A stretch of 64,000 nucleotides of DNA from Macrostomum hystrix (taxonomy: Eukaryota; Animalia; Platyhelminthes): NCBI GenBank assembly GCA_950097015.1, contig CATNEN010000034.1:6510001-6574000 (forward strand), given 5' to 3'. Below, one piece after another: positions 1 through 64,000 of this stretch (positions are counted from its first letter, which is position 1; the number at the start of each line of letters is the position of its first letter). The translations under genes and the position numbers were made by a program. The notes under the pieces are model-generated. The model was given only the letters and a program-made list of their open reading frames with translations. It was not told the DNA's origin and did no database searches.

Positions 1-38
1 TGGACTAGAGGGACTATTCGTCCACACTCTAGGCTACG

Positions 39-1107
39 AGTACAACCCGCTAGGCTACAACCCGCTAGGCTACAACCTGCAAGGCTACAACCCACTAGGC
101 TACAACCCACTAGGCTGCAACCCACTAGGCTACAACCCGCTAGGCTACAACCCACTAGGCTGCAACCCACTAGGCTACAACCCACTAGGCTACAACCCAC
201 TAAGCTACAACCCACTAGGCTGCAACCCACTAGGCTACAACCCACTAGGCTACAACCCACTAGGCTACAACCCACTAGGCTGCAACCCACTAGGCTACAA
301 CCCACTAGGCTTCAACCCACTAGGCTTCAACAAACTAGGCTACAACCCACTAATCTACAACCCACTAGGCTACAACCCACTAGGCTACAACCCACTAGGC
401 TACAACCCACTAGGCTACAACCCACTAGGCTACAACCCACTAGGCTGCAACCCACTAGGCTACAACCCACTAGGCTTCAACCCACTAGGCTTCAACAAAC
501 TAGGCTACAACCCACTAATCTACAACCCACTAGGCTGCAACCCACTAGGCTGCAACCCACTAGGCTACAACCCGCTAGGCTACAACCCACTAGGCTGCAA
601 CCCACTAGGCTACAACCCACTAGGCTACAACCCACTAAGCTACAACCCACTAGGCTGCAACCCACTAGGCTACAACCCACTAGGCTACAACCCACTAGGC
701 TACAACCCACTAGGCTGCAACCCACTAGGCTACAACCCACTAGGCTTCAACCCACTAGGCTTCAACAAACTAGGCTACAACCCACTAATCTACAACCCAC
801 TAGGCTACAACCCACTAGGCTACAACCCACTAGGCTACAACCCACTAGGCTACAACCCACTAGGCTACAACCCACTAGGCTGCAACCCACTAGGCTACAA
901 CCCACTAGGCTTCAACCCACTAGGCTTCAACAAACTAGGCTACAACCCACTAATCTACAACCCACTAGGCTGCAACCCACTAGGCTGCAACCCACTAGGC
1001 TACAACCCACTAGGCTACAACCCACTAGGCTGCAACCCACTAGGCTACAACCCACTAGGCTTCAACCCACTAGGCTTCAACAAACTAGGCTACAACCCAC
1101 TAGGCCA
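39..1107. repeat. 15-bp minisatellite (AACCCACTAGGCTAC)
   Basis: Directly visible tandem array; explains the CSLVG-repeat ORF 492..740. Confidence 0.98.
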
Positions 1108-1315
1108 CTAGAATAAAAACATTGCAGTCGATAATTCTGTACACTGCGCGCATAAATTGATAGTCTTCTGTTAACAGTTTGGCAATTTGTAACACTGGCG
1201 CAGAGCGGAAATGCCGCAATAAACCAGAAGTGTAAGCAGATCTGAGTGATATGGCATTGGGCAGCACAGTTTAAAGTAGAATTGCAGAGCCTTGAAGACT
1301 AAGCTGCATACAGGG

Positions 1316-1645
1316 GGTCGCTGGCAGAATGGTTATCGCGTTTTCCTCTCGCACCAAGGTCCCGAAGTTCGATTCCACGGCGAGGCCACATTTATTTAGG
1401 GCGCAGCCGCGGAGAGAAGGCTTGAGAGCTTGTCGTGCAATTTACGCCCTTGTGGGCCAACCTCCAAGGCACAGTGAAATGTACACTGCCTGACGATGAG
1501 AAAGTCAGGGCAGATGTACACACCTGTGTGAGCGTGTGCCTGCGTACAGTGTCTGTGTGCGTGTGTGCCCAGGAGTGAGCGAAATGGGCAGAATTGCCTC
1601 CTCGCTGGCTGCGGGTCTAGTGTCACTAAATGATGTGCCACTGCC
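1316..1645 (+). mobile_element. tRNA-derived SINE, family 1 copy a
   Basis: A-box-like TGGCAGAATGGTT and B-box-like GTTCGATTCC head. Body, including GCGAAATGGGCAGAATTGCCTCCTCGCTGGCTGCGGGTCTAG, is shared with 21850..22160 (+) and 37935..38200 (-). Boundaries approximate. Confidence 0.75.
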
Positions 1646-1720
1646 CCCAGCCCTCCTACAATTATTATTATTATTATTAAGCTGCATACATGTCAAACTT
1701 GTGACAACACAAGCCGAGTG

Positions 1721-3722
1721 ATGCAGCAGCAGCAGGACCAGCCTGAGGTGGAGGACCTGTCCGTATACAAGGCTCTATACGACCAGTTCCAAAGGGAGGT
1801 CTCCCAGGACAGGGTCGGCGACGTTCTGTCGCTGGGGGTGGAGCTTGACCCGGACGACGAGGCGTTGCTGGCCGGCATCCGCCGGCTGCCAGTTGGCAAT
1901 TTTGGCGACCAGGGCTTTGTACTGCGAGGCGTCCTCAGTGAAGGTAAGTTGCCCTTTTGGCGTATTAAGGAGCCGAGATAATCATTACGAGGCTTATTGA
2001 TAGTACTGAATTATCTTGCAATTTACGCATAAAATGATCGTCAAAGCTGTGCGAAAGTTAACTAGACCAGCGGTAAGAAACTTCAGCCAATGAGAGGCGA
2101 TGAAGGGGGGCAGGCTGTGCCAACGCGGCGTGGGGTTTGCCACATGTACATTCGAGCGTACAGCCTCTGGGGAAGAGAGTAAAGGATGCAAGCTAGTCAG
2201 CACTCGCCACGGCTAACAATCAACAGATGGGCCTGGCTGCTTATTAACTGTCTATTTATGGACAGTTATTTAAGTCTGTTTATTCCATCCCAACAGCTGA
2301 AATCCCCTTCTGGCTATCCAGGCGAGTGCCAACGCCTGGTGGCCGCTGCGGAAGCCTCCGGCGGTCTGGCTCCCGCCCCGGGCTTCTCCCAGGACTACCG
2401 CAGCTGCCACCGGGTTGTACTGCACGAACCCGACCTGGCCAAGCGCCTGTACCGCCGTATACTGCCCCACCTACCGCAGCGGCTGACTTTCAAGGCTGGC
2501 GAAGACCCCGTGGCCACTCAGCACGTCTTCGGACCGCGCAAACTGCTTGAGGGCGACTGGCAGCCCAGCTGCCTGAACCCCGTGCTGCGCCTCTGCCGCT
2601 ACCAGCCCGGTCAGCACTTCGCACCACACTACGACGGCCTCCTCGTGCACGACGATAACAACAGGTGACTGACCCTGTGCGACAATCCCGACCGATTGAT
2701 TCCAATCCTGACCCACTAATTCCAATCCTGACCAACTGATTCCAATCCTGACCCACTGATTCCAATCCTGACCCACTGATTCCAATCCTGACCCACTGAT
2801 TCCAATCCTGACCGACTGATTCCAATCCTGACCGACTGATTCCAATCCTGACCGACTGATTCCAATCCTGACCGACTGATACCAATCCTGACCGACTGAT
2901 TCCAATCCTGACCGACTGATTCCAATCCTGACCGACTGATACCAATCCTGACCCACTGATTCCAATCCTGACCGACTGATTCCAATCCTGACCCACTGAT
3001 TCCAATCCTGACCCACTGATTCCAATCCTGACCGACTGATTCCAATCCTGACCGACTGATTCCAATCCTGACCGACTGATTCCAATCCTGACCGACTGAT
3101 ATCAATTTTGATTGATGCCTCGGGGATGACTACATGTAGCATTAAAAAATCTCAGACTTGCCATTCTGCCCGCGCAGGTCCATGCAGACCTTCATGGTGT
3201 ACCTTACCGACAATCCGCCGAGTGACGGCGGCGCCACCAACTTCCTGGCTGGCGCGCTTTCAAAGGCGTCTTTTGTAGCTTCTCCATTGCCAGCTGCTTC
3301 AGGCGGCGAACAGCAGAGGCCGCGCCTGACGGCCGACCCGTCCAACATCATCTGCCAGGTGCACCCGGAGCGAGGAGCTGCTCTGGTCTTCAATCACCGC
3401 CGGCTACACGAAGGTGAACCGCTGGCTGCCGGGGTGAAGTACATCCTGCGCAGCGACGTCATGTACAGGTAGGGGATTTAGTATACTGGTAGGAGGATTA
3501 AATGCACTGTTATGTTCAGTGTGTAGATCACAACTATTAAAGTTTGCACATAAGTGGAGAGATATGTTGAGCTGCTGGATCGCTCAATAAAATCCCACCG
3601 TCTTGACCCGCAGGCGCGTGTCGGCTCCGGTTCAAGAAGTTTCTGATAACAGCCGTCAGCTCCCGCAGCCCAGCCAACGGCGCAGCTGGGTCTGCGGGCC
3701 GAAGGGCTGCTGTGCGCTCTGA
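1721..3722 (+). CDS. 2OG-Fe(II) oxygenase, prolyl-4-hydroxylase-like, with C-terminal CaaX; exons 1721-1943, 2322-2664, 3178-3468, 3614-3722
   Basis: GT/AG junctions keep the frame (SE|GEC, NN|RSM, MY|RRV). Motifs: HxD (FAPHYDG), distal His (FNHRRLHEG), 2OG-binding Arg (KYILRSDVMY). Spliced C-terminus is ...CGPKGCCAL*. An additional 5' exon cannot be excluded. Confidence 0.88.
2692..3101. repeat. 20-bp intronic minisatellite (GATTCCAATCCTGACCSACT)
   Basis: Fills intron 2665-3177 of the oxygenase gene. Confidence 0.97.
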
Positions 3723-3732
3723 AAAACCGGAT

Positions 3733-4341
3733 TGGCTAGACATTCAATAATCACTGGCTAGACATTCAATAACCACTGGCTAGACATTCAATAATCACTG
3801 GCTAGACATTCAATAACCACTGGCTAGACATTCAATAATCACTGGCTAGACATTCAATAACCACTGGCTAGACATTCAATAATCACTGGCTAGACATTCA
3901 ATAACCACTGGCTAGACATTCAATAATCACTGGCTAGACATTCAATAATCACTGGCTAGACATTCAATAACCACTGGCTAGACATTCAATAATCACTGGC
4001 TAGACATTCAATAATTACTGGCTAGGCATTCAATAATCACTGGCTAGACATTCAATAATCACTGGCTAGACATTCAATAATCACTGGCTAGACATTCAAT
4101 AATCACTGGCTAGACATTCAATAATCACTGGCTAGGCATTCAATAATCACTGGCTAGACATTCAATAATCACTGTCTAGACATTCAATAATGACTGGCTA
4201 GACATTCAATAACCACTGGCTAGGCATTCAATAACCACTGGCTAGACATTCAATAATCACTTGCTAGACATTCAATAATCACTGGCTAGACATTCAATAA
4301 TCACTGGCTAGACATTCAATAATCACTGGCTAGACATTCAA
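3733..4341. repeat. 22-bp minisatellite (CTGGCTAGACATTCAATAATCA)
   Basis: Tandem array starting about 10 nt after the oxygenase stop codon. Confidence 0.97.
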
Positions 4342-4496
4342 TCGATCATACATCAGTCTCTGAGAAGTGACATATTTTTCCACCAATATATATATTAAAC
4401 CAAATGTCTACTTTTTGACACGATTTCTCTTAGCATTTCACAATATAAAAAACTCGAAATTAAAGCAACTATTCTTTATTACTCTCTTTCCATTTG

Positions 4497-5050
4497 TGTG
4501 ATCAATTCAGAGATAGCTACCTGTATGACCAATTCAGAGATGGCAACTAGCTGTATGACCAATTCAGAGATGGCAACTAGCTGTATGACCAATTCAGAGA
4601 TGGCAACTAGCTGTATGACCAATTCAGAGATGGCAACTAGCTGTATGACCAATTCAGAGATGGCAACTAGCTGTATGACCAATTCAGAGATGCCAACTAC
4701 CTGTATGATCAATTCAGAAATGGCAACTAGCTGTATGACCAATTCAGAGATGGCAACTAGCTGTATGACCAATTCAGAGATGGCAACTAGCTGTATGACC
4801 AATTCAGAGATGGCAACTAGCTGTATGACCAATTCAGAAATGGCAACTAGCTGTATGACCAATTCAGAGATGCCAACTACCTGTATGATCAATTCAGAGA
4901 TGGCAACTAGCTGTATGACCAATTCAGAGATGGAAACAAGCTGTATGACCAATTCAGAGACGGCAACTAGCTGTATGACCAATTCAGAGATTGCAACTAG
5001 CTGTATGACCAATTCAGAGATGGCAACTAGCTGTATGACCAATTCAGAGA
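4497..5050. repeat. 30-bp minisatellite (ATGACCAATTCAGAGATGGCAACTAGCTGT)
   Basis: Tandem array; source of the MTNSEMATSC and VIQLVAISEL repeat ORFs. Confidence 0.97.
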
Positions 5051-5463
5051 AATTATTGAGCCTCCACTGGCATGACTGATATGGTGATAATCAGGCTTAA
5101 GTGCAAAACAACTTTGTAAACTCAATTCATGACCAAATTTAGCATTGCTACCACCAGTATGTCAGCTGATATAGAGCTAGGTATTGTTCAAGTTAAGTAA
5201 TCAATTTATACTTTGTCACTTAAAAAATGCTTTCAAAACTGGCTTGCAGTTTACTCTGCACTGTAGTGTGCTCAGCTCTGTGGACTCTGGACTCAGCTCT
5301 CGTATGAGCAGTTAAAACACTCGGCCAGCCCACACTAGAGTTCACCTTTTATTTCAAACGAGTCACTCGCATTGGACCTGCGCCACTGGCCTGAGATTGT
5401 GGACAAGGGAAGCAAAACTTCAGCTTCAGTTCAGTCGATACCTCGGCCGATTCCTCAGCCGCG

Positions 5464-7244
5464 ATGACCGGCAAGATCACTGAGTCTGCTCAGCCGGGTG
5501 AGGACCAACCGGTTCTGCTCTCCACTCGGTCAGGACTCCGTCTGAGAATGAGGCTACTCAGCCCCGATGAGGCTGAGCGCTACTTCTGGGTGGCCCTCAT
5601 GCCCTACTCGTGGACCAATAGGCGCTACGCTGAGATCATTGCCACCTGCTGGCCGGTGAGTACACTGGCGGAGTACAAATTGTAGCCTGCTAGGGTACTT
5701 GGCCAATGCTGTATGTGTACACTGGGTGCGCTTTATCGGCAGGGAAACTGTTTTTAGGCTGCTAAGAATTTGCTATTAGACAACTGTGTGCAGACAGGTA
5801 GGGAGACAGGTAGGCAGGTGAGCAGGCAGATGAGCAGGCAAGTGAGCAGGCAAGTGCGCAGGCAGGCAGGCTGCAGGTGAGCAGGCAGGCGGGCTTGCAG
5901 GTGAGCAGGCAGGCGGGCTTGCAGGTGAGCAGGCAGGCGGGCTTGCAGGTGAGCAGGCAGGTGAGCAGGCAGGCGGGCTTGCAGGTGAGCAGGCAGGTGA
6001 GCAGGCAGGCGGGCTTGCAGGTGAGCAGGCAGGTGAGCAGGCAGGCGGGCTTGCAGGTGAGCAGGCAGGTGAGCAGGCAGGCGGGCTTGCAGGTGAGCAG
6101 GCAGGTGAGCAGGCAGGCGGGCTTGCAGGTGAGCAGGCAGGTGAGCAGGCAGGCGGGCTTGTAGGTGAGCAGGCAGGCGGGCTTGCAGGTGAGCAGGCAG
6201 GTGAGCAGGCAGGCGGGCTTGCAGGTGAGCAGGCAGGCGGGCTTGCAGGTGAGCTCACTCATCCCGGCTGAGCCCCGCCAACCGCCCAGACTCGCATCGC
6301 CTGCGCATGCGTCTCCGTGGTGGCTGCCTGGCGCTGTCGGCCCGCCTGGCCTTGGCTCCTGGCCTGCGCGCTGACGCCCCCGACGCTGCTGCACAGCCTT
6401 CGGCTGCTGCTATGGCTGATCAGCACTCGCCGGCTGCCCGACTACGCCGACTTTGTCGGCTTCTGGTGCGGCCAAGGCTCCAACAGACTCTACGGAGTCT
6501 TCCTGGAGGACTGCGAGGGTGAGTCTGGAAACCCTGCCCGCGTAGGTCCGATTCCTGGCGTACCCAATGCCTGGATCCCATCGTGTCAGTCGAAATCTCA
6601 TAAGATATTGAGATCCCATTATCTATAGAGATCCCAATATTTATAAAAATCGCATTCTCTATGAAGATCCCATTCTCTATCAAGGTCTTTTTAGCTATTA
6701 AGATCCCCCCTTATCCATTAAGATCCCATTATCCATTAAGATCCCCCTTATCCATTAAGATCCCATTATCCATTAAGATCCCATTATCCATTAAGATCCC
6801 ATTATCCATTAAGATCCCATTATCCATTAAGATCCCATTATCCATTAAGATCCCATTATCCATTAAGATCCCATTATCCATTATGATCCCATTCTCCCAA
6901 TTCCCGCACTCCCAGCAGCCGCCGCCTCGCCGCCGCAGCTGATCGGCACGGTGGCCAGCCTGCATCTGGACGAAGGCACCTGCGAGCTGCAGCGACTCGC
7001 CGTGCTGCCCGGCCACCGCGGCCACGGCGTGGGCGAATCAGTCTGCCGCCGCCTGATGCGCCTCTGCGCCAGTCGCGGCTATCGCCGAATGCAGCTGGGC
7101 ACCACAGAGCTGCAGCGGTTCGCCATCGACATCTACGAGAAGCTGGGCTTCGTCCGCACCGGCCAGTTCCGCTCCATCATCCTGCCTGGCATCCCCATCT
7201 ACCGCTACGAGGCCCAGCTGCCAGCGACCGACGGGCTCGACTGA
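5464..7244 (+). CDS. GNAT N-acetyltransferase with hydrophobic segment (NAT8/camello-like); exons 5464-5655, 6290-6518, 6916-7244
   Basis: GTGAGT donors at 5656 and 6519 with frame-compatible acceptors. Acetyl-CoA motif A LAVLPGHRGHGVG and GTTELQRFAIDIYEKLGF. Hydrophobic stretch in exon 2 as in the NAT8 family. Confidence 0.85.
5795..6255. repeat. Intronic minisatellite of 12-bp subunits (GCAGGTGAGCAG / GCAGGCGGGCTT)
   Basis: Fills GNAT intron 1. Confidence 0.96.
6700..6895. repeat. 18-bp intronic minisatellite (ATTATCCATTAAGATCCC)
   Basis: In GNAT intron 2. Confidence 0.95.
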
Positions 7245-7329
7245 GTCCTGCTGCCGGCATGCACTGCGTGCTTACTCATAGTAGTATAGTAGGACATATA
7301 CTATGTCTATGTCTTGGTTTTCATAGTTG

Positions 7330-7580
7330 CACTACTAGAAGATGAAGAACAGGACACCTAGTTTCTTGGAAAAATTATTAAAAGGCAGATTTTCACGGAA
7401 AAATACATTAGCGAGATAGGGACTTTTCATTTTTAACTTTATTACTTTTTACTGGAAGCATATTTAATGCCGTTCGTTTAATATATCTTGAAAACCGTGT
7501 TGCATTCCGTGTTGCTTGAACGAATTTTAGAAAGTTTCATTCATAAATAACTGGTCTTGATTTTATTTTCGTTTATTTCA
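7330..7580 (+). mobile_element. Fragment of the non-autonomous DNA element also seen at 10685..11076
   Basis: Shares GTTTCTTGGAAAA...AGCGAGATAGG.ACTTTTCA and TTCGTTTATTT with 10695-10890; its first ~70 nt match the reverse complement of 11000-11068. Confidence 0.55.
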
Positions 7581-7582
7581 AT

Positions 7583-8195
7583 AGAGATCTCATAGTCGCT
7601 CATTAGAGATCTCATAGTCGCTCATTAGAGATCTCATAGTTACTCATTAGAGATCTCATAGTCACTCATTAGAGATCTCATAGTCACTCATTAGAGATAT
7701 TATAGTCACTCATTAGAGATCTTATAGTCACTCATTAGAGATCTCATAGTTACTCATTAGAGATCTCATAGTCGCTCAATAGAGATTTCATAGTTACTCA
7801 TTAGAGATCTCATAGTCGCTCAATAGAGATCTCATAGTTACTCAATAGAGATCTCATAGTCGCTCAATAGAGATTTCATAGTTACTCAATAGAGATCTCA
7901 TAGTCGCTCAATAGAGATTTCATAGTCACTCATTAGAGATCTCATAGTCGCTCAATAGAGATCTCATAGTTACTCATTAGAGATCTCATAGTCACTCATT
8001 AGAGATCTCATAGTCACTCATTAGAGATCTCATAGTCGCTCAATAGAGATCTCATAGTTACTCATTAGAGATCTCATAGTAACTCATTAGAGATCTCATA
8101 GTTACTCATAGAGATCTCATAGTAACTCATTAGAGATCTCATAGTCACTCATTAGAGACCTCATAGTCGCTCATTAGAGATCTCATAGTCGCTCA
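7583..8195. repeat. 22-bp minisatellite (TAGAGATCTCATAGTCACTCAT)
   Basis: Tandem array. Confidence 0.97.
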
Positions 8196-8439
8196 ATAAT
8201 CTGCATATAATCTGCTTGCCACACCTGAAGTTTGGATTTCCTGACAGGTGAGGCTGGGGTCAGTTCCACATGTCTTTTGTAGCAGTGAGTTCACAATACT
8301 TTCTTAGAATAGACTTGCTGCTCACCTTCAAGACTGAAATCCTTCACGTGTGGAACAAACATGAACTGACTGCATCAAACTGCATCCAATCTTCATCTCA
8401 GCTGCCCCCGAAAGCTAAATATGAATTCACTGATCCCTG

Positions 8440-9157
8440 ATGTGAGTGATCTGAGTGATCTGATCTGAGTGATCTGAGTGATCTGATCTGAGTGATCTGA
8501 GTGATCTGATCTCAGTGATGTGAGCGATCTGATCTCAGTGATCTCAGTGATCTGATGGGAGTGGTCTGATCTGAGTAATCTGAGTGATCTGGTTTGAGTG
8601 ATCTGAGTGATTTGAGTGGTCTGTGATCTGGTTTGAGTGATCTGAGTGATCTGAGTGATCTGAGTGATCTGGTTTGAGTGATCTGAGTGATCTGAGTGAT
8701 CTGGTTTGAGTGATCTGAGTAATCTGAGTGATCTGGTTTGAGTGATCTGAGTGATCTGAGTGATCTGGTTTGAGTGATCTGAGTGATCTGAGTGATCTGG
8801 TTTGAGTGATCTGAGTGATCTGGTTTGAGTGATCTGAGTGATTTGAGTGGTCTGTGATCTGGTTTGAGTGATCTGAGTGATCTGAGTGATCTGAGTGATC
8901 TGGTTTGAGTGATCTGAGTGATCTGAGTGATCTGGTTTGAGTGATCTGAGTGATCTGAGTGATCTGGTTTGAGTGATCTGAGTGATATGATTTGAGTGAT
9001 CTGAGTGATATGATTTGAGTGATCTGAGTGATATGATTTGAGTGATCTGAGTGATATGATTTGAGTGATCTGAGTGATATGATTTGAGTGATCTGAGTGA
9101 TATGATTTGAGTGATCTGAGTGATATGATTTGAGTGATCTGAGTGATCTGAGTGATT
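8440..9157. repeat. 9-bp-based composite minisatellite (GAGTGATCT with GGTTT / GATATGATTT spacers)
   Basis: Tandem array with block structure; source of the two repeat ORFs at 8393..9248. Confidence 0.96.
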
Positions 9158-9568
9158 TGCTGCCCGTGAGATCAATAGTCTTGCATTTTCTGAGGTGTAA
9201 AAAGCTGTCTAATTTGGCTCTCTTGTGTTTTTCATAAAGTGCAATCACAGCGGAGGTAAATGTATAAGTTATTTCCGTTTATTTATTTCTTTGGTCTGAA
9301 TTAATGGAAGAAAAAGCGAATCCGAGGCATGGAGGAAAGAATAGAATTCTATTCTTTCATGAATGTAAATTACGTGTATTATATGTTTATAGATATTGAC
9401 AACGACATTGGCGAGCTGAATATCTAAAATATGGTTTCATTCCAGCAAAAACCATGCTGATGTACGTATATAGAAGGGTCGCGGTATGAAGATTCCGTGG
9501 GGAGACCGCGGCAATTCCACGGTCCCTCCTCGAACGTCAAGCCTTCGCTAAAGTCCTGGTCAACTGAT

Positions 9569-10432
9569 ATGAAAACTATTTTCAACCATTGCATTATATT
9601 CATACGAGAGCTTCGAAAGACACTGCACTGCTTTCTAGTACTAAGGATGCAGCAAGCGGACATCACAAAAGATAAGTTTATCGATACAGTGAAAGACCGC
9701 ATTGGACAACAGGAGCTTGAAAGCTTGCGACAGTTGAAGCCATACTACTGCATCATGCGAGTTCTCCTGGTGCTGTGGTCCACAGACAGAAGGAACCTAG
9801 CTGAGAGTGAGCTGCAGAAGCTGCGCCATTCCCAGTCGGGCAGCGCTGTGGATGTTCACGAATTCACTTGGCTATTGTGGCACGAGTTGCATGTGAAGAC
9901 ATACTACGATTACGTAGGGCGCCACAAGTTTTACGTGAAGCGCTGCTACCAAATATTTAACAGTACGATAGTGACTAGAGTGAAGCCAGTCTTGCTGTCC
10001 GAAGGTCGATTGTCAAAGGAAATAGAGCCGACGAGGGACCCGACCGATCAGCAGATCGATTGTCACGACGACAGCAAGTACAGCTTCGAAGAGACTGTCA
10101 CCTATGCTCAGCGCTGGTTTCCGGACGAATGTCTAGGCCCATCAGACGAGCAGGCCTGGCAGAGAGGCCTGTGGCGGCACTACTGCTCAAATGAGCACCA
10201 CCCGCAGTTCTGGCGGGGTCGGGCCATGGCGTGGCGCAATCTAGTCGAGGCAGTCTATGACATGGCGGCGATGGAACTGGAGCGAAGGTTCGCCGGAGCA
10301 GTGCCGGATGATGTCAGTCGTCTTTTGGAGTTCGAGCTGGTGCATTTGGAACGATTTCGCGACACTGGCCAGTATGAGCTGATGCAACGGCTTCTGGTCA
10401 TCACCATAGAACAGGTGCGCCTGGCGAATTAA
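9569..10432 (+). CDS. Intronless DUF5662-like HD-superfamily protein (putative metal-dependent phosphohydrolase)
   Basis: Open frame 9497..10432 with first ATG at 9569. Motifs RHKFYV, CHDDSKYSFEE..TY, AW...RHYCSNEHHPQFW and LVEAVYDMAA follow the DUF5662 pattern as I recall it. AATAAA at 10449-10454. Confidence 0.72.
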   Translation: MKTIFNHCIIFIRELRKTLHCFLVLRMQQADITKDKFIDTVKDRIGQQELESLRQLKPYYCIMRVLLVLWSTDRRNLAESELQKLRHSQSGSAVDVHEFTWLLWHELHVKTYYDYVGRHKFYVKRCYQIFNSTIVTRVKPVLLSEGRLSKEIEPTRDPTDQQIDCHDDSKYSFEETVTYAQRWFPDECLGPSDEQAWQRGLWRHYCSNEHHPQFWRGRAMAWRNLVEAVYDMAAMELERRFAGAVPDDVSRLLEFELVHLERFRDTGQYELMQRLLVITIEQVRLAN

Positions 10433-10684
10433 AGTGGGTGCACTTCAAAATAAAACTTACGACAACTTTGCCGCACTCGTCATGCCCATTTGAACTATGC
10501 AGTATACCATGCAGCTAAGACCGATGTCTGTATATACAGTCAGTTTAAGTCAAATGAAAGCTATATGAAAATATATAATTAGTATGCGTTGCATCTGTCT
10601 TATTGTAAATCCTTTCGTCAACATTGGCATAATCTTAATACACGTAAGTTTGATGTAAATCCATTGATCAACCCCTTTACGTAC

Positions 10685-11076
10685 CAATTAGGACCACTAT
10701 AGAAGAGAATGGACGGCCGACACTTCGTTTCTTGGAAAATTCATATAGCGAGATAGGAACTTTTCACTTTTTACATTACATTTTTATAAATTTTTATGGG
10801 TAACAAAACCCAATGCTGTTCTTTTAATTTATCTTGTTGTTTTTTTCATAAATAGTTGATCTTCATTTCATCTTCGTTTATTTATCATGAAGCACGCATA
10901 GCAACCAATTAGACATAAAATTTGCCTATATAGCTTGGATTTTTTAAGTGACTGTATAACCCTGAGTTGACTTTTGACTATAGCACAGCTAATTGTAAAA
11001 ACACTAGAAAATCTGCCTTTAATAATTTTTCAAGAAACGAGGTATCCTGTCCTTCCATATGCAGTGGTCCTGATTG
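10685..11076. mobile_element. MITE-like element with imperfect terminal inverted repeats
   Basis: CAATTAGGACCACT...GTTTCTTGGAAAATT at the left end versus reverse complement CAATCAGGACCACT...GTTTCTTGAAAAATT at the right end. Confidence 0.6.
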
Positions 11077-12139
11077 TTCCGCAGTTACATAATTGTAAAC
11101 GAGTAAATTTACAGTAGACTAGACTATTTTGCCTTCAATACAAGTGCAATGGGGTTATGAATTTCACACCTTGGCGAATCGTCATCGTCATAGTCGATTT
11201 CGACCTTTTCGAGAAACATTCAACTCCAATTAGTTATTTTTTAAATGGTGTCCCGGTTATTAAGCGAAGCCACGTCTCGTGCCTACATGTCTACATAGAC
11301 ATTATGTATATCGCTACTACAGCATGTAATCCACCCATATTTACTGCTGTCATTTGTTTATTTCATCCATGAAGGCTTGGGTAAAATTTGAAGAGGCTCA
11401 AAAGACATACAGAACATCACAAAGATAATGTTCATGATTGATCCTAACAACTTACTTCAAAATGTCTGTCTCATCTAATTTCGACTAAAAAGAGAGTTTC
11501 GTTTACTTTGTTATTCAGCCATTTCAAAATCCTAGCCTCGCCACTGCTCCAGTGGTCCGTGCATTATACATCGGTTATGTATTACAGAAAATACATGTTT
11601 TTTTTGAAAAAAAAACCTAACAGCAATTTTTTATAGCCAACTCTGGCAATGATAGTTGATTGAAAGAAAATTACTGACGTATAAAAATCACTTTGCATCT
11701 GAATGAAGCAGAAATTGATGAGTCACAAATTTTTTTAAAGCTTTGATTCACTAATGAAATTTTATTTAAATAACAAATAAATAACAATTATAATATTCGA
11801 TGACCAAAAGATTAAGAAAAAAGCAGGAACAGTCTTCAGTAGTCAATCAAGCGTTTTTATTGCATGACCAAAGGTTGCCAGACAACAATAAAGCGACTAA
11901 AAACACGAGTAACTTGCTTTGTTATATTATCTGTTGGCGCCAATTCAAACTGATGGACATTTATCACATCTAATCATCTATCCGATTATGCTTAATTAAT
12001 AAAATGTCGTAGGGAATCAGAGACCACATCTGAAAATTGATAAATGAACTTACTAAGAAGTTATAAATTAGAGTAGAGCAGATACGTGGAATTAGTGTAA
12101 GAGTCAAAGTGGCGTTTCTTGAAAATAAGATCGTGTCCT

Positions 12140-14099
12140 TTAGCACTTCTTGATCAAGCTGGCCGCCTCCTTCTTGGCCTGTGGAACAATGAGTTCTAAG
12201 AGTTATTGCGCCAACAGCGAGCATCAGAGCGATGGATTCAGTTCCGGAATCTAAATCTAGAATGTTGGTGGCCTAACCCGAGAGCCTTGTACGTCTAACC
12301 AGGGGGTTTGATCCGCAGATGGTCTTACCTGGGGATCTGGGAGGGAGGTGGTCTTAACTGGGGATCTGGGAGGCAGGTGGTCTTAACTGGGGATCTGGGA
12401 GGCAGGTGGGCTTTCCTGGGGATTTGAGAGGCAGGTGGTCTTACCTGAGGATCTGGGAGGCAGGTGGCCTTAACTGGCGATCTGGGAGGCAGGTGGTCTT
12501 ACCTGAGGATCTGGGAGGGAGGTGGTCTTAACTGGGGATCTGGAAGGTTGGTGGCCTTAACTGGGGATCTGGGAGGCAGGCGGTCTTAACTGGGGATCTG
12601 GGAGGCAAGGGGTCTAACTTGGGGATCTGGAAGGCTGGTGGCCTTAACTGGGGATCTGGAAGGCAGGTGGCCTTAACTGGGGATCTGGAAGGCAGGTGGC
12701 CTTAACTGGGGATCTGGGAGGCAGGCGGTCTTACCTGGGGATCTGGGAGGCAGGCGGTCTTAACTGGGGATCTGGGAGGCAGGTGGCCTTAACTGGGGAT
12801 CTGGGAGGCAGGTGGTCTTACCTGAGGATCTGGGAGGGAGGTGGTCTTAACTGGGGATCTGGGAGGCAGGTGGTCTTACCTGAGGATCTGGGAGGCAGGT
12901 GGCCTTAACTGGGGATCTGGAAGGCTGGTGGCCTTAACTGGGGATCTGGAAGGCTGGTGGCCTTAACTGGGGATCTGGGAGGCAGGCGGTCTTAACTTGG
13001 GATCTGGGAGGCAGGCGGTCTTAACTAGGGATCTGGGAGGCAAGGGGTCTAACTTGGGGATCTGGAAGGCTGGTGGCCTTAACAGGGGATCTGGGAGACA
13101 GACGTTCTTAATTGGAGATCTGGGAGGCGGGCGGTCTAACCTGGGGATCTGGATGGTATGCAGTGGTCTTAGCTGGGGATCTGGAGGGCAAGTGGTCTGA
13201 CCAGTGGACCACAGCGCACTCAGTTCTTACCTCACGGTCGTCGTGTCCGTCGGCTGGGTGGTCGATAGTCTTCTGGAAGAACTCACGCGCCTCCGGCAGC
13301 TTCTTGAGCTGATAGTAGGTCTTGCCAATGTAATTCAGGTTCGAGACGTAGAAACTCGGACTGGCTGCAATACGAGGGGGTTCGAAATGCATTGGGGGAT
13401 TAAGAGGCGAAACTATGAAATCACGCAATTCGAGTTGTCCCTCATACTGCTCCAGCATTCGAGTTTTCAGAGCATTAAAGTTTGATAGTCTGAACTGAAA
13501 GCCTTAGCAAAGCTTGGCAAAGCGAACTAACCTTTCTCGGCTCGCAGCAGATAGTCCAGCGCCTCCTCGTAGGTGGAGGTTGGCGGCTTGGCGAAGAAGG
13601 CCGCGGCCATGTTGCGCTGCAGCCAGGATAGGCTGGTAACCTCGTAGCACCAGACGCCGAGGCAGTGCAGCACAACTGCATCGTTCGGCTGCTTGTCCAG
13701 AGCCTTGGTGAAATGCTCCTTGACTAGGAAGGAGTTCTCAATGCGCTTCTTGATGCCCTCGAAGCGGCCGGTGAGGTCCAGCAGGATGCCCATCCACTTG
13801 TGGCAGCACCAGTTATCAGGCTCGGCTGCCAAGCCCTTCTTAGCCGCATCGAATGCCTCATAGATGAGCACCTTACGCCTGTCCTCGCCATCCGAGCAGC
13901 TGTTGGCCAAGGCGCGGCATTCACGTGCCAGACGCCAATAGATTTCGGCGCTCTCATGGCCAGCAGAAATTTCGGCTTTAAGCTTATTGCGAGCCTCCTC
14001 CTCCTTGGCAGCACTGTGCAGTTCGTCCACGGCAGTTAGAAAATCCGAAGTATTGCCCGACTCTGCCATTGTACTACTGTTCCAATATGAAACTGACAT
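12140..14099 (-). CDS. RMDN1: Regulator of microtubule dynamics protein 1 (TPR-like); exons 14099-13532, 13374-13231, 12178-12140
   Basis: Family motifs YWRLAR, CHKWMGILL, RIENSFLVKEHFTKA, LHCLGVWCYEV, FAKPPTSTYEEALDYLLRAE. GT/AG junctions give ...DDRE|AKKEAASLIKKC*. Start may be the second Met (14069). Confidence 0.93.
12318..13200. repeat. 29-bp intronic minisatellite (TGGTCTTAACTGGGGATCTGGGAGGCAGG)
   Basis: Fills the last RMDN1 intron. Confidence 0.97.
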
Positions 14100-15380
14100 T
14101 TGTATGGGTTCCCCCGATCATAGACATTTTTCACTTTAAGCAAAAATCAAAACAAAAAAACATGAACTTTCGAGCCAGAGTGTATCTCCGACTCTGATGC
14201 CAAACTATGCTTTAAAAATATAGAATAGTTTCGCCAATGATTTGCTACTGTTGAAACATTTAAAGTGTGTTCTGACAGTTATTTGGATGCATGGATGATC
14301 CTGTTTCTGCCTCACCTAAAGGCATGGGTCAATTATTAATTGCTTGATGCATGTCCCTGCTACAAAATGACACTTAAGACATGCAAATTAGTCAAGTATT
14401 TTTCGATATTCTAATTTAATGTGCTTTCTCTGCTTCTTTGCAGCTTTTGTTAAACCATTGACATTAAAGAGAGAAATGGCTTAACCTGTTTTTATAAACC
14501 AACCATAATCATATACTGAAACAATTAAGCTATGCATTAAGTTGCTACCAAAATAATATACTCTTTTTACTTATTACCATTTGTAGTTACTCTATTTTCA
14601 TTTTTTATATAGTAACTAATATATAATCATAATATATGCTCTTTGGCCCATTGATACTTATGAAACCCATCAATAAATCAATCAATCATGAGTAAATGGT
14701 CAGCAAACCTTGATTGGTTATCACTTTAGTGAAATATTAAATATTTCTTACTTACTATACTACTTCAAAGTTTAAAAAGCAATAAAAAGTATATTATTTG
14801 TAAATGATGTTCACAATAAATAGCCATGATACTTTATACCATATTAAATATGTGGCTGCATCAGCAAACATGGTAGACAGAAAAAAGGTTGATAGGATTT
14901 TTATAGGCCAAGCTATAGTTCTAGTCATTTGGTTTTCCTGTATAGGCATGTTTGATAAAAAACCTAAAATCTATTACTAGGCCGATACATGTACTGATGC
15001 AGTTTAAGTATAAGTAGCTACATAGCAAATAAATGTAACACAAACAGGTAATTGTAATGAAATTGTATTACAAAGGGGTGGATCTAGGGAAGGAGCAATA
15101 GGATAGGACCCCCCCCCAAATTTGATCAGCCTGATACAGTTCCCTCTGCATGCCTTCTCAAAGCACAAGTAAGCTGTTTCTGGTTGTGGTGCCCCAACTT
15201 AACCCCTAGGCCTTACCAAAGTAAAAGGTGTATTTGCCACAGTCTAAAAACGTATAAAATAATCAAATCGTACACCAACTAAACTTCATTTATTAGTCGT
15301 ACTAGGCCTAGCCACTATACTAGGCCTAGTATAGTAAGGTTTCATTTGACGTTTTAGTACGAGCCTTAGCATTATCTGAC

Positions 15381-16440
15381 ATTAATTTTCAGATTGACAT
15401 TCACATTCACATTCAAACAAGAGTATTGTGACTTAAAAATAAGCATTCAATTACAGCGAAACTTAACAGATCTTCTGATGCAACTAAGATAGCGTTCCAA
15501 AAAAATATTTTTTGTCAATGCATCAAAGAATTAAACAGCTTTGAAGTTGCTCCTATCTCCGCAGTGTATTTTCTTGTACTTTCAAAAATACACTTCTACT
15601 GCATCAATCGCAATGAAAATTTACAAAACCTCTGATGCAATCGAGTTGATTAAATGTGTAAAATATTTTAGACTGATTCATGAAAGCGTCTTCGAGTTAT
15701 TCAAGGTTAAAGTGTGTTTCGTATCTCCGTAGTGTTATTTTTGCGAGCCAGCTTGACATTGATCAACTCGCAAATAATTCAAAGCAATTGATCTTTGCGG
15801 GCTTATAAATCAGCCCGTGGAGTTTTTTACAGTAGAACAGGGGCTGTGTGAGTTAATGAGAATTTTTCGTGTTAAGTTGTTTAAGTGTCTTATTGTAGCA
15901 TTTTTGAACGAAGCAATCTGTTTTCGCGCATGCGACCAGTTTGTATTTTACGGTTATTAGTAGACGCTGGCTTCCCAGACAGTGTGAATATTTTAGTTTT
16001 GTAAGAAGGGAGCTTTTTATTCTTTTTAATACAGTGTCTCGCAGCTGTCATACGCTCTAAACTATGAACAGAAGCTGATAGGTTGTCTCTTTCATGATTG
16101 TGTAATTGTTAGTATTGTTTTATATATTTAAGACTGATGCTCGACATGGAACGTCAAAGTTGCAAAATCTGTCAATTACTTTTAAATTTATCACAAAGAC
16201 TGTTTCTGACTTTCGTTGACATCTAATCAACTCGATTACATCAGAGGTTTTGTGAATTTTCATTGCGATTGATGCAGTAGAAGTGCATGTCTGCCAGCGA
16301 ATGTCAAGCTGGCTCCCAAAAATTCACTACGGAGATACGAAACACACTTAAACCTTGAATAACTCAAAGATTCAAGATTTAAGTCACAATACTCTTGTTT
16401 GAATGTGAATGTGAATGTGAATGTCAATCGGGAAGTTAAT
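15381..16440. repeat. Inverted pair of a repetitive element (three shared blocks)
   Basis: 15381-15437, 15591-15652 and 15689-15760 match the reverse complements of 16378-16440, 16224-16285 and 16300-16370. Confidence 0.8.
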
Positions 16441-17207
16441 ACGTTAGCATTAGCTCATCCCGGTTTCTTAGAAAATATTGAAGTTTGTAAATACAAAAAT
16501 GTTAAACCGTGCTGCAGGCTTTGAAGCTCCGATAGTGGTATTGCTGTGGTTCGACCGTTTGTATTGTTCGGATGCTCGAGTTTGGCTTCGGGATGCCCTT
16601 CAGGTACCTGGATCGTTCGAATACAAGAGAATTTAATTTATTCTCTTTGCTTCAGTTGCAGTTACAACGGACCAATAGAAATTAGGGAACTTAGGTTCGG
16701 TGTTGTGTCTTCCTGACTTCGATTTGTCGCTGACGTCGATTAACCAATAGTCACTTGTTGATTGCGTTCCTTCTTACCAGCTTTGGTAGGTTCTACTACA
16801 AGTCTGGCGCTTATCCCTTGTAGTATAATCAATGTAATCACACGTCTGTGACTACGATTAAATCGTTGTTTAAACGATTACTTAAAGAGGTTTAACTTAG
16901 CTCAATAAAGGACTTCTAATTAATAAATAATTAATTAGGATAACTCAAGGAACTCTTACCACAAGTCTTGGACCTGGAGTCCGATTCATTTTAGTCTCAG
17001 ATTCCTTCTCTTCGTTTCCTCTTCTCGGCGAGACTTGAATCTGGGCTCGCTCCGGAGTTCTTGTATTTATAGAGAATCTGACCCTCTCGGGTTCGATGAG
17101 TGCGTTCAGTGTACAGGTGTCAAACTGGTGTCAAAAAGTTTGGGTCAATGCTTGACAACTTGAGAGGATAGATTTTTTATATAACGAAAGTAGTAGAAAC
17201 GCAAAAA

Positions 17208-19520
17208 GATGGATTATCGCTTTCTTGAGCTTTTGATTGATTTTGGGTAACATGATTGGTTTGATTGTTGGTTGTCTATGACATAAAAATTTATTTGATA
17301 CTGTTAATAGTAGTCACATGACTTTTGATTGATTCGTTTGTCCTTTTTTAGTGAAATGAATCACATGTTGTACTTGTATGTTTTTTGGTTCGCATTTTCT
17401 AAAAATACTACTAAGCGGATGAGTAGAGTAGTTAGCGCATGATTGGTTAAAATAATTATTACCGTAATTCTGCACTCTACAAATTCTCCCCTTCTACAAA
17501 ATTTTCGTCTCGAAATTTACAATGTCAGTCGAAAAAATAGCGTGTATAAGTTATAAATAGTATTAAAGTATAATGTATAATAAGGTATTTTGCAAACCGG
17601 TTCACCGGAGAAGAATTGGTTAATTTGTACTAAAAATTCTTTACGGTTTTTGCGGAGATAAAAAGTGGTGTTAAGTCTGTAAATCTACAACCTGAGGTGT
17701 GGCAGCACTGAAAAAGACAAACTTTATGATTGTCGTGTTTAATATCTATAGTTATGTTACAAGTCTTATGGCGCAGCCCTGTCCTGGCTCCAGTCGCCGA
17801 ACGTGCAGTGAAGCGCAGCCCGGTAAGCCTGGTTGCGATTTTCTATCAGATTGGCGATGGGCCAGAACAGGTGCTGTAGCGGTACGTAGTCTGGATGCTC
17901 TGTGTCCTGACATATTTGAAGATAGTACTCCACAGCATCCCAGTTTGGGTACCGCGCTGCCAGCACGAATGCCATACGCATCTCAAGGCTCTTTTGGCCT
18001 CCTCGGCAAGTCGCGCGATTGACCATGTGCGCACTGCTTGTGTCAGTCGTTCTACCTCGATGTTTTATGGCTGATCGATAGATAGTTCGGCTTCCACTTG
18101 CTTTGTTGCCATGGCTTCTAGAGCCCGCGACGGAAGCGGATTTGCACAGTCCGGACACCGCCGAATGTGTCCGTCGCGCCATGGCCTGCAGTCAGGTGTT
18201 GCATGTCCAATGCCTTAGTGGGCATACCTGCCGGGTCGGGTTTTTTCGCATAATATGCACTTAGCTCGCGGCTCTCGGCAGACGGGGCATTGCGCCATAC
18301 AGCCGTATGCCTCGCCCTGCTCTACGCACCCGACACAGACCATGGGGCCCCATGTGCACATAGCCACGTCGCCGGCTTCGGATGGATCTTTGAATGTGAC
18401 ACGCTCTATGCGCTGTTCATGCCTACAATAGTGGTAGTTGAGTAGAAGCTGCTCGTGAGTCGTAGTACGGATTGTCCGGCTCGTACGGAACGATCCAGTT
18501 GAAGTCACTCCGCCGCATGATTAGTATTGGTAGCGGGCGGTAGTAGACATCCAGGTGCGCCAATCCATATCGTCGAGCAAAATCTCGTAGATGTACTTCA
18601 ATATACGCTATGAGTGACAAAATAGATAGAAATAGAAAGAAGCATAGAGGGAAAAGAGAAAAGGCACAGGCAAATACCATTTCCAGAGACGGGTGACGTG
18701 GCTTGGCGGGAAGACGGTGCGACCTGACCCGAGTGAGTCATCGATGACCCGGCCGGCGGGGAGCGACCGGGAGAGAGAAGGGCCAGGCGAGCAGCGGGGG
18801 AACACAGCGGCTGCGCACCCTCGAACCTGACCCGAGTAAGTCACGGCTGAACGAATGGGAGAAACCGGCAGAGAGAGAGGAGCCAGGAACGAGAGGCCGA
18901 GACCGGACCGGGGATGAAAAGGAGCGAGAAATATCATGCACGTTTTATGTGAAATATTGTACGTGAAAGGATAGCAAATAAATATAATATCACGAGCGCG
19001 GAGCTACAGTGGCTGTTTCCCGCTCTGCAGCCCGCTTGACGGAGTCAGTCGATCTCAGGCATCAACCCAAAGTGTTTTACTTATTATCTATCATTTTGGC
19101 TTTAGAGGCGTTAGAAGAGAACTCGAATCGTATCAGTCCGAGTCGGTTTTCATTCAATCTTATAATGATCGAGGCGATCACTCCTTTGATCGGCGCAGAG
19201 GAGAGGTCATACCGCAGAATAGACTCCTTATAGATGGATTATCGCTTTCTTGACCTTTCGATTGATTTTGGGTAACATGATTGGTTTGATTTTTGATTGT
19301 CTATGACAAAAAATTGATTTTGTACTAATAATAATAGTAGTCACATGACTTTTGATTGATTCGTTTGTCCTTTCTTGGTGAGATGAATCACACGCTGTTA
19401 CTTACATGTTTTTTATTCGCATTATTTTCTAAAAATACTAAAAATACTACTAAGCGAAAGAGTAGAGTAGTTAGCTCATGATTGGTTAAAATACATATTG
19501 CCGTAATTCTGCACTCTACA
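17208..19520 (-). mobile_element. LTR-like pair (17208-17481, 19233-19520) enclosing small ORFs; non-autonomous LTR-element remnant
   Basis: About 280-bp diverged direct repeat. Both copies start TGTAGAG on the minus strand. A polypurine tract AGAAGGGGAGAA (17495-17484, minus) abuts the left copy. Minus-strand TATAAATA near 17070. No gag/pol and no TSD found. Confidence 0.55.
18215..18508 (-). other. Small ORF with RING-like Cys cluster inside the LTR-like element
   Basis: C-x6-CxxC-x12-CPVCR resembles the C-terminal half of a RING finger. Start codon and frame continuity are unclear. Confidence 0.35.
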
Positions 19521-20175
19521 GTACTGGCTGAACAATTACTACGCCGTTTCGGTTTTTGCTTAAAATTCCTGGTTAAACTAGTTTAACCGAAGAAAAAGTA
19601 TAATACGTATTGGAAGCTGACAAGTTCAGCCCCTATCACGACGCACAAAATGTTTTGTTAACTTCACATGCTTCAACCTCCAGATTTAAACCACTACTCA
19701 ATGAAAACCAATGCAATATTACATTGATATAATACGACTGTTCCAGTAAGTAAGCTAATTTTAAGCAATAAGATCACATGTGTAATAATTAATATTTGTA
19801 ACAGTATTTTTCTTTTAATTTAAAATAAAACGTTGGTTCTTTCTATAATTTTGCAAAACGTACTGTGCGTTTGTTTAAAGGAACAAAATAGAGTCCAGCT
19901 TTTACGAAAGGAAATTTTCAAAGAAACCCTAGAATTAAAAATAGTCAGTTGAACTTTGAAGAAGTGTCAGGAAGGCGAAGAAGAAATTTAGTATCTCATA
20001 TGATTAATTTTTTGACAGATTAGTGCTTCTATAAAAATATCAACCGTCTGCATTTAAATTATGTTTCTTTAATTGTGACAAGTAATGAACAAGACTACCC
20101 AATCCCAGATATAAATCTCTTATTGGCGAAACTAAGCAAAGCACATTTCATTTGGTAATTTTTTTAGAAAGAGCT

Positions 20176-23100
20176 ATGGATGATTCTTATATAATAAATA
20201 TTTTAATTGTTGGATTTCATCACAAAAGAGGTGTTCAGGTGAGCATTGGTGGTCTATATATAATTTTTGCTAAACTTGTCATGGACCCTTTTTACCTTCT
20301 GTGTTTTATTCTTCAAATATTACACTTTGATCTGTTGCTTTGTCTTTTGGCTCCTTAAGTCATGGATTTCCGAATTTTTTAATTGTTGGAGGCCCTCTTC
20401 TCTATTTATGCTATCTGTAATAACTGCAATAAAATTTAGCCTTAACTATTTTCATTTGCTATTTCACTTCTGCATTTGCCATTAGCTAATTTTAACTATG
20501 TGTATCCCTTGACTATATTCTATAAAATACATAAAAGGATTTTTTTCAACACAATGATATGAACCATTGACTAAAATAATCTTGCTATTCTAACTAAGTT
20601 ACTTATGGCTAGTTTATTTTCATCACTACACTTACTAGGCCTAGTTAACTAAAATGTATTTATTTACTGTCATTACTGATACATTGAATATTAAAACAAA
20701 AAAAGTTAACAATCAAAGTAAACCTGTATTTAACCCCATTTAAATATAATGATATTTCTTGTTAAAATGTGATACATTTTATGAGTACTTAATAGCAATA
20801 GTAAATGTTATTTTGTAATTACTTTCATCCTTATCTAAAAAATGGGATCCCTAGTTTTATGTCTTCTAATTTCCAAAAGAGAAAGAATTTGTAAAATTTC
20901 TTTCTCAAAAGCCTGTCTTATAAACTATTTAAAACTGACTTGCTTCTTGTTTTTATTATTCCAATTGTTATTACTATTATCCTTTTTTAAAGTAATTTGT
21001 TAAGCTTAAATTAATAATAATTGCCAAGTGGCATAATAAGATATGTCATAAAAGCAGCTCTTATCAATATTTATTTCTTGTAGGTAAACTTTTTTGTTTC
21101 TTTTTTTCCTAATTATGTTGAAAATATGAATTGATAGACATTCAAGAAAATGTGTTTTTGAAGAGTAATAAGAGATCAAAGTGCTAAGAAAGGCTAGAGA
21201 AATAGAAAAGCTAAATTTAAAGCTCAGTAAATAACTTTTTAGCTTGAGTACTGCTATCCACCACTGTTTCCTGGCCAAGGCCATGATGCTGGCGAGCTGC
21301 CTGAAGAGTGGCAGAATCTGCCTCACCTGGCACTGCCCGATGGTGCTCACAACTATGAGCAAGGTGAGCTTTTACTTTCTTTTACTTCACTACATATACA
21401 CTTGTGTTCAATGAACGTATGTTTAAAAAATCAAAACAATCTGAATTTTTAGCCTTTAACTTTTAAATTAGGTCGATAAAGGTAAAGTAAATAGTGCCTG
21501 TAGAAAGTAATAGTTGAGGGAATTCAACTAATTTCAGTTAAATTTAAGAACAGACTAACATAGGCCTAATAAGCCTCTCATTGTGGACAAAAAGGACTAA
21601 TTTGCATTGTCTCTAACATTTAGTATATTTACCATGGCTTCCCATTAAGATTTATATTAAAGGCTTGCTGTTAAAACAGTTGCTATGCATCTTCTTGATT
21701 CACCAGATCATGTCTACTTTGTGTTGCCCTCGCTGACAGACCGCGAGCAGTCTGTATTCTGCGTGGCTTGCTACAGACAAATCGACTCAGATGTGAGCAT
21801 TGTTACAAATCACTGATTGTTTTCATACCATTTTCCATTGGAATGGGGGGTCAGTGGCAGACTGGCTTAACGCTTTTGCCTCTTGCACCAAGGTCCGTGA
21901 GATCGAATCCGCGGCGAGGCCACTTTCACTTGGGCTTAGGGGCTTTTCATGCAATTTATGCGCTTGAGGGCCGACATCCAATGCACAGTGAGACTGTACA
22001 GTGACGAGGAGAAAATCTGTTAGATGTAAGCCCAAGTGTGAGTATGTGCCTGCATTCGGTGTGTGTGCGTGTGTGCTCAGGAGTCAGCGAAATGAGCAGA
22101 ATTGCCTCCTCGCTGGTTGCGGGTCTAGTATGACCAAGTGATATTTTCATTCCACTAAAGTCTACATTTAAATGTTAAACGCACCACAGAAGCTGGTGAG
22201 CAGGTCGGCAGACGTGACTCGCAGCTCGGTGCAGAAGTCGGTGGTTGTGGTCAGCCGGGCGCCATTATTCGGAGCCATTAGGGAGCGCCTTAGTCACGTG
22301 GCCCAGTCCTACTTTGAGCTGCGCGATTTCAGCCGTGTGGAGATTATTGAAGAGACTTTTCTTGATTTTAAGCGAGCTGTTACTAAAAACTCATTGTCTA
22401 CTCAGGTGTTCTCAGGTAAGTAGGACAACATTTTGTGCAAAATTTCAGCTATCTAGGTTGTGCCTTTTTAATATAATTGTTTGAAAAAACTTCAGGTGTG
22501 TCATAAGTAATGTCACTGAGGGGAAAACAGACCAACTAACAATCGCAGATGAACAAAACTGTATCACTGTGAACTGTAAACTGTATCAATCAACAACATA
22601 TTGTCCCCCAATATCAATCACCCTCTGGCAGTGCTCGTACAGCTTCTCCACCTCAGCCTGCAGGTGTTTTTCCTCCAGCTGTCGGAACCAGTGCAACGCA
22701 GCTTCTTTGACCTCATCATGGTTTGCGAAAATTCTCTGGGAAAAGTCTGCCTTCAGCCATTTGAAGAGAAACCTGTCGCATAAGTTGAAGTCTGGGCTGT
22801 AGGGACAGCCTGACAGGTGTGCGGCCGTGCGTTGTCCATCTGCCACAGAACTTCGTTCAGGTGAATCGGGTTTGACCGGAGCGTGCGCCAGAGGTTCCCA
22901 GTGTGTCGGACAAAGTCGATGAAGTACTGGCCATCGACCTTGGTGTTTGGCGGAGTTGTACAGATTGTACGTTTGTTTGGCGTGAATGCCACCAGCAGCA
23001 TTGTATTCTTGTCTGAGATGGACCTCCTGGTCACAGTCAGCCTGGAGTCCCCAGCTCCCAGCCAGCAGCGACTGTCTGCCTTGCTGCTTTTGCCATCCAG

Positions 23101-26100
23101 GTGGAGCCAGGTCTCATCCTTAACAACCAGGCAGTTTAGGATGTCATCCAAGCCCCGGCTGCTGCACACATTGCGGATCTGCTTGGCGCAGTTCACACGG
23201 GCCTGACGTTGGTCCGCAGTGAGGTCATGGGGCACCCAGACCGAGCAGAGGTTTCGGTGATGGAGATCCTCTGTCAAGATTCGATGGACAGTCTTGAAAT
23301 CAATCTCCAAGCAGTCCGCTAGCTCCCTGACAGACTGGCGGGTCTTCTTTGACCAGGTCGCTGATGACTTCGATGTTCTCTATTGTCCTGGTTGAACATC
23401 GTCGTCCAGATCTGGCGGCATCTCCCAATTCGAACCCAGGATCAGTAAAGTTCTGAAACCACCTGTAAATTGACCTGCGAGTTGGGCAGTTCCGGAGATC
23501 CTCCTCTACTTCTAGTGCAGATTTTCCAAGCTTAAAGCGAATGAAAGCGTAGAATTGGATGTGTGTCTTGTCGTGATTCGTGTTGAGTTTTGCTGGTTGC
23601 AAAAAGAAGATTTCATCGTGTTGCGCTTGCTAAATATGATTTTAGAGCAAAACGCAATTCAAAGAGCAATTCAATTTCTTGCTAAAACGAATTCTTGCGA
23701 CAGTTTTGGCCATAGACATTAAAATTGCTGCTCCGGTGTGGTGGCAACTTCTCAAGAAATGTACTTTCAGAATATAATATATTTGGATGCTTAGTGCTTT
23801 GGGTTCCTGCACAACAACCACAGTGACATTGCTTATGACACACCCGATATAGCTTACTATGAGAGCTTCGGACTCACGACTTGAAGGTCGGTGGTTCGAT
23901 TCCCGACTTCACTGGAACAAATTGTGTCCTTTTAGCAAAGCACTTAACTCTACATTGCTTCAGTTCACCCAGCTGTTAAACGGGTCAGCATTAGCTTGGA
24001 TTAATTGAAGGTGGGTGTGGCGTCCTCCAGTCCATGGACTGAGCAGCTGTACGCAGCCTTCAGATGCGCCGCGCAATGGCTGCGGCTGGGCTGTCGGCTG
24101 CAAATCTGACCCAATTAGGGCAGACGTACTCAATTATTAATTAATTAATTAATTACGACAAATCTTGTCCGTAGGCCTGTCCGTAAAGGATCTGCTGCTG
24201 CGCTATCGTCAGAAACTGCTAGTACTATTCAAACTGTTGCTGCTGGAGCGCCGAGTGTTGTTACACATGAACCCGGCTTCACAGCTGAGCAATACATTGT
24301 TGGCGCTGGTCTCACTCTATCCCGGCCTGTTGGAGAGCGGATTAACGCGCTGCGGAGCTGTGTTCAAGAGTCGCTACAATTTCCGGTATGCTGCAACTAC
24401 TATAGAATTTTGAGTTACGCCATTTTTTGGCTGCTCAAAGAAAAAAGCAAAAAAGGCGCGACAATACTACTCGTGTATTATTTGTAGCATTTTAATAATA
24501 ATAATCCAATCCAAAGCAGTTTTATTCGTACCCTATGCTTTGAGATTATCGCAAATCCTGCTGCGAGATTATCACAAAGCAGCTTAAGACAGAAGGAGGA
24601 ATTGAAAAGAAGTTTTTGTGTTGCCCGAAAGTTTTTTTACTAAATGAAAAAAGTGGTAATACACGGAAACACTACTCACTGCACGCTCGAGTGTACTTTT
24701 TTTCAGCAATCTTTCAGATTCCGATTTTGTCAGCATTGAACGTGACACAGACAGTGCGCCTTCGCCAGCTGCGTCGCCGACTTCGCCTACACCGCCACCG
24801 CCAACGCCGTCGGCGACGTCAACGGCGTCGGCCTCGGAGACCCACGGTGGCCGACTGCAGGATACGCTGGCCTCCGGCCTGATGTCCAGTGTCCGCGCTG
24901 GCCTGGCTCGTGTCTCTGTGGCAGCCGGCGCTGCGGCTCCCGAGTCGCAAATCTCGTCGACGCCACCTTCGTCGCCGCCTCCTCCGCAGAGTCCGTTCTT
25001 AGTTGACGACTGCGGCTTCCCGTTAGCTCTGTTCGCCGAGTCTGCCGTGTTCCTGCCATACGTTTCTCTGCAGCAGATCGGCCTGCTGGAGGACGCGAAC
25101 CTGCGCGCATGCCTGCTGGGCGCCAACAACGTCCTGTTCCGCCAGCAGCAGTCCCGGCGCCGCCTGGACGCTCTGATTGGCTGCGACTCCTCTGACTTTG
25201 CCGTCTACGATCGCGGCCTGTCGCGTCTGCTGCGCCTCAGCGGACCTGACGAGGCCTTCGTGCAGCGCCTGCTGGACAAAGCGTCCCCGGCGGCTTCATC
25301 GGCCACCTCGTCGTCAGCTGCCGATTCTCAGGACCGACGCTCCGAGCAGGAGGATCTGTTTGCCGGATCTGGTGAGTTTGGTTTTTCTATACATATCGGA
25401 TTTAAGATTATTATAAGCTTAAAAGTACGGAGGATTATGCAGGGCCGACTGCACGTCGGCTACGGAAATGGCTAGTCATAGGCTACGGAAATGGCTAGTC
25501 ATAGGCTACGGAAATGGCTAGTCATAGGCTACAGATATGGCTAGTCATAGGCTACGGAAATGGCTAGTCATAGGCTACGGATATGGCTAGTCATAGGCTA
25601 CGGAATATGGCTACGCATGGGCTACGGCTACATTATTTGATGTGCCTTTAATGTTTAAACGATCAAAATGTTCTGATTGGCAGAGTGGGAAGGCTCCGAC
25701 GATTGGCTGCGAGCCCAGTTCCGCGCCTACCTCACAGCCCTGCTGTTGACCGCCGCGGCCACCGCGGACAGCTCGGCAGCCTCCGCCGAAGATTCCGGAG
25801 TCGATGAAGGCGATTTCAATTCCAGCTTTGTTCGCGCGCTGCGAGCCACCTTTCACTTCAGGGCCTGGCTGGCCGCACAACGGACGGGACTGGCTGGCGC
25901 CACAGCCCGTCATCCGTGCCGCGGTCAGAGCGCTCTTGGAGTTCGATTCAACCAGTGAGATTGCCCTCTTCCCTGGGGTTCTATTGATTTCTATCAACTT
26001 CTCCTGAGTTCTGTTTAGCTTCTCCTGAGTTCTGTTTAGCTTCTCCTGAGTTCTGTTTAGCTTCTCCTGAGTTCTGTTAACTTCTCTTGAGTTCTGTTTA

Positions 26101-26513
26101 GCTTCTCCTGAGTTCTGTTTAGCTTCTCCTGAGTTCTGTTAACTTCTCTTGAGTTGTGCTAAATCGACTTTCTGCTTTAAAATCTCACCCTAACAGATTC
26201 CTGAGCAACACTGAGCAGGGCAAGAAGGTATCTAGCGCTGTGCAGTCAACTGGGCGTGCGCTTGAGGACACCAGCAAGGTGGTCGGTAAGTTAAGGAAAT
26301 ATCTGTTAGTGCCTATATGGGGCGAAATACTTGTTACTAAGGAACATATTTTTTAACAAATTTTGGGCTTAACAGACTCAGATTTAACATACTCAACGCA
26401 CACTTTTTACATTCTCAAAAAAACCACAGGCGGTGCACTTTACAGTGCTGGCAGTGCAATGTCCGGCTTTCTATCCGGCTTGTCCTCCAGAGCAGCTCTA
26501 AAATTGAGCGGCG

Positions 26514-26556
<43 letters not shown>

Positions 26557-26602
26557 ACAGCCAGTTGCACAAGAAATATTACGCGATTCTGCAGATTATT
26601 AA
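20176..26602 (+). CDS. AVL9: AVL9 late-secretory-pathway protein (DENN-related); exons 20176-20238, 21243-21363, 21707-21792, 22190-22415, 24175-24385, 24707-25371, 25684-25954, 26197-26285, 26430-26602
   Basis: Motifs IVGFHHKRGVQ|LEYCYPP, LPEEW..LP.LALPDGAHN, CYRQI, SVQKSVVV, LFKLLLLERRVL, FLPYVSLQQ, EWEGSDDWLRAQF. All junctions are GT/AG and phase-compatible. Confidence 0.95.
21850..22160 (+). mobile_element. tRNA-derived SINE, family 1 copy b (AVL9 intron 3)
   Basis: Colinear similarity to 1316..1645 along its length. Confidence 0.75.
22492..23847 (-). mobile_element. Full-length mariner (DD34D) with frameshifted transposase in AVL9 intron 4
   Basis: TIRs TCAGGTGTGTCATAAGTAATGTCACTG (22492-) and the inverse (23821-23847), with TA at the right flank. 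ORFs 23602-23300, 23310-22753 and 22846-22586 carry HTH, WVPHDLT, DETW, DNARPH and YSPDFNLCD. Confidence 0.93.
23850..24155 (+). mobile_element. tRNA-derived SINE, family 2
   Basis: B-box GGTTCGATTCCC, central GTGTCCTT...CACTTAACTCTACATTGCTTCAGTTCACCCAGCTGT segment typical of conserved SINE central domains, and a (TAAT)n tail. Confidence 0.65.
25455..25612. repeat. 23-bp intronic minisatellite (GGCTACGGAAATGGCTAGTCATA)
   Basis: AVL9 intron 6. Confidence 0.93.
26000..26155. repeat. 21-bp intronic minisatellite (GAGTTCTGTTTAGCTTCTCCT)
   Basis: AVL9 intron 7. Confidence 0.93.
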
Positions 26603-26659
26603 AACAGCTTTTTTATTCCATTTTATTCCTTGTTAATTTTTTTAACTCGTTGAAGCTGT

Positions 26660-27010
26660 AAATGTCTATGGCTGTCGGCTGAAGTTGTGGATGTCTGTGA
26701 CTGTGTGCTGAAGTTGTGGATGTCTTTGACTGTGTGCTGAAGTTGTGGATGTCTGTGACTGTGTGCTGAAGTTGTGGATGTCTGTGACTGTCTGCTGAAG
26801 TTGTGGATGTCTGTGACTGTGTGCTGAAGTTGTGGATGTCTGTGACTGTCTGCTGAAGTTGTGGATGTCTGTGACTGTGTGCTGAAGTTGTGGATGTCTG
26901 TGACTGTGTGCTGAAGCTGTGGATGTCTGTGACTGTGTGCTGAAGTTGTGGATGTCTGTGACTGTGTGCTGAAGTTGTGGATGTCTGTGACTGTGTGCTG
27001 AAGTTGGGGA
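26660..27010. repeat. 29-bp minisatellite (GTGTGCTGAAGTTGTGGATGTCTGTGACT)
   Basis: Tandem array just 3' of the AVL9 stop. Confidence 0.95.
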
Positions 27011-29966
27011 TGACTGAAGATCCCTGTTCGATGATGAGCCACTGCTTTGAGTGAGTCCTAGTAAGTTTTAAGCTGTCTGGCTTGTAATAGGAAAATAAAT
27101 TGTCGTTTTATTTACTAGCTTGGAAACAGGCTGTTTGCTTTTTAAAGCACTTTTAATTTTACTTGGCTAGTTTTCAAAGCTAGGTGTAATATTAGGTACT
27201 CTTATAACTCGATTTGTTCATAATCTGCGAAATCGACAAATTAGTTTTATAGAGAAAGCTAGTTTTGTTTCTTTTGTAAAAAGATGTTCTTTAACACAAG
27301 AAACGGAAACACGGGACTTGTAAAACTAGCTCGTATTTTACGCTATACTCTTCAATGCCATCAATTTAATAACTCTCGTTCTTTTCTATCCAAATACTTC
27401 TTCCCAGCTGTTACTCTCATTGCTGGCAGTTTTTTCTCCTTGAAAACAAAGCCGAACATCCGTCTTCATGTATGTCCTAATATACCGGTACAGGCTGCAT
27501 TCCATTATTTTCTTTCGCTGCCGTCTATAAGCTTCACAACTTTTATTGCGCCCCAATCTCCCAGTCTGGCTGTACAAAGCAAATTTTCTGCAATAATTTA
27601 CCTAATCGTTCCCGTTATATAATCAGCCTCTAACTATCTGTCATTATATTTTGTTTCAAAACATATATATTAGATGCGATTATTAACCGGACTTATCTTA
27701 CTGTTCTGAAAGTTTTCCATACAAACACAACATTAGTTTTCATTTTATCTTTATTGATTTGAGATTTATTGACATTTGAGATAGCTGCTTTATTTGCTGT
27801 AATTACTAAACAGTACAAAGTCTGTTCAGTCTACAAGCCAACACCCAGCTACGACCAAATGCTGGTAACCGATTTTACAGACGATTGAACTGAAGCAATT
27901 TCGGCGCTAAATGCGTGTCTAAAGCCTGATCTAGCATACACGTTTTTCCCTTCGACTGAGAACCGATCTCCTGTAGATAATTGGCGTGGTCGGGATAGGA
28001 GTTGTAGGTGGGAGATAAATCAAGACAGATAGGGGCCGCCAACATTCTTCAGCTTGGCCTAATGGTTGACACCGGCATCATTTCTTTGAAAGTGCCACAA
28101 TAATCATAGGCGAGTCTCAACTGCAGGGGCGGAAGCAAACGCAATCTCAACTGCTAGAGCGACAGTCTCAAGACAATTTTTTTCTGTAGCAGTTTTCCCA
28201 GCATTGGTGGGCGCCAGAACGATACTGATCAATTTTTTGCACGATGCGACGACTTGGGGCAGCCTGGGCAGCATCAGTTACAGCAAGCTAGCTCACTCTC
28301 TTATGTAGTTAATTTCATCACATCACTGCAGTCACTGTGAAATTTTTGGCGTCTTATCGGCCGGTCAGAGCTTGTTGAAAGACGCAATTTCTGGCATCCG
28401 TCCCTCCGCTTTTCATCGCCTGGAACCCTGAATAAATGCGTAATGCTAGAAATTTTAATACGTAAATATTAAGTTAAATGTAGTTAAATGACGGAATTGG
28501 CACCAATAAAGTCTAGGGGCGCCATGAATCACAGAGAGCCTAGTTTAAGCAGCCCCATAGGGACGAATATCTCTGTATCCCCCATTAGTTTTAGATGATC
28601 GCGCTTTGTTCATTATATTTCCCCGGTTTGAATATAATTGAACCAGGACATTAAAACGAACTCGGTATTATTTCAATATAATAAAAGCTCAAAGCGTTTT
28701 AGAAATCCATCTAACAGTTGAAGAAATAATATGCAAATAAAAATATACTTCAGTAATAAAGCTCTGAAAACGAATATTAAAAAGGAAAAGCGAAAATGAA
28801 GCAAAGCATGCACGGTGCAGTCCGAAATACAATATTCCAAAGATCCAATACAACATTAATTTTGAGTTATTTTTTTTATTAAAACAGTTTTCTTTATGTT
28901 CCTAAAAAATTGATGACACAAATAGCAAAAAATATGCACATATTTGGATTTTATTATTTATATATTATATTTAGTATTCATATATTTTAAAATGTTTATG
29001 TACTTTTATTTGAACTTTTATGTATTAGGCTGACTTAGTATTTTGAGAATAAAATAATTTCGATAAATAGTTTTTTGTGCCTTTAGCTTCAAGATAATAA
29101 TTTTATTTTAAATCCTTGTTTACTACTATTAGTATAAATTTAAATATTATATGTATAGGCCCTAAAGTATTATAAATATTACTTGAAATGTAAAATTTCA
29201 AGCTTATTGCTCAAGTTATATGTAGGTAGCCTAATTGAGCTATATTATATATTGTAGTTATATGGTACTTATCCTACACGTGAATATGGCCATTATTAAT
29301 TAAATTAACTATTTACTTATTAAATGCATAGTTATCACCAAAATGATATCTCTCATAGTGTATTTTGTATAGAATAATTTATTAGATGTAATTTTTGGCA
29401 TGTGTATGATGTATAATACAGTTTTAACAACATATATATTATATTCAATATTAAAAGAACAGCATCTTACATTTCTAATACAAAAAAGTTTCTTCTTCCT
29501 TCATTTTTCCATTTAGATGCTTGAACATTGCTGATATATCAGGATAGGGCCTAGCTATTGTCCATTTTTATCAGTGTATTTGTATAGCTATAGCTAGATT
29601 TTTGTGTAGATTTTTAAAAGCTCAATTAATACTTGTGTCATAAAATAATGGTGAAATACACCATGGGATATCTAGTTTTTTTAGCTGGGAGTATAGGACT
29701 AGGATAAGCTTATTGCTATATGCCTGTCAGTTATATGTTTTCCCAGAAAATACATTCTATTATGTATTGTTATATAATGGCATAATGTTTTTTATAATAA
29801 CAAGCTCTATTTATACCTTCCTATGTAAAACTGTATAACTCTCTGTGTTTTAAATTGCTCCAAAAATTGTGTGGTAATTTTGACTCTGTGCTTTATAAAA
29901 TACTTTATGATTATTTTCAATTAGAATAATATATAGCTATAAATATAAAAAACTGAAAGCTAGTAT

Positions 29967-31282
29967 GTATTCGCCTGATCTGGCGCCAGCAGATTTCGCC
30001 TTATTTCCACTAATGAAGTCGCATCTGCGAGGTAAAGTTCATGAGAACCGTGACAACCTCGGAGGTCTTCTGTGCAGTATGGGGTCTGGCGTTGTCGTGG
30101 TGGAGAAGAAAGGGCTTGATTCCAACCCGACGCTTGTTCCAGATTTCAAACTTCAATTTTTCAAGGGAAGCAATATAGCACTCGGCATTGATGCTCTTCC
30201 CTGGCTCAATAAATTCGATTGTAAGTGGTCCATTTCTGTCGAAGAACAAAGTCAGAAGCACATTTTTGCAGTGAGGCTCTTGACGTGCCTTAACAGGGGG
30301 GTCTGAACCCCTGATTGTCCAAACCTTGGACTCCTGTTTGGTGGGGGGATTGAAGTGAGGCACCCACGTCTCGTCACCAGTAACAATGATTTGCCGAAAC
30401 ATTTCCCATCCACCATGTTGCCTGACAAGCTCCAGATTCTCCTGGCACACTCGCTGCCGCTGCTCTTTCAGGTCTGGTGTCAGAAGGCGTGAAATCCAGC
30501 GAGCACTCAGCTTCACATAATCCATGCTGGTGAGACTTCGATGAACCGTTGATCGCGGAGTATTCAGCCTGTCAGCAATCTCTCTGATCGTCATTCGTGC
30601 GTCCTCATCAAGAAGATCCAGGATAGCGTCAGCCAGGACGTCAGAGTCTCGAACATGAGGGCGACCTGTCCTGAGCTGATCAGCAAGGTCCGTCCTTCCC
30701 GCTCGAAACTGTTCTATCCAACGATAGATGGTCATTTTACTGACCGCGCAAGACCCATGGGCTGATGAAAGTTGCCCATGAATCTCGGCTGCACTGTGCC
30801 CCGTCTTCCAAAGGGTGTAAATCACACTCCTCTGGGCAAAACTTGAATGCACATCCATGATCTTTAGCACAGCACAAGAAATGAGAACAAAAATGCTCGT
30901 ACTGAAGCCAAGTCCCAGTGAGAGATATGAAGATTTCATTCCATCTTTTCCAGAGACAACTTTCAAATTATAACTTCATTATGGTTTTTCCAGAGACATA
31001 TCTTTGTCGCGGATTGAGAAATTGAGAAATTTTGGTTGAAAGAGTGACCTCAGTCGAAAGCACTTTCGTAGCATTCCGATAGCTTGTTGATTTACTGTAA
31101 GTCTATGTTTGAGGTCCTGTTAGTTTTTCGTTGATAACTTCTATTTCCCTAGTCTGTTAGAAAAAAAATTTGAATTAATATAAAGAAGAGACTTGCCGCT
31201 ATAAGACTGTCAAATCACGTTATTTGAACCATCAGAACAAAAGATATAATCAAAAGTAACACTACTTTTGGGACAGCCCTCG
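29967..31282 (-). mobile_element. Mariner element with rearranged 3' end (second family)
   Basis: 5' TIR TA|CGAGGGCTGTCCCAAAAGT (31282 leftwards). Transposase from ATG 30858 with HTH, WISRLLT, TGDETW, LHHDNARPH. The YSPDLAPAD motif lies on the opposite strand at 29968-30058; 3' TIR not found. Confidence 0.92.
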
Positions 31283-31950
31283 TATAATATTAATATCTAG
31301 CTTTCATGTTTTAACTAATTACTGTTTAGTTAGCTAAACACCTTTCTTTTTTAAATCAATGAAATATATATTTCAATACTTTTATTAACAGTTTAAACTA
31401 AAAAAATCAATGTTGTCTTAGGAAAAATACTCTTTAGGCTCTTTACCTAATTTAGCTAAAATGGGCAGCTTAGCTTAGTAGTTCCTATAACCTTGACATA
31501 AACTAGGTGTTGCATTCTTTTAATCCAGTAAGAATGAGAGACACAGGATTCACAGGTTCCAAGTTGAGCCAGGGAGGTCCAAAAATGTACTGCCTCTGAG
31601 CACTACACACATCTATTTATACAACGACTCCACAGAGTGGTACAAAGAAAAGTTAACATTACACTAGGCTAGCCCTATTTTCAATGGTGTAGCTTTTTAT
31701 TATTCTGGACATATTAAGCAAGCACTTAAAAGTTCTTATAGCTAGCCACCTAATACTTATAACTATATATAGGTCCATTCATATGTAATTGTTACTTAGA
31801 CTTGGTTCAAAGTTTTTGAAAGGCTAAAACATAAATTTTTAATTATTTTAAGGATACTCTAATGATTTTGCACATCAGTGTAGCAGTTGCAAACAGGTTA
31901 TTAGCTCAACAACGATATTTTTCAGCTCAAGCCAGATTATTGCTGAGCCA

Positions 31951-34900
31951 ATGTTATCACAGTTTCCAATAGAAGACAGGGTGCGTCAGAAAAGTGCCTT
32001 GGCAATGTCTCTGCTGGACCAGACAGAGTCGGCTGAGTTGACGCTTCTAAGCTTCATTGATACTTTGGTTCTGACACTAAAGAAGCGCCGCGCCACTGTT
32101 GCTATGGAGATGGATAACTGGCGCAGTGCCAGGCAGAGAGTGCGCCAGGTTGCCGCTGTCAGGCCAGCCTCAGTTCGCGAGCTGTCTGCCGCCGAGACTA
32201 CACTGGACAATGCGCTGAGTGCCAAATCAGACTGGGCTGTCGCTTTCAGCTGGGATGAGTCAGAGGCTGCTGCTCTGTCTGACCACCTGCTCAGGTAAAT
32301 TGGATGATACGCCTACATTTAACCTACTACCAAATTGGAAGAGAAGAGACGGGGGATTAACATTCAGTATTTAATCAGCTAAGTATATTTTTTCCACGGA
32401 ATAATTTCAAATAAAGTCCTTAATAACTGGGTCTTGCTTAGAGTTTGATCCAAATTAATCCCTTAATTTCATGATTTTTATGGGTCAATTGTAAGATATT
32501 TCCCCATAATCCACAAGTATTCCGCTATTCTCTGCTGCTGCCCAGAGTCTTAAAACTTGAATGTGTTGACGCCACGGCTCCGCGCGTCCCCAAAGAAGGC
32601 CGCCCAGGCTTCGTAGCCGCCCTGTCGGCCGCCTGTTTACCGGATTGGTGCTTTGTGATTGGACAGCAGCCGGATGGAACTAGCCAGGCTTACTATAGCC
32701 GGGCTAGCAACTGGCTAGAACTGAAAGAGTTCAATGTGGAGAAGGCCGGACGGGCAGATTTGAGTCGGGCAGTCTGCGTTAGAGTTTGCGCCAAACTGCA
32801 ACTGGCACTGATTCTGATTGTCAATCAGACTGACAGCTGTGTTATAGCCTGCAAGCCGGATGGACAGCTAATGTTCGGCATCGGTTCCGAATTCGAATGC
32901 AAGTTAGTAATCTCAACTGTCTGTTTAGTCCATTTTTGCTTTCATCATTTTTTAGCTAAGCTCTAGAATCCACATGAGTCTTTTTCGATTCAGCATCCTA
33001 AAATCGCACGATTCACATATTAACATCCCATAGTCCCCTATTCCACAGCACATCCCAATATCCCAAAATCCATGATCGCACATTAAAGCATCTCATAATC
33101 TCTAACCCCGAATCTAAACATCCTATAATCTCTGATCCCACATCCAAACATCCCATAATCTCTGATCCCACATCCAAACAACCCATAATCTCTGATCCCA
33201 CATCCAAACATCCCATAATCTCTGATCCCACATCCAAACAACCCATAATCTCTGATCCTACATCCAAACATCCCATAATCTCTGATCCTACATCCAAACA
33301 TCCCATAATCTCTGATCCTACATCCAAACATCCCATAATCTCTGATCCTACATCCAAACATCCCATAATCTCTGATCCCACATCCAAAGAACCCATAATC
33401 TCTGATCCTACATCCAAACATCCCATAATCTCTGATCTTACATCCAAACATCCCATAATCTCTGATCCCACATCCAAACAACCCATAATCTCTGATCCTA
33501 CATACAAACATCCCATAATCTCTGATCCCACATCCAAACAACCCATAATCTCTGATCCCACATCCAAACATCCCATAATCTCTGATCCCACATCCAAACA
33601 TCCCATAATCTCTGATCCCACATCCAAACATCCCATAATCTCTGATCCCACATCCAAACAACCCATAATCTCTGATCCCACATCCAAACAACCCATAATC
33701 TCTGATCCTACATCCAAACATCCCATAATCTCTGATCCTACATCCAAACATCCCATAATCTCTGATCCTACATCCAAACATCCCATAATCTCTGATCCCA
33801 CATCCAAACATCCCATAATCTCTGATCCCACATCCAAACATCCCATAATCTCTGATCCCACATCCAAACAACCCATAATCTCTGATCCTACATCCAAACA
33901 ACCCATAATCTCTGATCCTACATCCAAACATCCCATAATCTCTGATCCTACATCCAAACATCCCATAATCTCTGATTCCACATCCAAACATCCCATAATC
34001 TCCAACCCAACCCATACTTTCGAGAAGCATACAGACACCATACTCTACTTCACAACAATCCCAGCTACCAGCTCGGCGTAGCAGAGGATGTGCTCAGCAC
34101 TGGCAGCCTGCTAGTTGTCTGCAGTCCTCAGCACGGCCTCCTATTTGTGCCGATGTCCGATCCGATGCTTTGGCGCGACGCTGTCGACAAGAAGTCGGCG
34201 AGCCTCAATTTTCCAATTAGGCTAGCTTGGAGCCGCGAGAAGCAGACTCTGTTTGTGCTAGATGAAGTTGTTTTTGGCAAGCGCTATCGTATGCAAGCAT
34301 TTGATGTCAATGTCAGGGGAACTTTATCATCATCGCTCAGCCAACTGAATTCTACAGCTTGTAGCATTTTGTCTGCTACGCGGCCTTGCGTGCAAGTTAG
34401 CGAACTGGGACTTTTATTAGGCGTGACGGAGGCCGAGCTCACCAAGATTCTCCTGCTAGGATTCAATTGCGCAAGCATTGTTGGCACGGTGAAGCTCAAC
34501 CTGCAGCATCCGCTGAATGATCTGTTTTATATTGGCCGCAGTCTTGGCGTGTGCAGCGGCTCCGATCTGATTCTGCCTGACAATGTCAAGCGCTTGCGTC
34601 CCGAGGGGTGAGTTTCTCATGCATTGGTCTGTTTGTGTACCAGCTTTAACGTGGGTGTAAAAAAATTGGGTTCATGTGTCCACGGTTTTTCCACTAATCA
34701 CCATGTCACCATTATTTGTGACCGTTTTTCTCCTCGCCACGGAATCGAGCTCAGGGATATTTGTGCGAGAGGCAAACGCGTTAGACCGATCTACCACCGA
34801 CCCCCCTCTCTAGATACATACATAGATGTATTGAGCAGAAACCGCAAGATTCACTTTATTGGACATACAAATCACGGAGGTCACGGGAAACGGTCACATA

Positions 34901-37018
34901 AATGGTCACACGGAATAGTCACATACACACAGTCACAGTAAACGGTTGCATGGTGACCCGAGTTTCATGAACATAAACGGTCACACAAAATGGTCATAGC
35001 GTTACATTTCACGGTCGCAGCCATTTTTTGTGACCGTTCTAATATGCACGGGTAAGCAGCTGTACACAGCCTTCGGAAGCGCCTTTTGAATAGCTGCGGC
35101 TGAGCCAATCCGTTGCACTATTAACTAGATTGCGGGGCGAGTCGCCATCGCCAGCCGTGCTGTGTCACTCAGTCGAGGATGCTGGAATCTCTGTTACTCA
35201 CCTGTCGGGTCTTCGATTCGTCCTGGAGCTGGAGGTGTCGCTGTCTAGCGGCCGGCATGCGTCCTACTCGATTCGAGTCTGCGGCGCCCCAGAGAAGTCC
35301 GGCGACCAGCCGAGCAGGCTGCGCTTGATCCACCCGAATGGCGAGGAAATCTTGTTGAGGCAGCCGGCCTGCATCCGGGCCTGCTGCCAAACTGGCCAGC
35401 TGATCATTGCCGACCAGCTCGCTAATCATGTGCTCGTCTGCTCACAGGATGGGCGCGTGAACTCTGTTATCGGGCCTTCGTTTAGCTGCCGGTAATTGGG
35501 TTACCTGCGAATCCTCTGTTATCAGAATTGGGATTATCTGTAGTCACAGTTAAGATTATCTGTAGTCACAGTTGTGATTATCTGTAGTCACAGTTAAGAT
35601 TATCTGTAGTCACAGTTGTGATTATCTGTAGTCACCGTTGGGATTAACTGTAGTCCCAGTTGTAATTATCTATGGTCACAGTTGTGATTATCTGTTGTCA
35701 CAGTTGGGATTATCTGTAATCAAAGTTGGGATCTGTAGTGACAGTTGGAATTATATATATATAGTCACAATTAGGGCACAATTGGGGTAATCTGTTGTGA
35801 CAGTTGGCATTATATATAGCCAAATTGTGGTCTTCTGTTGTGACAGTTGGGATTATATATAGTCACTCACAATTGGGGTAATCTGTTGGGACAGTTGGGA
35901 TTATATATAGTCACAATTGTGGTCTTCTGTTGTGACAGTTGGGATTATATATAGTCACAATTGGGGTCTTCTGTTGTGACAGTTGGGATTATATATAGTC
36001 ACTCACAATTGTGGTCTTCTGTTGTGACAGTTGGGATTATACATAGCCACAATTGGGGTCTTCTGTTGTGACAATTGGGATTATATATAGCCACAATTGT
36101 GGTCTTCTGTTGTGACAGTTGGGATTATACATAGCCACAATTGGGGTCTTCTGTTGTGACAATTGGGATTATATATAGCCACAATTGTGGTCTTCTGTTG
36201 TGACAGTTGGGATTATATATAGTCACTCACAATTGGGGTCTTCTGTTGTGACAGTTGGGATTATATATAGTCAAAATTGGGGTCTTCTGTTGGGACAGTT
36301 GGGATTATATATAGTCACAATTGGGGTGTTCTGTTAGGACAGTTGGGATTATATATAGTCAAAATTGGGGTCTTCAGTTGGGATTATAGATTCTGCTGTC
36401 CAGTGTGGCAAAGCCTTTATCCTTATTTTCAGCTCTCGTTTGTCCCAGCCGTCGGACGCAGTGAGCACTGGTGATCTCCATGTGATCTGCTGCCCGGATA
36501 CGGGCCTCTTCCTAGCATCTATGGCCGAACCCTCGGACTGTAAATTCAGTATTAAGAAGCATAACATTCGGCTGCGGCGCCCGGTTCGACTGGCCTGGAG
36601 CGACTCTCGCCAGCTGCTCATTGTTGTCGACGAGGTAGCCGACCGGAACTACGCCGTCTGTACCTTCAGCGTGGTTAAGAATCCACGTCTGCTACCCACG
36701 TCGGCTACTCTGATGCTGCTAGCTGGTCCCAGCGATGCCTTCTTCTCCCTGGCTGACCCTTGCGCTGTCAGCTGCAGCGGTGGCGCCATTCTTCTCTCGG
36801 CCAGCGGCGAAGAGGGCACGAGCGACACGTCTCCTAGGCTGCTGACAACCTCCGCCGACTGCGCCTCCATCGGGTTGGTTGACTGCGACTTGCCAACCAG
36901 CGGCGTTGTGACCGACCTCTGCTGGATTGACCGCAGCTTGTGGCTCTGCTGCAGTGGCCGGATCATTTCAATTCCAGTTCGAGGGCGCGAGAAGGCCTCG
37001 GCTTATTATAGCGGCTAG
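31951..37018 (+). CDS. Coiled-coil + two degenerate NHL-like propeller modules (gene AB); exons 31951-32294, 32546-32902, 34065-34607, 35129-35491, 36433-37018
   Basis: All four introns are GT/AG phase 2 and frame-compatible. Repeated motifs LIIxDQ..xxVCxxDGxxxxxIGPxFxC, DxxSTGxLxVxC, PxRLAWSxxxxxLxVxDEV and xDLxWI. The NHL assignment is by resemblance only. Confidence 0.72.
33110..34010. repeat. 30-bp intronic minisatellite (CATCCAAACATCCCATAATCTCTGATCCCA)
   Basis: Intron 2 of gene AB; source of the 342- and 315-aa repeat ORFs. Confidence 0.97.
35515..36390. repeat. Composite intronic minisatellite (GTGACAGTTGGGATTATATATAGTCACAATT-type units)
   Basis: Intron 4 of gene AB. Confidence 0.92.
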
Positions 37019-37064
37019 AATGCACTGGAATGTGACTGACTGGAACACTTCGTTAGGTTTGTAA

Positions 37065-37500
37065 GTCGATTTGGCCTGCCAGTTTTATGAGCCAATATTG
37101 GCCAGTTGTGAGCTGCCAGTTTCATGAGCCAATATTGACCAGTTGTGAGCTACCAGTTTCATGAGCCAATATTGGCCAGTTGTGAGCTGCCAGTTTCATG
37201 AGCCAATATTGACCAGTTGTGAGCTGCCAGTTTCATGAGCCAATATTGGCCAGTTGTGAGCTGCCAGTTTCATGAGCCAATATTGGCCAGTTGTGAGCTG
37301 CCAGTTTCATGAGCCAATATTGGCCAGTTGTGAGCTGCCAGTTTCATGAGCCAATATTGGCCAGTTGTGAGCTGCCAGTTTCATGAGCCAATATTGGCCA
37401 GTTGTGAGCTGCCAGTTTCATGAGCCAATATTGGCCAGTTGTGAGCTGCCAGTTTCATGAGCCAATATTGGCCAGTTGTGAGCTGCCAGTTTTTTGAGTC
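37065..37500. repeat. 37-bp minisatellite (GTTTCATGAGCCAATATTGGCCAGTTGTGAGCTGCCA)
   Basis: Tandem array just 3' of the gene AB stop. Confidence 0.96.
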
Positions 37501-37934
37501 AGTATTTAATTGGCCAAATTGATTTTCTTGTTGTATGAGCTACGGTAATAAATGCCTATCTGAAGCAAATTTCTTTTGAAAATTTCGAGTAGATCTAGGT
37601 TTGATTTTTTAAGCATTTAGTTTTTTTGTTTAATGACATTTAGTTGTTTTGATAATTCCAGAATGCATTGCCTCAACTATTTTGTTTATTTACTTGTTTT
37701 CTTTTTAGTTATTTACTATCTAAGTTTTTTCAGCTTCAAAAGCCAAATAAAATAGTTTATTGTTAAATCCAGTTCTGCATTGCGTGTTTTGATTCAAAAT
37801 TACCGTGATTTATTGTGTCGTTTTCCTTATTTTTCATTGTTTATTCCCACTGAAAGGTAGCTCCCGTGTCGTACAGCCTGTTGAGAGGCCGGCGGTAGCC
37901 TAAAATACTTAGGAAATCATATGTGCACTGGCTC

Positions 37935-38200
37935 ATCATTTTGTGACAGAAGACCCGCAGCCAACATGAGGCAGTTCTGCCCATTTCGCTGAATCCTACA
38001 CGCGGATGCCGTACACACTTTTACTGTGTCAAACAAAGTACACTCTAACTGCGCCTTTGGGGGTAGGGCCTCGAGGTCATAAAGTACATTGCGAGGCCCC
38101 TTCTCTCCGCGAATGCGCAGTTAGTATTGACTATGTAGCTTCAGAAACTCTTGGCCTCTTGCCGCTCCTGCAAGGGCGTGTTAACCAGCTGGCACGAGGT
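37935..38200 (-). mobile_element. tRNA-derived SINE, family 1 copy c (diverged)
   Basis: Reverse complement contains GCGAAATGGGCAGAACTGCCTCATGTTGGCTGCGGGTC, matching copies a and b. Confidence 0.6.
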
Positions 38201-38241
38201 GCCAATGCATTTCCTTTCAAATAAAACTTCCAGGCACTGCC

Positions 38242-41200
38242 ATGCATTCGTCAACTAATTACAATGACCATCTAAAGCTCGCTGTGCGGCAGAGACGCGA
38301 CGCGGTTGCTAGGGAGATCGACGCTTGGCGCAGGGAGCGGCAGCGACTGCAGGCGGTCATCGAGGCGCTGCCAGCGGCTACTTCGCTGCGGGAGCTGCGC
38401 GACGCCGAAGCTGCGCTGGATGAGGCGCTCGGGGCGCAGGTAGGCTGGGCCACCGGCTGCTTCTGGGATGAGGCCGAGGCGGAGTCGGCGGCGCGCGACC
38501 TGCTGCACCTTCTGGGACAGGGAAGCACTTCTGGCTCCTCTGAGCTGACCGGTGGGTCACCTCAGGCTGATTCAGCAGCTGGTCCGCCACCTCAGGCTGA
38601 TTCAGCAGCTGGTCCGCCACCTCAGGCTGATTCAGCAGCTGGTCCATCACCTCACGCTGATTCAGCAGCCGGTCCGTCACCCCAGGTAGCACCCGCTGCC
38701 TCATCAGCTAAGACTGTATCAGCAAGTCATCCTGTGCTGGTCGCACCGTCATCCTCGAATGAGTATCTTTCTGCGGCCTGCCTTTATAATCGCGGCTTCG
38801 TTGTCAACTTGTCGCCCAGTTCGATTAGCATTTTCAATTCGCAAAATAAGTGCGTCGGCAGCCTGCAAGTTATTGACAATTGCGGTTCCCAGCTGACTTT
38901 GCAGCCACATATGATTCGAGTGTGCACTGTACGCCACCTACTTATCATCGTCGACCAGGCTAACAAAACCGTGACGGTCTGCCAGCCAAACGGCCAGCTT
39001 TGCTTTCAAGTTGGACCAAAGTTCAGCTGCAGGTAATTAAATAATTTTTTTGTTGATTACTTCTGAGCACTCCATCTCCTCAGTCCCAGCTCTCCATCTC
39101 CTCAGTCCCAGCTCTCCTTCTCCTCAGTCCCAGCACTCCATCTCCTCAGTCCCAGCTCTCCATCTCCTCAGTCCCAGCTCTCCATCTCCTCAGTCCCAGC
39201 TCTCCATCTCCTCAGTCCCAGCTCTCCATCTCCTCAGTCCCAGCACTCCATCTCCTCAGTCCCAGCTCTCCATCTCCTCAGTCCCAGCTCTCCATCTCCT
39301 CAGTCCCAGCACTCCATCTCCTCAGTCCCAGCACTCCATCTCCTCAGTCCCAGCTCTCCATCTCCTCAGTCCCAGCTCTCCATCTCCTCAGTCCCAGCAC
39401 TCCATCTCCTCAGTCCCAGCACTCCATCTCCTCAGTCCCAGCACTCCATCTCCTCAGTCCCAGCACTCCATCTCCTCAGTCCCAGCTCTCCATCTCCTCA
39501 GTCCCAGCTCTCCATCTCCTCAGTCCCAGCTCTCCATCTCCTCAGTCCCAGCACTCCATCTCCTCAGTCCCAGCACTCCATCTCCTCAGTCCCAGCTCTC
39601 CATCTCCTCAGTCCCAGCACTCCATCTCCTCAGTCCCAGCACTCCATCTCCTCAGTCCCAGCACTCCATCTCCTCAGTCCCAGCTCTCCATCTCCTCAGT
39701 CCCAGCTCTCCATCTCCTCAGTCCCAGCTCTCCATCTCCTCAGTCCCAGCTCTCCATCTCCTCAGTCCCAGCTCTCTATCTCCTCAGTCCCAGCTTCCCA
39801 GCCCACTGATGCATCCCTTTTCCACGCCCCCAGCTACAGCATGCATAGCGTGGATGACGCAATCAGCACTGGCAGGCTGCTCACCATCTGCTGCTCAGAC
39901 CGAGGCATTCTGTTTGTCTCTCTGTCGCAGCCGTCCACCTGGAAGACGGTGGTTCAAAAGGGCCTCGGCAACGACCTGAAGTGTCCAGTCCGTCTGGCCT
40001 GGAGCAGCAGGCGCAGGTGGCTCATTGTGCTGGATAAAGTCGGCCAGCGGTCCTACAGGCTTTGCGCATTCAAAGTGACTGAGAAGAGAATCGCAGCCTC
40101 TCTCACCCTGACTGCTGCTCATCCTGAGCTACTCCAGTCTCTGAGCAGACCGTGCGTGCTGACCAGCGATGAGGGAATTCTCATCTCACAGCTGACTAGT
40201 GACGACTCGAGGATTCTGTGCTTGAGCAGCGACTGCTCAGGAATTGTGCGCACAGTCCGCCTGAGCAGCCGCAGTCCCATCACGGACCTTTGCTGGCTGG
40301 GCGACTTGCTCTGTGTGTGCGACGGCCGGGGCTTGGACACTCCCCGGGCTGTGGGCGGCCTTCACCCCGAGAAGTGAGTGATCCCGATTGTCAACCAGAT
40401 TGTGTGGAGCTAAAGAGCTAGAGCTAGACTCAACAGCCAATCCCCGCGCCAGTCGGGTAGTCACCAAGGCAAGACTGGTTTGCACCAAAGCCTGTGGAGT
40501 GAAAACCTGCGTAGAGCTGATAAGCAAAAAATTGTTGGTGCGGACAGAGAGAAAGAGAGAAAGCTGGAGTCCCAGCCAATCAGACTCGACGCACAGGCAC
40601 AAAGAATGGGTAGGACTCAGGCCGACTAACCATACGCCATGAATTCGCAGAGCTGTCAACCCGGTGCCAGCATCGGCCGCCAGCAGCGGGCGCAGCGAAT
40701 CAGTTGCGGAATTTCTCGAAGCCCAGTCGGTGCTGGCTTTCAACTCACCTGAGCAGCCGAAGTCTGCCGGGTTTCTATCTGGCCGCGGCTTTGTCTTTGT
40801 CCAGCCGTCGCGAACAATTCACGTCTTCGATTCTGTGCGGGCTCAGCAGGTCAGCTCCGAGCTGGCGCTGGCGCAGCCGTTCGCGGCCGATTGTCGAATT
40901 CGGGTGTGTCGGTCGCGCCGCTTGGTGTTTGTCATCGACCAGGCGGCCTGCACGGTGCACGTCTGCCAGGCCGATGGCAGTCTCAGCTATCTTGTGGGGC
41001 CCAAATTCAGTGACGCGTATGTACTTTTATATTTATGTTCTGCCTCGAATCCCGCTCCAAGGGATTTTATGTATCGCTCGATCTCTGTCAGGTACTTGCT
41101 AGAGCAGCCCGAGGATGCGGTCAGTACAGGCGAGCTGCTGGTCATCTGCAGTCCGAAGTTCGCACTCTACATGTTGTCAATTAGCCAGCCCAAGCAATGG

Positions 41201-44200
41201 CGAACCACCTTGAAGAAGAGCCGCTTCAAGATGTCGAGCCCTGTGCGACTGGCCTGGCTGGCTAGTCGCAAGTGGCTCATTGTGGCGGACGAGATTTCTG
41301 CTCCTAGCAGCAGCGGAGGCCAGCCCGGTGCCTACAAAGTCCTGGCCTTCCTAATCTCAGTGACAAAGACCGAGGCCGTCCTGACTCCGCAGGGTTCGCC
41401 GGCTGGTGGAGCAATCCTAACGTCTTTGAGTCGGCCGAATCTGCTGTGCGGTCGTGAGTGTCTCCTGATGAGTTTAGACCAGCCGGGTGGCTCAGTGATT
41501 CTCATGCTTACTGGCGATGGCTGCGACACTGTGCAACAATTCCGCGTCTTGGGCCCCACCCTGACTGACTTGTTCTGGTGGCGCCGAGAGCTGGCTTGCT
41601 GTCAGGGCGAGGCATTGCGGTTGTGGCCGGATGTTGATTATGAAAAGTGAGTTTCGATAATTTGATCGTTTGTAGCGCGGTGGTTTGAGCTTCGGCCTTC
41701 TAACTGAAAAGTCGGGAGTTCGAACCTCAGCCCCAATGAGACCATTTGTGGGTCCTTGAGATCAGACACTTGATTTCCTTGTGAATAAGTTTCATCTCGC
41801 TATAAAATGAGTACTCAGCCTGTTCTGGGGTAACTCCTCCAGTTGCAGCAGTTTCACACCGCCAGCAGCCGCTGCGGCAAAGCGGGCAGCTCCGCCACCA
41901 CCGCCGCCTCCGCCGCCATCTCCGGCGCGGTCAGAACCTAGGCCGTTGCAGCTGGTGGCTGTGTCAGTCGCCAGTCTGTCCGACAAGCTTTTCATCGTGG
42001 ACCCGCTGTCCGGAGCTGTCCACGTGTCCGACTTTGACGGCGGATGCGCCGTCAAACTGACGGTGACAAAGGCCAACGGTGCGGCCGAACTCAGCTGCCT
42101 TCAGGTGGCTCTTGTTCGAGCCTGCAGAGAGCCTGATTCTGTCATCCTGCTGGACCAAGCGGCCAGGCTTGTCTGCGTCTGCTGTGCCAACAATGGCCGG
42201 CTTCTGTTTTCCGTTGGGCCGCGGTTTAGCTGCAAGTGAGCCCAGCCTTCTTGGTCTGCATCTTTGCTCAATAATAATAATTTCAGTAGGGCTGTGAGCA
42301 CTCGCACATCACTTGGTTATAGAAAACCCGCAGACAGCGAGTAGGCAATTCTGCCAATTCCACCGAATCCTGAGCACACACAGTTGTGTACATAAGTTGC
42401 TCAAAAGATCGCCTTCGTAAAGGCCATCGCGATGAGATTATTAGCATATTCAGAAAAGTTTCTCTTGCTTTGGGGATATCGACAGCTAAGGGCAAGTCCT
42501 GTAAAAGGTTAAATTTGCAAAATTTGCTATCTGGGGGATAATTTAACCGTTTTGGCGGCTCTGGCCAACTTTTTCAGAGGGCATTATTAAGTAGTTTGTC
42601 AACAATTGGGATTTTCTCATTCTGGCGTACAAATAAGTTATAAACAACTGAGGTTGCTCCTATCTCCAAGATGTCACTCCAAAAGACCAACTGCTCCTAG
42701 TTCCTAGATATCACTCCAAAAGACCAACTGCTCCTAGTTCCTAGATGTCACTCCAAAAGACCAACTGCTCCTAGTTCCTAGATATCACTCCAAAAGACCA
42801 ACTGCTCCTAGTTCCTAAATATCACTCCAAAAGACGAACTGCTAGCTCCTAGATGTCACTCCAAAAGGCCAACTGCTCCTAGTTCCTAAATATCACTCCA
42901 AAAGACCAACTGCTAGCTCCTAGATGTCACTCCAAAAGACCAACTGCTCCTAGTTCCTAGATGTCACTCCAAAAGGCCAACTGCTCCTAGTTCCTAAATA
43001 TCACTCCAAAAGACGAACTGCTAGCTCCTAGATGTCACTCCAAAAGACCAACTGCTCCTACGAGTAGTTCCTAGATGTCACTCTAAAAGACCAACTGCTA
43101 GCTCCTAGATGTCACTCCAAAAGACCAACTGCTCCTAGCTCCTAGATGTCACTCCAAAAGATCAACTGCTCCTAGTTCCTAGATGTCACTCCAAAAGACC
43201 AACTGCTCCTAGTTCCTAGATGTCACTCCAAAAGACCAACTGCTCCTAGTTCCTAAATATCACTCCAAAAGACGAACTGCTAGCTCCTAGATGTCACTCC
43301 AAAAGACCAACTGCTCCTACGAGTAGTTCCTAGATGTCACTCTAAAAGACCAACTGCTAGCTCCTAGATGTCACTCTAAAAGACCAACTGCTAGCTCCTA
43401 GATGTCACTCCAAAAGACCAACTGCTCCTAGCTCCTAGATGTCACTCCAAAAGACCAACTGCTCCTAGTTCCTAGATATCACTCCAAAAGACCAACTGCT
43501 CCTAGTTCCTAAATATCACTCCAAAAGACGAACTGCTAGCTCCTAGATGTCACTCCAAAAGACCAACTGCTCCTAGCTCCTAGATGTCACTCCAAAAGAT
43601 CAACTGCTCCTAGTTCCTAGATGTCACTCTAAAAGACCAACTGCCAGCTCCTAGATGTCACTCTAAAAGACCAACTGCTCCTAGTTCCTAGATATCACTC
43701 CAAAAGACCAACTGCTCCTAGTTCCTAGATGTCACTCCAAAAGACCAACTGCCAGCTCCTAGATATCACTTCAAATGACCAACTGCTAGCTGCTAGCTCC
43801 TAGATGTCACTATTAATTTTACTGAACGCTACGGACCTTAATAAGCTCTCCTAAGTTCACTAATGCGTTACCGAACATCTCTGGTTGCAGTTTCTCGTTA
43901 CCAAAGCCGTCGGACGCAATCAGCGCTGGCAAACTGTTGATCATTTGCTCGCCAAAGTCCGGCCTCTTCTTTGTGTCCAGGGCAAAGCCCTCGAAATGGC
44001 GGACCACAGTCACAAAGGAGCGCAATAAACTGGTCAGGCCGACACGACTGGCATGGAGTGATTCGCGCGAGCTGCTCATTGTTGTTGATGAGGTGGCTGC
44101 CAATAGGTACACTGTGAGCACATTCAAGATTCTCACAAACCTAACGTCCGCTACGCTTAAGCTGCAGTCAGGTCCAAGCGATCCCGTCAGCTCCCTGACT

Positions 44201-44413
44201 GTGCCCAGCGTGCTGAGCTGCGCCGGTGGCGATGCCATTCTGCTTGCTGTCAGCATCAAAGATGGGCCTCGACTGCTGACTATGTCTGCTGACACCTGCT
44301 CAACTGTCAGCCAGGTGGACTGCCGCCTGCCCGCCCGCGGCACTGTGACAGACATGTGCTGGGCAGGACAGCAGCTGCGGCTGTGCTGCGATGGGCATGT
44401 TGTTTCGGGTTGA
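38242..44413 (+). CDS. Coiled-coil + three degenerate NHL-like propeller modules (gene CDE); exons 38242-38551, 38690-39032, 39834-40373, 40651-41016, 41092-41646, 41843-42235, 43891-44413
   Basis: Paralogous to gene AB. Introns after 39032 are all GT/AG phase 2 and in frame. The first intron (GTGGGT..AG, phase 1) is inferred from the copy at 48702-48875 and could alternatively be read through. Confidence 0.72.
39062..39800. repeat. 22-bp intronic minisatellite (CTCCATCTCCTCAGTCCCAGCW)
   Basis: Intron of gene CDE; source of the 309-aa repeat ORF. Confidence 0.97.
41680..41820 (+). mobile_element. tRNA-derived SINE fragment in a CDE intron
   Basis: A-box-like TAGCGCGGTGG and B-box GAGTTCGAACC followed by a non-tRNA tail. 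Confidence 0.5.
42655..43812. repeat. 33/37-bp intronic minisatellite (GATGTCACTCCAAAAGACCAACTGCTCCTAGTTCCTA)
   Basis: Last intron of gene CDE. Confidence 0.97.
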
Positions 44414-44489
44414 TGATCGGCCCGCTTTCATTGGGCGATAGTAGCTCCATCCTCTCATTCTGAGATCTTCCTGGCATTTCAGATCCTTA

Positions 44490-44860
44490 GCAGTAATCCT
44501 TCCAGATCCTCAGACTGAGCAGCCGTGCTCCCAGATCCTAACACTGAGCAGCCATGTCCCAGATCCTCAGACTGAGCAGCCATTGTCCCAGATCCTCAGA
44601 CTGAGCAGCCGTGCTCCCAGATCCTCAGACTGAGCAGCCATCCTCCCAGATCCTCAGACTGAGCAGCCATCCTCCCAGATCCTCAGACTGAACAGCCATC
44701 CTCCCAGATCCTCAGACTGAGCAGCCATCCTCCCAGATCCTCAGACTGAGCAGCCATCCTCCCAGATCCTCAGACTGAGCAGCCATTCTCCCAGATCCTC
44801 AGACTGAGCAGCCGTGCTCCCAGATCCTCAGACTGAGCAGCCATCCTCCCAGATCCTCAG
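44490..44860. repeat. 29-bp minisatellite (CAGATCCTCAGACTGAGCAGCCATCCTCC)
   Basis: Tandem array just 3' of the gene CDE stop. Confidence 0.95.
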
Positions 44861-45290
44861 CTTAGGACATCATTCCATCGCACATCCTCAGATTAGCCTT
44901 CATTGTTGTAGAATTTTTTAGCCTATGCATATTGGCTTGCTTTGAACAGTAAAATTTTTTAATTGTAAACACTGGCTGTTTTTACTTTACTATATTTTTT
45001 ATTTTTTTTATTTATTTATCATTATTTATATTTATATTGTATTTATTTATTCTTTATTATTTTTATTTACTTTACTTTACTTTACTATACTAAGCTGAAA
45101 AAATACAGTTAAAAAATTGTGAGCGTTGAAGCTTGTTCGTATTCGGGATTTGCAAAAGTAACAGCTCTCATAACTATGAAGTCTTGGTTAAATTAATTTT
45201 TTTATCCTTTCTATCCTATGCTGGCCTGGCATCGCATTAATCGTGAAATTGCAAGCAGAGCTAAAGCTTCTGTCTTTCATGAAATCTGCC

Positions 45291-48200
45291 TGTTGTGGCG
45301 GAATGTTTACATTTCTCTCCCTCTGTGCTAGCCTTTTCTTGCTCTCCCTAAAATGTGCGTGCAGCTCCTGTCCCGCATGTACATGTATGTACATGCCGGG
45401 GCTCTGGCCTACCCCGTCTATGTCCCTCAATTCATTGCATGGCCGGTGCCTCCAAATCGATGGTTATTTAATAAAGTGAAGGTCGGGCGTGTTTTTTAAC
45501 ACTCAAACAAAATGAGAATTGAGTTGACTCGCTTCAGTTCAACCACATTGGCTCTCGTGATCACGCATTCACTAAGCTGTGCGGACTGTTTGAGTTGCAT
45601 TCAATTGACTTTTTGTTCCATTTATTCTGTTTATCGTGTGTCGATATTTATTTTAATTTTTGCATACTTTTAGGCTTGCCAATCGATCAATAATTTCTTT
45701 TACAAAAGTTCTTTGAGCATGTTTTAAGACGAGCTGTTAGTCTTGATTCGGCTAGCGGAGACAAAGAAGGCTGAGCTGGAAAAGGTGGATGATAAGCAGC
45801 TTCTCAGGGAGTTTGTGACGGATGAGGGTGAACCGACAGACAAGCTGCAAGAAGAAACTGAGAAGTGCGACGAGTACATGCTCGAGCTCGAGAAAACAGT
45901 GGCAGGCCTAGAGCGAATTCGAGAGAAGAAATGGATGCCGACATCCTATTCTCCGATTTGGACTGGATCCAAGGTGCTAGCGGTGGCGGCTGATGGCAAG
46001 TCAGTGAATCTGCCGAAGCTGAGCCTGCCCATCTTTGATGGCAGTGACCCGACACAGTGGCCGAATTTCACCTCGCAGTTCAATTCAGCCATTCATCAGA
46101 ATATGAGTCTCCTAGAATATGAACACAACGTAGTTCAGCACTTCATAAAAAAGCTCGAGTCAGTCCGATGCGCGCCAGATTCAATAGCAGCTCTGGGATT
46201 TTTTGACGTAGTTAGATCAAGCTTTCGAGTTCTGCAGACTCTTGGTGTTAGCACACACAATTATGAAGTCCTTTCTAGTTCTGTCCGAGCTGTCTTGCGC
46301 TCCGTCCTAGCGAAAACTTACGGACGAGTGCCTACTCTAGAAAGTTTCTTAGATGCACTCGACGACGAGATTAAGCTCCGCGAGCGCTGCACACTCAGCG
46401 CAAGTAACCAAGGCGATCAGAACCGTCAGTCTCCGGAGATCCGCAGCTCTGTCTCAGGAGCCCATAGAGTCTCTCAAGGAAGAGAACGACCGTGCTTCTG
46501 CTGTCTGCGTCCTAATCACATGGCCTTTGAATGCCGATCGAAGAGAGCATGTCGCCACTGCGATAAAACACACCATTCAAGCATCTGCCTGACCGCGCAC
46601 TCAGGAATCGGACTGACCGCGAATTCCACTAAGAAGAAGGCTAAAACAGAGTCCATCGTCCAAGAGAAGGCAGCAACTTCTAACGGCAGTAGCACAACGA
46701 CAGTGGTCGCAACTTTCCAAAGAGGGCCAGTCCTTCATCGTCCACCCCAATCGTGCCGTGATCATGCCGACTGCCAAATGCATTATTATCAGCTCCGATG
46801 GACAATCCGAAATGCTTGGTCCGCGTGCTAGTCGACACTGCAAGCAATAAAACCTACATCAGGCAAGACTTAAGCCAGCGTTTGTGGCAACAGAAGTACT
46901 CCGCCGCAAGGAGAATCAGCTGGTCATTCATTCCGGAGCGGGCCCCGTGGATGGGGGGCTTTTATGAGCGTCTAGTAGGTGTCGTGAAAGCAGCGTTTAA
47001 GAAGACCATCGGCAAGGCTTTCCTCGCTCTGGACGAGTCATAGATCCTAAAATAATTCGTATTTATTTTAGTATTTCGTATTTTAGTTATTTTAGTATCT
47101 ATGGGACGAGTTGGCTACAGTTGTGTGCGAGATGGAAGCAGTTGTTAATTCTCGGCCGCTCGGTTTCGTCTCCTCAGAAGCACATGCCGAAGTGACCACC
47201 CCGAGCCACTTTCCTGGTGCTCCAGCGGCTGACCAGAGGACCAGACGCCACTCCGGAGATTCCGTCAGTTTTGCCGCTGCCAGAGGGTTGAAACGATTGC
47301 GACAGACGCTGAACAATTTCTGGCAAGAGTTCCTGAATGAGTACATCTTGACTCTTAGAGAGCGGTCAGTCAGAGAAGCGCGAACCTCCAATCATGAAGT
47401 TAAACTCGTAGACGTGCTGCTTCTTACTTCCGTCGGCCGGCGGCATCGCTGGTGCCTCTAAAGGTGTAGCTCATCGTGTGCCCCGTCTCTGGCCTCGTTT
47501 CGTCTTTTCTCTCTTTGTCCCGCTCCGATTCCGCTCATTCTTGCCTGTTTCCCAGTCTCCTGCTCATTACTCTACTCTCCGTCTATACTCATTTTGTTCA
47601 TTTGTTCTCAAACACATTAATTTCACTTCTCTAATCGTTAATGATTGTCCTCGGTGAATGGCTAATCGTTAATGATTGTCCTCGGTGAATGGCTAATCGT
47701 TAATCATTGTCCTCGGTGAATGGCTAATCGTTAATGATTGTCCTCGGTGAATGGCTAATCGTTAATGATTGTCCTCGGTGAATGGCTAATCGTTAATGAT
47801 TGTCCTCGGTGAATGGCTAATCGTTAATGATTGTCCTCGGTGAATGGCTAATCGTTAATGATTGTCCTCGGTGAATGGCTAATCGTTAATGATTGTCCTC
47901 GGTGAATGGCTAATCGTTAATCATTGTCCTCGGTGAATGGCTAATCGTTAATGATTGTCCTCGGTGAATGGCTAATCGTTAATGATTGTCCTCGGTGAAT
48001 GGCTAATCGTTAATGATTGTCCTCGGTGAATGGCTAAGCGTTAATTTTTCGCCAAATGGCCTGTTATTTTTTGTTTCACTTATTCACAATTTGCTGTTGC
48101 GGATTTTCATAAAACTAGCCTTTTCTTGCTCTCCCTACAATGTGCGTGCAGCTCCTGTGCCGTATGTACATCATGTATGTACATGCCAGAGCTCTGGCCT

Positions 48201-48364
48201 GCCCCGTCTAAGTCTCTCAATTTATTGCATGACCGGTGCCTCCAAAGCGATGGTTATTTAATAAAGTGAAGGTCAGGCGTGTTGGCACTAAAACTTGTTC
48301 CGTGCCTGTTTTTTCAACACTCAAACAATTGAGAATTGAGTTGCCTCGCTTCAGTTCAACCACA
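45291..48364 (+). mobile_element. Internally deleted BEL/Pao LTR retrotransposon (LTRs about 45291-45547 and 48095-48364)
   Basis: Direct repeats both end TTCAGTTCAACCACA, with TGG PBS-like start at 45549. Gag DUF1759-like PKLSLPIFDG, BEL-type knuckles (CFCCLRPNHMAFEC, CRHCDKTHHSSIC), protease-like LVDTASNKTYI, integrase WSFIPERAPWMGGFYERLV and VVNSRPL, and FWQEFLNEY. RT/RNaseH absent; no convincing TSD. Confidence 0.88.
47630..48040. repeat. 31-bp minisatellite inside the BEL element (GTTAATGATTGTCCTCGGTGAATGGCTAATC)
   Basis: Tandem array between the integrase remnant and the 3' LTR. Confidence 0.96.
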
Positions 48365-48400
48365 CCTATCTTTCAGCCTGAAAATTCCTGTCCAATTATT

Positions 48401-49188
48401 ATGGCCAGCTTTTGCGACCATCTGAAGCTCGCTGTGCGCCAGAGACGCGACGCGGTTGCTAGGGAGATCGACGCTTGGCGCAGGGAGCGGCAGCGACTGC
48501 AGGCGGTCATCGAGGCGCTGCCAGCGGCTACTTCGCTGCGGGAGCTGCGCGACGCCGAAGCTGCGCTGGATGAGGCGCTCGGGGCGCAGGGAGGCTGGGC
48601 CACCGGCTGCTTCTGGGATGAGGCCGAGGCGGAGTCGGCGGCGCGCGACCTGCTGCACCTTCTGGGACAGGGAAGCACTTCTGGCTCCTCTAAGCTGACC
48701 GGTGGGTCACCTCAGGCTGATTCAGCAGCTGGTCCGCCACCTCAGGCTGATTCAGCAGCTGGTCCATCACCTCAGGCTGATTCAGCAGCTGGTCCATCAC
48801 CTCAGGCTGATTCAGCAGCTGGTCCGTCACCGCAGGCTGATTTTACAGCCAGCTCATCCGCCTAGTCTCTTTTAGACGCAGAATTGTCAGTCCAGTCTAC
48901 CTCATCATCCGCTCAATCGTCTGCCACTGATGCAATATCAGCCGCTTGTCTGTCCGATCTGCTTGCTCTACTTGATTTCGCGCCAGTCCGAATTCCCGTG
49001 TGCAATCCACAGGGAGACAAGCTGCGCGAGTTCAACGTGATCAAGTCCAACGGGTCCTGGCTGCCCATGCAAGCCCACCGTATTCAGGTGTGCCATGAGC
49101 GTCAACTGCTGATCGTTTCAGACCAGTCCTCAAAGACTGTCACTGTCTGTCGGCCTGAGGGTAGACTTTGCTTTCAAATTGGACCACA
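48401..49188 (+). pseudogene. Truncated third propeller-family gene (F): exons 48401-48701 and 48876-49188; no second propeller exon found
   Basis: First exon differs from 38266-38551 at only 4 of 286 positions by my count. Second exon is a divergent X-type propeller exon ending at a GTGAGT donor (49189). No downstream DAxSTG exon seen in the window. Confidence 0.6.
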
Positions 49189-49194
49189 GTGAGT

Positions 49195-49918
49195 GCCTGT
49201 CAGTGTTGATGCGACAGGCTTTCTGTCAGTGTTGATGTGACGGACTTCTGTCAGTGTTGATATGAGATGTGACAGACTTCTGTCAGTGTTGATATGAGAT
49301 GTGACAGACTTCTGTCAGTGTTGATATGAGATGTGACAGACTTCTGTCAGTGTTGATATGAGATGTGACAGACTTCTGTCAGTGTAGTAGGTGACAGCTA
49401 GTCTGTAGGCTGATGTGACAGGCTTCTGTCAGTGTAGTAGGTGACAGCTAGTCTGTAGGCTGATGTGACAGACTTCTGTCAGTGTAGTAGGTGACAGCTA
49501 GTCTGTAGGCTGATGTGACAGGCTTCTGTCAGTGTAGTAGGTGACAGCTAGTCTGTAGGCTGATGTGACAGGCTTCTGTCAGTGTAGTAGGTGACAGCTA
49601 GTCTGTAGGCTGATGTGACAGGCTTCTGTCAGTGTAGTAGGTGACAGCTAGTCTGTAGGCTGATGTGACAGGCTTCTGTCAGTGTAGTAGGTGACAGCTA
49701 GTCTGTAGACTGATGTGACAGGCTTCTGTCAGTGTAGTAGGTGACAGCTAGTCTGTAGGCTGATGTGACAGGCTTCTGTCAGTGTAGTAGGTGACAGCTA
49801 GTCTGTAGGCTGATGTGACAGGCTTCTGTCAGTGTAGTAGGTGACAGCTAGTCTGTAGGCTGATGTGACAGGCTTCTGTCAGTGTAGTAGGTGACAGCTA
49901 GTCTGTAGACTGATGTAG
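49195..49918. repeat. Composite 32-bp / 50-bp minisatellite containing the hairpin TGACAGRCTTCTGTCA
   Basis: Starts a few nt after the gene F donor. Confidence 0.96.
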
Positions 49919-51804
49919 CATGACAGACTTTTAAATAGCCTCTACGACAGGCTGTTAAGTGAAATCTGGACTATTTTCATGGTCTTTATCTGTCTAAGCC
50001 TTTTGACAATTTTACCGGTTCTTTTAAAACTTTGGTTGAACTTTTTTTAAATTCAATTATTATATCCTGTATTTTCTTTTGGCGATGTTTTTGCATTTTA
50101 GAACTTTGCTGCTAATAGTTTCAATGATTTTTCTTGCTTCTCTACTAAAGTTTTTAAAGTCTGTCAATAAAACATTGCTTTCGAATGCTGAAAATTTTGA
50201 GGAGAGTAGACAAGTTTTTACTTTTTTTACTTTTTAGCCATTCGAACGTAAATTGGTCAGAACAACTTTGTTCATTGTCTAATGCTGGCTGTGTGTGCGA
50301 CAGCGACTCTACATGGTTTTCAAGGACATCGACTCTGGAGTCTAGCGCGACAGGAGCTGCGGACGGCAGGCGCTCGGGGCGCTGGGTGCTGAGTCATCGG
50401 CTGCTCCTGGAATGTGGCCGAGGCTCAGTGACCTGATGAATTTTTATTCTAATGGTATAAAATGCACACGGCACGCGGTTCTGACCATCGGGCAAAGCAG
50501 AATTTGGTCAAATGGCAGTATGAACCGCGTAGTGAGTTGATGCTTCCATCTGTAGCAGTCAAATTGTCAGATCATACCCCGTCAGCTGATAATTCGGCAG
50601 TTTAAATTAGGGTGAATCAGCTGTTAACCGTAAGACTAAAAAACTGGCTTTGAACGAACTTTATTCTTGATAAGATTTGAATGAGGTTTTTCCTATCCCA
50701 GTATTTAGCTTCACCAAGAGATCGAATTTATTAAACTTCCGCTGAAACAAATTCTACGGATTTCTCAGGCAGCAATTTTTTTCGGGATTTACGAATCAAC
50801 TGGGTTTCCACGGCAGCGATATTGAGGTTTCTTTGAGTCTATTTGTGATTTGAGGTTTGTGAGGTTGTGATAAAATGCGAGCCCAAAATATATATTGTCT
50901 ACATTCCGCCCTAAAGGGGTGATTGGCACTGTTAAGCATGATAACACGTTTGTCTCTCGTACAATGTACTTGTAGGTGGAGCCAACCCGATAGCACAGTG
51001 AGAGTATACGCTGTCTGACGCTGAGAATGTCTGGGTAGATTTTTTTACTTTAATTTGTGCTCGTTTCTTTTTCTTGATATAATGAATTCGTCTATTTTTT
51101 ATATAACAGATAAAACTTGTTGCAACGTACGAATGGTTTGTTATAACTTTAAATGTATAGTTTGCATTGTGCATTTATCTCTTTAATTAAAAAGAGTTCT
51201 GAGATTCAAAAGCATGGGTCAACTAGCGAACATGCGTGCCGTGCGTGCATGCACATGCTGACCTTACATAACACATTCGAAATCAACAAGGCTTATTTTT
51301 TTGTCAAATAATAGTTTGTTTCACAATAAATAAAATTTTCAAGTCCAGAGTTTTTCATCCTGCTTTAATTTATTCACAGCAATAAATTTATTGTGCACCT
51401 TAAATCTATGTTTCATTAAATGTAATTGGGGATTGGGCCTAGTTTCTTTTCTTTCTTTTACAGAATAAATGTCTGTCTTGAATTAAAACATTCTAAAATA
51501 ATGTTTTAATAGGCCAGAACTTAACTAAAATCTGCTGTCGCTATTATAAAACATAGCAGCCACAAAAGTTACTTCAAGCACTAACTTTACTATCTCATTC
51601 GAATTTTCTGTCAAAATTTCCACTGCTTCAGTCCTCACAAGTCAAGACTCCTCAGTCCAAGTCCTGATATATTGCAGAAAAATCTAATGCATATAATCCA
51701 AAACAAATACTACATCAGATTTTTCTCTAAGCTATTTATCAGTGGTTTAAACTCAATTATCTGATTAGGCCCTAAGAAGCTAAATCAATATCCAATCAAT
51801 CGAT

Positions 51805-52233
51805 CCTAGACACTTCGTCATCTTACAACTTCGTCATCCACTTTGAAGGTAGGGGCCTAGGACACTTCGTCATCCAGCCGATTGGCATGCTTTAAAGTTT
51901 GGTCAGTTTGTCATCTACTAATAACAAGCAATCAAGCTCGTCATCAATAAAGTGAGGGTGGGTGGTGGGGCAGAGGTTCACACTCTAAATTGTCAAAAGA
52001 TGTGTTAAAACTGATTTTATTATAAGAGGTGCCAAAGAGAGATAAGATAGGTGAAAGATAGGTGCTAAGACGATGTGAGGAGGGGTGGGGTAGTTCTGTT
52101 CTAACTTTGGAAACTTTTGTTTTATAGATGACAAAGTGTGCACAAGTCTAAGTCTCGTCATCCACCCTCTGAGATATTGGACAGACAGATTGTAATCTGG
52201 ATGATGAAGTTGTAAGATGAAAAAGTGTCCAGG
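51805..52233. mobile_element. MITE-like element with about 36-bp imperfect TIRs
   Basis: CCTAGACACTTCGTCATCTTACAACTTCGTCATCCA versus the reverse complement of 52198-52233; internal sub-repeats (TCGTCATC). Confidence 0.6.
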
Positions 52234-54422
52234 TACCAAATCAACTATGCTATTTAATAAAAAATACTTTGTGAGCATGTCTTGCTTTTTTATGCTACAT
52301 CATTGTTTATTTTATTTTGCAATGATTACATTTAATAAATGAAGTCTTAGCTATTATTAATAGCTATAATTGTATCTTATTGAATTAAAGTAGAAGGTAA
52401 TTTTGTTTATAAAAGTGGAATCAGAAACAAACATATTTCATATTTAAAATCTTTAAAAGTAATCCAATTATATAAATTGATTGTTTCTTATTTTGGGCAA
52501 CATATTTATTAGGGCTTGGTTGTTTATGAAATTTTGGTTGTGCATGAAAAAATAACTTTGTAATTGTGCATGACTGGTGTCTTGATTTTTTATTTTAATG
52601 GTTAACTAAATTAATTGCATATCAAGATATGGGACTCATAAATAAAACCATAGGCCTAATTAATTGTCATTTATATATGAATATGACATAATTAATAAAT
52701 CATACAATATGATCCAATCTTCATCCAAAATAGTCATAATATCTAAAGAATGATTACATAACCGCTGACTGCTGCAACTACAAATATACTGTATAATATA
52801 ATCTATAATTTCATTTTGACTGCTACTGCTTAGATTTATTTCTGTTTAAAAAAGTAGGTACTTCTCCTGTATAAAAGAAAACTTCCAATTCAAGCAAATA
52901 AAATATATAACATGTTATGGGACTGCATATACCTACTATAGTATTGTCATTGTTTGGTTCGTTTGGCTCTTAATTTAATGATGAATAAATTATATAATAT
53001 GATGACAAAAAGTTGAACTATAATTATTAAAATGTTGAATTATAATTATTAAAAAGTTAAATCAAATGATTCACAATGCCAATTGCTTGAAAAAAATTTA
53101 TGCATGAATAATTTGAATAATTTCAATTTCAAGAATTTGAGTTAAGCAATTTTTCTTTTGACTCTGCTATACAACATCTTTTTGTGCTCGCATCAAATGT
53201 TCTTCTTCACTCTTCATCCAAACAATAAATAAACAACAGTTGTGCATTGCTGCCCTTTTGTAAGTTGTAAGGCAAGCAGAAAGATGAGCAGCTTTCATAA
53301 ACAAAAGAAGATGGCTGCTTAGATTTCTGTATCTTTCTTTAGATTATTTGACAATATTTGATAAGTTTATCTCTTCAAGCATCTGAAATTGAAACTGAGA
53401 GGATTTGTACTGTTAGATGTGCTATTATACTAATAAAACAAAATTCTAGATTATAGTACTTGCATTTGGATTCCCAAAATTTCCATTAAAAAGTATTAAT
53501 GGGTCATGAAAAAAACAAAAGGGAGTAAAAGATCTCAATGTAATTTTCACATTGTAAAAAAATCAGGATTGCGATTCCTATGGTTGTGAAATCACAAATT
53601 GCATGTGTTGCACCTGTCTTATTTTCAGCTAAGTCATCTAATCTATGGAATATTTACTCTTTATTGAAAATGTTACATTTTTTCCTTTATTTTTCATAGT
53701 TTTTTTAATCTTACTTTGACCCCATTGTATTAGAAGCTGAACTGTTCTTGTGTAAAACTGTAGGTTATGTAGGTCAGCCATTTATTTGAATTTTTAAGTT
53801 CATAACAAAGTGCTATTTCTGTTGTGTCTAATATATTGCTGCCCATTATATAACAGTTCTATTTTACTTCTAGTTTTTTTACTCTTCATAGACCAAATAC
53901 ATTTCTGTGAGATAGGCTCATTAATGAGAAGGGGAATTCAAGTCCTGATCTAGCCTTCAGATGTACTACAAAATGCTGCATCTGAGTTGTCCGCTGCAAA
54001 TCTGGTCTGATGGGGGCAACTATAATAGTTTATTGTAAATTAAATTAGCTTTACCATTTTATCTACATATAGCTGTTGTAGCATATAACTGGAATGGCAA
54101 TCAATGCAGCGTCATTTTTATGCTATATAAAGATTTTATCTTTCTTACTTAATAGAGATATTGATTTCCATTATTCATTAGAATTCAATAATACAAAAAC
54201 TAATGTACACCATGTTGATCCTTCAGACAGTTATAGCAATAAATCAAATACATAGCAAATAAAAATGTTCATTTATGCATGTGTCGTTTTACAATATTTT
54301 AAAACTCATATATTGTATTGTTTTTTATGTATGCATATGTTATTTCTGCATAGTATTATGTCTCAAGATGCTATCATATTCATAGTTCCAGCATTCCTAT
54401 TGTAGCATTGATTTATATATAG

Positions 54423-55321
54423 CAGGGGTCGGCAAACTTATTAGCTGGCGGGCCAAAGAGAGAATCTAAAAGACGACAGCGGGCCGCTTTGATTATAGAA
54501 ATATTATATAAGGGCGAGATAAGACACGGGAGAGATGAGACACGGGAGAGCTGAGACACGAGAGAGATGAGACACGGGAGAGCTGAGACACGGGAGAGAT
54601 GAGACACGGGAGAGGTGAGACACGGGAGAGATGAGACACGGGAGAGATGAGACACGGGAGAGATGAGACACGGGAGAGATGAGACACGGGAGAGATGAGA
54701 CACGGGAGAGATGAGACACGGGAGAGATGAGACACGGGAGAGATGAGACACGGGAGAGATGAGACACGGGAGAGGTGAGACTCGGGAGAGATGAGATACG
54801 GGAGAGCTGAGACACGGGAGAGCTGAGACACGAGAGAGATGAGACACGGGAGAGCTGAGACACGGGAGAGCTGAGACACGGGAGAGATGAGACACGGGAG
54901 AGATGAGACACGGGAGAGATGAGATACGGGAGAGATGAGACACGGGAGAGATGGGACACGGGAGAGATGAGACACGGGAGAGATGAGACACGGGAGAGGT
55001 GAGACTCGGGAGAGATGAGATACGGGAGAGCTGAGACACGGGAGAGCTGAGACACGAGAGAGATGAGACACGGGAGAGCTGAGACACGGGAGAGATGAGA
55101 CACGGGAGAGATGAGATACGGGAGAGATGAGACACGGGAGAGATGAGATACGGGAGAGGTGAGACACGGGAGAGGTGAGACTCGGGAGAGATGAGACACG
55201 GGAGAGATGAGACACGGGAGAGATGAGACAGGATACTATAGGTGTTGGAAAGGGCAACGGGCCGGATTTGGGAGCTTCGAGGGCCGCATCTGGCCCGCGG
55301 GCCGGAGTTTGCCGACCCCTG
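54423..55321. mobile_element. Non-autonomous hAT (Charlie-like) element with internal minisatellite
   Basis: Perfect 16-bp TIR CAGGGGTCGGCAAACT and perfect 8-bp TSD ATATATAG (54415-54422, 55322-55329). Confidence 0.93.
54520..55230. repeat. 16-bp minisatellite (GAGACACGGGAGAGAT) inside the hAT element
   Basis: Tandem array; source of three LSRVSSLPCLISPVSH repeat ORFs. Confidence 0.97.
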
Positions 55322-55437
55322 ATATATAGGGACGTCTTTATTCCCAATTCTTTCGCCTGTAACTAAAATGAATATAACTAACAACAATATCCACCCTTCT
55401 GTTGCAGGTGGCAGAGCTAGCCTTGTTGGCGCAAGCA

Positions 55438-56988
55438 ATGCAGGTCATCAGCGATTATGAGCAGCGACGGTTATCAAGAATGGCTGAGAATGACAGGTTA
55501 ATTGACGAGCTATTTGGTACTTGTGTAACTGCCAAACTGCCACAGCCGAAGCGAGCTGCAAATGGTAGTGGAAAAGCTGACAATGTCTCTAGACAAAAGC
55601 AGCCTAGGGCCTGTACTATGCAGAAGAAGCGCCAGAGAAGTGACAGCGACAGCGACCCAGATTACCAACCTGCCGTCAAGACTAAAAAGTCTGCTGCAGG
55701 TTCTGTCAAAAAGACTGCTGCTGCTGCTGCTGCTGCTGCACCTGGGAGCGTACCGCGCAGAGCACCGCCTCGTCACAGCAAAACTGCCTGTGTTTATACG
55801 GAAAGCGAAGAGCGGCGATCCCTCTACTGTTACGACTGTGCCAACGAGGTGTTCCGCGACTGCTGCCAGCAGCACCAGCGCTGGATTGCCAACCGAATAC
55901 CTGATGGATTGGGCACTGTGGAAAACTTTGCCGACCTCACCTTGCCAGAGGGAATGCGTATCTGCCGATCCGCTGTGAGCAGATTCGCTGGCAGGGGAGT
56001 ATGGACTGAGGCTGCGATCCCTCGCGGCTCGATTTTCGGACCCTACCTGGGCAAGCGGATTTCCGACAAGGCAGCTGCCGAGGCCTCGTCCTACGCCTGG
56101 GAGATCCGATGCGAGGCCGGAACGCCACAGCGCAAAGAGTGGGTGGATGCCGCTGACAAGCGATATTCCAATTGGATGCGCTACGTGAACTGTAGCCGTA
56201 ATCTGTGCGAGCAGAACATGATTGCCTTCCAATGGGACAATGATGTGTACTACATTGCCATTCGCAACATCAGTCCCGGCCACGAGCTGCTTGTTTACTA
56301 TGGCGACGAAATGGCAAAGTTATACAACATAGTGGCCGAAGAGGGCGACAGCGTCAGCGATCGACCGCTGTTCGAGGAGACGGACGTTTTACAGACTGGC
56401 GGCGATCGGTCGTGCGGCTTTTGCGACAAAACTTTCAAGAGCAAATCAAGCAAGATGTGGCACGTCAGGACTGTTCACCTGTTGGAGAGGCACCACGTGT
56501 GCTCTCAGTGCGATGCTCGATTTCGAAGTGAAAGTGGTCTGGATGTTCACATGCGCACTCACACTGGCGAGCGACCGTTTGCCTGCAGTCTGTGTGAGAA
56601 GGCCTTCACTAAGAGCGGCAATCTCAAGACACACATGCGCACTCACACTGGCGAGCGACCGTTTGCCTGCAGTCTGTGTGAGAAGGCCTTCACTGAGAGC
56701 GGCAGTCTCAAGACACACATGCGCACTCACACTGGCGAGCGACCGTTTGCCTGCAGTCTGTGTGAGAAGGCCTTCACTGAGAGCGGCAGTCTCAAGACAC
56801 ACATGCGCACTCACACTGGCGAGCGACCGTTTGCCTGCAGTCTGTGTGAGAAGGCCTTCACTAAGAGCGGCAATCTCAAGACACACATGCGCACTCACAC
56901 TGGCGAGCGACCGTTTGCCTGCAGTCTGTGTGAGAAGGCCTTCACTGAGAGCGGCCATCTCAAGAGACACATGCGCACTCAGCACTAA
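55438..56988 (+). CDS. PRDM9-like: PRDM9-like histone methyltransferase: KRAB-like helix, SSXRD-like motif, Zn knuckle, PR/SET, 7 C2H2 fingers (last 5 an 84-bp minisatellite)
   Basis: LYCYDC..CCQQH knuckle and PR/SET (GRGVW, FGPYLG, NWMRYVNC, EQNMIAFQ, YYIAIR, ELLVYYG), followed by TGERPF-linked fingers. Single uninterrupted ORF with an acceptor-like TTGCAG at 55402-55407, so an upstream exon is possible. Orthology to PRDM9 is not proven. Confidence 0.88.
   Translation: MQVISDYEQRRLSRMAENDRLIDELFGTCVTAKLPQPKRAANGSGKADNVSRQKQPRACTMQKKRQRSDSDSDPDYQPAVKTKKSAAGSVKKTAAAAAAAAPGSVPRRAPPRHSKTACVYTESEERRSLYCYDCANEVFRDCCQQHQRWIANRIPDGLGTVENFADLTLPEGMRICRSAVSRFAGRGVWTEAAIPRGSIFGPYLGKRISDKAAAEASSYAWEIRCEAGTPQRKEWVDAADKRYSNWMRYVNCSRNLCEQNMIAFQWDNDVYYIAIRNISPGHELLVYYGDEMAKLYNIVAEEGDSVSDRPLFEETDVLQTGGDRSCGFCDKTFKSKSSKMWHVRTVHLLERHHVCSQCDARFRSESGLDVHMRTHTGERPFACSLCEKAFTKSGNLKTHMRTHTGERPFACSLCEKAFTESGSLKTHMRTHTGERPFACSLCEKAFTESGSLKTHMRTHTGERPFACSLCEKAFTKSGNLKTHMRTHTGERPFACSLCEKAFTESGHLKRHMRTQH
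56548..56982 (+). repeat. 84-bp coding minisatellite (zinc-finger array)
   Basis: Five units identical except at three codons. Confidence 0.98.
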
Positions 56989-58099
56989 AGTGAGCACTGT
57001 GGAGTCAGGTTAATTTATTGCAGTGTTTTTATGGGTTTTCCAAACTCCTGTTGGGGTTCGCAGGTTTAGTCGATTGGTCCAGGCGACCTCCCTAGCGGTG
57101 CATTTCTTAACGGGCCGATTGCTGGTAGATCCTAGTTTCGAATCTTTGTTACAAATTTTATTTATTTATTTATTTTAATTAGAGTTTATAATTAAAAATA
57201 GTATTTCTAGCATTTCTAGTTCATAAAAATCGTAAAAAAAGTTTCTGCACTGCAAAAGCAGCCTCAGCCGATATGTTTAGAAAATTGAATTGTTTGTGGT
57301 ACGGCCTCGAAGTTTTCGCAGCTTCTACTTGTCGTAGTGGTCAAGCAAATTAAAAAAATTATTCTCTTATTTACTTTTTTACTTCTTACGCTTTTGTACT
57401 AAATGCTCTATCAATACTTAGTATTTTTGCCTTGTTTACAGATATTTTATCTGGCTAGTAGTATGCGCAGCAAATATTTTTCGCATCGTTCCAGTTTTTC
57501 AGTTTCGTCTTTGTCGTTTCACAACAGTTTTAAAAGCCAATGAAGAGTGGTCACTGTCGTAGTATTATTTTTTAGAATGTTTTCTTTTTTTTAAAGGCCA
57601 ATGCAAATGTTCATTGTTTGTTATTTATGTCTTTTACACTGTGTCGTTCTATATCGTTGTAGATTTCCATTTTTGGAAATTGTCTTTTTCTACTAGTATC
57701 AATAAAAGCATTTCGTCCTTTCCTAGCGTGTTTTATAATTTTTCCACAAGTTTTTGTTTTTTTTCTGGTTTTTCCTGGTTTTTGCTCTGCTTTTAGTTCT
57801 GCGTAATTGGAAACTTGTCAATACAATAGTATGCATTTTTCCTTAATATCGTTTTATTATTTGGCATTTTACTACGTTTTTGCCAAATACACTTAGCTTT
57901 TTCGTTGGCAATTTATCTCCTTTTTTGTTTAAATCGTTTCGTTGGTTTAGGTCTTTGTTACATTTTTAATTAAAATATTTACTGTCTTATTTGCTTTCGA
58001 TGCCTAGTTTTCTATCATAACTTTGAACAGATTATCGATTAACGAACAGATTAACGAATTGTAATATATGACCAATACATAATACGAGTAAATGTAAAA

Positions 58100-58570
58100 A
58101 CTATGACCAATGCAGAATCAGTGGAAGAACTATGACCAATGCAGAATCAGTGGAAGAACTATGACCAATGCAGAATCAGTGGAAGAACTATGACCAATGC
58201 AGAATCAGTGGAAGAACTATGACAAATGCAGAATCAGTGGAAGAACTATGACAAATGCAGAATCAGTGGAAGAACTATGACCAATGCAGAATCAGTGGAA
58301 GAACTATGACCAATGCAGAATCAGTGGAAGAACTATGACCAATGCAGAATCAGTGGAAGAACTATGACCAATGCAGAATCAGTGGAAGAACTATGACCGA
58401 TGCAGAATCTGTGGAAGAACTATGACCGATGCAGAATCTGTGGAAGAACTATGACCAATGCAGAATCAGTGGAAGAACTATGACCAATGCAGAATCTGTG
58501 GAAGAACTATGACCAATGCAGAATCAGTGGAAGAACTATGACCAATGCAGAATCAGTGGAAGAACAATGA
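58100..58570. repeat. 29-bp minisatellite (ATGACCAATGCAGAATCAGTGGAAGAACT)
   Basis: Tandem array. Confidence 0.96.
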
Positions 58571-59241
58571 TCAATATAAAAGAGTAGCATAGGAAAAGCA
58601 GAGAAGCAGAGTTTGTGGAATGCCGGTCCTGTAATTCTTTTGTGTGGGGTTAGAGAAAACGAATGGAAGCTATAACCACGCCCTAACTGCACATAGGATT
58701 GTGCGAACATTGTTGAAATCTATTGTACAATAATTCTAGTTCAGCAGCTGTTGCGAGCGCAGTAGCTACAGCTAAAGTGTACAATTTGTAATTCCTACAA
58801 GGCGTAAGCTTCTACCTGAGCTGTGGAGAGAGGGGGAGGGTGTCGTACGTTTCTTTCCCCCGTTCCGTCTCCCTCTCCCCTCCCTTCTTAGCATATTAGT
58901 TTGAACTTTTCTGTTCCTCCTGCTCTGTGAGTACCCGTGAGAACTACCAGCATCTTCTTATTTCTTAAACAGACAGCAAATAGATTGTTTCCATTCTAAA
59001 TTCCTCTCTTTAATATCTATATTCATTTCTCGACGCAGAGCACACGGCCCCACAAACCCCATTGTTCTGCAATTGAGTACCCCTTGTTGGTTTCTCAGCC
59101 CGTACCTACTCAAGTCAAAGAATGGCGCATTTAATAAAATGTCAGAGCAAGCTATTATTCTGTGCTACGCCTAGCTGAGTCTAATAGGGTTCGCCTAAGG
59201 CTTCTTGCACTAATTTAGCCGGTCTGCTCAGTAGCATCACT

Positions 59242-62200
59242 ATGCAGTCGCAGTCTAACTCGTATCGAAATCTCAGCTACAGCTCCCTAGTTAGAGTTGA
59301 CGACATGCAGCAGCAGCAGCAGCAGTCGCTTGACAGCCTGTTCCAACCTGAGAACATTGTGGTCAAACAGCAGATGCTCAGCAGAGAAGAGGTGCTCATT
59401 GGTGTCGGCCGTATCCTGGACTGGGTGCACGGACCGGGCACCAAACTGCTGGACTCCCAGCGCGAGCTGCCGACTAACTTCACGGAGGCCGAGCAAATTC
59501 GAAAAAATCACGAACAATTCGAGTTTAAGTGTATGGTAAGACGGATTGCTACGCCTTTATTTTTCATCCAATCAGAAACCTAATGCGCCACCCAGAAGCC
59601 AATTCCATCCAATCAGAGACTGACTCAGTCACTCCGAAGCCATGCAATCCCATCCAATCAGAGACCGACTCAGTCAGTCAGAAGCCAGTTCCATCCAATC
59701 AGAGACTGACTCAGTCACTCCGAGGCTAATTCCATCCAATCAGAGACTGACTCAGTCACTCCGAAGCCATGCAATCCCATCCAATCAGAGACTGACTCAG
59801 TCACTCCGAAGCCAATTCCATGAAACAGTGAGAGTTACCAAAGCGCCACTAAAACCCTCAGCAAGCGCTCGCCAATTACGCCAGCCTTCGCGATGTTCGC
59901 ACAAACGACAACGAGCTGGCCGAGCGCCTAGAAAAGCTCGAGATCACCATCCAGGACTTCCTCCGCCGGCTTCAATCACGTCGTCAGGCTGTGGTCTCGT
60001 TGTACACCTTCTTTCGGCTGCGTCGCGACCTCGACGGTTATTTCCAGGAAATCGCCGACCTGCTAGTCTGGTCACAGAAGCGGCAGCACGAGCACGATGG
60101 GCAGCGCATTGAAGACGCGGAGCACTACCTGCGCCAGGTGGAGAAGCTGCTCCGCTTCGGTGAGAGCCTCTATCAGCAGCTGTGTGCTGAGGCTGAGCGA
60201 ATCCGATTAGTCGTCACCTCGCAGGAGATACTCGGTATCGTTGCGGCGCGGCTCGGCGAAGCCAAGCCCCAGCTAGCCAAGCAGTTGGAGACGCTTAAAA
60301 TCCGCCTGCTGGAGACTCGAAGGCGGCTGCAACTGTTGGTGTACGAGAGGGACACCAACCAGACCATAGCCTGGCTTGAAGACATCATCAGTGCAGTGCT
60401 GGACACTTATCTGGGCTATTGTATTGGTAAGACGCCGATGGAGTCGCAGCAGATATTGCTGCAGCATCGCACCCTGCAGGCCAAGTCCCAGGTAGGCGTT
60501 TTTCGGATTGGGTTAAGGGTGAGATGGGTGGAGGGTTAGGAGCAGGGAGTGAGTTGATTGTTGGACGGAAGGTCCGGGGCAGGGAGTGAGGTGGTTGGTG
60601 GACGGAAGGTCCGGGGCAGGGAGTGAGGTGGTTGGTGGACGGAAGGTCCGGGGCAGGAAGTGAGGTGGTTGGTGGACGGAAGGTCCGGGGCAGGGAGTGA
60701 GGTGGTTGGTGGACGGAAGGTCTGCGGCAGGGAGTGAGGTGGTTGGTGGACGGAAGGTCGTGCGTAGGGAGTGAGGTCGCTGGTGGATTGTTGGTTAGCG
60801 GCAGGGCAGATGGCCACTCGATGGGTCGAGCTGTTTGAGGGATTGAAAAATTCGGGGAAGAGAAGAAGGGCTTTTTCTCAAAATCAATGAAAACGATCGT
60901 AAAAAAACTATTAGGAAACCTACGACTGCGGCCTGGAGCTGATATCCGCTCTGACAAAGATCTACAGGTCTCAGGGCGCCAGCACAGAGAACTGCTCTGT
61001 GATGCGCACCGACCTCGAGATGAACTGGAGACGCCTGAACGACATTCTGATTGAGATGGGCGATCGATATGCCACCGCGGACGCCTTCTATGAAAACGTC
61101 GATCTGGTGAGTAGTGTCTTTTGTTTCGTTTCGCTAGTGCAGACCATGATCAATTAGATAACATTAAACATTAAACTGTGGGATAACGAGGACATTGCAA
61201 GGCAATAAAAAATAACAATTCAGTAAACAAACCCGATTCAGATATTGAAACTGAGAGTAACGATTTTCATAATTTCTAGCGAAAATTTTTGGCACGAAAG
61301 AGGGCCGGCAACTAGTAATACCTAACGTACCCAACGTATTTTTAATTACCCAACGTTCTCTAACGTTCATAACGTACTCTAAAGTTCCCAACGTACTCTA
61401 AAGTTCCCAACGTACTCATGTGTACCCAACGTACTCTAAAGTTCCCAACGTAATCATGTGTACCCAACGTACTCTAAAGTTCCCAACGTACTCATGTGTA
61501 CCCAACGTACTCTAAAGTTCCTAACGTACTCATGTGTACCCAACGTACTCATGTGTACCCAACGTACTCATGTGTACCCAACGTACTCATGTGTACCCAA
61601 CGTACTCATGTGTACCCAACGTACTCATGTGTACCCAACGTACTCATGTGTACCCAACGTACTCATGTGTACCCAACGTACTCATGTGTACCCAACGTAC
61701 TCATGTGTACCCAACGTACTCATGTGTACCCAACGTACTCATGTGTACCCAACGTACTTTTTTCTATCCATCGTACTCTATCTCGCATTTGTACACAATG
61801 TCTCCTATACGTTCTCTAAAATTCGACGAAACACGACAGAACCTGGAGCGCATCGAGCGACTCATCCTTCTTATCTGTCGCGACCTGGACACCGGAATGT
61901 CGCTGGACGACGTACGCAAGACCTACGCCGCAGAGCGGGACGAAATTGTCAAAGCGTACGAGAGCACCAAGCGAATTGGTGTCGGTCTGATGGAGCGAAT
62001 CCAGTTACCTGTTGCCAACCTGTGAGGCACTACTATTAGTAGAAATAAAGTTTTTTCTCGATTTCTGCTCGCATTAGACTATTTCGAATGCAATTCCCTT
62101 CCAGACCCGAAACTGTCGATCAGAAGATGATCGACCAGGTGCAGGACATAATCAAGGTCAAGCTGTTCACGTTGTGGTTGAAAATACGTGAACTATACTA

Positions 62201-63823
62201 CTACCTTGGCCAGGTGATTGAGATTTCAGAGGTCACTGAGCGATGGCAAGTTATCAGAGTCACAATTGACAAGGTTTGCGGCATTTTTCGCTGTTTCTTT
62301 AATCAGATTACATTCTTTGTGAAGTGCAATCAGATTTCAATCAACTGCAATCAGATTTCAATCAACTGCAATCAGATTTCAATCAACTGCAATCAGATTC
62401 CAATCAACTGCAATCAGATTTCAATCAACTGCAATCAGATTTCAATCAACTGCAATCAGATTTCAATCAACTGCAATCAGATTTCAATCAACTGCAATCA
62501 GATTTCAATCAACTGCAATCAGATTTCAATCAACTGCAATCAGATTTCAATCAACTGCAATCAGATTTCAATCAACTGCAATCAGATTTCAATCAACTGC
62601 AATCAGATTTCAATCAACTGCAATCAGATTCCAATCAACTGCAATCAGATTTCAATCAACTGCAATCAGATTCCAATCAACTGCAATCAGATTTCAATCA
62701 ACTGCAATCAGATTCCAATCAACTGCAATCAGATTCCAATCAACTGCAATCAGATTCCAATCAACTGCAATCAGATTCTAATCAACTGCAATCAGATTCC
62801 AATCAACTGCAATCAGATTTCATTTAGCCCATTACATGTAACCTGTGAAGTAGCCTTTCGTCAGACTCGCATCCCATTCTCCCAATCAGTTCTACGACCG
62901 GCTGCTTCACTGGGAGGCTCGCTGGCAGGAGGCCCGCAGCCTGCCGTTCACCCTGGCCGAAGCTCAAGCGCTGCTCGATGAGCATCGTCGTGCCGCGGAG
63001 GAGATCGGCAGCTCGTGGGAGCAGCTGCTGGCGGACCTGGCCGCAATGGCCCTCGATCCACAAGTTGGCTCGCTGGCTGAGCAGGTGCGTGGCTGCTAAA
63101 AGTACTGAAATTTCTCAATTTGAATTGGTGCCCAAAGTCAGCAGTTAAGGTTTTGTTAATCTGCCTCTAGAAAATTGAATGCCTGAGGTTGTCGGCTTTC
63201 ATTGTTATTTATTTTGGATTGATTAAATTGTCATTTTTTCAAATTGAATTAATATGGATTAACCATGGAAGTTTGTACAGACCAAAGTTAAGTTGTACTT
63301 GTCACGATTGTCTTCAACAAGAATCGTTGAATATCTCGACGATGCTGACATCGGACGGCTTTGAAAGTTAGTTCATCGTAAACGGCGGACAATTTTGATT
63401 CAGATAGCGGACTTTCACGAAAATCGGTCATTCTGTTTGGGAGCAATCGCGAAATAGGCAGTGGGTTTTTGAAATACCCCCCTTTCACCAGGTGGAAAAT
63501 AGCGTGGTATTTCTACTGTTTAGATTCAACTTGGCCCTACTAACAGTAGGATCTAGGCAAATGATCATCCTTTTTTTATAAATTGACCCAAGGCTCGCTC
63601 GGATGCGCAGCGCCGCATGGAGGAATGGCAGCGGCGTTGGGACCGGCGCCAGGCCGAGCTGGACATGCGCCTCCGGCTGCTCTTGCGCCTGCGAGACCTG
63701 TCCAACGAAGTCGAGGACAACCGCAGTCGGCTGTCCGAGCTGAAGACTGAGCGCACGGTGACCAAGGTCGGGCCGGTGTCCGACACGGCTGCCGATGTCG
63801 CCACTCTGCAACGGGGCGTGGCG
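59242..63823 (+). CDS. Spectrin-repeat protein (SESTD1/Trio-type repeats), 5' part, continuing beyond the window; exons 59242-59535, 59862-60491, 60915-61105, ~61840-62021, 62105-62273, 62890-63084, 63593-63823
   Basis: Spectrin-like helices (ILDWVHGPGTKLL..HEQF, TIAWLEDII, LLHWEARW, EEWQRRWDRR). GT/AG junctions are phase-compatible; the acceptor of exon 4 is uncertain. Confidence 0.8.
59560..59820. repeat. About 44-bp intronic minisatellite (CCATCCAATCAGAGACTGACTCAGTCACTCCGAAGCC...)
   Basis: Spectrin gene intron 1. Confidence 0.9.
60545..60790. repeat. 37-bp intronic minisatellite (GGACGGAAGGTCCGGGGCAGGGAGTGAGGTGGTTGGT)
   Basis: Spectrin gene intron 2. Confidence 0.93.
61365..61760. repeat. 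19-bp intronic minisatellite (CCCAACGTACTCATGTGTA)
   Basis: Spectrin gene intron 3. Confidence 0.95.
62325..62822. repeat. 21-bp intronic minisatellite (TGCAATCAGATTTCAATCAAC)
   Basis: Spectrin gene intron 5. Confidence 0.96.
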
Positions 63824-63829
63824 GTGAGA

Positions 63830-64000
63830 ATGCAACTAGTTTTCTAACAGCTGCAACTGGATTTCTTACAGCTGCAACTGTTTTTGTCACAGCTGCAACT
63901 GTTTTTGTCACAGCTGCAACTGAATTTCTCACAGCTGCAACTAGATTTCTCACAGCTGCAACTGGATTTCTCACAGCTGCAACTAGATTTCTCACAGCTG
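63830..64000. repeat. 21-bp intronic minisatellite (CAGCTGCAACTAGATTTCTCA)
   Basis: Begins just after the donor at 63824 and runs off the window. Confidence 0.93.

Follow-up and report, generated by a model that had tools for sequence, protein, structure and literature searches.

Gene Structure and Transcription

The 64-kb stretch of Macrostomum hystrix DNA analysed here (the window) carries on its plus strand an intact gene for a protein of the DUF5662 family. The reading frame can be taken from GTG 9497 or ATG 9569, runs to the TAA at 10430–10432, contains a further ATG at 9647, and is uninterrupted up to its last nucleotide at 10432, as had been stated in an earlier reading of the letters alone (the sequence-only reading). 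The in-frame stretch 9569–9646, counted as coding in that reading, is probably 5′ UTR from about 9593, and the DNA further upstream is probably untranscribed or rarely transcribed, to judge from where the contigs described below begin and from a contig depth of zero across 9160–9583. The first ATG within the three RNA-like contigs is 9647. In addition, four of the five homologues in the same clade begin 6–8 residues ahead of a conserved KF(I/L)xTV block, matching a start at 9647; the Macrostomum lignano protein as called is about 13 residues longer upstream than the equivalent of this start. ATG 9569 was rejected as the start codon because it lies outside all three contigs and because the homologues start at the equivalent of 9647. 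The coding sequence is therefore most likely a single exon of 261 codons plus TAA at 9647–10432 (plus strand), and residue numbers below refer to this 261-amino-acid protein.

The protein consists of an N-terminal helical extension of four helices (residues 1–84; 9647–9898) and a predicted DUF5662/HD-like catalytic domain (residues 85–261; 9899–10429), delimited by Pfam and by VIA-align structural matches that span residues 85–261. The extension had earlier been put at about 110 residues; its helical nature is borne out by AlphaFold2 (AF2) modelling, and its length shrinks to about 84 residues with the start at 9647. The rest of the flatworm-type clade has the same extension, as do both modules of a scallop protein (alignment and AF2), and in BLASTP the window protein aligns to scallop module 2 from near its N-terminus.

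The gene and its surroundings are present in nine public sequencing runs, none of which is recorded as RNA; those compared are contig sets, so that expression level is unreadable from their depth. In three of them, a single contig covers the gene without gaps or joints (X2, 9593–10752; X3, 9598–10752; X6, 9615–10772), X2 and X3 coming from one study and X6 from another. The X2 contig (1160 nt, plus strand) is transcript-like and unspliced, and has no differences from the genome. A second contig in each of these runs covers 11753–12180 and then jumps to the sequence at 13233 of the window; the junction can slide by 2 nt, a shift that leaves the skipped sequence bounded by GT..AG on the minus strand. 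Because an intron of the neighboring gene has thus been removed in X2, X3, and X6, the contigs derive from RNA, and because the contigs of the DUF5662 gene in these RNA-derived sets are collinear with the genome, the gene is transcribed and has no intron. The absence of introns claimed from the letters is thereby upheld in three runs of two studies.

An AATAAA hexamer is located at 10449–10454 on the plus strand, 16 nt past the stop codon. The contigs read through it and extend about 320 nt past the stop, which indicates that it is not the sole 3′ end signal, if it is used at all. Two sequence variants were found, both synonymous and at third codon positions (9745 C>T in X6; 10195 G>A in X9). 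Run X9, which carries the label of another organism, includes 259 nt of the gene (window 10025–10283) with one synonymous difference; this piece could stem from a close relative, a mislabel, or carry-over.

Genomic Neighborhood

The gene sits between tandem-repeat arrays (7578–9156) and a gene of the RMD1-3 (regulator of microtubule dynamics) family, which lies 1.3 kb downstream on the minus strand at 11753–14099, with its 3′ end facing the DUF5662 gene (PF21033, E 4.6e-22; Pfam and contigs). The first coding exon of the RMD1-3 gene lies at about 13530–14069, its intron extends from about 12179/12181 to 13230/13232 and is filled by a 29-bp × 30 tandem array (12315–13198), and its last exon ends near 11753. 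The description of the DUF5662 gene as embedded among spliced animal genes thus applies to this downstream neighbor, whose intron is removed in three runs. Within the same runs, contig depth over the RMD1-3 gene is about ten times that over the DUF5662 gene, a ratio of contigs and not of expression levels. Upstream, the arrays comprise repeats of 24/36/60 bp (6000–6254), 18 bp × 16 (6607–6897), 22 bp × 28 (7578–8195), and 9/23/32 bp (8437–9156), the last of which yields long spurious minus-strand open reading frames (8393–9248). Neither a second copy of the DUF5662 gene nor any other virus-like open reading frame was found in the 64-kb window.

The composition of the DUF5662 reading frame (GC 0.535; GC3 0.66) is like that of host exons and of the other long coding frames of the window, and the GC content of its flanks is 0.35–0.39. 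Among named relatives, the best match is a hypothetical M. lignano protein with 47% identity; its gene is intact, has a single exon, and is flanked on its 179-kb contig by genes for a BTK-type tyrosine kinase on one side and a Rab5-bind/FYVE protein on the other. Conserved synteny in related species had been suggested as a check on the gene's history; the flanks of the window locus and of the M. lignano locus share nothing.

DUF5662 Assignment and Invariant Residues

The assignment to DUF5662, made originally from motifs in the translation, is confirmed by a Pfam match to PF18907 (E 2.6e-18, 66.5 bits), which spans residues 110–239 of the 287-residue reading that starts at 9569. With a gathering cut-off of 27 bits and scores of 66.5–66.8 bits for the window protein, this match is far beyond chance. 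NCBIfam gave no match for the window protein, and the best PHROGs match had an E value of only 0.27. Relatives at E ≤ 0.001 numbered 405 when 1.84 billion cluster representatives were searched by profile, with a large drop in score after the first five strong matches. All 86 aligned relatives match DUF5662 in Pfam, and none of the 86 members matches any Pfam HD model at E ≤ 5.

Each motif named in the sequence-only reading was found (RHK, HDDSKY, EETVTY, W.H...NEHHP..W, and EAVYDMAA). Invariant throughout the 86-sequence alignment are H93, H140, D141, K144, Y153, H178, H184, H185, and D205, and the window protein has every family-wide invariant (H, HD.SK, Y, H, HHP, D). On the plus strand, the codon of H93, the first predicted metal ligand, lies at 9923–9925; the HDDSK motif, which contains the H140–D141 dyad, S143, and K144, lies at 10064–10078, and in it the H, D, and K are fully invariant and the S nearly so. 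The segment from H178 through Asn-Glu to H184–H185 (10178–10201) supplies the predicted third to fifth histidine ligands (H...HH), and the codon of D205, the last predicted metal ligand, lies at 10259–10261. The invariant set is kept in the flatworm-type clade, in both scallop modules, in both modules of two decapod proteins, and in a majanivirus, as well as in two picorna-like polyproteins, a chytrid, and the phage-type members. A reovirus VP1 protein keeps the set except for the first histidine, which is unaligned at the H93 column.

DUF5662 is a family without a described function, and in a literature search for DUF5662/PF18907 no paper was found that mentions it; a search with the name of the reovirus likewise gave nothing useful.

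Viral and Animal Members

That phages and large DNA viruses carry the family had been stated in the sequence-only reading, and members were found in both. Among RNA viruses, two environmental picorna-like polyproteins (P0054, 2741 aa; P0147, 1933 aa) have DUF5662 among their helicase, 3C protease, and RdRp domains and keep all seven candidate metal ligands, and the VP1 protein of the dsRNA virus Drosophila Glencorse burn reovirus (P0067, 905 aa) has the domain at its C-terminus. The nimavirus-like Metapenaeus joyneri majanivirus encodes a 723-residue protein with two DUF5662 modules (P0061), which cluster with the modules of two-module decapod proteins (Palaemon carinicauda and Cherax quadricarinatus); these decapod copies might be parts of endogenous viral elements. 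The source of another member (P0022) resembles a large eukaryotic DNA virus, since its contig carries Bro-N/T5orf172 and HMG-box genes. In the scallop Mizuhopecten yessoensis, the whole module (extension plus DUF5662) is tandemly duplicated in LOC110453791 (P0006/P0156), with the catalytic-type residues kept in each copy.

Most relatives are unlabelled environmental sequences, and the named eukaryotes among the 30 clusters looked up are only four animal species and one chytrid. One relative of full flatworm-type architecture, with 43% identity to the window protein, is labelled ‘MAG: DUF5662 family protein [Kangiellaceae bacterium]’ (P0003/P0152; MEE4248734.1; JGI sample 3300040801). The label is unreliable because the contig is only 1160 bp, and the sequence is probably a mis-binned eukaryotic fragment; given in addition its architecture and the lack of any similar protein in the prokaryote genomes scanned, it was rejected as evidence of a bacterial donor.

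Several further searches added little. A word-index protein search gave 15 matches, mostly unnamed, with a 61-sequence profile and nothing with the domain alone, and tblastn of the flatworm domain against 50,697 phage records gave no match; the flatworm form is too distant from the phage forms for BLAST. All 72 loci from a metagenome scan match only the conserved core, with identities of at most 42%, and none is a close relative of the flatworm clade. About fifty of the distinct short-DUF5662 loci (L010–L081; contigs JAEIGA01...) come from one metagenome assembly, and the sole locus inspected (L021) lies on a 90-kb contig of that assembly with dense, one-strand, phage-like coding. When 185,579 prokaryote species genomes were scanned with peptide patterns, one or two for each type, no flatworm-type or scallop/chytrid-type relative came up, and IMG/VR gave one weak locus.

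Phylogeny of the Family

Two trees were built, with FastTree for 156 domains and with IQ-TREE under PMSF for 83 rows, and both split the family in two. One half consists of short proteins (about 165–210 aa), the labelled or inspected members of which are phage-like. All the named eukaryotes and eukaryotic viruses fall in the other half (SH-aLRT 100): the flatworms, scallop, decapods, chytrid, nimavirus, reovirus VP1, and picorna-like polyproteins. Its first branch is the flatworm-type clade (SH-aLRT 87), which consists of the window protein, the M. lignano protein, and four environmental clusters, and which stands apart from the scallop and decapods, its nearest neighbors being unlabelled. The decapod-plus-majanivirus clade (SH-aLRT 99) shares a subclade with the scallop and P0022, and in the free trees the chytrid and picorna-like virus rows group with the other animals and not with the flatworms. 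In an AU test, a single clade of the named animals, apart from the chytrid, picorna-like virus, and phage rows, was not rejected (p 0.355).

Nesting of the animal sequences within a phage or bacterial clade, proposed as a test of horizontal transfer, was not found: the flatworm protein belongs to the separate branch of eukaryotes and eukaryotic viruses, and the trees identify no donor clade. The earlier suggestion of horizontal acquisition accordingly gains from the patchy distribution, the absence of an intron, and the many viral relatives, and loses from the lack of nesting and from the AU result. Horizontal acquisition of the flatworm gene is plausible, the donor, the direction, and even the event itself being inferred, and any conclusion is limited by the large share of relatives that carry no label.

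Predicted Fold and Probable Relationship to HD-Domain Enzymes

The AF2 model is all-helical (pLDDT 97, pTM 0.92), both for the whole protein and for the domain alone, and the four helices of the 84-residue extension (8–16 residues each, pLDDT 94–98) are modelled together with the domain. A phage DUF5662 cluster from the ESM Atlas superposes on the flatworm model with a TM score of 0.72 (phage row; 165 residues aligned, rmsd 3.2), and the fold agreement with the phage DUF5662 members reaches a feature score of 0.95. The short phage proteins and the flatworm protein have the same HMM match, invariant residues, and predicted fold, whereas the flatworm protein differs in its extra 84-residue helical N-terminus, its longer C-terminal tail, and its separate branch in the trees.

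Neither the full nor the domain-only model gave a Foldseek match in the PDB at E < 1, and PDB sequences searched by profile gave no match either, HD chains included. VIA-align was run against 48,161 representative chains; with the domain-only model, the top eight rows are all HD-type, as are about half of the 50 rows. The top rows are PgpH (Z 6.5, 147 residues aligned) and the HD-GYP protein DvhD (Z 6.3, 139 aligned), followed by Bd1817 (Z 5.6), PA4781 (Z 5.5, 149 aligned), PH0347 (Z 5.2), and PmGH (Z 4.9), and the weaker rows include PPX/GppA, V-cGAP3, OxsA, YqeK, DatZ, Cas3-HD, YfbR, and HDOD proteins. The Z scores of the HD rows are only 4–6.5, and the tool describes values of 5–6.5 in helical proteins as possibly ‘only a common arrangement’; despite these low values, the concentration of the HD superfamily at the top of this model-based list is striking.

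In HD-domain phosphodiesterases, the motif H...HD...H...HH...D binds a two- or three-metal center; in PgpH, the ligands are H514, H543, D544, H580, H604, H605, and D648 (PMC8177086). The extra adjacent histidine is the seventh ligand of the HD-GYP proteins, and oxygenases and YqeK use six (PMC8177086). The seven-ligand motif is present in the flatworm protein as H93, H140, D141, H178, H184, H185, and D205, and the H...HD...D motif of the HD superfamily is present as the invariant H93, H140–D141, and D205. The HD-related character proposed from the letters is thus supported by the invariant H..HD..H..HH..D pattern and, at low Z scores, by the HD-type top structural matches. DUF5662 is predicted to be a very divergent HD-type two-metal phosphodiesterase because its invariants reproduce the seven-ligand pattern. 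A (d)NTP/NMP hydrolase, as suggested earlier, is less probable than a phosphodiesterase, since it is to phosphodiesterases that the seven-ligand motif belongs.

The c-di-AMP phosphodiesterase PgpH (HD domain, 4S1B) and the HD-GYP proteins (DvhD, PA4781, PmGH, and Bd1817) have the same order and number of candidate ligands and an HDxxK motif, and are the best structural matches of the flatworm model (126–149 residues aligned, at Z scores of only 5–6.5). By contrast, the flatworm protein has no sequence-profile similarity to them and lacks the GYP triad and a 7TM or receiver partner, and the spacing from H178 to the HH pair is 6 residues, compared with 24 in PgpH. An HD-GYP identity was rejected since the 261-residue translation contains no GYP, the HH pair being followed by P-Q-F-W, and a PgpH (7TMR-HD) identity was rejected since Pfam detects no membrane module and the extension is four short helices. 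The comparison with PgpH and the HD-GYP proteins is one of probable working and not a claim of membership.

Proposed Mechanism and Alternative Explanations

The account that we favor, with somewhat better than even confidence, is that of a resident, transcribed gene for a predicted DUF5662 HD-type two-metal phosphodiesterase that was gained horizontally, probably via a virus, and has been kept under constraint. The product would be a soluble, all-helical protein in which an 84-residue helical extension precedes the DUF5662 domain. In this domain, H93, H140–D141, H178, H184–H185, and D205 would hold a two-metal center as in PgpH and the HD-GYP proteins, and K144 of the HDxSK motif may contact phosphate. 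The likeliest chemistry would be that of a metal-dependent hydrolase acting on a phosphodiester of a nucleotide-derived substrate, for which a cyclic di- or oligonucleotide, a 2′,3′-cyclic phosphate, and the end of a short oligonucleotide are candidates. The gene would most likely have reached the Macrostomum lineage horizontally, probably carried by a virus, at a time before M. lignano split off, and would have been kept under constraint after its entry.

As to chemistry, an HD fold could instead serve a diiron oxygenase (such as MIOX, PhnZ, or TmpB) or a phosphatase or dNTPase (such as YfbR, YqeK, or SAMHD1). HD chemistry is not readable from the motif alone, two-metal sites being present also in oxygenases and YqeK (PMC8177086), and YqeK, OxsA, YfbR, and DatZ are among the weaker structural matches. 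However, oxygenases and YqeK have six ligands (H..HD..H..H..D), the HH pair that marks phosphodiesterases (PMC8177086) is invariant in DUF5662, and the best and longest structural matches are phosphodiesterases. A dNTPase would in addition be an odd cargo in RNA-virus polyproteins, and we regard these other chemistries as very doubtful. As to origin, an old eukaryotic or animal gene, inherited vertically with many losses and captured from hosts by viruses, would agree with the AU test, which does not reject a clade of flatworms, scallop, and decapods, with the wide separation of the eukaryote-type branch from the phage branch, with the shared N-terminal extension of the scallop modules, and with the fully host-like composition of the gene; viral capture of host phosphodiesterases also has a precedent in the 2H family (PMC10515750). 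Among the 30 clusters looked up, such descent would be represented by no more than one chytrid and four named animal species, and in the free trees the flatworm clade is not sister to the other animals, with which the chytrid and picorna-like rows group. Moreover, the gene is intronless in both Macrostomum species next to spliced neighbors, and the two loci have no synteny in their flanks. Vertical descent is on these grounds a serious but unlikely account.

What is left of an endogenous viral element, or else a contaminant contig, in either case without host function, would be in line with the clustering of the decapod copies with the majanivirus, the missing intron, and the tandem repeats on the flank. 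The frame is nevertheless intact with all catalytic-type residues kept, it is transcribed in runs of two studies, its codon composition is host-like, and the spliced RMD1-3 gene lies 1.3 kb away on the same contig. An intact copy with 47% identity is present among animal genes in M. lignano, and the window is free of other virus-like frames and of a second copy. Contamination was rejected on the linkage to a spliced host gene and the host-like composition, and this explanation as a whole is highly improbable.

Substrate Clues and Comparison With Known Systems

Several members of the phage-type half of the family are fusion proteins. DUF5662 is fused to DHH and DHHA1 domains in P0077, and in P0090 and P0129 to the HAD domain of ‘Swiss Army Knife’ RNA repair proteins. 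In P0049, it is joined to a phage NTP_transf_2-like part (Pfam 18.1, below the cut-off of 21), and, as a weaker case, P0149 has two DUF5662 modules behind a P-loop/NB-ARC-like N-terminus. PADLOC gave nothing, save weak PDC-S09 matches on the nucleotidyltransferase part of P0049. A further phage-type member lies on a contig of about 230 kb that resembles a jumbo phage, with RtcB, Fic, and RecQ-like helicase genes nearby. These fusions and neighbors fit a nucleotide or RNA-end phosphoester chemistry, and fix no single substrate.

The architecture of P0049 recalls that of the bacterial CCA-adding enzymes (nucleotidyltransferase plus HD), whereas the flatworm protein has no nucleotidyltransferase part. 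The HD domain of bacterial CCA-adding enzymes has 2′,3′-cyclic phosphodiesterase and phosphatase activity. The spread of DUF5662 over hosts and RNA viruses is similar to that of the 2H phosphoesterases, which include AKAP7, the C-terminal domain of rotavirus VP3, and coronavirus ns2/NS4b (PMC10515750, PMC8406329). Like them, DUF5662 is a small domain, predicted to be a phosphoesterase, that occurs in RNA-repair contexts, in hosts, and in RNA-virus proteins; the fold and catalytic motif of the two families are unrelated.

A bolder and quite doubtful extension of these comparisons is that viruses and hosts have exchanged DUF5662 as a phosphodiesterase that destroys the nucleotide messengers of immunity (cGAMP-like, 2-5A-like, or cyclic oligonucleotides). 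If so, the phages, picorna-like viruses, reovirus, and nimaviruses would carry DUF5662 as an immune antagonist, and the copies in Macrostomum, scallop, and decapods, whether captured or ancestral, would now tune the nucleotide signaling of the host.

Significance

With the seven-ligand pattern, DUF5662 gains a testable mechanism, that of a predicted two-metal, HD-type phosphodiesterase. Its host range is unusual, comprising phages, the polyproteins of +ssRNA viruses, the VP1 protein of a dsRNA virus, large DNA viruses of invertebrates, and a few animals. M. lignano is a laboratory flatworm amenable to RNAi, and a role in the host can be tested directly there because a homologue is present. Should the substrate prove to be a nucleotide of immunity or of RNA ends, DUF5662 would add a new case of phosphodiesterases that hosts and viruses exchange. 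Taken alone, the flatworm gene is one more member of the Pfam family DUF5662, and the family-wide pattern is the more interesting lead.

What the first reader, a model, noticed from the sequence alone, without database searches (positions are those of the whole stretch)
56548..56982. PRDM9-style zinc-finger minisatellite varying only at DNA-contact codons -1, +3, +6
Seen: five 84-bp fingers are nucleotide-identical, with no synonymous differences, except AAG/GAG at helix position -1 (K/E), AAT/AGT/CAT at +3 (N/S/H) and ACA/AGA at +6 (T/R). The recognition helices are TKSGNLKT, TESGSLKT, TESGSLKT, TKSGNLKT and TESGHLKR. The array follows a PR/SET domain that keeps the three tyrosines equivalent to the PRDM9 catalytic ones (FGPY, YYIAIR, LVYYG). 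Known: concerted evolution plus change restricted to -1/+3/+6 is the hallmark of vertebrate PRDM9, which positions recombination hotspots. Inference: this probable flatworm may carry a PRDM9-like, rapidly retargeting chromatin mark system. A young KRAB-ZNF-like TE-targeting factor is an alternative reading.
Basis: partly seen in the sequence, partly recalled or inferred. Interest (0 to 1): 0.9.

Follow-up and report, generated by a model that had tools for sequence, protein, structure and literature searches.

The report
Flatworm PRDM9-like gene, self-homogenising finger array
A Macrostomum flatworm has an expressed gene of the PRDM9 family (in mammals, the protein that chooses where chromosomes recombine) whose DNA-reading fingers are kept identical except at the DNA-touching residues, as in mammals; whether it steers recombination is untested.

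Summary
At 56548-56986 an 84-bp unit is repeated 5.2 times. The five units differ at only 4 nucleotides, all in zinc-finger helix codons -1, +3 and +6 (P = 6.5e-5).

The array ends a 526-codon intronless ORF (55408-56988). The ORF encodes a short KRAB-like remnant, a zinc knuckle, a PR/SET domain with all three PRDM9 catalytic tyrosines, a lone finger and a diverged finger.

Among solved and reviewed proteins the PR/SET is closest to PRDM9/PRDM7. RNA-type contigs cover the gene and leave the genome exactly at the splice acceptor.

The M. lignano counterpart (L001) has the same build. Its four complete array units differ only in codons -1, +2, +3 and +6. Finger frameworks are 100% identical within each species and 72% between them, while synonymous sites between the species are saturated. 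That shows concerted evolution.

Caveats:
- KRAB is truncated and SSXRD is barely detectable.
- Both species share the same five-finger x-y-y-x-z layout.
- Germline expression, polymorphism, enzyme activity and any hotspot role are untested.

Verdict: a new, well-marked member of a known kind, in a phylum where Prdm7/9 was reported missing.

The parts
55400..55407 (+). Splice acceptor (pyrimidine tract and tgttgcag). The exon starts at 55408 in phase 0.
   Evidence: Sequence. RNA-type contig X3 record 11 matches 55407-55627 and carries 23 unmatched letters upstream of 55407. DNA contig X1 record 6 runs straight through 55370-55705. Macrostomum spliced leaders probably end in ATG (PMC10468722), which would be in frame here.
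55408..56988 (+). Single coding exon: 526 codons plus stop. No intron.
   Evidence: ORF. No joints in the RNA-type contigs (table 5). The M. lignano counterpart is also one exon, L001 6001-7587.
55438..55518 (+). KRAB-like remnant (MQVISDYEQRRLSRMAENDRLIDELFG). Only the second half of the ancestral KRAB-A motif is present.
   Evidence: hhalign against a profile of 25 PRDM9-family KRAB-like segments aligns 22 of 44 columns, P = 4.8e-4. Twelve of those 25 segments hit Pfam KRAB. The BLASTP alignment with tick PRDM9-like P0018 starts here. Pfam KRAB itself gives no hit. The motif is conserved in M. lignano.
55639..55671 (+). Acidic SDSDSDPDYQP motif, matching the (S/D)SD-EEW-P stretch that follows KRAB in PRDM9-family proteins.
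   Evidence: Motif seen in 25 family members and in alignment A3. Identical in M. lignano.
55750..55812 (+). SSXRD-like remnant (VPRRAPPRHSKTACVYTESEE) just before the zinc knuckle.
   Evidence: The position matches the SSXRD of 43 family members. hhalign is weak: 9 columns, P = 0.016. Pfam SSXRD gives no hit. Conserved in M. lignano.
55822..55875 (+). Pre-SET zinc knuckle (LYCYDCANEVFRDCCQQH).
   Evidence: Aligned with the PRDM9 knuckle in PDB chains 4c1q and 6nm4. C141, C144 and C152 are invariant in A3.
55987..56328 (+). PR/SET methyltransferase domain with catalytic tyrosine codons at 56044, 56251 and 56299.
   Evidence: Pfam PRDM2_PR 1.2e-34 and SET 7e-13. PRDM9 is the best PDB match at 1.2e-31. 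Tyrosines mapped to mouse Y276, Y341 and Y357. Model pLDDT is mostly 87-96 across the core (one 10-residue block at 76).
56413..56478 (+). Lone post-SET C2H2 finger (ZF1).
   Evidence: It aligns with the post-SET finger of mouse PRDM9, tick and mussel proteins.
56500..56562 (+). Diverged anchor finger (ZF2). Its last 15 nt (56548-56562), with the linker that follows (to 56577), are already part of the repeat.
   Evidence: 57% nt identity to the array fingers and 68% to M. lignano ZF2.
56548..56986 (+). 84-bp coding minisatellite: five C2H2 fingers (56578-56985) with contact quartets KGNT, EGST, EGST, KGNT, EGHR.
56989..57111 (+). 3' untranslated region covered by RNA-type contigs.
   Evidence: X3 record 16 spans 56926-57111. 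X3 and X5 have no depth beyond about 57138, while DNA run X1 continues.

Best explanation
This is the only coding exon of a Macrostomum member of the Prdm7/9 subfamily, that is, a PRDM9-like gene.

Shown:
- The protein has a truncated KRAB-like motif, an SSXRD-like remnant, a zinc knuckle, a PR/SET domain with the three PRDM9 catalytic tyrosines, one post-SET finger, one diverged finger, and five tandem C2H2 fingers encoded by an 84-bp minisatellite.
- The gene is transcribed and spliced at its 5' acceptor, probably to a spliced leader that supplies the AUG.
- The minisatellite is homogenised within each species, presumably by unequal exchange or gene conversion. Only the DNA-contact codons differ among units and diverge fastest between species.

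Inferred:
- The finger array binds a 15-20 bp DNA motif, and the PR/SET domain trimethylates H3K4 (perhaps also H3K36) on nearby nucleosomes.
- Replacement changes at helix positions -1, +2, +3 and +6 are favoured and re-aim the protein.
- The most likely setting is the germline, where such marks designate sites of meiotic double-strand breaks as vertebrate PRDM9 does.

My odds: about 0.9 that it is a Prdm7/9-subfamily gene with a concertedly evolving, contact-variable array; about 0.35 that it positions recombination.
For: - Repeat anatomy and statistics.
- Domain content: Pfam.
- Family assignment: PDB sequence ranking gives PRDM9 113 bits against PRDM11 81, PRDM12 68 and PRDM2 65. The fold ranking of reviewed proteins puts mouse, rat and human PRDM9 and human PRDM7 first at 33-36% identity. 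An exhaustive HMMER search found 2140 hits, and every named top hit is PRDM9/PRDM7-like, including mouse PRDM9 itself. Prdm11 arose within vertebrates (PMC4760075), so the next invertebrate-relevant subfamily scores about 45 bits lower.
- Catalytic residues: Y276, Y341 and Y357 equivalents are kept.
- Family-specific layout: KRAB-like half, acidic motif, knuckle and post-SET finger align contiguously with tick, urchin, mussel and mouse proteins.
- Transcription and splicing.
- Second species: M. lignano PAA57651.1 (L001) is also intronless and has five array fingers. Its four complete units differ at 5 nt, all in codons -1, +2, +3 and +6 (P = 2.6e-5).
- Concerted evolution: framework identity is 100% within and 72% between species, with pS about 0.72 between species. 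PR/SET pN is 0.115, which indicates purifying selection.
- Faster change at contacts: contact residues are 8/20 identical between species against 80/116 for the framework (P = 0.02).
- Within M. lignano: two sequences differ at 2 of 360 residues before ZF2 but at 8 of 63 in ZF2 and the last finger (P = 6e-6).
- Precedent: the same pattern was published for Nematostella, Lottia and Capitella Prdm9 (PMC2779102) and for 28 cnidarians (10.64898/2026.09.07.749791).
Against: - KRAB is incomplete. There is no Pfam hit, and only 22 of 44 profile columns align. No upstream KRAB exon exists in the window. The M. lignano ORF starts 7 residues before the motif, with a stop codon just upstream.
- SSXRD is at the edge of detection.
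- In vertebrates only complete orthologues direct recombination (PMC5519329).
- The two species, whose synonymous sites are saturated, share the finger number, the x-y-y-x-z order of unit types, and S/H at +3 and T at +6 in matching fingers. This argues against mammal-like turnover.
- Only three unit types and four variable sites are present, so the selection tests have little data.
- No variant letters were seen in the array in one DNA and two RNA-type runs. Contigs drop rare variants, and the samples may be one line.
- There is no tissue information.
- The PR/SET tree has no outgroup, and the flatworm pair sits on a long branch.
Confidence: 0.6

Rival explanations
1. It is a partial PRDM9 orthologue that no longer directs recombination, or never did. 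It would be a germline or developmental chromatin and transcription regulator with largely stable targets, comparable to KRAB-less teleost PRDM9 copies or C. elegans SET-17. Its finger array would be homogenised by gene conversion as a by-product of being a tandem repeat.
For: - KRAB is truncated and SSXRD is degenerate in both species.
- In vertebrates, partial orthologues behave like knock-outs for hotspot control (PMC5519329).
- Nematode SET-17 proteins fall in the same similarity neighbourhood. SET-17 promotes spermatocyte gene expression (PMC5942854).
- Both species share the same five-finger layout and 8 of 20 contact residues despite saturated synonymous divergence.
Against: - Under stable targets the contact residues should be the best-conserved part of each finger. 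Here they are the only variable sites within the arrays and the least conserved between species: position -1 is 0/5 identical, and contacts are 40% identical against 69% for the framework.
- Two nearly identical M. lignano sequences differ mostly in finger helices.
- Truncated homologues in vertebrates and cnidarians show a lower share of diversity at contact residues, 0.16-0.78. Here the share is 1.0 among the repeat units.
Confidence: 0.3
2. It is an arms-race factor aimed at transposons or satellites. The fingers would track fast-evolving repeats, as KRAB zinc-finger proteins do, and the PR/SET domain would mark them.
For: - Variation is confined to contact residues, which is also typical of young KZFP-type genes (established knowledge).
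- The locus lies in repeat-rich DNA: a 16-bp satellite and an extremely abundant repeat sit directly upstream.
- Oliver et al. proposed satellite binding for Prdm9 (PMC2779102).
Against: - There is no canonical KRAB-A/B.
- The catalytic tyrosines are those of an H3K4/H3K36 methyltransferase, which writes an activating rather than a silencing mark (established knowledge of PRDM9).
- DNA depth over the coding sequence (about 80-85) is close to that of the 3' flank (61), so it looks single-copy rather than a member of an expanding family.
- The architecture is that of PRDM9 in every domain.
Confidence: 0.07
3. The perfect unit identity is an assembly artefact: a collapsed, expanded or polished-to-consensus repeat.
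For: - Short-read contigs break inside the array and cannot span it.
- No long reads could be laid.
- An older M. lignano model (P0001) shows a collapsed array.
Against: - An independent assembly of another species shows the same 84-bp design, with identical frameworks and contact-only variation.
- The DNA-run and RNA-type contigs listed within the array carry no differing letters, and no differing letter was reported anywhere in the array.
- The reading frame is intact through all units.
Confidence: 0.03

Closest known systems
Vertebrate PRDM9 (mouse Q96EQ9 = P0173; human Q9NQV7) and human PRDM7
   Same: - Zinc knuckle, PR/SET with Y276, Y341 and Y357, and a single post-SET finger.
- A C-terminal tandem C2H2 array encoded by an 84-bp minisatellite with variation at -1, +3 and +6.
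- Best sequence and fold match.
   Different: - 33-36% identity in the PR/SET.
- The KRAB domain is reduced to its second half, and SSXRD is barely recognisable.
- Only 5 array fingers.
- The whole gene is one exon, probably trans-spliced.
- No functional data.
Invertebrate Prdm9 with concertedly evolving fingers: Nematostella, Lottia and Capitella (Oliver et al. 2009, PMC2779102); 28 cnidarians (bioRxiv 10.64898/2026.09.07.749791)
   Same: - Concerted evolution of the fingers with diversity at DNA-contact positions.
- The three catalytic tyrosines.
- Finger numbers within the reported range of 3-17.
   Different: - Those full-length forms carry HMM-detectable KRAB and SSXRD domains and are multi-exon. 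By that scheme the flatworm gene would be called truncated (kXSZ or SZ).
- It nevertheless has a share of diversity at contact residues of 1.0 among its repeat units.
- Flatworms were not covered by those studies.
Macrostomum lignano PAA57651.1 / A0A267E7U2 (P0185) and A0A1I8ILI9 (P0001), the latter named PRDM9 by automatic annotation
   Same: - Same domain order, nearly the same length (528 against 526 residues), intronless.
- Same truncated N-terminus and five array fingers.
- 82% identity in the PR/SET.
   Different: - Different finger framework: FSCSYCGKAFS...HMRIHTGEKP against FACSLCEKAFT...HMRTHTGERP.
- Different contact residues.
- Synonymous sites are saturated.
- No shared neighbours in the 6-kb flanks.
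C. elegans SET-17 and nematode relatives (PMC5942854)
   Same: PRDM9-like PR/SET domain: 34% identity, fold rank 5. The nematode cluster P0055 appears among the sequence hits.
   Different: SET-17 has no zinc-finger array. It acts in spermatocyte gene expression, not in site choice for recombination.
KRAB zinc-finger proteins (KZFPs)
   Same: Tandem C2H2 arrays whose contact residues diversify, and descent of KRAB from the ancestral PRDM9/SSX-type motif (PMC8835667).
   Different: KZFPs have a canonical KRAB-A/B and no PR/SET. This gene has a PR/SET and no canonical KRAB.

Membership tests
Prdm7/9 subfamily of PRDM genes | The PR/SET domain is more similar to PRDM9/PRDM7 than to any other PRDM subfamily. 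| tested here: met
   PDB phmmer scores: PRDM9 113 bits, PRDM11 81, PRDM12 68, PRDM2 65. In the Swiss-Prot fold search, PRDM9 and PRDM7 take ranks 1-4, SET-17 rank 5 and PRDM11 rank 6. All named top hits of the exhaustive search are PRDM9/PRDM7-like.
Prdm7/9 subfamily of PRDM genes | Placement inside the Prdm7/9 clade in a PR/SET phylogeny that includes all other PRDM subfamilies. | not tested
   No sequences of other subfamilies could be obtained as tool objects. The tree of 131 PRDM9-like domains has no outgroup. The flatworm pair sits on a long stem (0.74) among invertebrate sequences.
Prdm7/9 subfamily of PRDM genes | Family-specific layout: zinc knuckle before PR/SET, one C2H2 finger after it, then a terminal tandem C2H2 array. 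| tested here: met
   the knuckle cysteines are invariant in A3 and A4.
Complete, hotspot-directing PRDM9 (criteria of PMC5519329 and 10.64898/2026.09.07.749791) | Complete KRAB domain. | tested here: not met
   No Pfam KRAB hit. Only columns 15-36 of a 44-column family profile align, P = 4.8e-4. No upstream KRAB exon in 55 kb. The M. lignano ORF begins 7 residues before the motif. A conserved remnant is present.
Complete, hotspot-directing PRDM9 (criteria of PMC5519329 and 10.64898/2026.09.07.749791) | SSXRD motif. | tested here: inconclusive
   No Pfam hit. hhalign gives 9 columns, P = 0.016. The position is right and the segment is conserved between the two Macrostomum species.
Complete, hotspot-directing PRDM9 (criteria of PMC5519329 and 10.64898/2026.09.07.749791) | Three catalytic tyrosines (Y276, Y341, Y357). 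| tested here: met
Complete, hotspot-directing PRDM9 (criteria of PMC5519329 and 10.64898/2026.09.07.749791) | Amino-acid diversity among fingers is concentrated at contact positions -1, +2, +3 and +6. | tested here: met
   The share is 1.0 among the five 84-nt units. It is 0.69 if the altered end of the last finger is counted and 0.41 with ZF2. In M. lignano the share is 1.0 among ZF3-ZF6.
Complete, hotspot-directing PRDM9 (criteria of PMC5519329 and 10.64898/2026.09.07.749791) | Rapid turnover of the array between species, and allelic diversity within species. | tested here: inconclusive
   Contact residues are 8/20 identical between species against 80/116 for the framework, and position -1 is 0/5 identical. 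Two M. lignano sequences differ mainly in finger helices. But finger number and the order of unit types are shared, and no array variants were seen in three runs of contigs.
Complete, hotspot-directing PRDM9 (criteria of PMC5519329 and 10.64898/2026.09.07.749791) | Expression in meiotic germ cells. | not testable with these tools
   Low-depth RNA-type contigs show only that the gene is transcribed. The M. lignano germline tables held as text had no entry.
Complete, hotspot-directing PRDM9 (criteria of PMC5519329 and 10.64898/2026.09.07.749791) | Co-occurrence with ZCWPW1, ZCWPW2, TEX15, FBXO47 and HELLS. | not tested
   The genome outside the window could not be searched. The scan's notes have no entry.
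Complete, hotspot-directing PRDM9 (criteria of PMC5519329 and 10.64898/2026.09.07.749791) | H3K4me3/H3K36me3 activity, and control of double-strand-break sites. | not testable with these tools
   This needs experiments.
KRAB zinc-finger proteins | Canonical KRAB-A(/B) box at the N-terminus and no enzymatic domain. | tested here: not met
   No Pfam KRAB hit, and a PR/SET domain is present.

The most novel reading that the evidence does not exclude
A working PRDM9-type system operates in a flatworm. A self-homogenising, fast-retargeting finger array would guide H3K4/H3K36 methylation and meiotic break sites, and it would do so with only a stump of the KRAB domain and a degenerate SSXRD. That would place hotspot designation by PRDM9 in a protostome. 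It would show that the full vertebrate domain set is not strictly required. It would also offer a transparent, transgenic, RNAi-amenable hermaphrodite genus, with both selfing and outcrossing species, for testing hotspot-erosion (Red Queen) models.
Probability: 0.3. Interest if true: 0.8.

Novelty: new member of a known kind. Interest (0 to 1): 0.55.

Why it matters
The role of PRDM9 outside vertebrates is described as largely unknown (10.64898/2026.09.07.749791).

The main survey of PRDM genes found no Prdm7/9 member in its two sampled flatworms, Schmidtea and Schistosoma, and inferred a loss in the phylum (PMC4760075). This locus and its M. lignano counterpart show that an early-branching flatworm genus keeps a Prdm7/9 gene. 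That gene carries the two sequence hallmarks tied to hotspot control: the catalytic tyrosines and a concertedly evolving, contact-variable finger minisatellite.

It also breaks the vertebrate and cnidarian rule that such arrays go with complete KRAB and SSXRD domains. So it is a natural test of which domains the system needs.

Macrostomum is open to RNAi, transgenesis, inbred lines and comparison of selfing with outcrossing species, so the question can be tested directly. No paper in the searched library describes a flatworm PRDM9 array. The M. lignano protein is already labelled PRDM9 by automatic annotation.

Tried and rejected
- Upstream KRAB exon. A profile search of all six frames of the window found nothing credible. 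The best hit (28722-28796, E = 0.096) is an AT-rich, low-complexity stretch 27 kb away, with other genes in between.
- Pfam KRAB and SSXRD models. They miss this gene, but they also miss clear invertebrate KRAB-like domains such as the urchin's. I therefore built custom profiles.
- Word-indexed protein search. It returned only three relatives. The exhaustive search was needed.
- A rooted PRDM phylogeny. No outgroup sequences were reachable, so score and fold rankings stand in.
- Exact-protein look-ups of the window's own product and of P0001. Neither is on record. P0185 worked.
- Laying reads on 52000-57400. 
- Synteny between the window and L001. None was found in the 6-kb flanks.
- Germline expression tables for M. 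lignano. No entry for the gene.
- Rfam on 50000-64000. Nothing found.
- Predicting the DNA motif from the contact residues and matching it to the neighbouring satellites. Considered and not done, because a recognition-code guess for five low-diversity fingers would not be evidence.
Full report
**What is there.** The window holds one long open reading frame on the plus strand, 55402-56988. A pyrimidine tract and an AG at 55406-55407 precede it, so the exon begins at 55408 in phase 0. Tandem Repeats Finder reports an 84-bp unit, 5.2 copies, 97% matches and no indels at 56548-56986. A 51-nt core of the unit occurs five times without mismatch at exact 84-bp spacing.

Cut into units, the five copies differ at four nucleotide sites only. 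All four change an amino acid: AAG/GAG, AAT/AGT/CAT and ACA/AGA. The contact quartets (-1, +2, +3, +6) are KGNT, EGST, EGST, KGNT and EGHR.

**Is it more than chance?**
- Four variable sites all falling in those 9 of 84 nucleotides has probability 6.5e-5.
- Suppose every other replacement site is frozen by constraint, and only synonymous sites (18.3 per unit) and contact-codon replacement sites (7.3) are free. The probability is then still 0.0067.
- The absence of synonymous differences is not significant by itself, because only four sites vary.
- The share of amino-acid diversity at contact residues is 1.0 among the repeat units. It is 0.69 if the altered H-x4-H end of the last finger is counted, and 0.41 if the diverged finger ZF2 is included.

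**The rest of the protein.** Pfam finds a PR domain (PRDM2_PR, 1.2e-34), SET, and seven C2H2 fingers. Against all solved structures the PR/SET region matches PRDM9 best (113 bits, 1.2e-31). PRDM11 follows at 81 bits, PRDM12 at 68 and PRDM2 at 65.

A structure model (mean pLDDT 78.7; mostly 87-96 across the PR/SET core) was searched against reviewed proteins. Mouse, rat and human PRDM9 and human PRDM7 came first at 33-36% identity. C. elegans SET-17, PRDM11 and PRDM10 followed. Prdm11 arose within vertebrates (PMC4760075), so for a flatworm the real competitors lie about 45 bits lower.

An exhaustive HMMER search of 1.84 billion representatives gave 2140 hits. Every top hit that carries a name is PRDM9- or PRDM7-like: Priapulus, urchins, starfish, tick, horseshoe crab, Nematostella, Sycon, fishes, shark and mouse PRDM9 itself. 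Nematode SET-17 relatives also appear.

In an alignment with mouse PRDM9 the three catalytic tyrosines Y276, Y341 and Y357 are kept. They sit at window nt 56044, 56251 and 56299. The pre-SET zinc knuckle and the single post-SET finger, both typical of PRDM9, are also present.

**The N-terminus.**
- Pfam KRAB and SSXRD models do not hit. They also miss the obvious KRAB-like domain of the urchin protein, so I built family profiles.
- A 44-column profile of 25 PRDM9-family KRAB-like segments, 12 of which do hit Pfam KRAB, aligns to MQVISDYEQRRLSRMAENDRLI over its columns 15-36 only (P = 4.8e-4).
- BLASTP against a tick PRDM9-like protein runs unbroken from this motif to the end of SET.
- The acidic SDSDSDPDYQP stretch matches the family's (S/D)SD-EEW-P motif.
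- The SSXRD profile aligns only CVYTESEE (P = 0.016).
- No upstream exon with the missing KRAB half exists in the window.

By the criteria used for vertebrates and cnidarians, the gene is therefore a truncated form with remnants, not a complete KRAB-SSXRD-SET-ZnF orthologue.

**Expression and 5' end.** Four runs returned by the RNA search hold the gene. Laid on 55240-57400, contigs of two of them cover 55407 to about 57111 and nothing beyond. The DNA run continues on both sides.

One RNA-type contig (X3 record 11) matches from 55407 onward and has 23 unmatched letters upstream. A DNA contig runs straight through. The acceptor is therefore used. No joints appear inside the gene, so it has no introns.

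Macrostomum mRNAs are often trans-spliced, and the leader probably ends in ATG (PMC10468722). Such an ATG would be in frame with 55408. I could not see the 23 letters, so trans- versus cis-splicing stays open. Depth is low and the tissue is unknown.

**The second species.** The closest protein cluster is from Macrostomum lignano. Its longer member, PAA57651.1 (P0185, 528 aa), could be traced to its contig (L001). It is also intronless. An acceptor sits directly before its ATG, with a stop codon in frame just upstream. It starts only seven residues before the KRAB-like half-motif and has the same domain order.

Its array is an 84-bp repeat of 4.6 copies at 97%. The four complete units differ at five nucleotides, all in codons -1, +2, +3 and +6 (P = 2.6e-5).

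Between the two species synonymous sites are saturated (pS about 0.72). The PR/SET is 82% identical in protein (pN 0.115), which indicates purifying selection. With contact codons left out, array fingers are 100% identical in nucleotides within each species and 72% identical between species. Fingers that had merely duplicated long ago would differ within a species as much as the rest of the gene differs between species. The arrays are therefore being homogenised in both lineages. This is concerted evolution in the strict sense.

Contact residues are less conserved between species (8 of 20) than the framework (80 of 116; P = 0.02). Position -1 differs in all five fingers.

Two M. lignano sequences (P0185 and the older model P0001) differ at 2 of 360 residues before ZF2. 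They differ at 8 of 63 in ZF2 and the last finger, including positions -1, +3 and +6 (P = 6e-6). P0001's array is collapsed, and the two may be homeologues rather than alleles.

**What weakens the strong reading.** Both species have five array fingers in the same x-y-y-x-z order of types. Both have S at +3 and T at +6 in the inner pair, and H at +3 in the last finger. Given a 2+2+1 composition, the shared order alone has a chance of about one in three, so it proves little. If it is inherited, though, the array layout has outlasted saturation of synonymous sites, and turnover is far slower than in mammals.

The KRAB and SSXRD state is that of forms which do not direct recombination in vertebrates (PMC5519329). 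No array variants were seen in three runs. These are assembler contigs that drop rare variants, and they may come from one line. One of those runs does differ from the reference at 55584 (N to K), so it is not the identical genotype. The PR/SET tree lacks outgroups and places the flatworm pair on a long branch.

**How it most likely works.** Shown: the architecture, the catalytic residues, transcription, use of the acceptor, concerted evolution, and contact-focused variation. Inferred: the array binds DNA, the PR/SET writes H3K4me3 and possibly H3K36me3 nearby, repeat exchange and selection at contact codons re-aim it, and the setting is meiosis. I put about 0.9 on membership of Prdm7/9 with a concertedly evolving array, and about 0.35 on control of recombination sites.

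The main rival is a partial orthologue acting as a germline chromatin or transcription factor, like SET-17 (PMC5942854); I give it about 0.3. A repeat-targeting arms-race factor gets about 0.07 and an assembly artefact about 0.03.

**Comparison with what is known.** Concerted evolution of Prdm9 fingers, with selection at -1, +3 and +6, was reported for Nematostella, Lottia and Capitella in 2009 (PMC2779102). It was reported for 28 cnidarians in 2026. The pattern is therefore known, including in lophotrochozoans.

What is new here:
- The phylum. Prdm7/9 was not found in Schmidtea or Schistosoma, and a loss in flatworms was inferred (PMC4760075).
- The combination of a textbook contact-variable minisatellite with a truncated KRAB and a degenerate SSXRD.

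No paper in the library links PRDM9 with Macrostomum beyond a passing mention. The M. lignano protein already carries an automatic PRDM9 label. My tests support it for the KRAB-like half and only weakly for SSXRD.

**Verdict.** This is a new member of a known kind, of moderate to good interest because it makes the question directly testable in a tractable animal.

Noticed in passing
window 55240-55327: An extremely abundant repeat lies directly upstream of the gene, next to the 16-bp satellite. Summed contig depth is about 6e5 in DNA run X1, against about 85 over the gene. Many contigs leave it at 55318-55327. It is also present, with a few differences, in the run of 'organism B'. It looks like the end of a very high-copy mobile element.
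   Followed up: no
window 54512-55230: A 16-bp satellite (GGGAGAGATGAGACAC, 44.9 copies, 93% matches) lies between the upstream intergenic DNA and the gene's acceptor. It blocked the first attempt to lay reads.
   Followed up: no
window 58099-58575: A 29-bp tandem repeat, 16.4 copies at 97% matches, lies about 1 kb downstream of the gene's 3' end.
   Followed up: no
window 56578-56985 and L001 7162-7584: Both Macrostomum species have five array fingers in the same x-y-y-x-z order of unit types: KGNT, EGST, EGST, KGNT, EGHR against QGHN, RDST, RDST, QGST, VSHY. The order alone has a chance of about one in three. If inherited, the layout is old while the frameworks are still being homogenised.
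   Followed up: partly
window 55408-56988; L001 6001-7587: The whole coding sequence is intronless in both species, unlike the multi-exon PRDM9 of vertebrates and cnidarians. In M. lignano the gene lies inside the span of another called gene that runs over the whole 13.6-kb locus. A retrocopy origin or nesting in an intron is possible.
   Followed up: no
window 56103-56362: A run labelled as a different organism (X9, 'organism B') holds a 260-nt contig identical to this part of the SET domain and nothing else of the gene. Contamination, mislabelling or a very close relative could explain it.
   Followed up: no
window 55584: RNA-type run X5 reads G instead of T, changing AAT (N) to AAG (K) in the linker after the KRAB-like motif. 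That sample therefore differs from the reference genotype.
   Followed up: no
window 59242-63900: The downstream plus-strand gene has helical-repeat-like exons and several coding or intronic minisatellites, for example around 61458-61800 and 62300-62830.
   Followed up: no
window 46798-47461: ORF fragments here resemble a retroelement integrase region. They lie between the upstream gene cluster and the AT-rich intergenic stretch.
   Followed up: no

Follow-up and report, generated by a model that had tools for sequence, protein, structure and literature searches.

Hotspot placement by PRDM9 in mammals requires both of its N-terminal modules, KRAB and SSXRD. Outside the vertebrates, PRDM9-directed recombination is an open question, for which an intact KRAB-SSXRD-SET-ZnF architecture together with a fast-evolving finger array is the accepted proxy. 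A locus of the flatworm Macrostomum hystrix, contained in a stretch of 64,000 nucleotides (GCA_950097015.1 CATNEN010000034.1:6510001-6574000; hereafter the window), bears on this question. A first-pass annotation had matched a helix upstream of its PR/SET domain to the KRAB core and a pre-knuckle stretch to SSXRD, and had suggested that the locus may encode a full-architecture PRDM9. Here we ask whether these two stretches are related to KRAB and SSXRD, and how much of either module is left. The best explanation, to which we assign a probability of roughly 0.65, is that the N-terminus descends from a canonical PRDM9 N-terminus of which three short islands remain, the mRNA being truncated at a probable spliced-leader (SL) acceptor.

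The window holds one long open reading frame (ORF), at 55402-56988 on the + strand (start 55402/55408, 526-528 codons). It belongs to an expressed, intronless gene whose product joins a PRDM9-type zinc knuckle and a PR/SET domain with three catalytic tyrosines to seven C2H2 fingers (Table 1; residues are numbered from residue 1 = V at 55408). Over the whole ORF, Pfam reports PRDM2_PR/SET (1.2e-34) and zf-C2H2 in 7 stretches. The knuckle-to-SET region matches the PRDM9 chains 6nm4, 4c1q and 4ijd in the PDB at E ~1e-31, against only 1.5e-21 for PRDM11, and the AlphaFold model superposes on 4c1q with a TM of 0.90 (Foldseek). As is characteristic of the PRDM9 family, the PR/SET domain is nearest to PRDM9 among PRDMs and has a C-x2-C...C-x2-H knuckle directly upstream, of which C141, C144 and C152 occupy invariant columns of a MAFFT alignment. 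When aligned to 4ijd, 4c1q and 6nm4, the segments SYAWEI, VYYIAI and LLVYYG stand opposite GYSWLI, IFYRTC and LLVWYG. Tyrosines are present at all three catalytic positions (Y276, Y341 and Y357 in literature numbering), their numbering being assigned via sequence context and not structure. The nearest relatives are M. lignano entries named PRDM9 (68-72% identity), followed by sea-urchin PRDM7/9 at 34%; the M. lignano orthologue (P0162, PAA57651.1, 528 aa) is likewise intronless. Judged by sequence and modelled fold, in both of which the knuckle and PR/SET match PRDM9 best, the locus is a PRDM9-family gene of a Macrostomum flatworm.

Table 1. Features of the gene in the window, with the residues compared with the M. 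lignano orthologue and their identity.
Feature	Position	Strand	Residues compared	Identical to M. lignano	Basis or remark
Polypyrimidine tract and AG splice acceptor (ccacccttctgttgcag)	55392..55407	+			AG = 55406-55407; exon start 55408
N-terminal extension VAELALLAQAMQV, unconserved	55408..55446	+	1-13	0/13	AF2 helix 2-13
Putative remnant of ancestral KRAB-A C-terminal helix ISDYEQRRLSRMAENDRLIDELFG (residues 14-37)	55447..55518	+	14-37	17/24 (71%), gap-free	aKRAB HMM, hhalign, conservation, AF2
Linker			38-62	11/30	
Basic stretch and acidic motif RQKQPRACTMQKKRQRSDSDSDPDYQP, likely counterpart of PRDM9 'RKRK...DSDEEWxP'	55591..55671	+	62-88	23/27 (85%)	motif HMM, hhalign, conservation
Linker			89-116	7/34	
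CTG microsatellite, poly-alanine run in unconserved linker	55715..55739	+			TRF
Degenerate SSXRD-like stretch VPRRAPPRHSKTACVYTESEERRS, adjoining zinc knuckle	55750..55821	+	117-138	14/22 (64%)	SSXRD HMM, conservation
Zinc knuckle and PR/SET, PRDM9-type, three catalytic tyrosines	55822..56337	+	139-310	137/172	PDB matches, Foldseek, Pfam
Seven C2H2 zinc fingers	56413..56985	+			Pfam zf-C2H2

Relatives were gathered by an exhaustive HMMER search with residues 1-343, which returned 2139 proteins. The ancestral KRAB (aKRAB) was found in about 50 of the best 150 and in further cluster members, its carriers coming from mammals, fish, amphioxus, echinoderms, tick, bivalves, annelid and nemertean. 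Three HMMs were built from non-flatworm PRDM9s only (~45 proteins of other phyla), covering aKRAB (48 sequences, 56 positions), the basic/acidic 'RKRK...DSDEEWxP' motif (30 sequences, 28 positions) and SSXRD, taken as the 34 residues preceding the knuckle (44 sequences). As nulls we used 20000 composition-preserving shuffles and 891 six-frame chunks of the window.

The helix ISDYEQRRLSRMAENDRLIDELF at 55447-55515 lies in the ORF frame, and HMMER and hhalign both place it in the PRDM9 KRAB register that had been proposed, with Y17 opposite W, E18 opposite E, R21 opposite R and N28 opposite N of the aKRAB profile. The aKRAB HMM aligns residues 11-28 with positions 19-36 of 56 at 4.6 bits, a score reached in 8 of the 20000 shuffles (p about 4e-4), and hhalign gives P 0.0026 for the KRAB helix. 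The corresponding E of 1.5e-3 comes from our own HMM with a search space of one sequence, and is to be read as such beside the E < 0.01 that the authors of PMC8835667 use with their aKRAB-A HMM. Relative to the KRAB-A helix consensus (W/Y)EK-x-R-x-x-N-x-K-x-NY-x-x-(M/L)-x-x-x-G(L), the window protein keeps Y17, E18, R21, N28 and G37; both flatworms carry R where the first, near-invariant N of the helix would stand, NY has become ND, and the terminal G is displaced by one residue. AF2 predicts helices at 2-13 and 16-36 (pLDDT 80-90), though the aKRAB rows of the alignment may have lent the N-terminus this confidence. In the urchin model, short helices at 10-13 and 18-23 are followed by a long aKRAB helix at 26-44, which starts at the same D of SDYE (S-D cap) as the window helix 16-36. 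We considered helix 2-13 as a stand-in for the lost half of KRAB-A and rejected it, its residues being missing in M. lignano. Foldseek with the whole model reported the SET domain alone, the two-helix N-terminus being too small for a meaningful fold search.

The remainder of KRAB is absent from the protein. The first half of KRAB-A (F-DI--YF--EEW, profile positions 1-18) is unmatched, and an HMM of this half gives no score above -0.9 bits when run over six frames of the window (55 kb upstream included) or of 13.6 kb around the M. lignano gene (6 kb upstream). The KRAB-B PxxFM is also absent: the sequence following the helix, TCVTAKLPQPKR, contains no FM, and column P42 is unmatched. The notion of a full-architecture PRDM9 is therefore abandoned, given that aKRAB positions 19-36 of 56 are all that is matched, PxxFM is missing and the mRNA begins 13 codons upstream of the helix. 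Exon mapping in Pecten, Acanthaster and Lineus places the whole of KRAB-A in one exon with an intron after it. Since KRAB-A is a single exon elsewhere, the flatworm 5' end represents a break inside the domain and not an old intron boundary; a derivation of this end from an ancestral KRAB intron acceptor turned SL acceptor was rejected on the same grounds, as the intron in these species follows KRAB-A.

Further downstream, the acidic motif HMM scores 4.1 bits over residues 72-83 (positions 4-15 of 28), a score reached by 90 of the 20000 shuffles, and hhalign sets SDSDSDPDYQP opposite dSDEEWtP with P 0.0018. The SSXRD HMM scores 6.5 bits over residues 121-135 (positions 15-29 of 34), reached by 58 of the 20000 shuffles. 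Here the core Y130-T-E, with its near-invariant Y130, is kept, as is the position before the knuckle; the start reads PRR..PPR without Y instead of (R)Y-(P/S)-x-R, and the tail SEERRS instead of P-x-DDD. The stretch RRAPPRHSKTACVYTESEERRSLYC (55756-55830, in the ORF frame), proposed as the SSXRD-to-knuckle junction, thus resembles SSXRD in the Y-x-E core and its position and departs from it in the RY start and the PDDD tail. AF2 predicts disorder from 42 to 132, with pLDDT below 50 for linker residues 89-116. The disordered part includes the SSXRD-like stretch.

The three matches are individually weak and stand in canonical order. Their summed score is 15.2 bits, compared with maxima of 9.1 in the 20000 shuffles and 2.8 in the 891 six-frame chunks, among which the single scores were reached by 1 (aKRAB), 2 (acidic motif) and 1 (SSXRD). 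Hhalign repeats all three placements (P 2e-3 to 1.5e-2), with probabilities of only 3-15%, and in an unguided MAFFT alignment (42 sequences) all three motifs fall into register, with the invariant N28 and the near-invariant E18, R21, G37 and Y130 kept and N24, P42, Y120 and D136 lost. No single match is strong enough to survive a database-wide search, each being at twilight level. A word-index search with residues 1-138 found no relative, the same search with the urchin aKRAB returned echinoids only, and an ESM Atlas feature search with residues 1-138 gave no usable match. Pfam KRAB and SSXRD find no match in the whole ORF or the N-terminus of the window protein, nor do they match the sea-urchin protein (N-terminus AYFTAKEWAEISDYEKLRLKNIKENYEMMIEVGLKVSPPDFM), the accepted textbook carrier of aKRAB among invertebrates (PMC8835667). 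Pfam thus overlooks an accepted aKRAB and SSXRD, and its blank is uninformative for the flatworm. The similarity had been called weak from the outset, and at 4.6 and 6.5 bits, above chance, we agree. We also scored 76 pre-knuckle control segments, in which aKRAB scores of at least 4.6 bits came only from genuine aKRAB fragments; as a null drawn from real proteins this set was set aside for all but qualitative use, since it contains genuine aKRAB and SSXRD fragments.

Comparison with M. lignano adds a second line of evidence. The conserved islands of the N-terminus are exactly the three PRDM9-motif matches and no others; outside them identity is 0-37%, with indels (Table 1). Since three collinear motif matches coincide with three islands conserved in Macrostomum, we take the helix and the stretch before the knuckle to be, most probably, genuine but degenerate descendants of aKRAB-A and SSXRD, as read from the sequence, and the original identification survives in that form and not as complete domains. 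The M. lignano orthologue itself scores marginally (aKRAB 0.0 bits, p 0.046; SSXRD 3.8 bits, p 0.015; sum p 0.024), and for this reason the signal in the window protein may be partly luck. The M. lignano gene, intronless as it is, falls within the span of a different called gene, with a 372-aa product, which overruns both ends of the locus (L001:1-13587); an intron of a host gene may therefore contain it, unless the annotation is chimeric.

At the 5' end, an in-frame stop (55375-55377) lies upstream of the ORF. Contigs from four public runs of one 2020 study cover the ORF, and because they do so while leaving 55373-55406 uncovered (X2-X4), we regard them as derived from RNA. One contig (X1 record 6) is placed on 55407-55627 and carries 23 extra letters without genomic match. 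In M. lignano, ~30% of genes are trans-spliced to a 35-nt SL ending ...TTGCATG (PMC8629364), and the orthologue, MSATISSYE, begins directly after its own acceptor ttctag, where the gene model starts with ATG. The mRNA of the window gene probably starts in the same manner, at an SL site at the AG acceptor 55407/55408, with a leader that is inferred and not read. An SL AUG spliced to 55408 would fall in the reading frame; were it unused, translation would start at 55439, the first genomic ATG (MQVISDYE), inside the N-terminal extension. As the RNA contig begins at the acceptor, no further coding sequence is expected upstream.

How these observations are best explained depends on what is made of the weak scores and of the 5' end. 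The N-terminus could be a generic amphipathic helix followed by an ordinary charged linker, lineage-specific and unrelated to KRAB or SSXRD. Single scores of 4-7 bits, hhalign probabilities of 3-15%, an M. lignano aKRAB score at or near noise and blank results from Pfam, ESM Atlas and word search (residues 1-138) are all what such a chance resemblance would produce. It has more difficulty with three matches that occur in canonical order, correctly placed with respect to the knuckle and coinciding exactly with the conserved islands, with a summed score reached by 0 of 20000 shuffles, and with the 76 controls, where only genuine aKRAB fragments scored as high as the window helix. We consider chance rather unlikely, and descent from a canonical PRDM9 N-terminus to be the better account.

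Given such descent, the missing half of KRAB-A might still be encoded on an unrecognised upstream exon, joined by cis-splicing and the source of the 23 foreign letters, in which case aKRAB would be complete. The contig does carry unplaced letters 5' of 55407. This proposal nevertheless seems very improbable to us, as the first-half HMM stays at or below -0.9 bits across 55 kb upstream, and 6 kb upstream in M. lignano; KRAB-A is a single exon in Pecten, Acanthaster and Lineus, leaving no ancestral intron at the break; the M. lignano gene model begins with ATG at the acceptor; and, with ~30% of M. lignano genes SL trans-spliced, the last letter of the SL is G, in agreement with the contig (PMC8629364). 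A further possibility refines the descent of the N-terminus from a canonical PRDM9 and does not replace it: the locus may have arisen as a retrocopy, truncated at its 5' end, of a multi-exon PRDM9, and have gained a trans-splice acceptor afterwards. Such an origin would explain both the lack of introns, shared by the two Macrostomum species and set against 6-8 or more coding exons in Pecten, Acanthaster and Lineus, and a truncation point that falls inside what is a single exon in other phyla. We saw no remnant of poly-A, no target-site duplication and no parental multi-exon copy, but since a retrocopy event would be older than the divergence of the two species, such traces would have decayed. 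We put a retrocopy forward as a tentative possibility. Under the preferred reading, descent with three islands left, the homology is probably vestigial and the architecture truncated.

The locus can be compared with several known systems. The complete invertebrate PRDM9/PRDM7-like proteins of S. purpuratus, Asterias, Acanthaster, Pecten, Mytilus, Owenia and Lineus share with the flatworm a common order of elements, namely aKRAB helix, basic/acidic DSDEEW-P motif, SSXRD, zinc knuckle, PR/SET and C2H2 array, and the flatworm ISDYE-RL---EN mirrors their (M/I)SDYEKLRL-N-KEN. They score 40-100 bits for aKRAB and 35-50 bits for SSXRD, whereas the flatworm scores 4.6 and 6.5, and they possess the F-DI--YF--EEW half, PxxFM, a PDDD tail and multi-exon genes, none of which the flatworm has; in Pecten, Acanthaster and Lineus the part that is intronless in Macrostomum is spread over 6-8 or more coding exons. 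A complete lophotrochozoan PRDM9 would not have been new, since annotated PRDM9-like proteins with an aKRAB already exist for molluscs (Pecten, Mytilus, Saccostrea and Mactra), an annelid (Owenia) and a nemertean (Lineus), and aKRAB is listed in mussels (PMC8835667). The SSX-family SSXRD (PF09514) resembles the flatworm stretch in placing a basic, R-rich start before Y-x-E and acidic residues where a disordered arm ends, but differs in its RY-(P/S)-x-R start and acidic D-rich tail, and the flatworm has no match to the Pfam entry.

Truncated forms offer closer parallels. PRDM9 paralogues with truncated KRAB have been described, including a cnidarian 'kXSZ' class (bioRxiv 10.64898/2026.09.07.749791), which like the flatworm combine a partial KRAB with SSXRD, the SET catalytic tyrosines and a ZnF array; the 'k' forms of that preprint are without a whole KRAB exon, whereas the flatworm break falls inside the single KRAB-A exon. 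Proteins of Nematostella (P0100), Sycon (P0124) and Babylonia (P0064) likewise start at the second half of KRAB-A, with aKRAB scores of 20-49 bits against the flatworm's 4.6; these three and P0146 could represent genuine truncated paralogues or gene models whose start was called wrongly. Of all motifs compared, those of the flatworm are the most degenerate. The engineered mouse deltaKB1 allele restarts at M43 (MGEWEK...) and loses PRDM9 function and the CXXC1 interaction (PMC5688218). It keeps the same half of KRAB-A as the flatworm and loses the same half, but it is an engineered loss-of-function form, whereas the flatworm form occurs naturally, is expressed and has been conserved between species. 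In the passages of bioRxiv 10.64898/2026.09.07.749791 that report Baker et al. 2017, a 'complete', hotspot-competent PRDM9 is one with all four domains intact and with its co-evolving partners ZCWPW1 and ZCWPW2 encoded by the same genome; in the window gene KRAB is truncated and SSXRD degenerate. With half a KRAB as in the loss-of-function deltaKB1, and with fewer than four intact domains, the flatworm gene is thus not a full-architecture PRDM9, and a complete PRDM9 in a new clade is not what it shows.

The C-terminal array has a different character. Its last five fingers form an 84-bp minisatellite (56548-56986; 5.2 copies, 97% matches by TRF), a tandem C2H2 array encoded as a minisatellite being typical of the PRDM9 family. 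Within each species the fingers share one framework, which differs between the species (ERPFACSLCEKAFT vs EKPFSCSYCGKAFS; window 56548-56986 and L001:7000-7587), while the DNA-contact residues vary among fingers, and the arrays of the two Macrostomum species differ at contact positions. At the level of these repeat sequences, this pattern is the signature of concerted evolution.

Taken at face value, the gene splits the proxies for PRDM9 function: the SET domain and finger array look 'functional', KRAB is one helix, and SSXRD is barely recognisable. The fingers would be expected to bind DNA, and the PR/SET domain, its catalytic tyrosines intact, to methylate nearby H3. The N-terminal helix and the basic/acidic islands, which appear to be under purifying selection, may serve as short partner- or nucleosome-binding motifs within an otherwise disordered arm, with a putative link to the break machinery. 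That the Macrostomum protein is a working, hotspot-designating PRDM9 with only the second KRAB-A helix and a minimal SSXRD we regard as improbable. If true, it would be a natural counterpart of mouse deltaKB1 that still has a homogenised finger array varying at DNA-contact residues, and either the KRAB-A helix would be the minimal partner-binding unit of aKRAB or flatworm PRDM9 would reach the break machinery via a different partner. Macrostomum lignano is amenable to transgenesis and RNAi, and represents a tractable system for testing what is required of the N-terminal arm. A more general caution is that standard domain scans such as Pfam misclassify invertebrate PRDM9s in both directions.

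Other repeats lie near the gene. Directly upstream of it, at 54512-55230, is a 16-bp minisatellite (GGGAGAGATGAGACAC, ~45 copies, 93% matches) that yields long spurious minus-strand ORFs. Between this and the gene, ~80 bp upstream of the acceptor, a short element at 55241-55328 is found in dozens of RNA contigs with summed depths in the thousands and with flanks that differ on both sides; it is a dispersed repeat of high copy number that is transcribed or lies embedded in many transcripts. Two more coding-looking minisatellites, whose repeats translate as YPTYSCVPNVLMCTQRTHV and NQISINC, occur downstream at 61458-62981 in or beside + strand ORFs.
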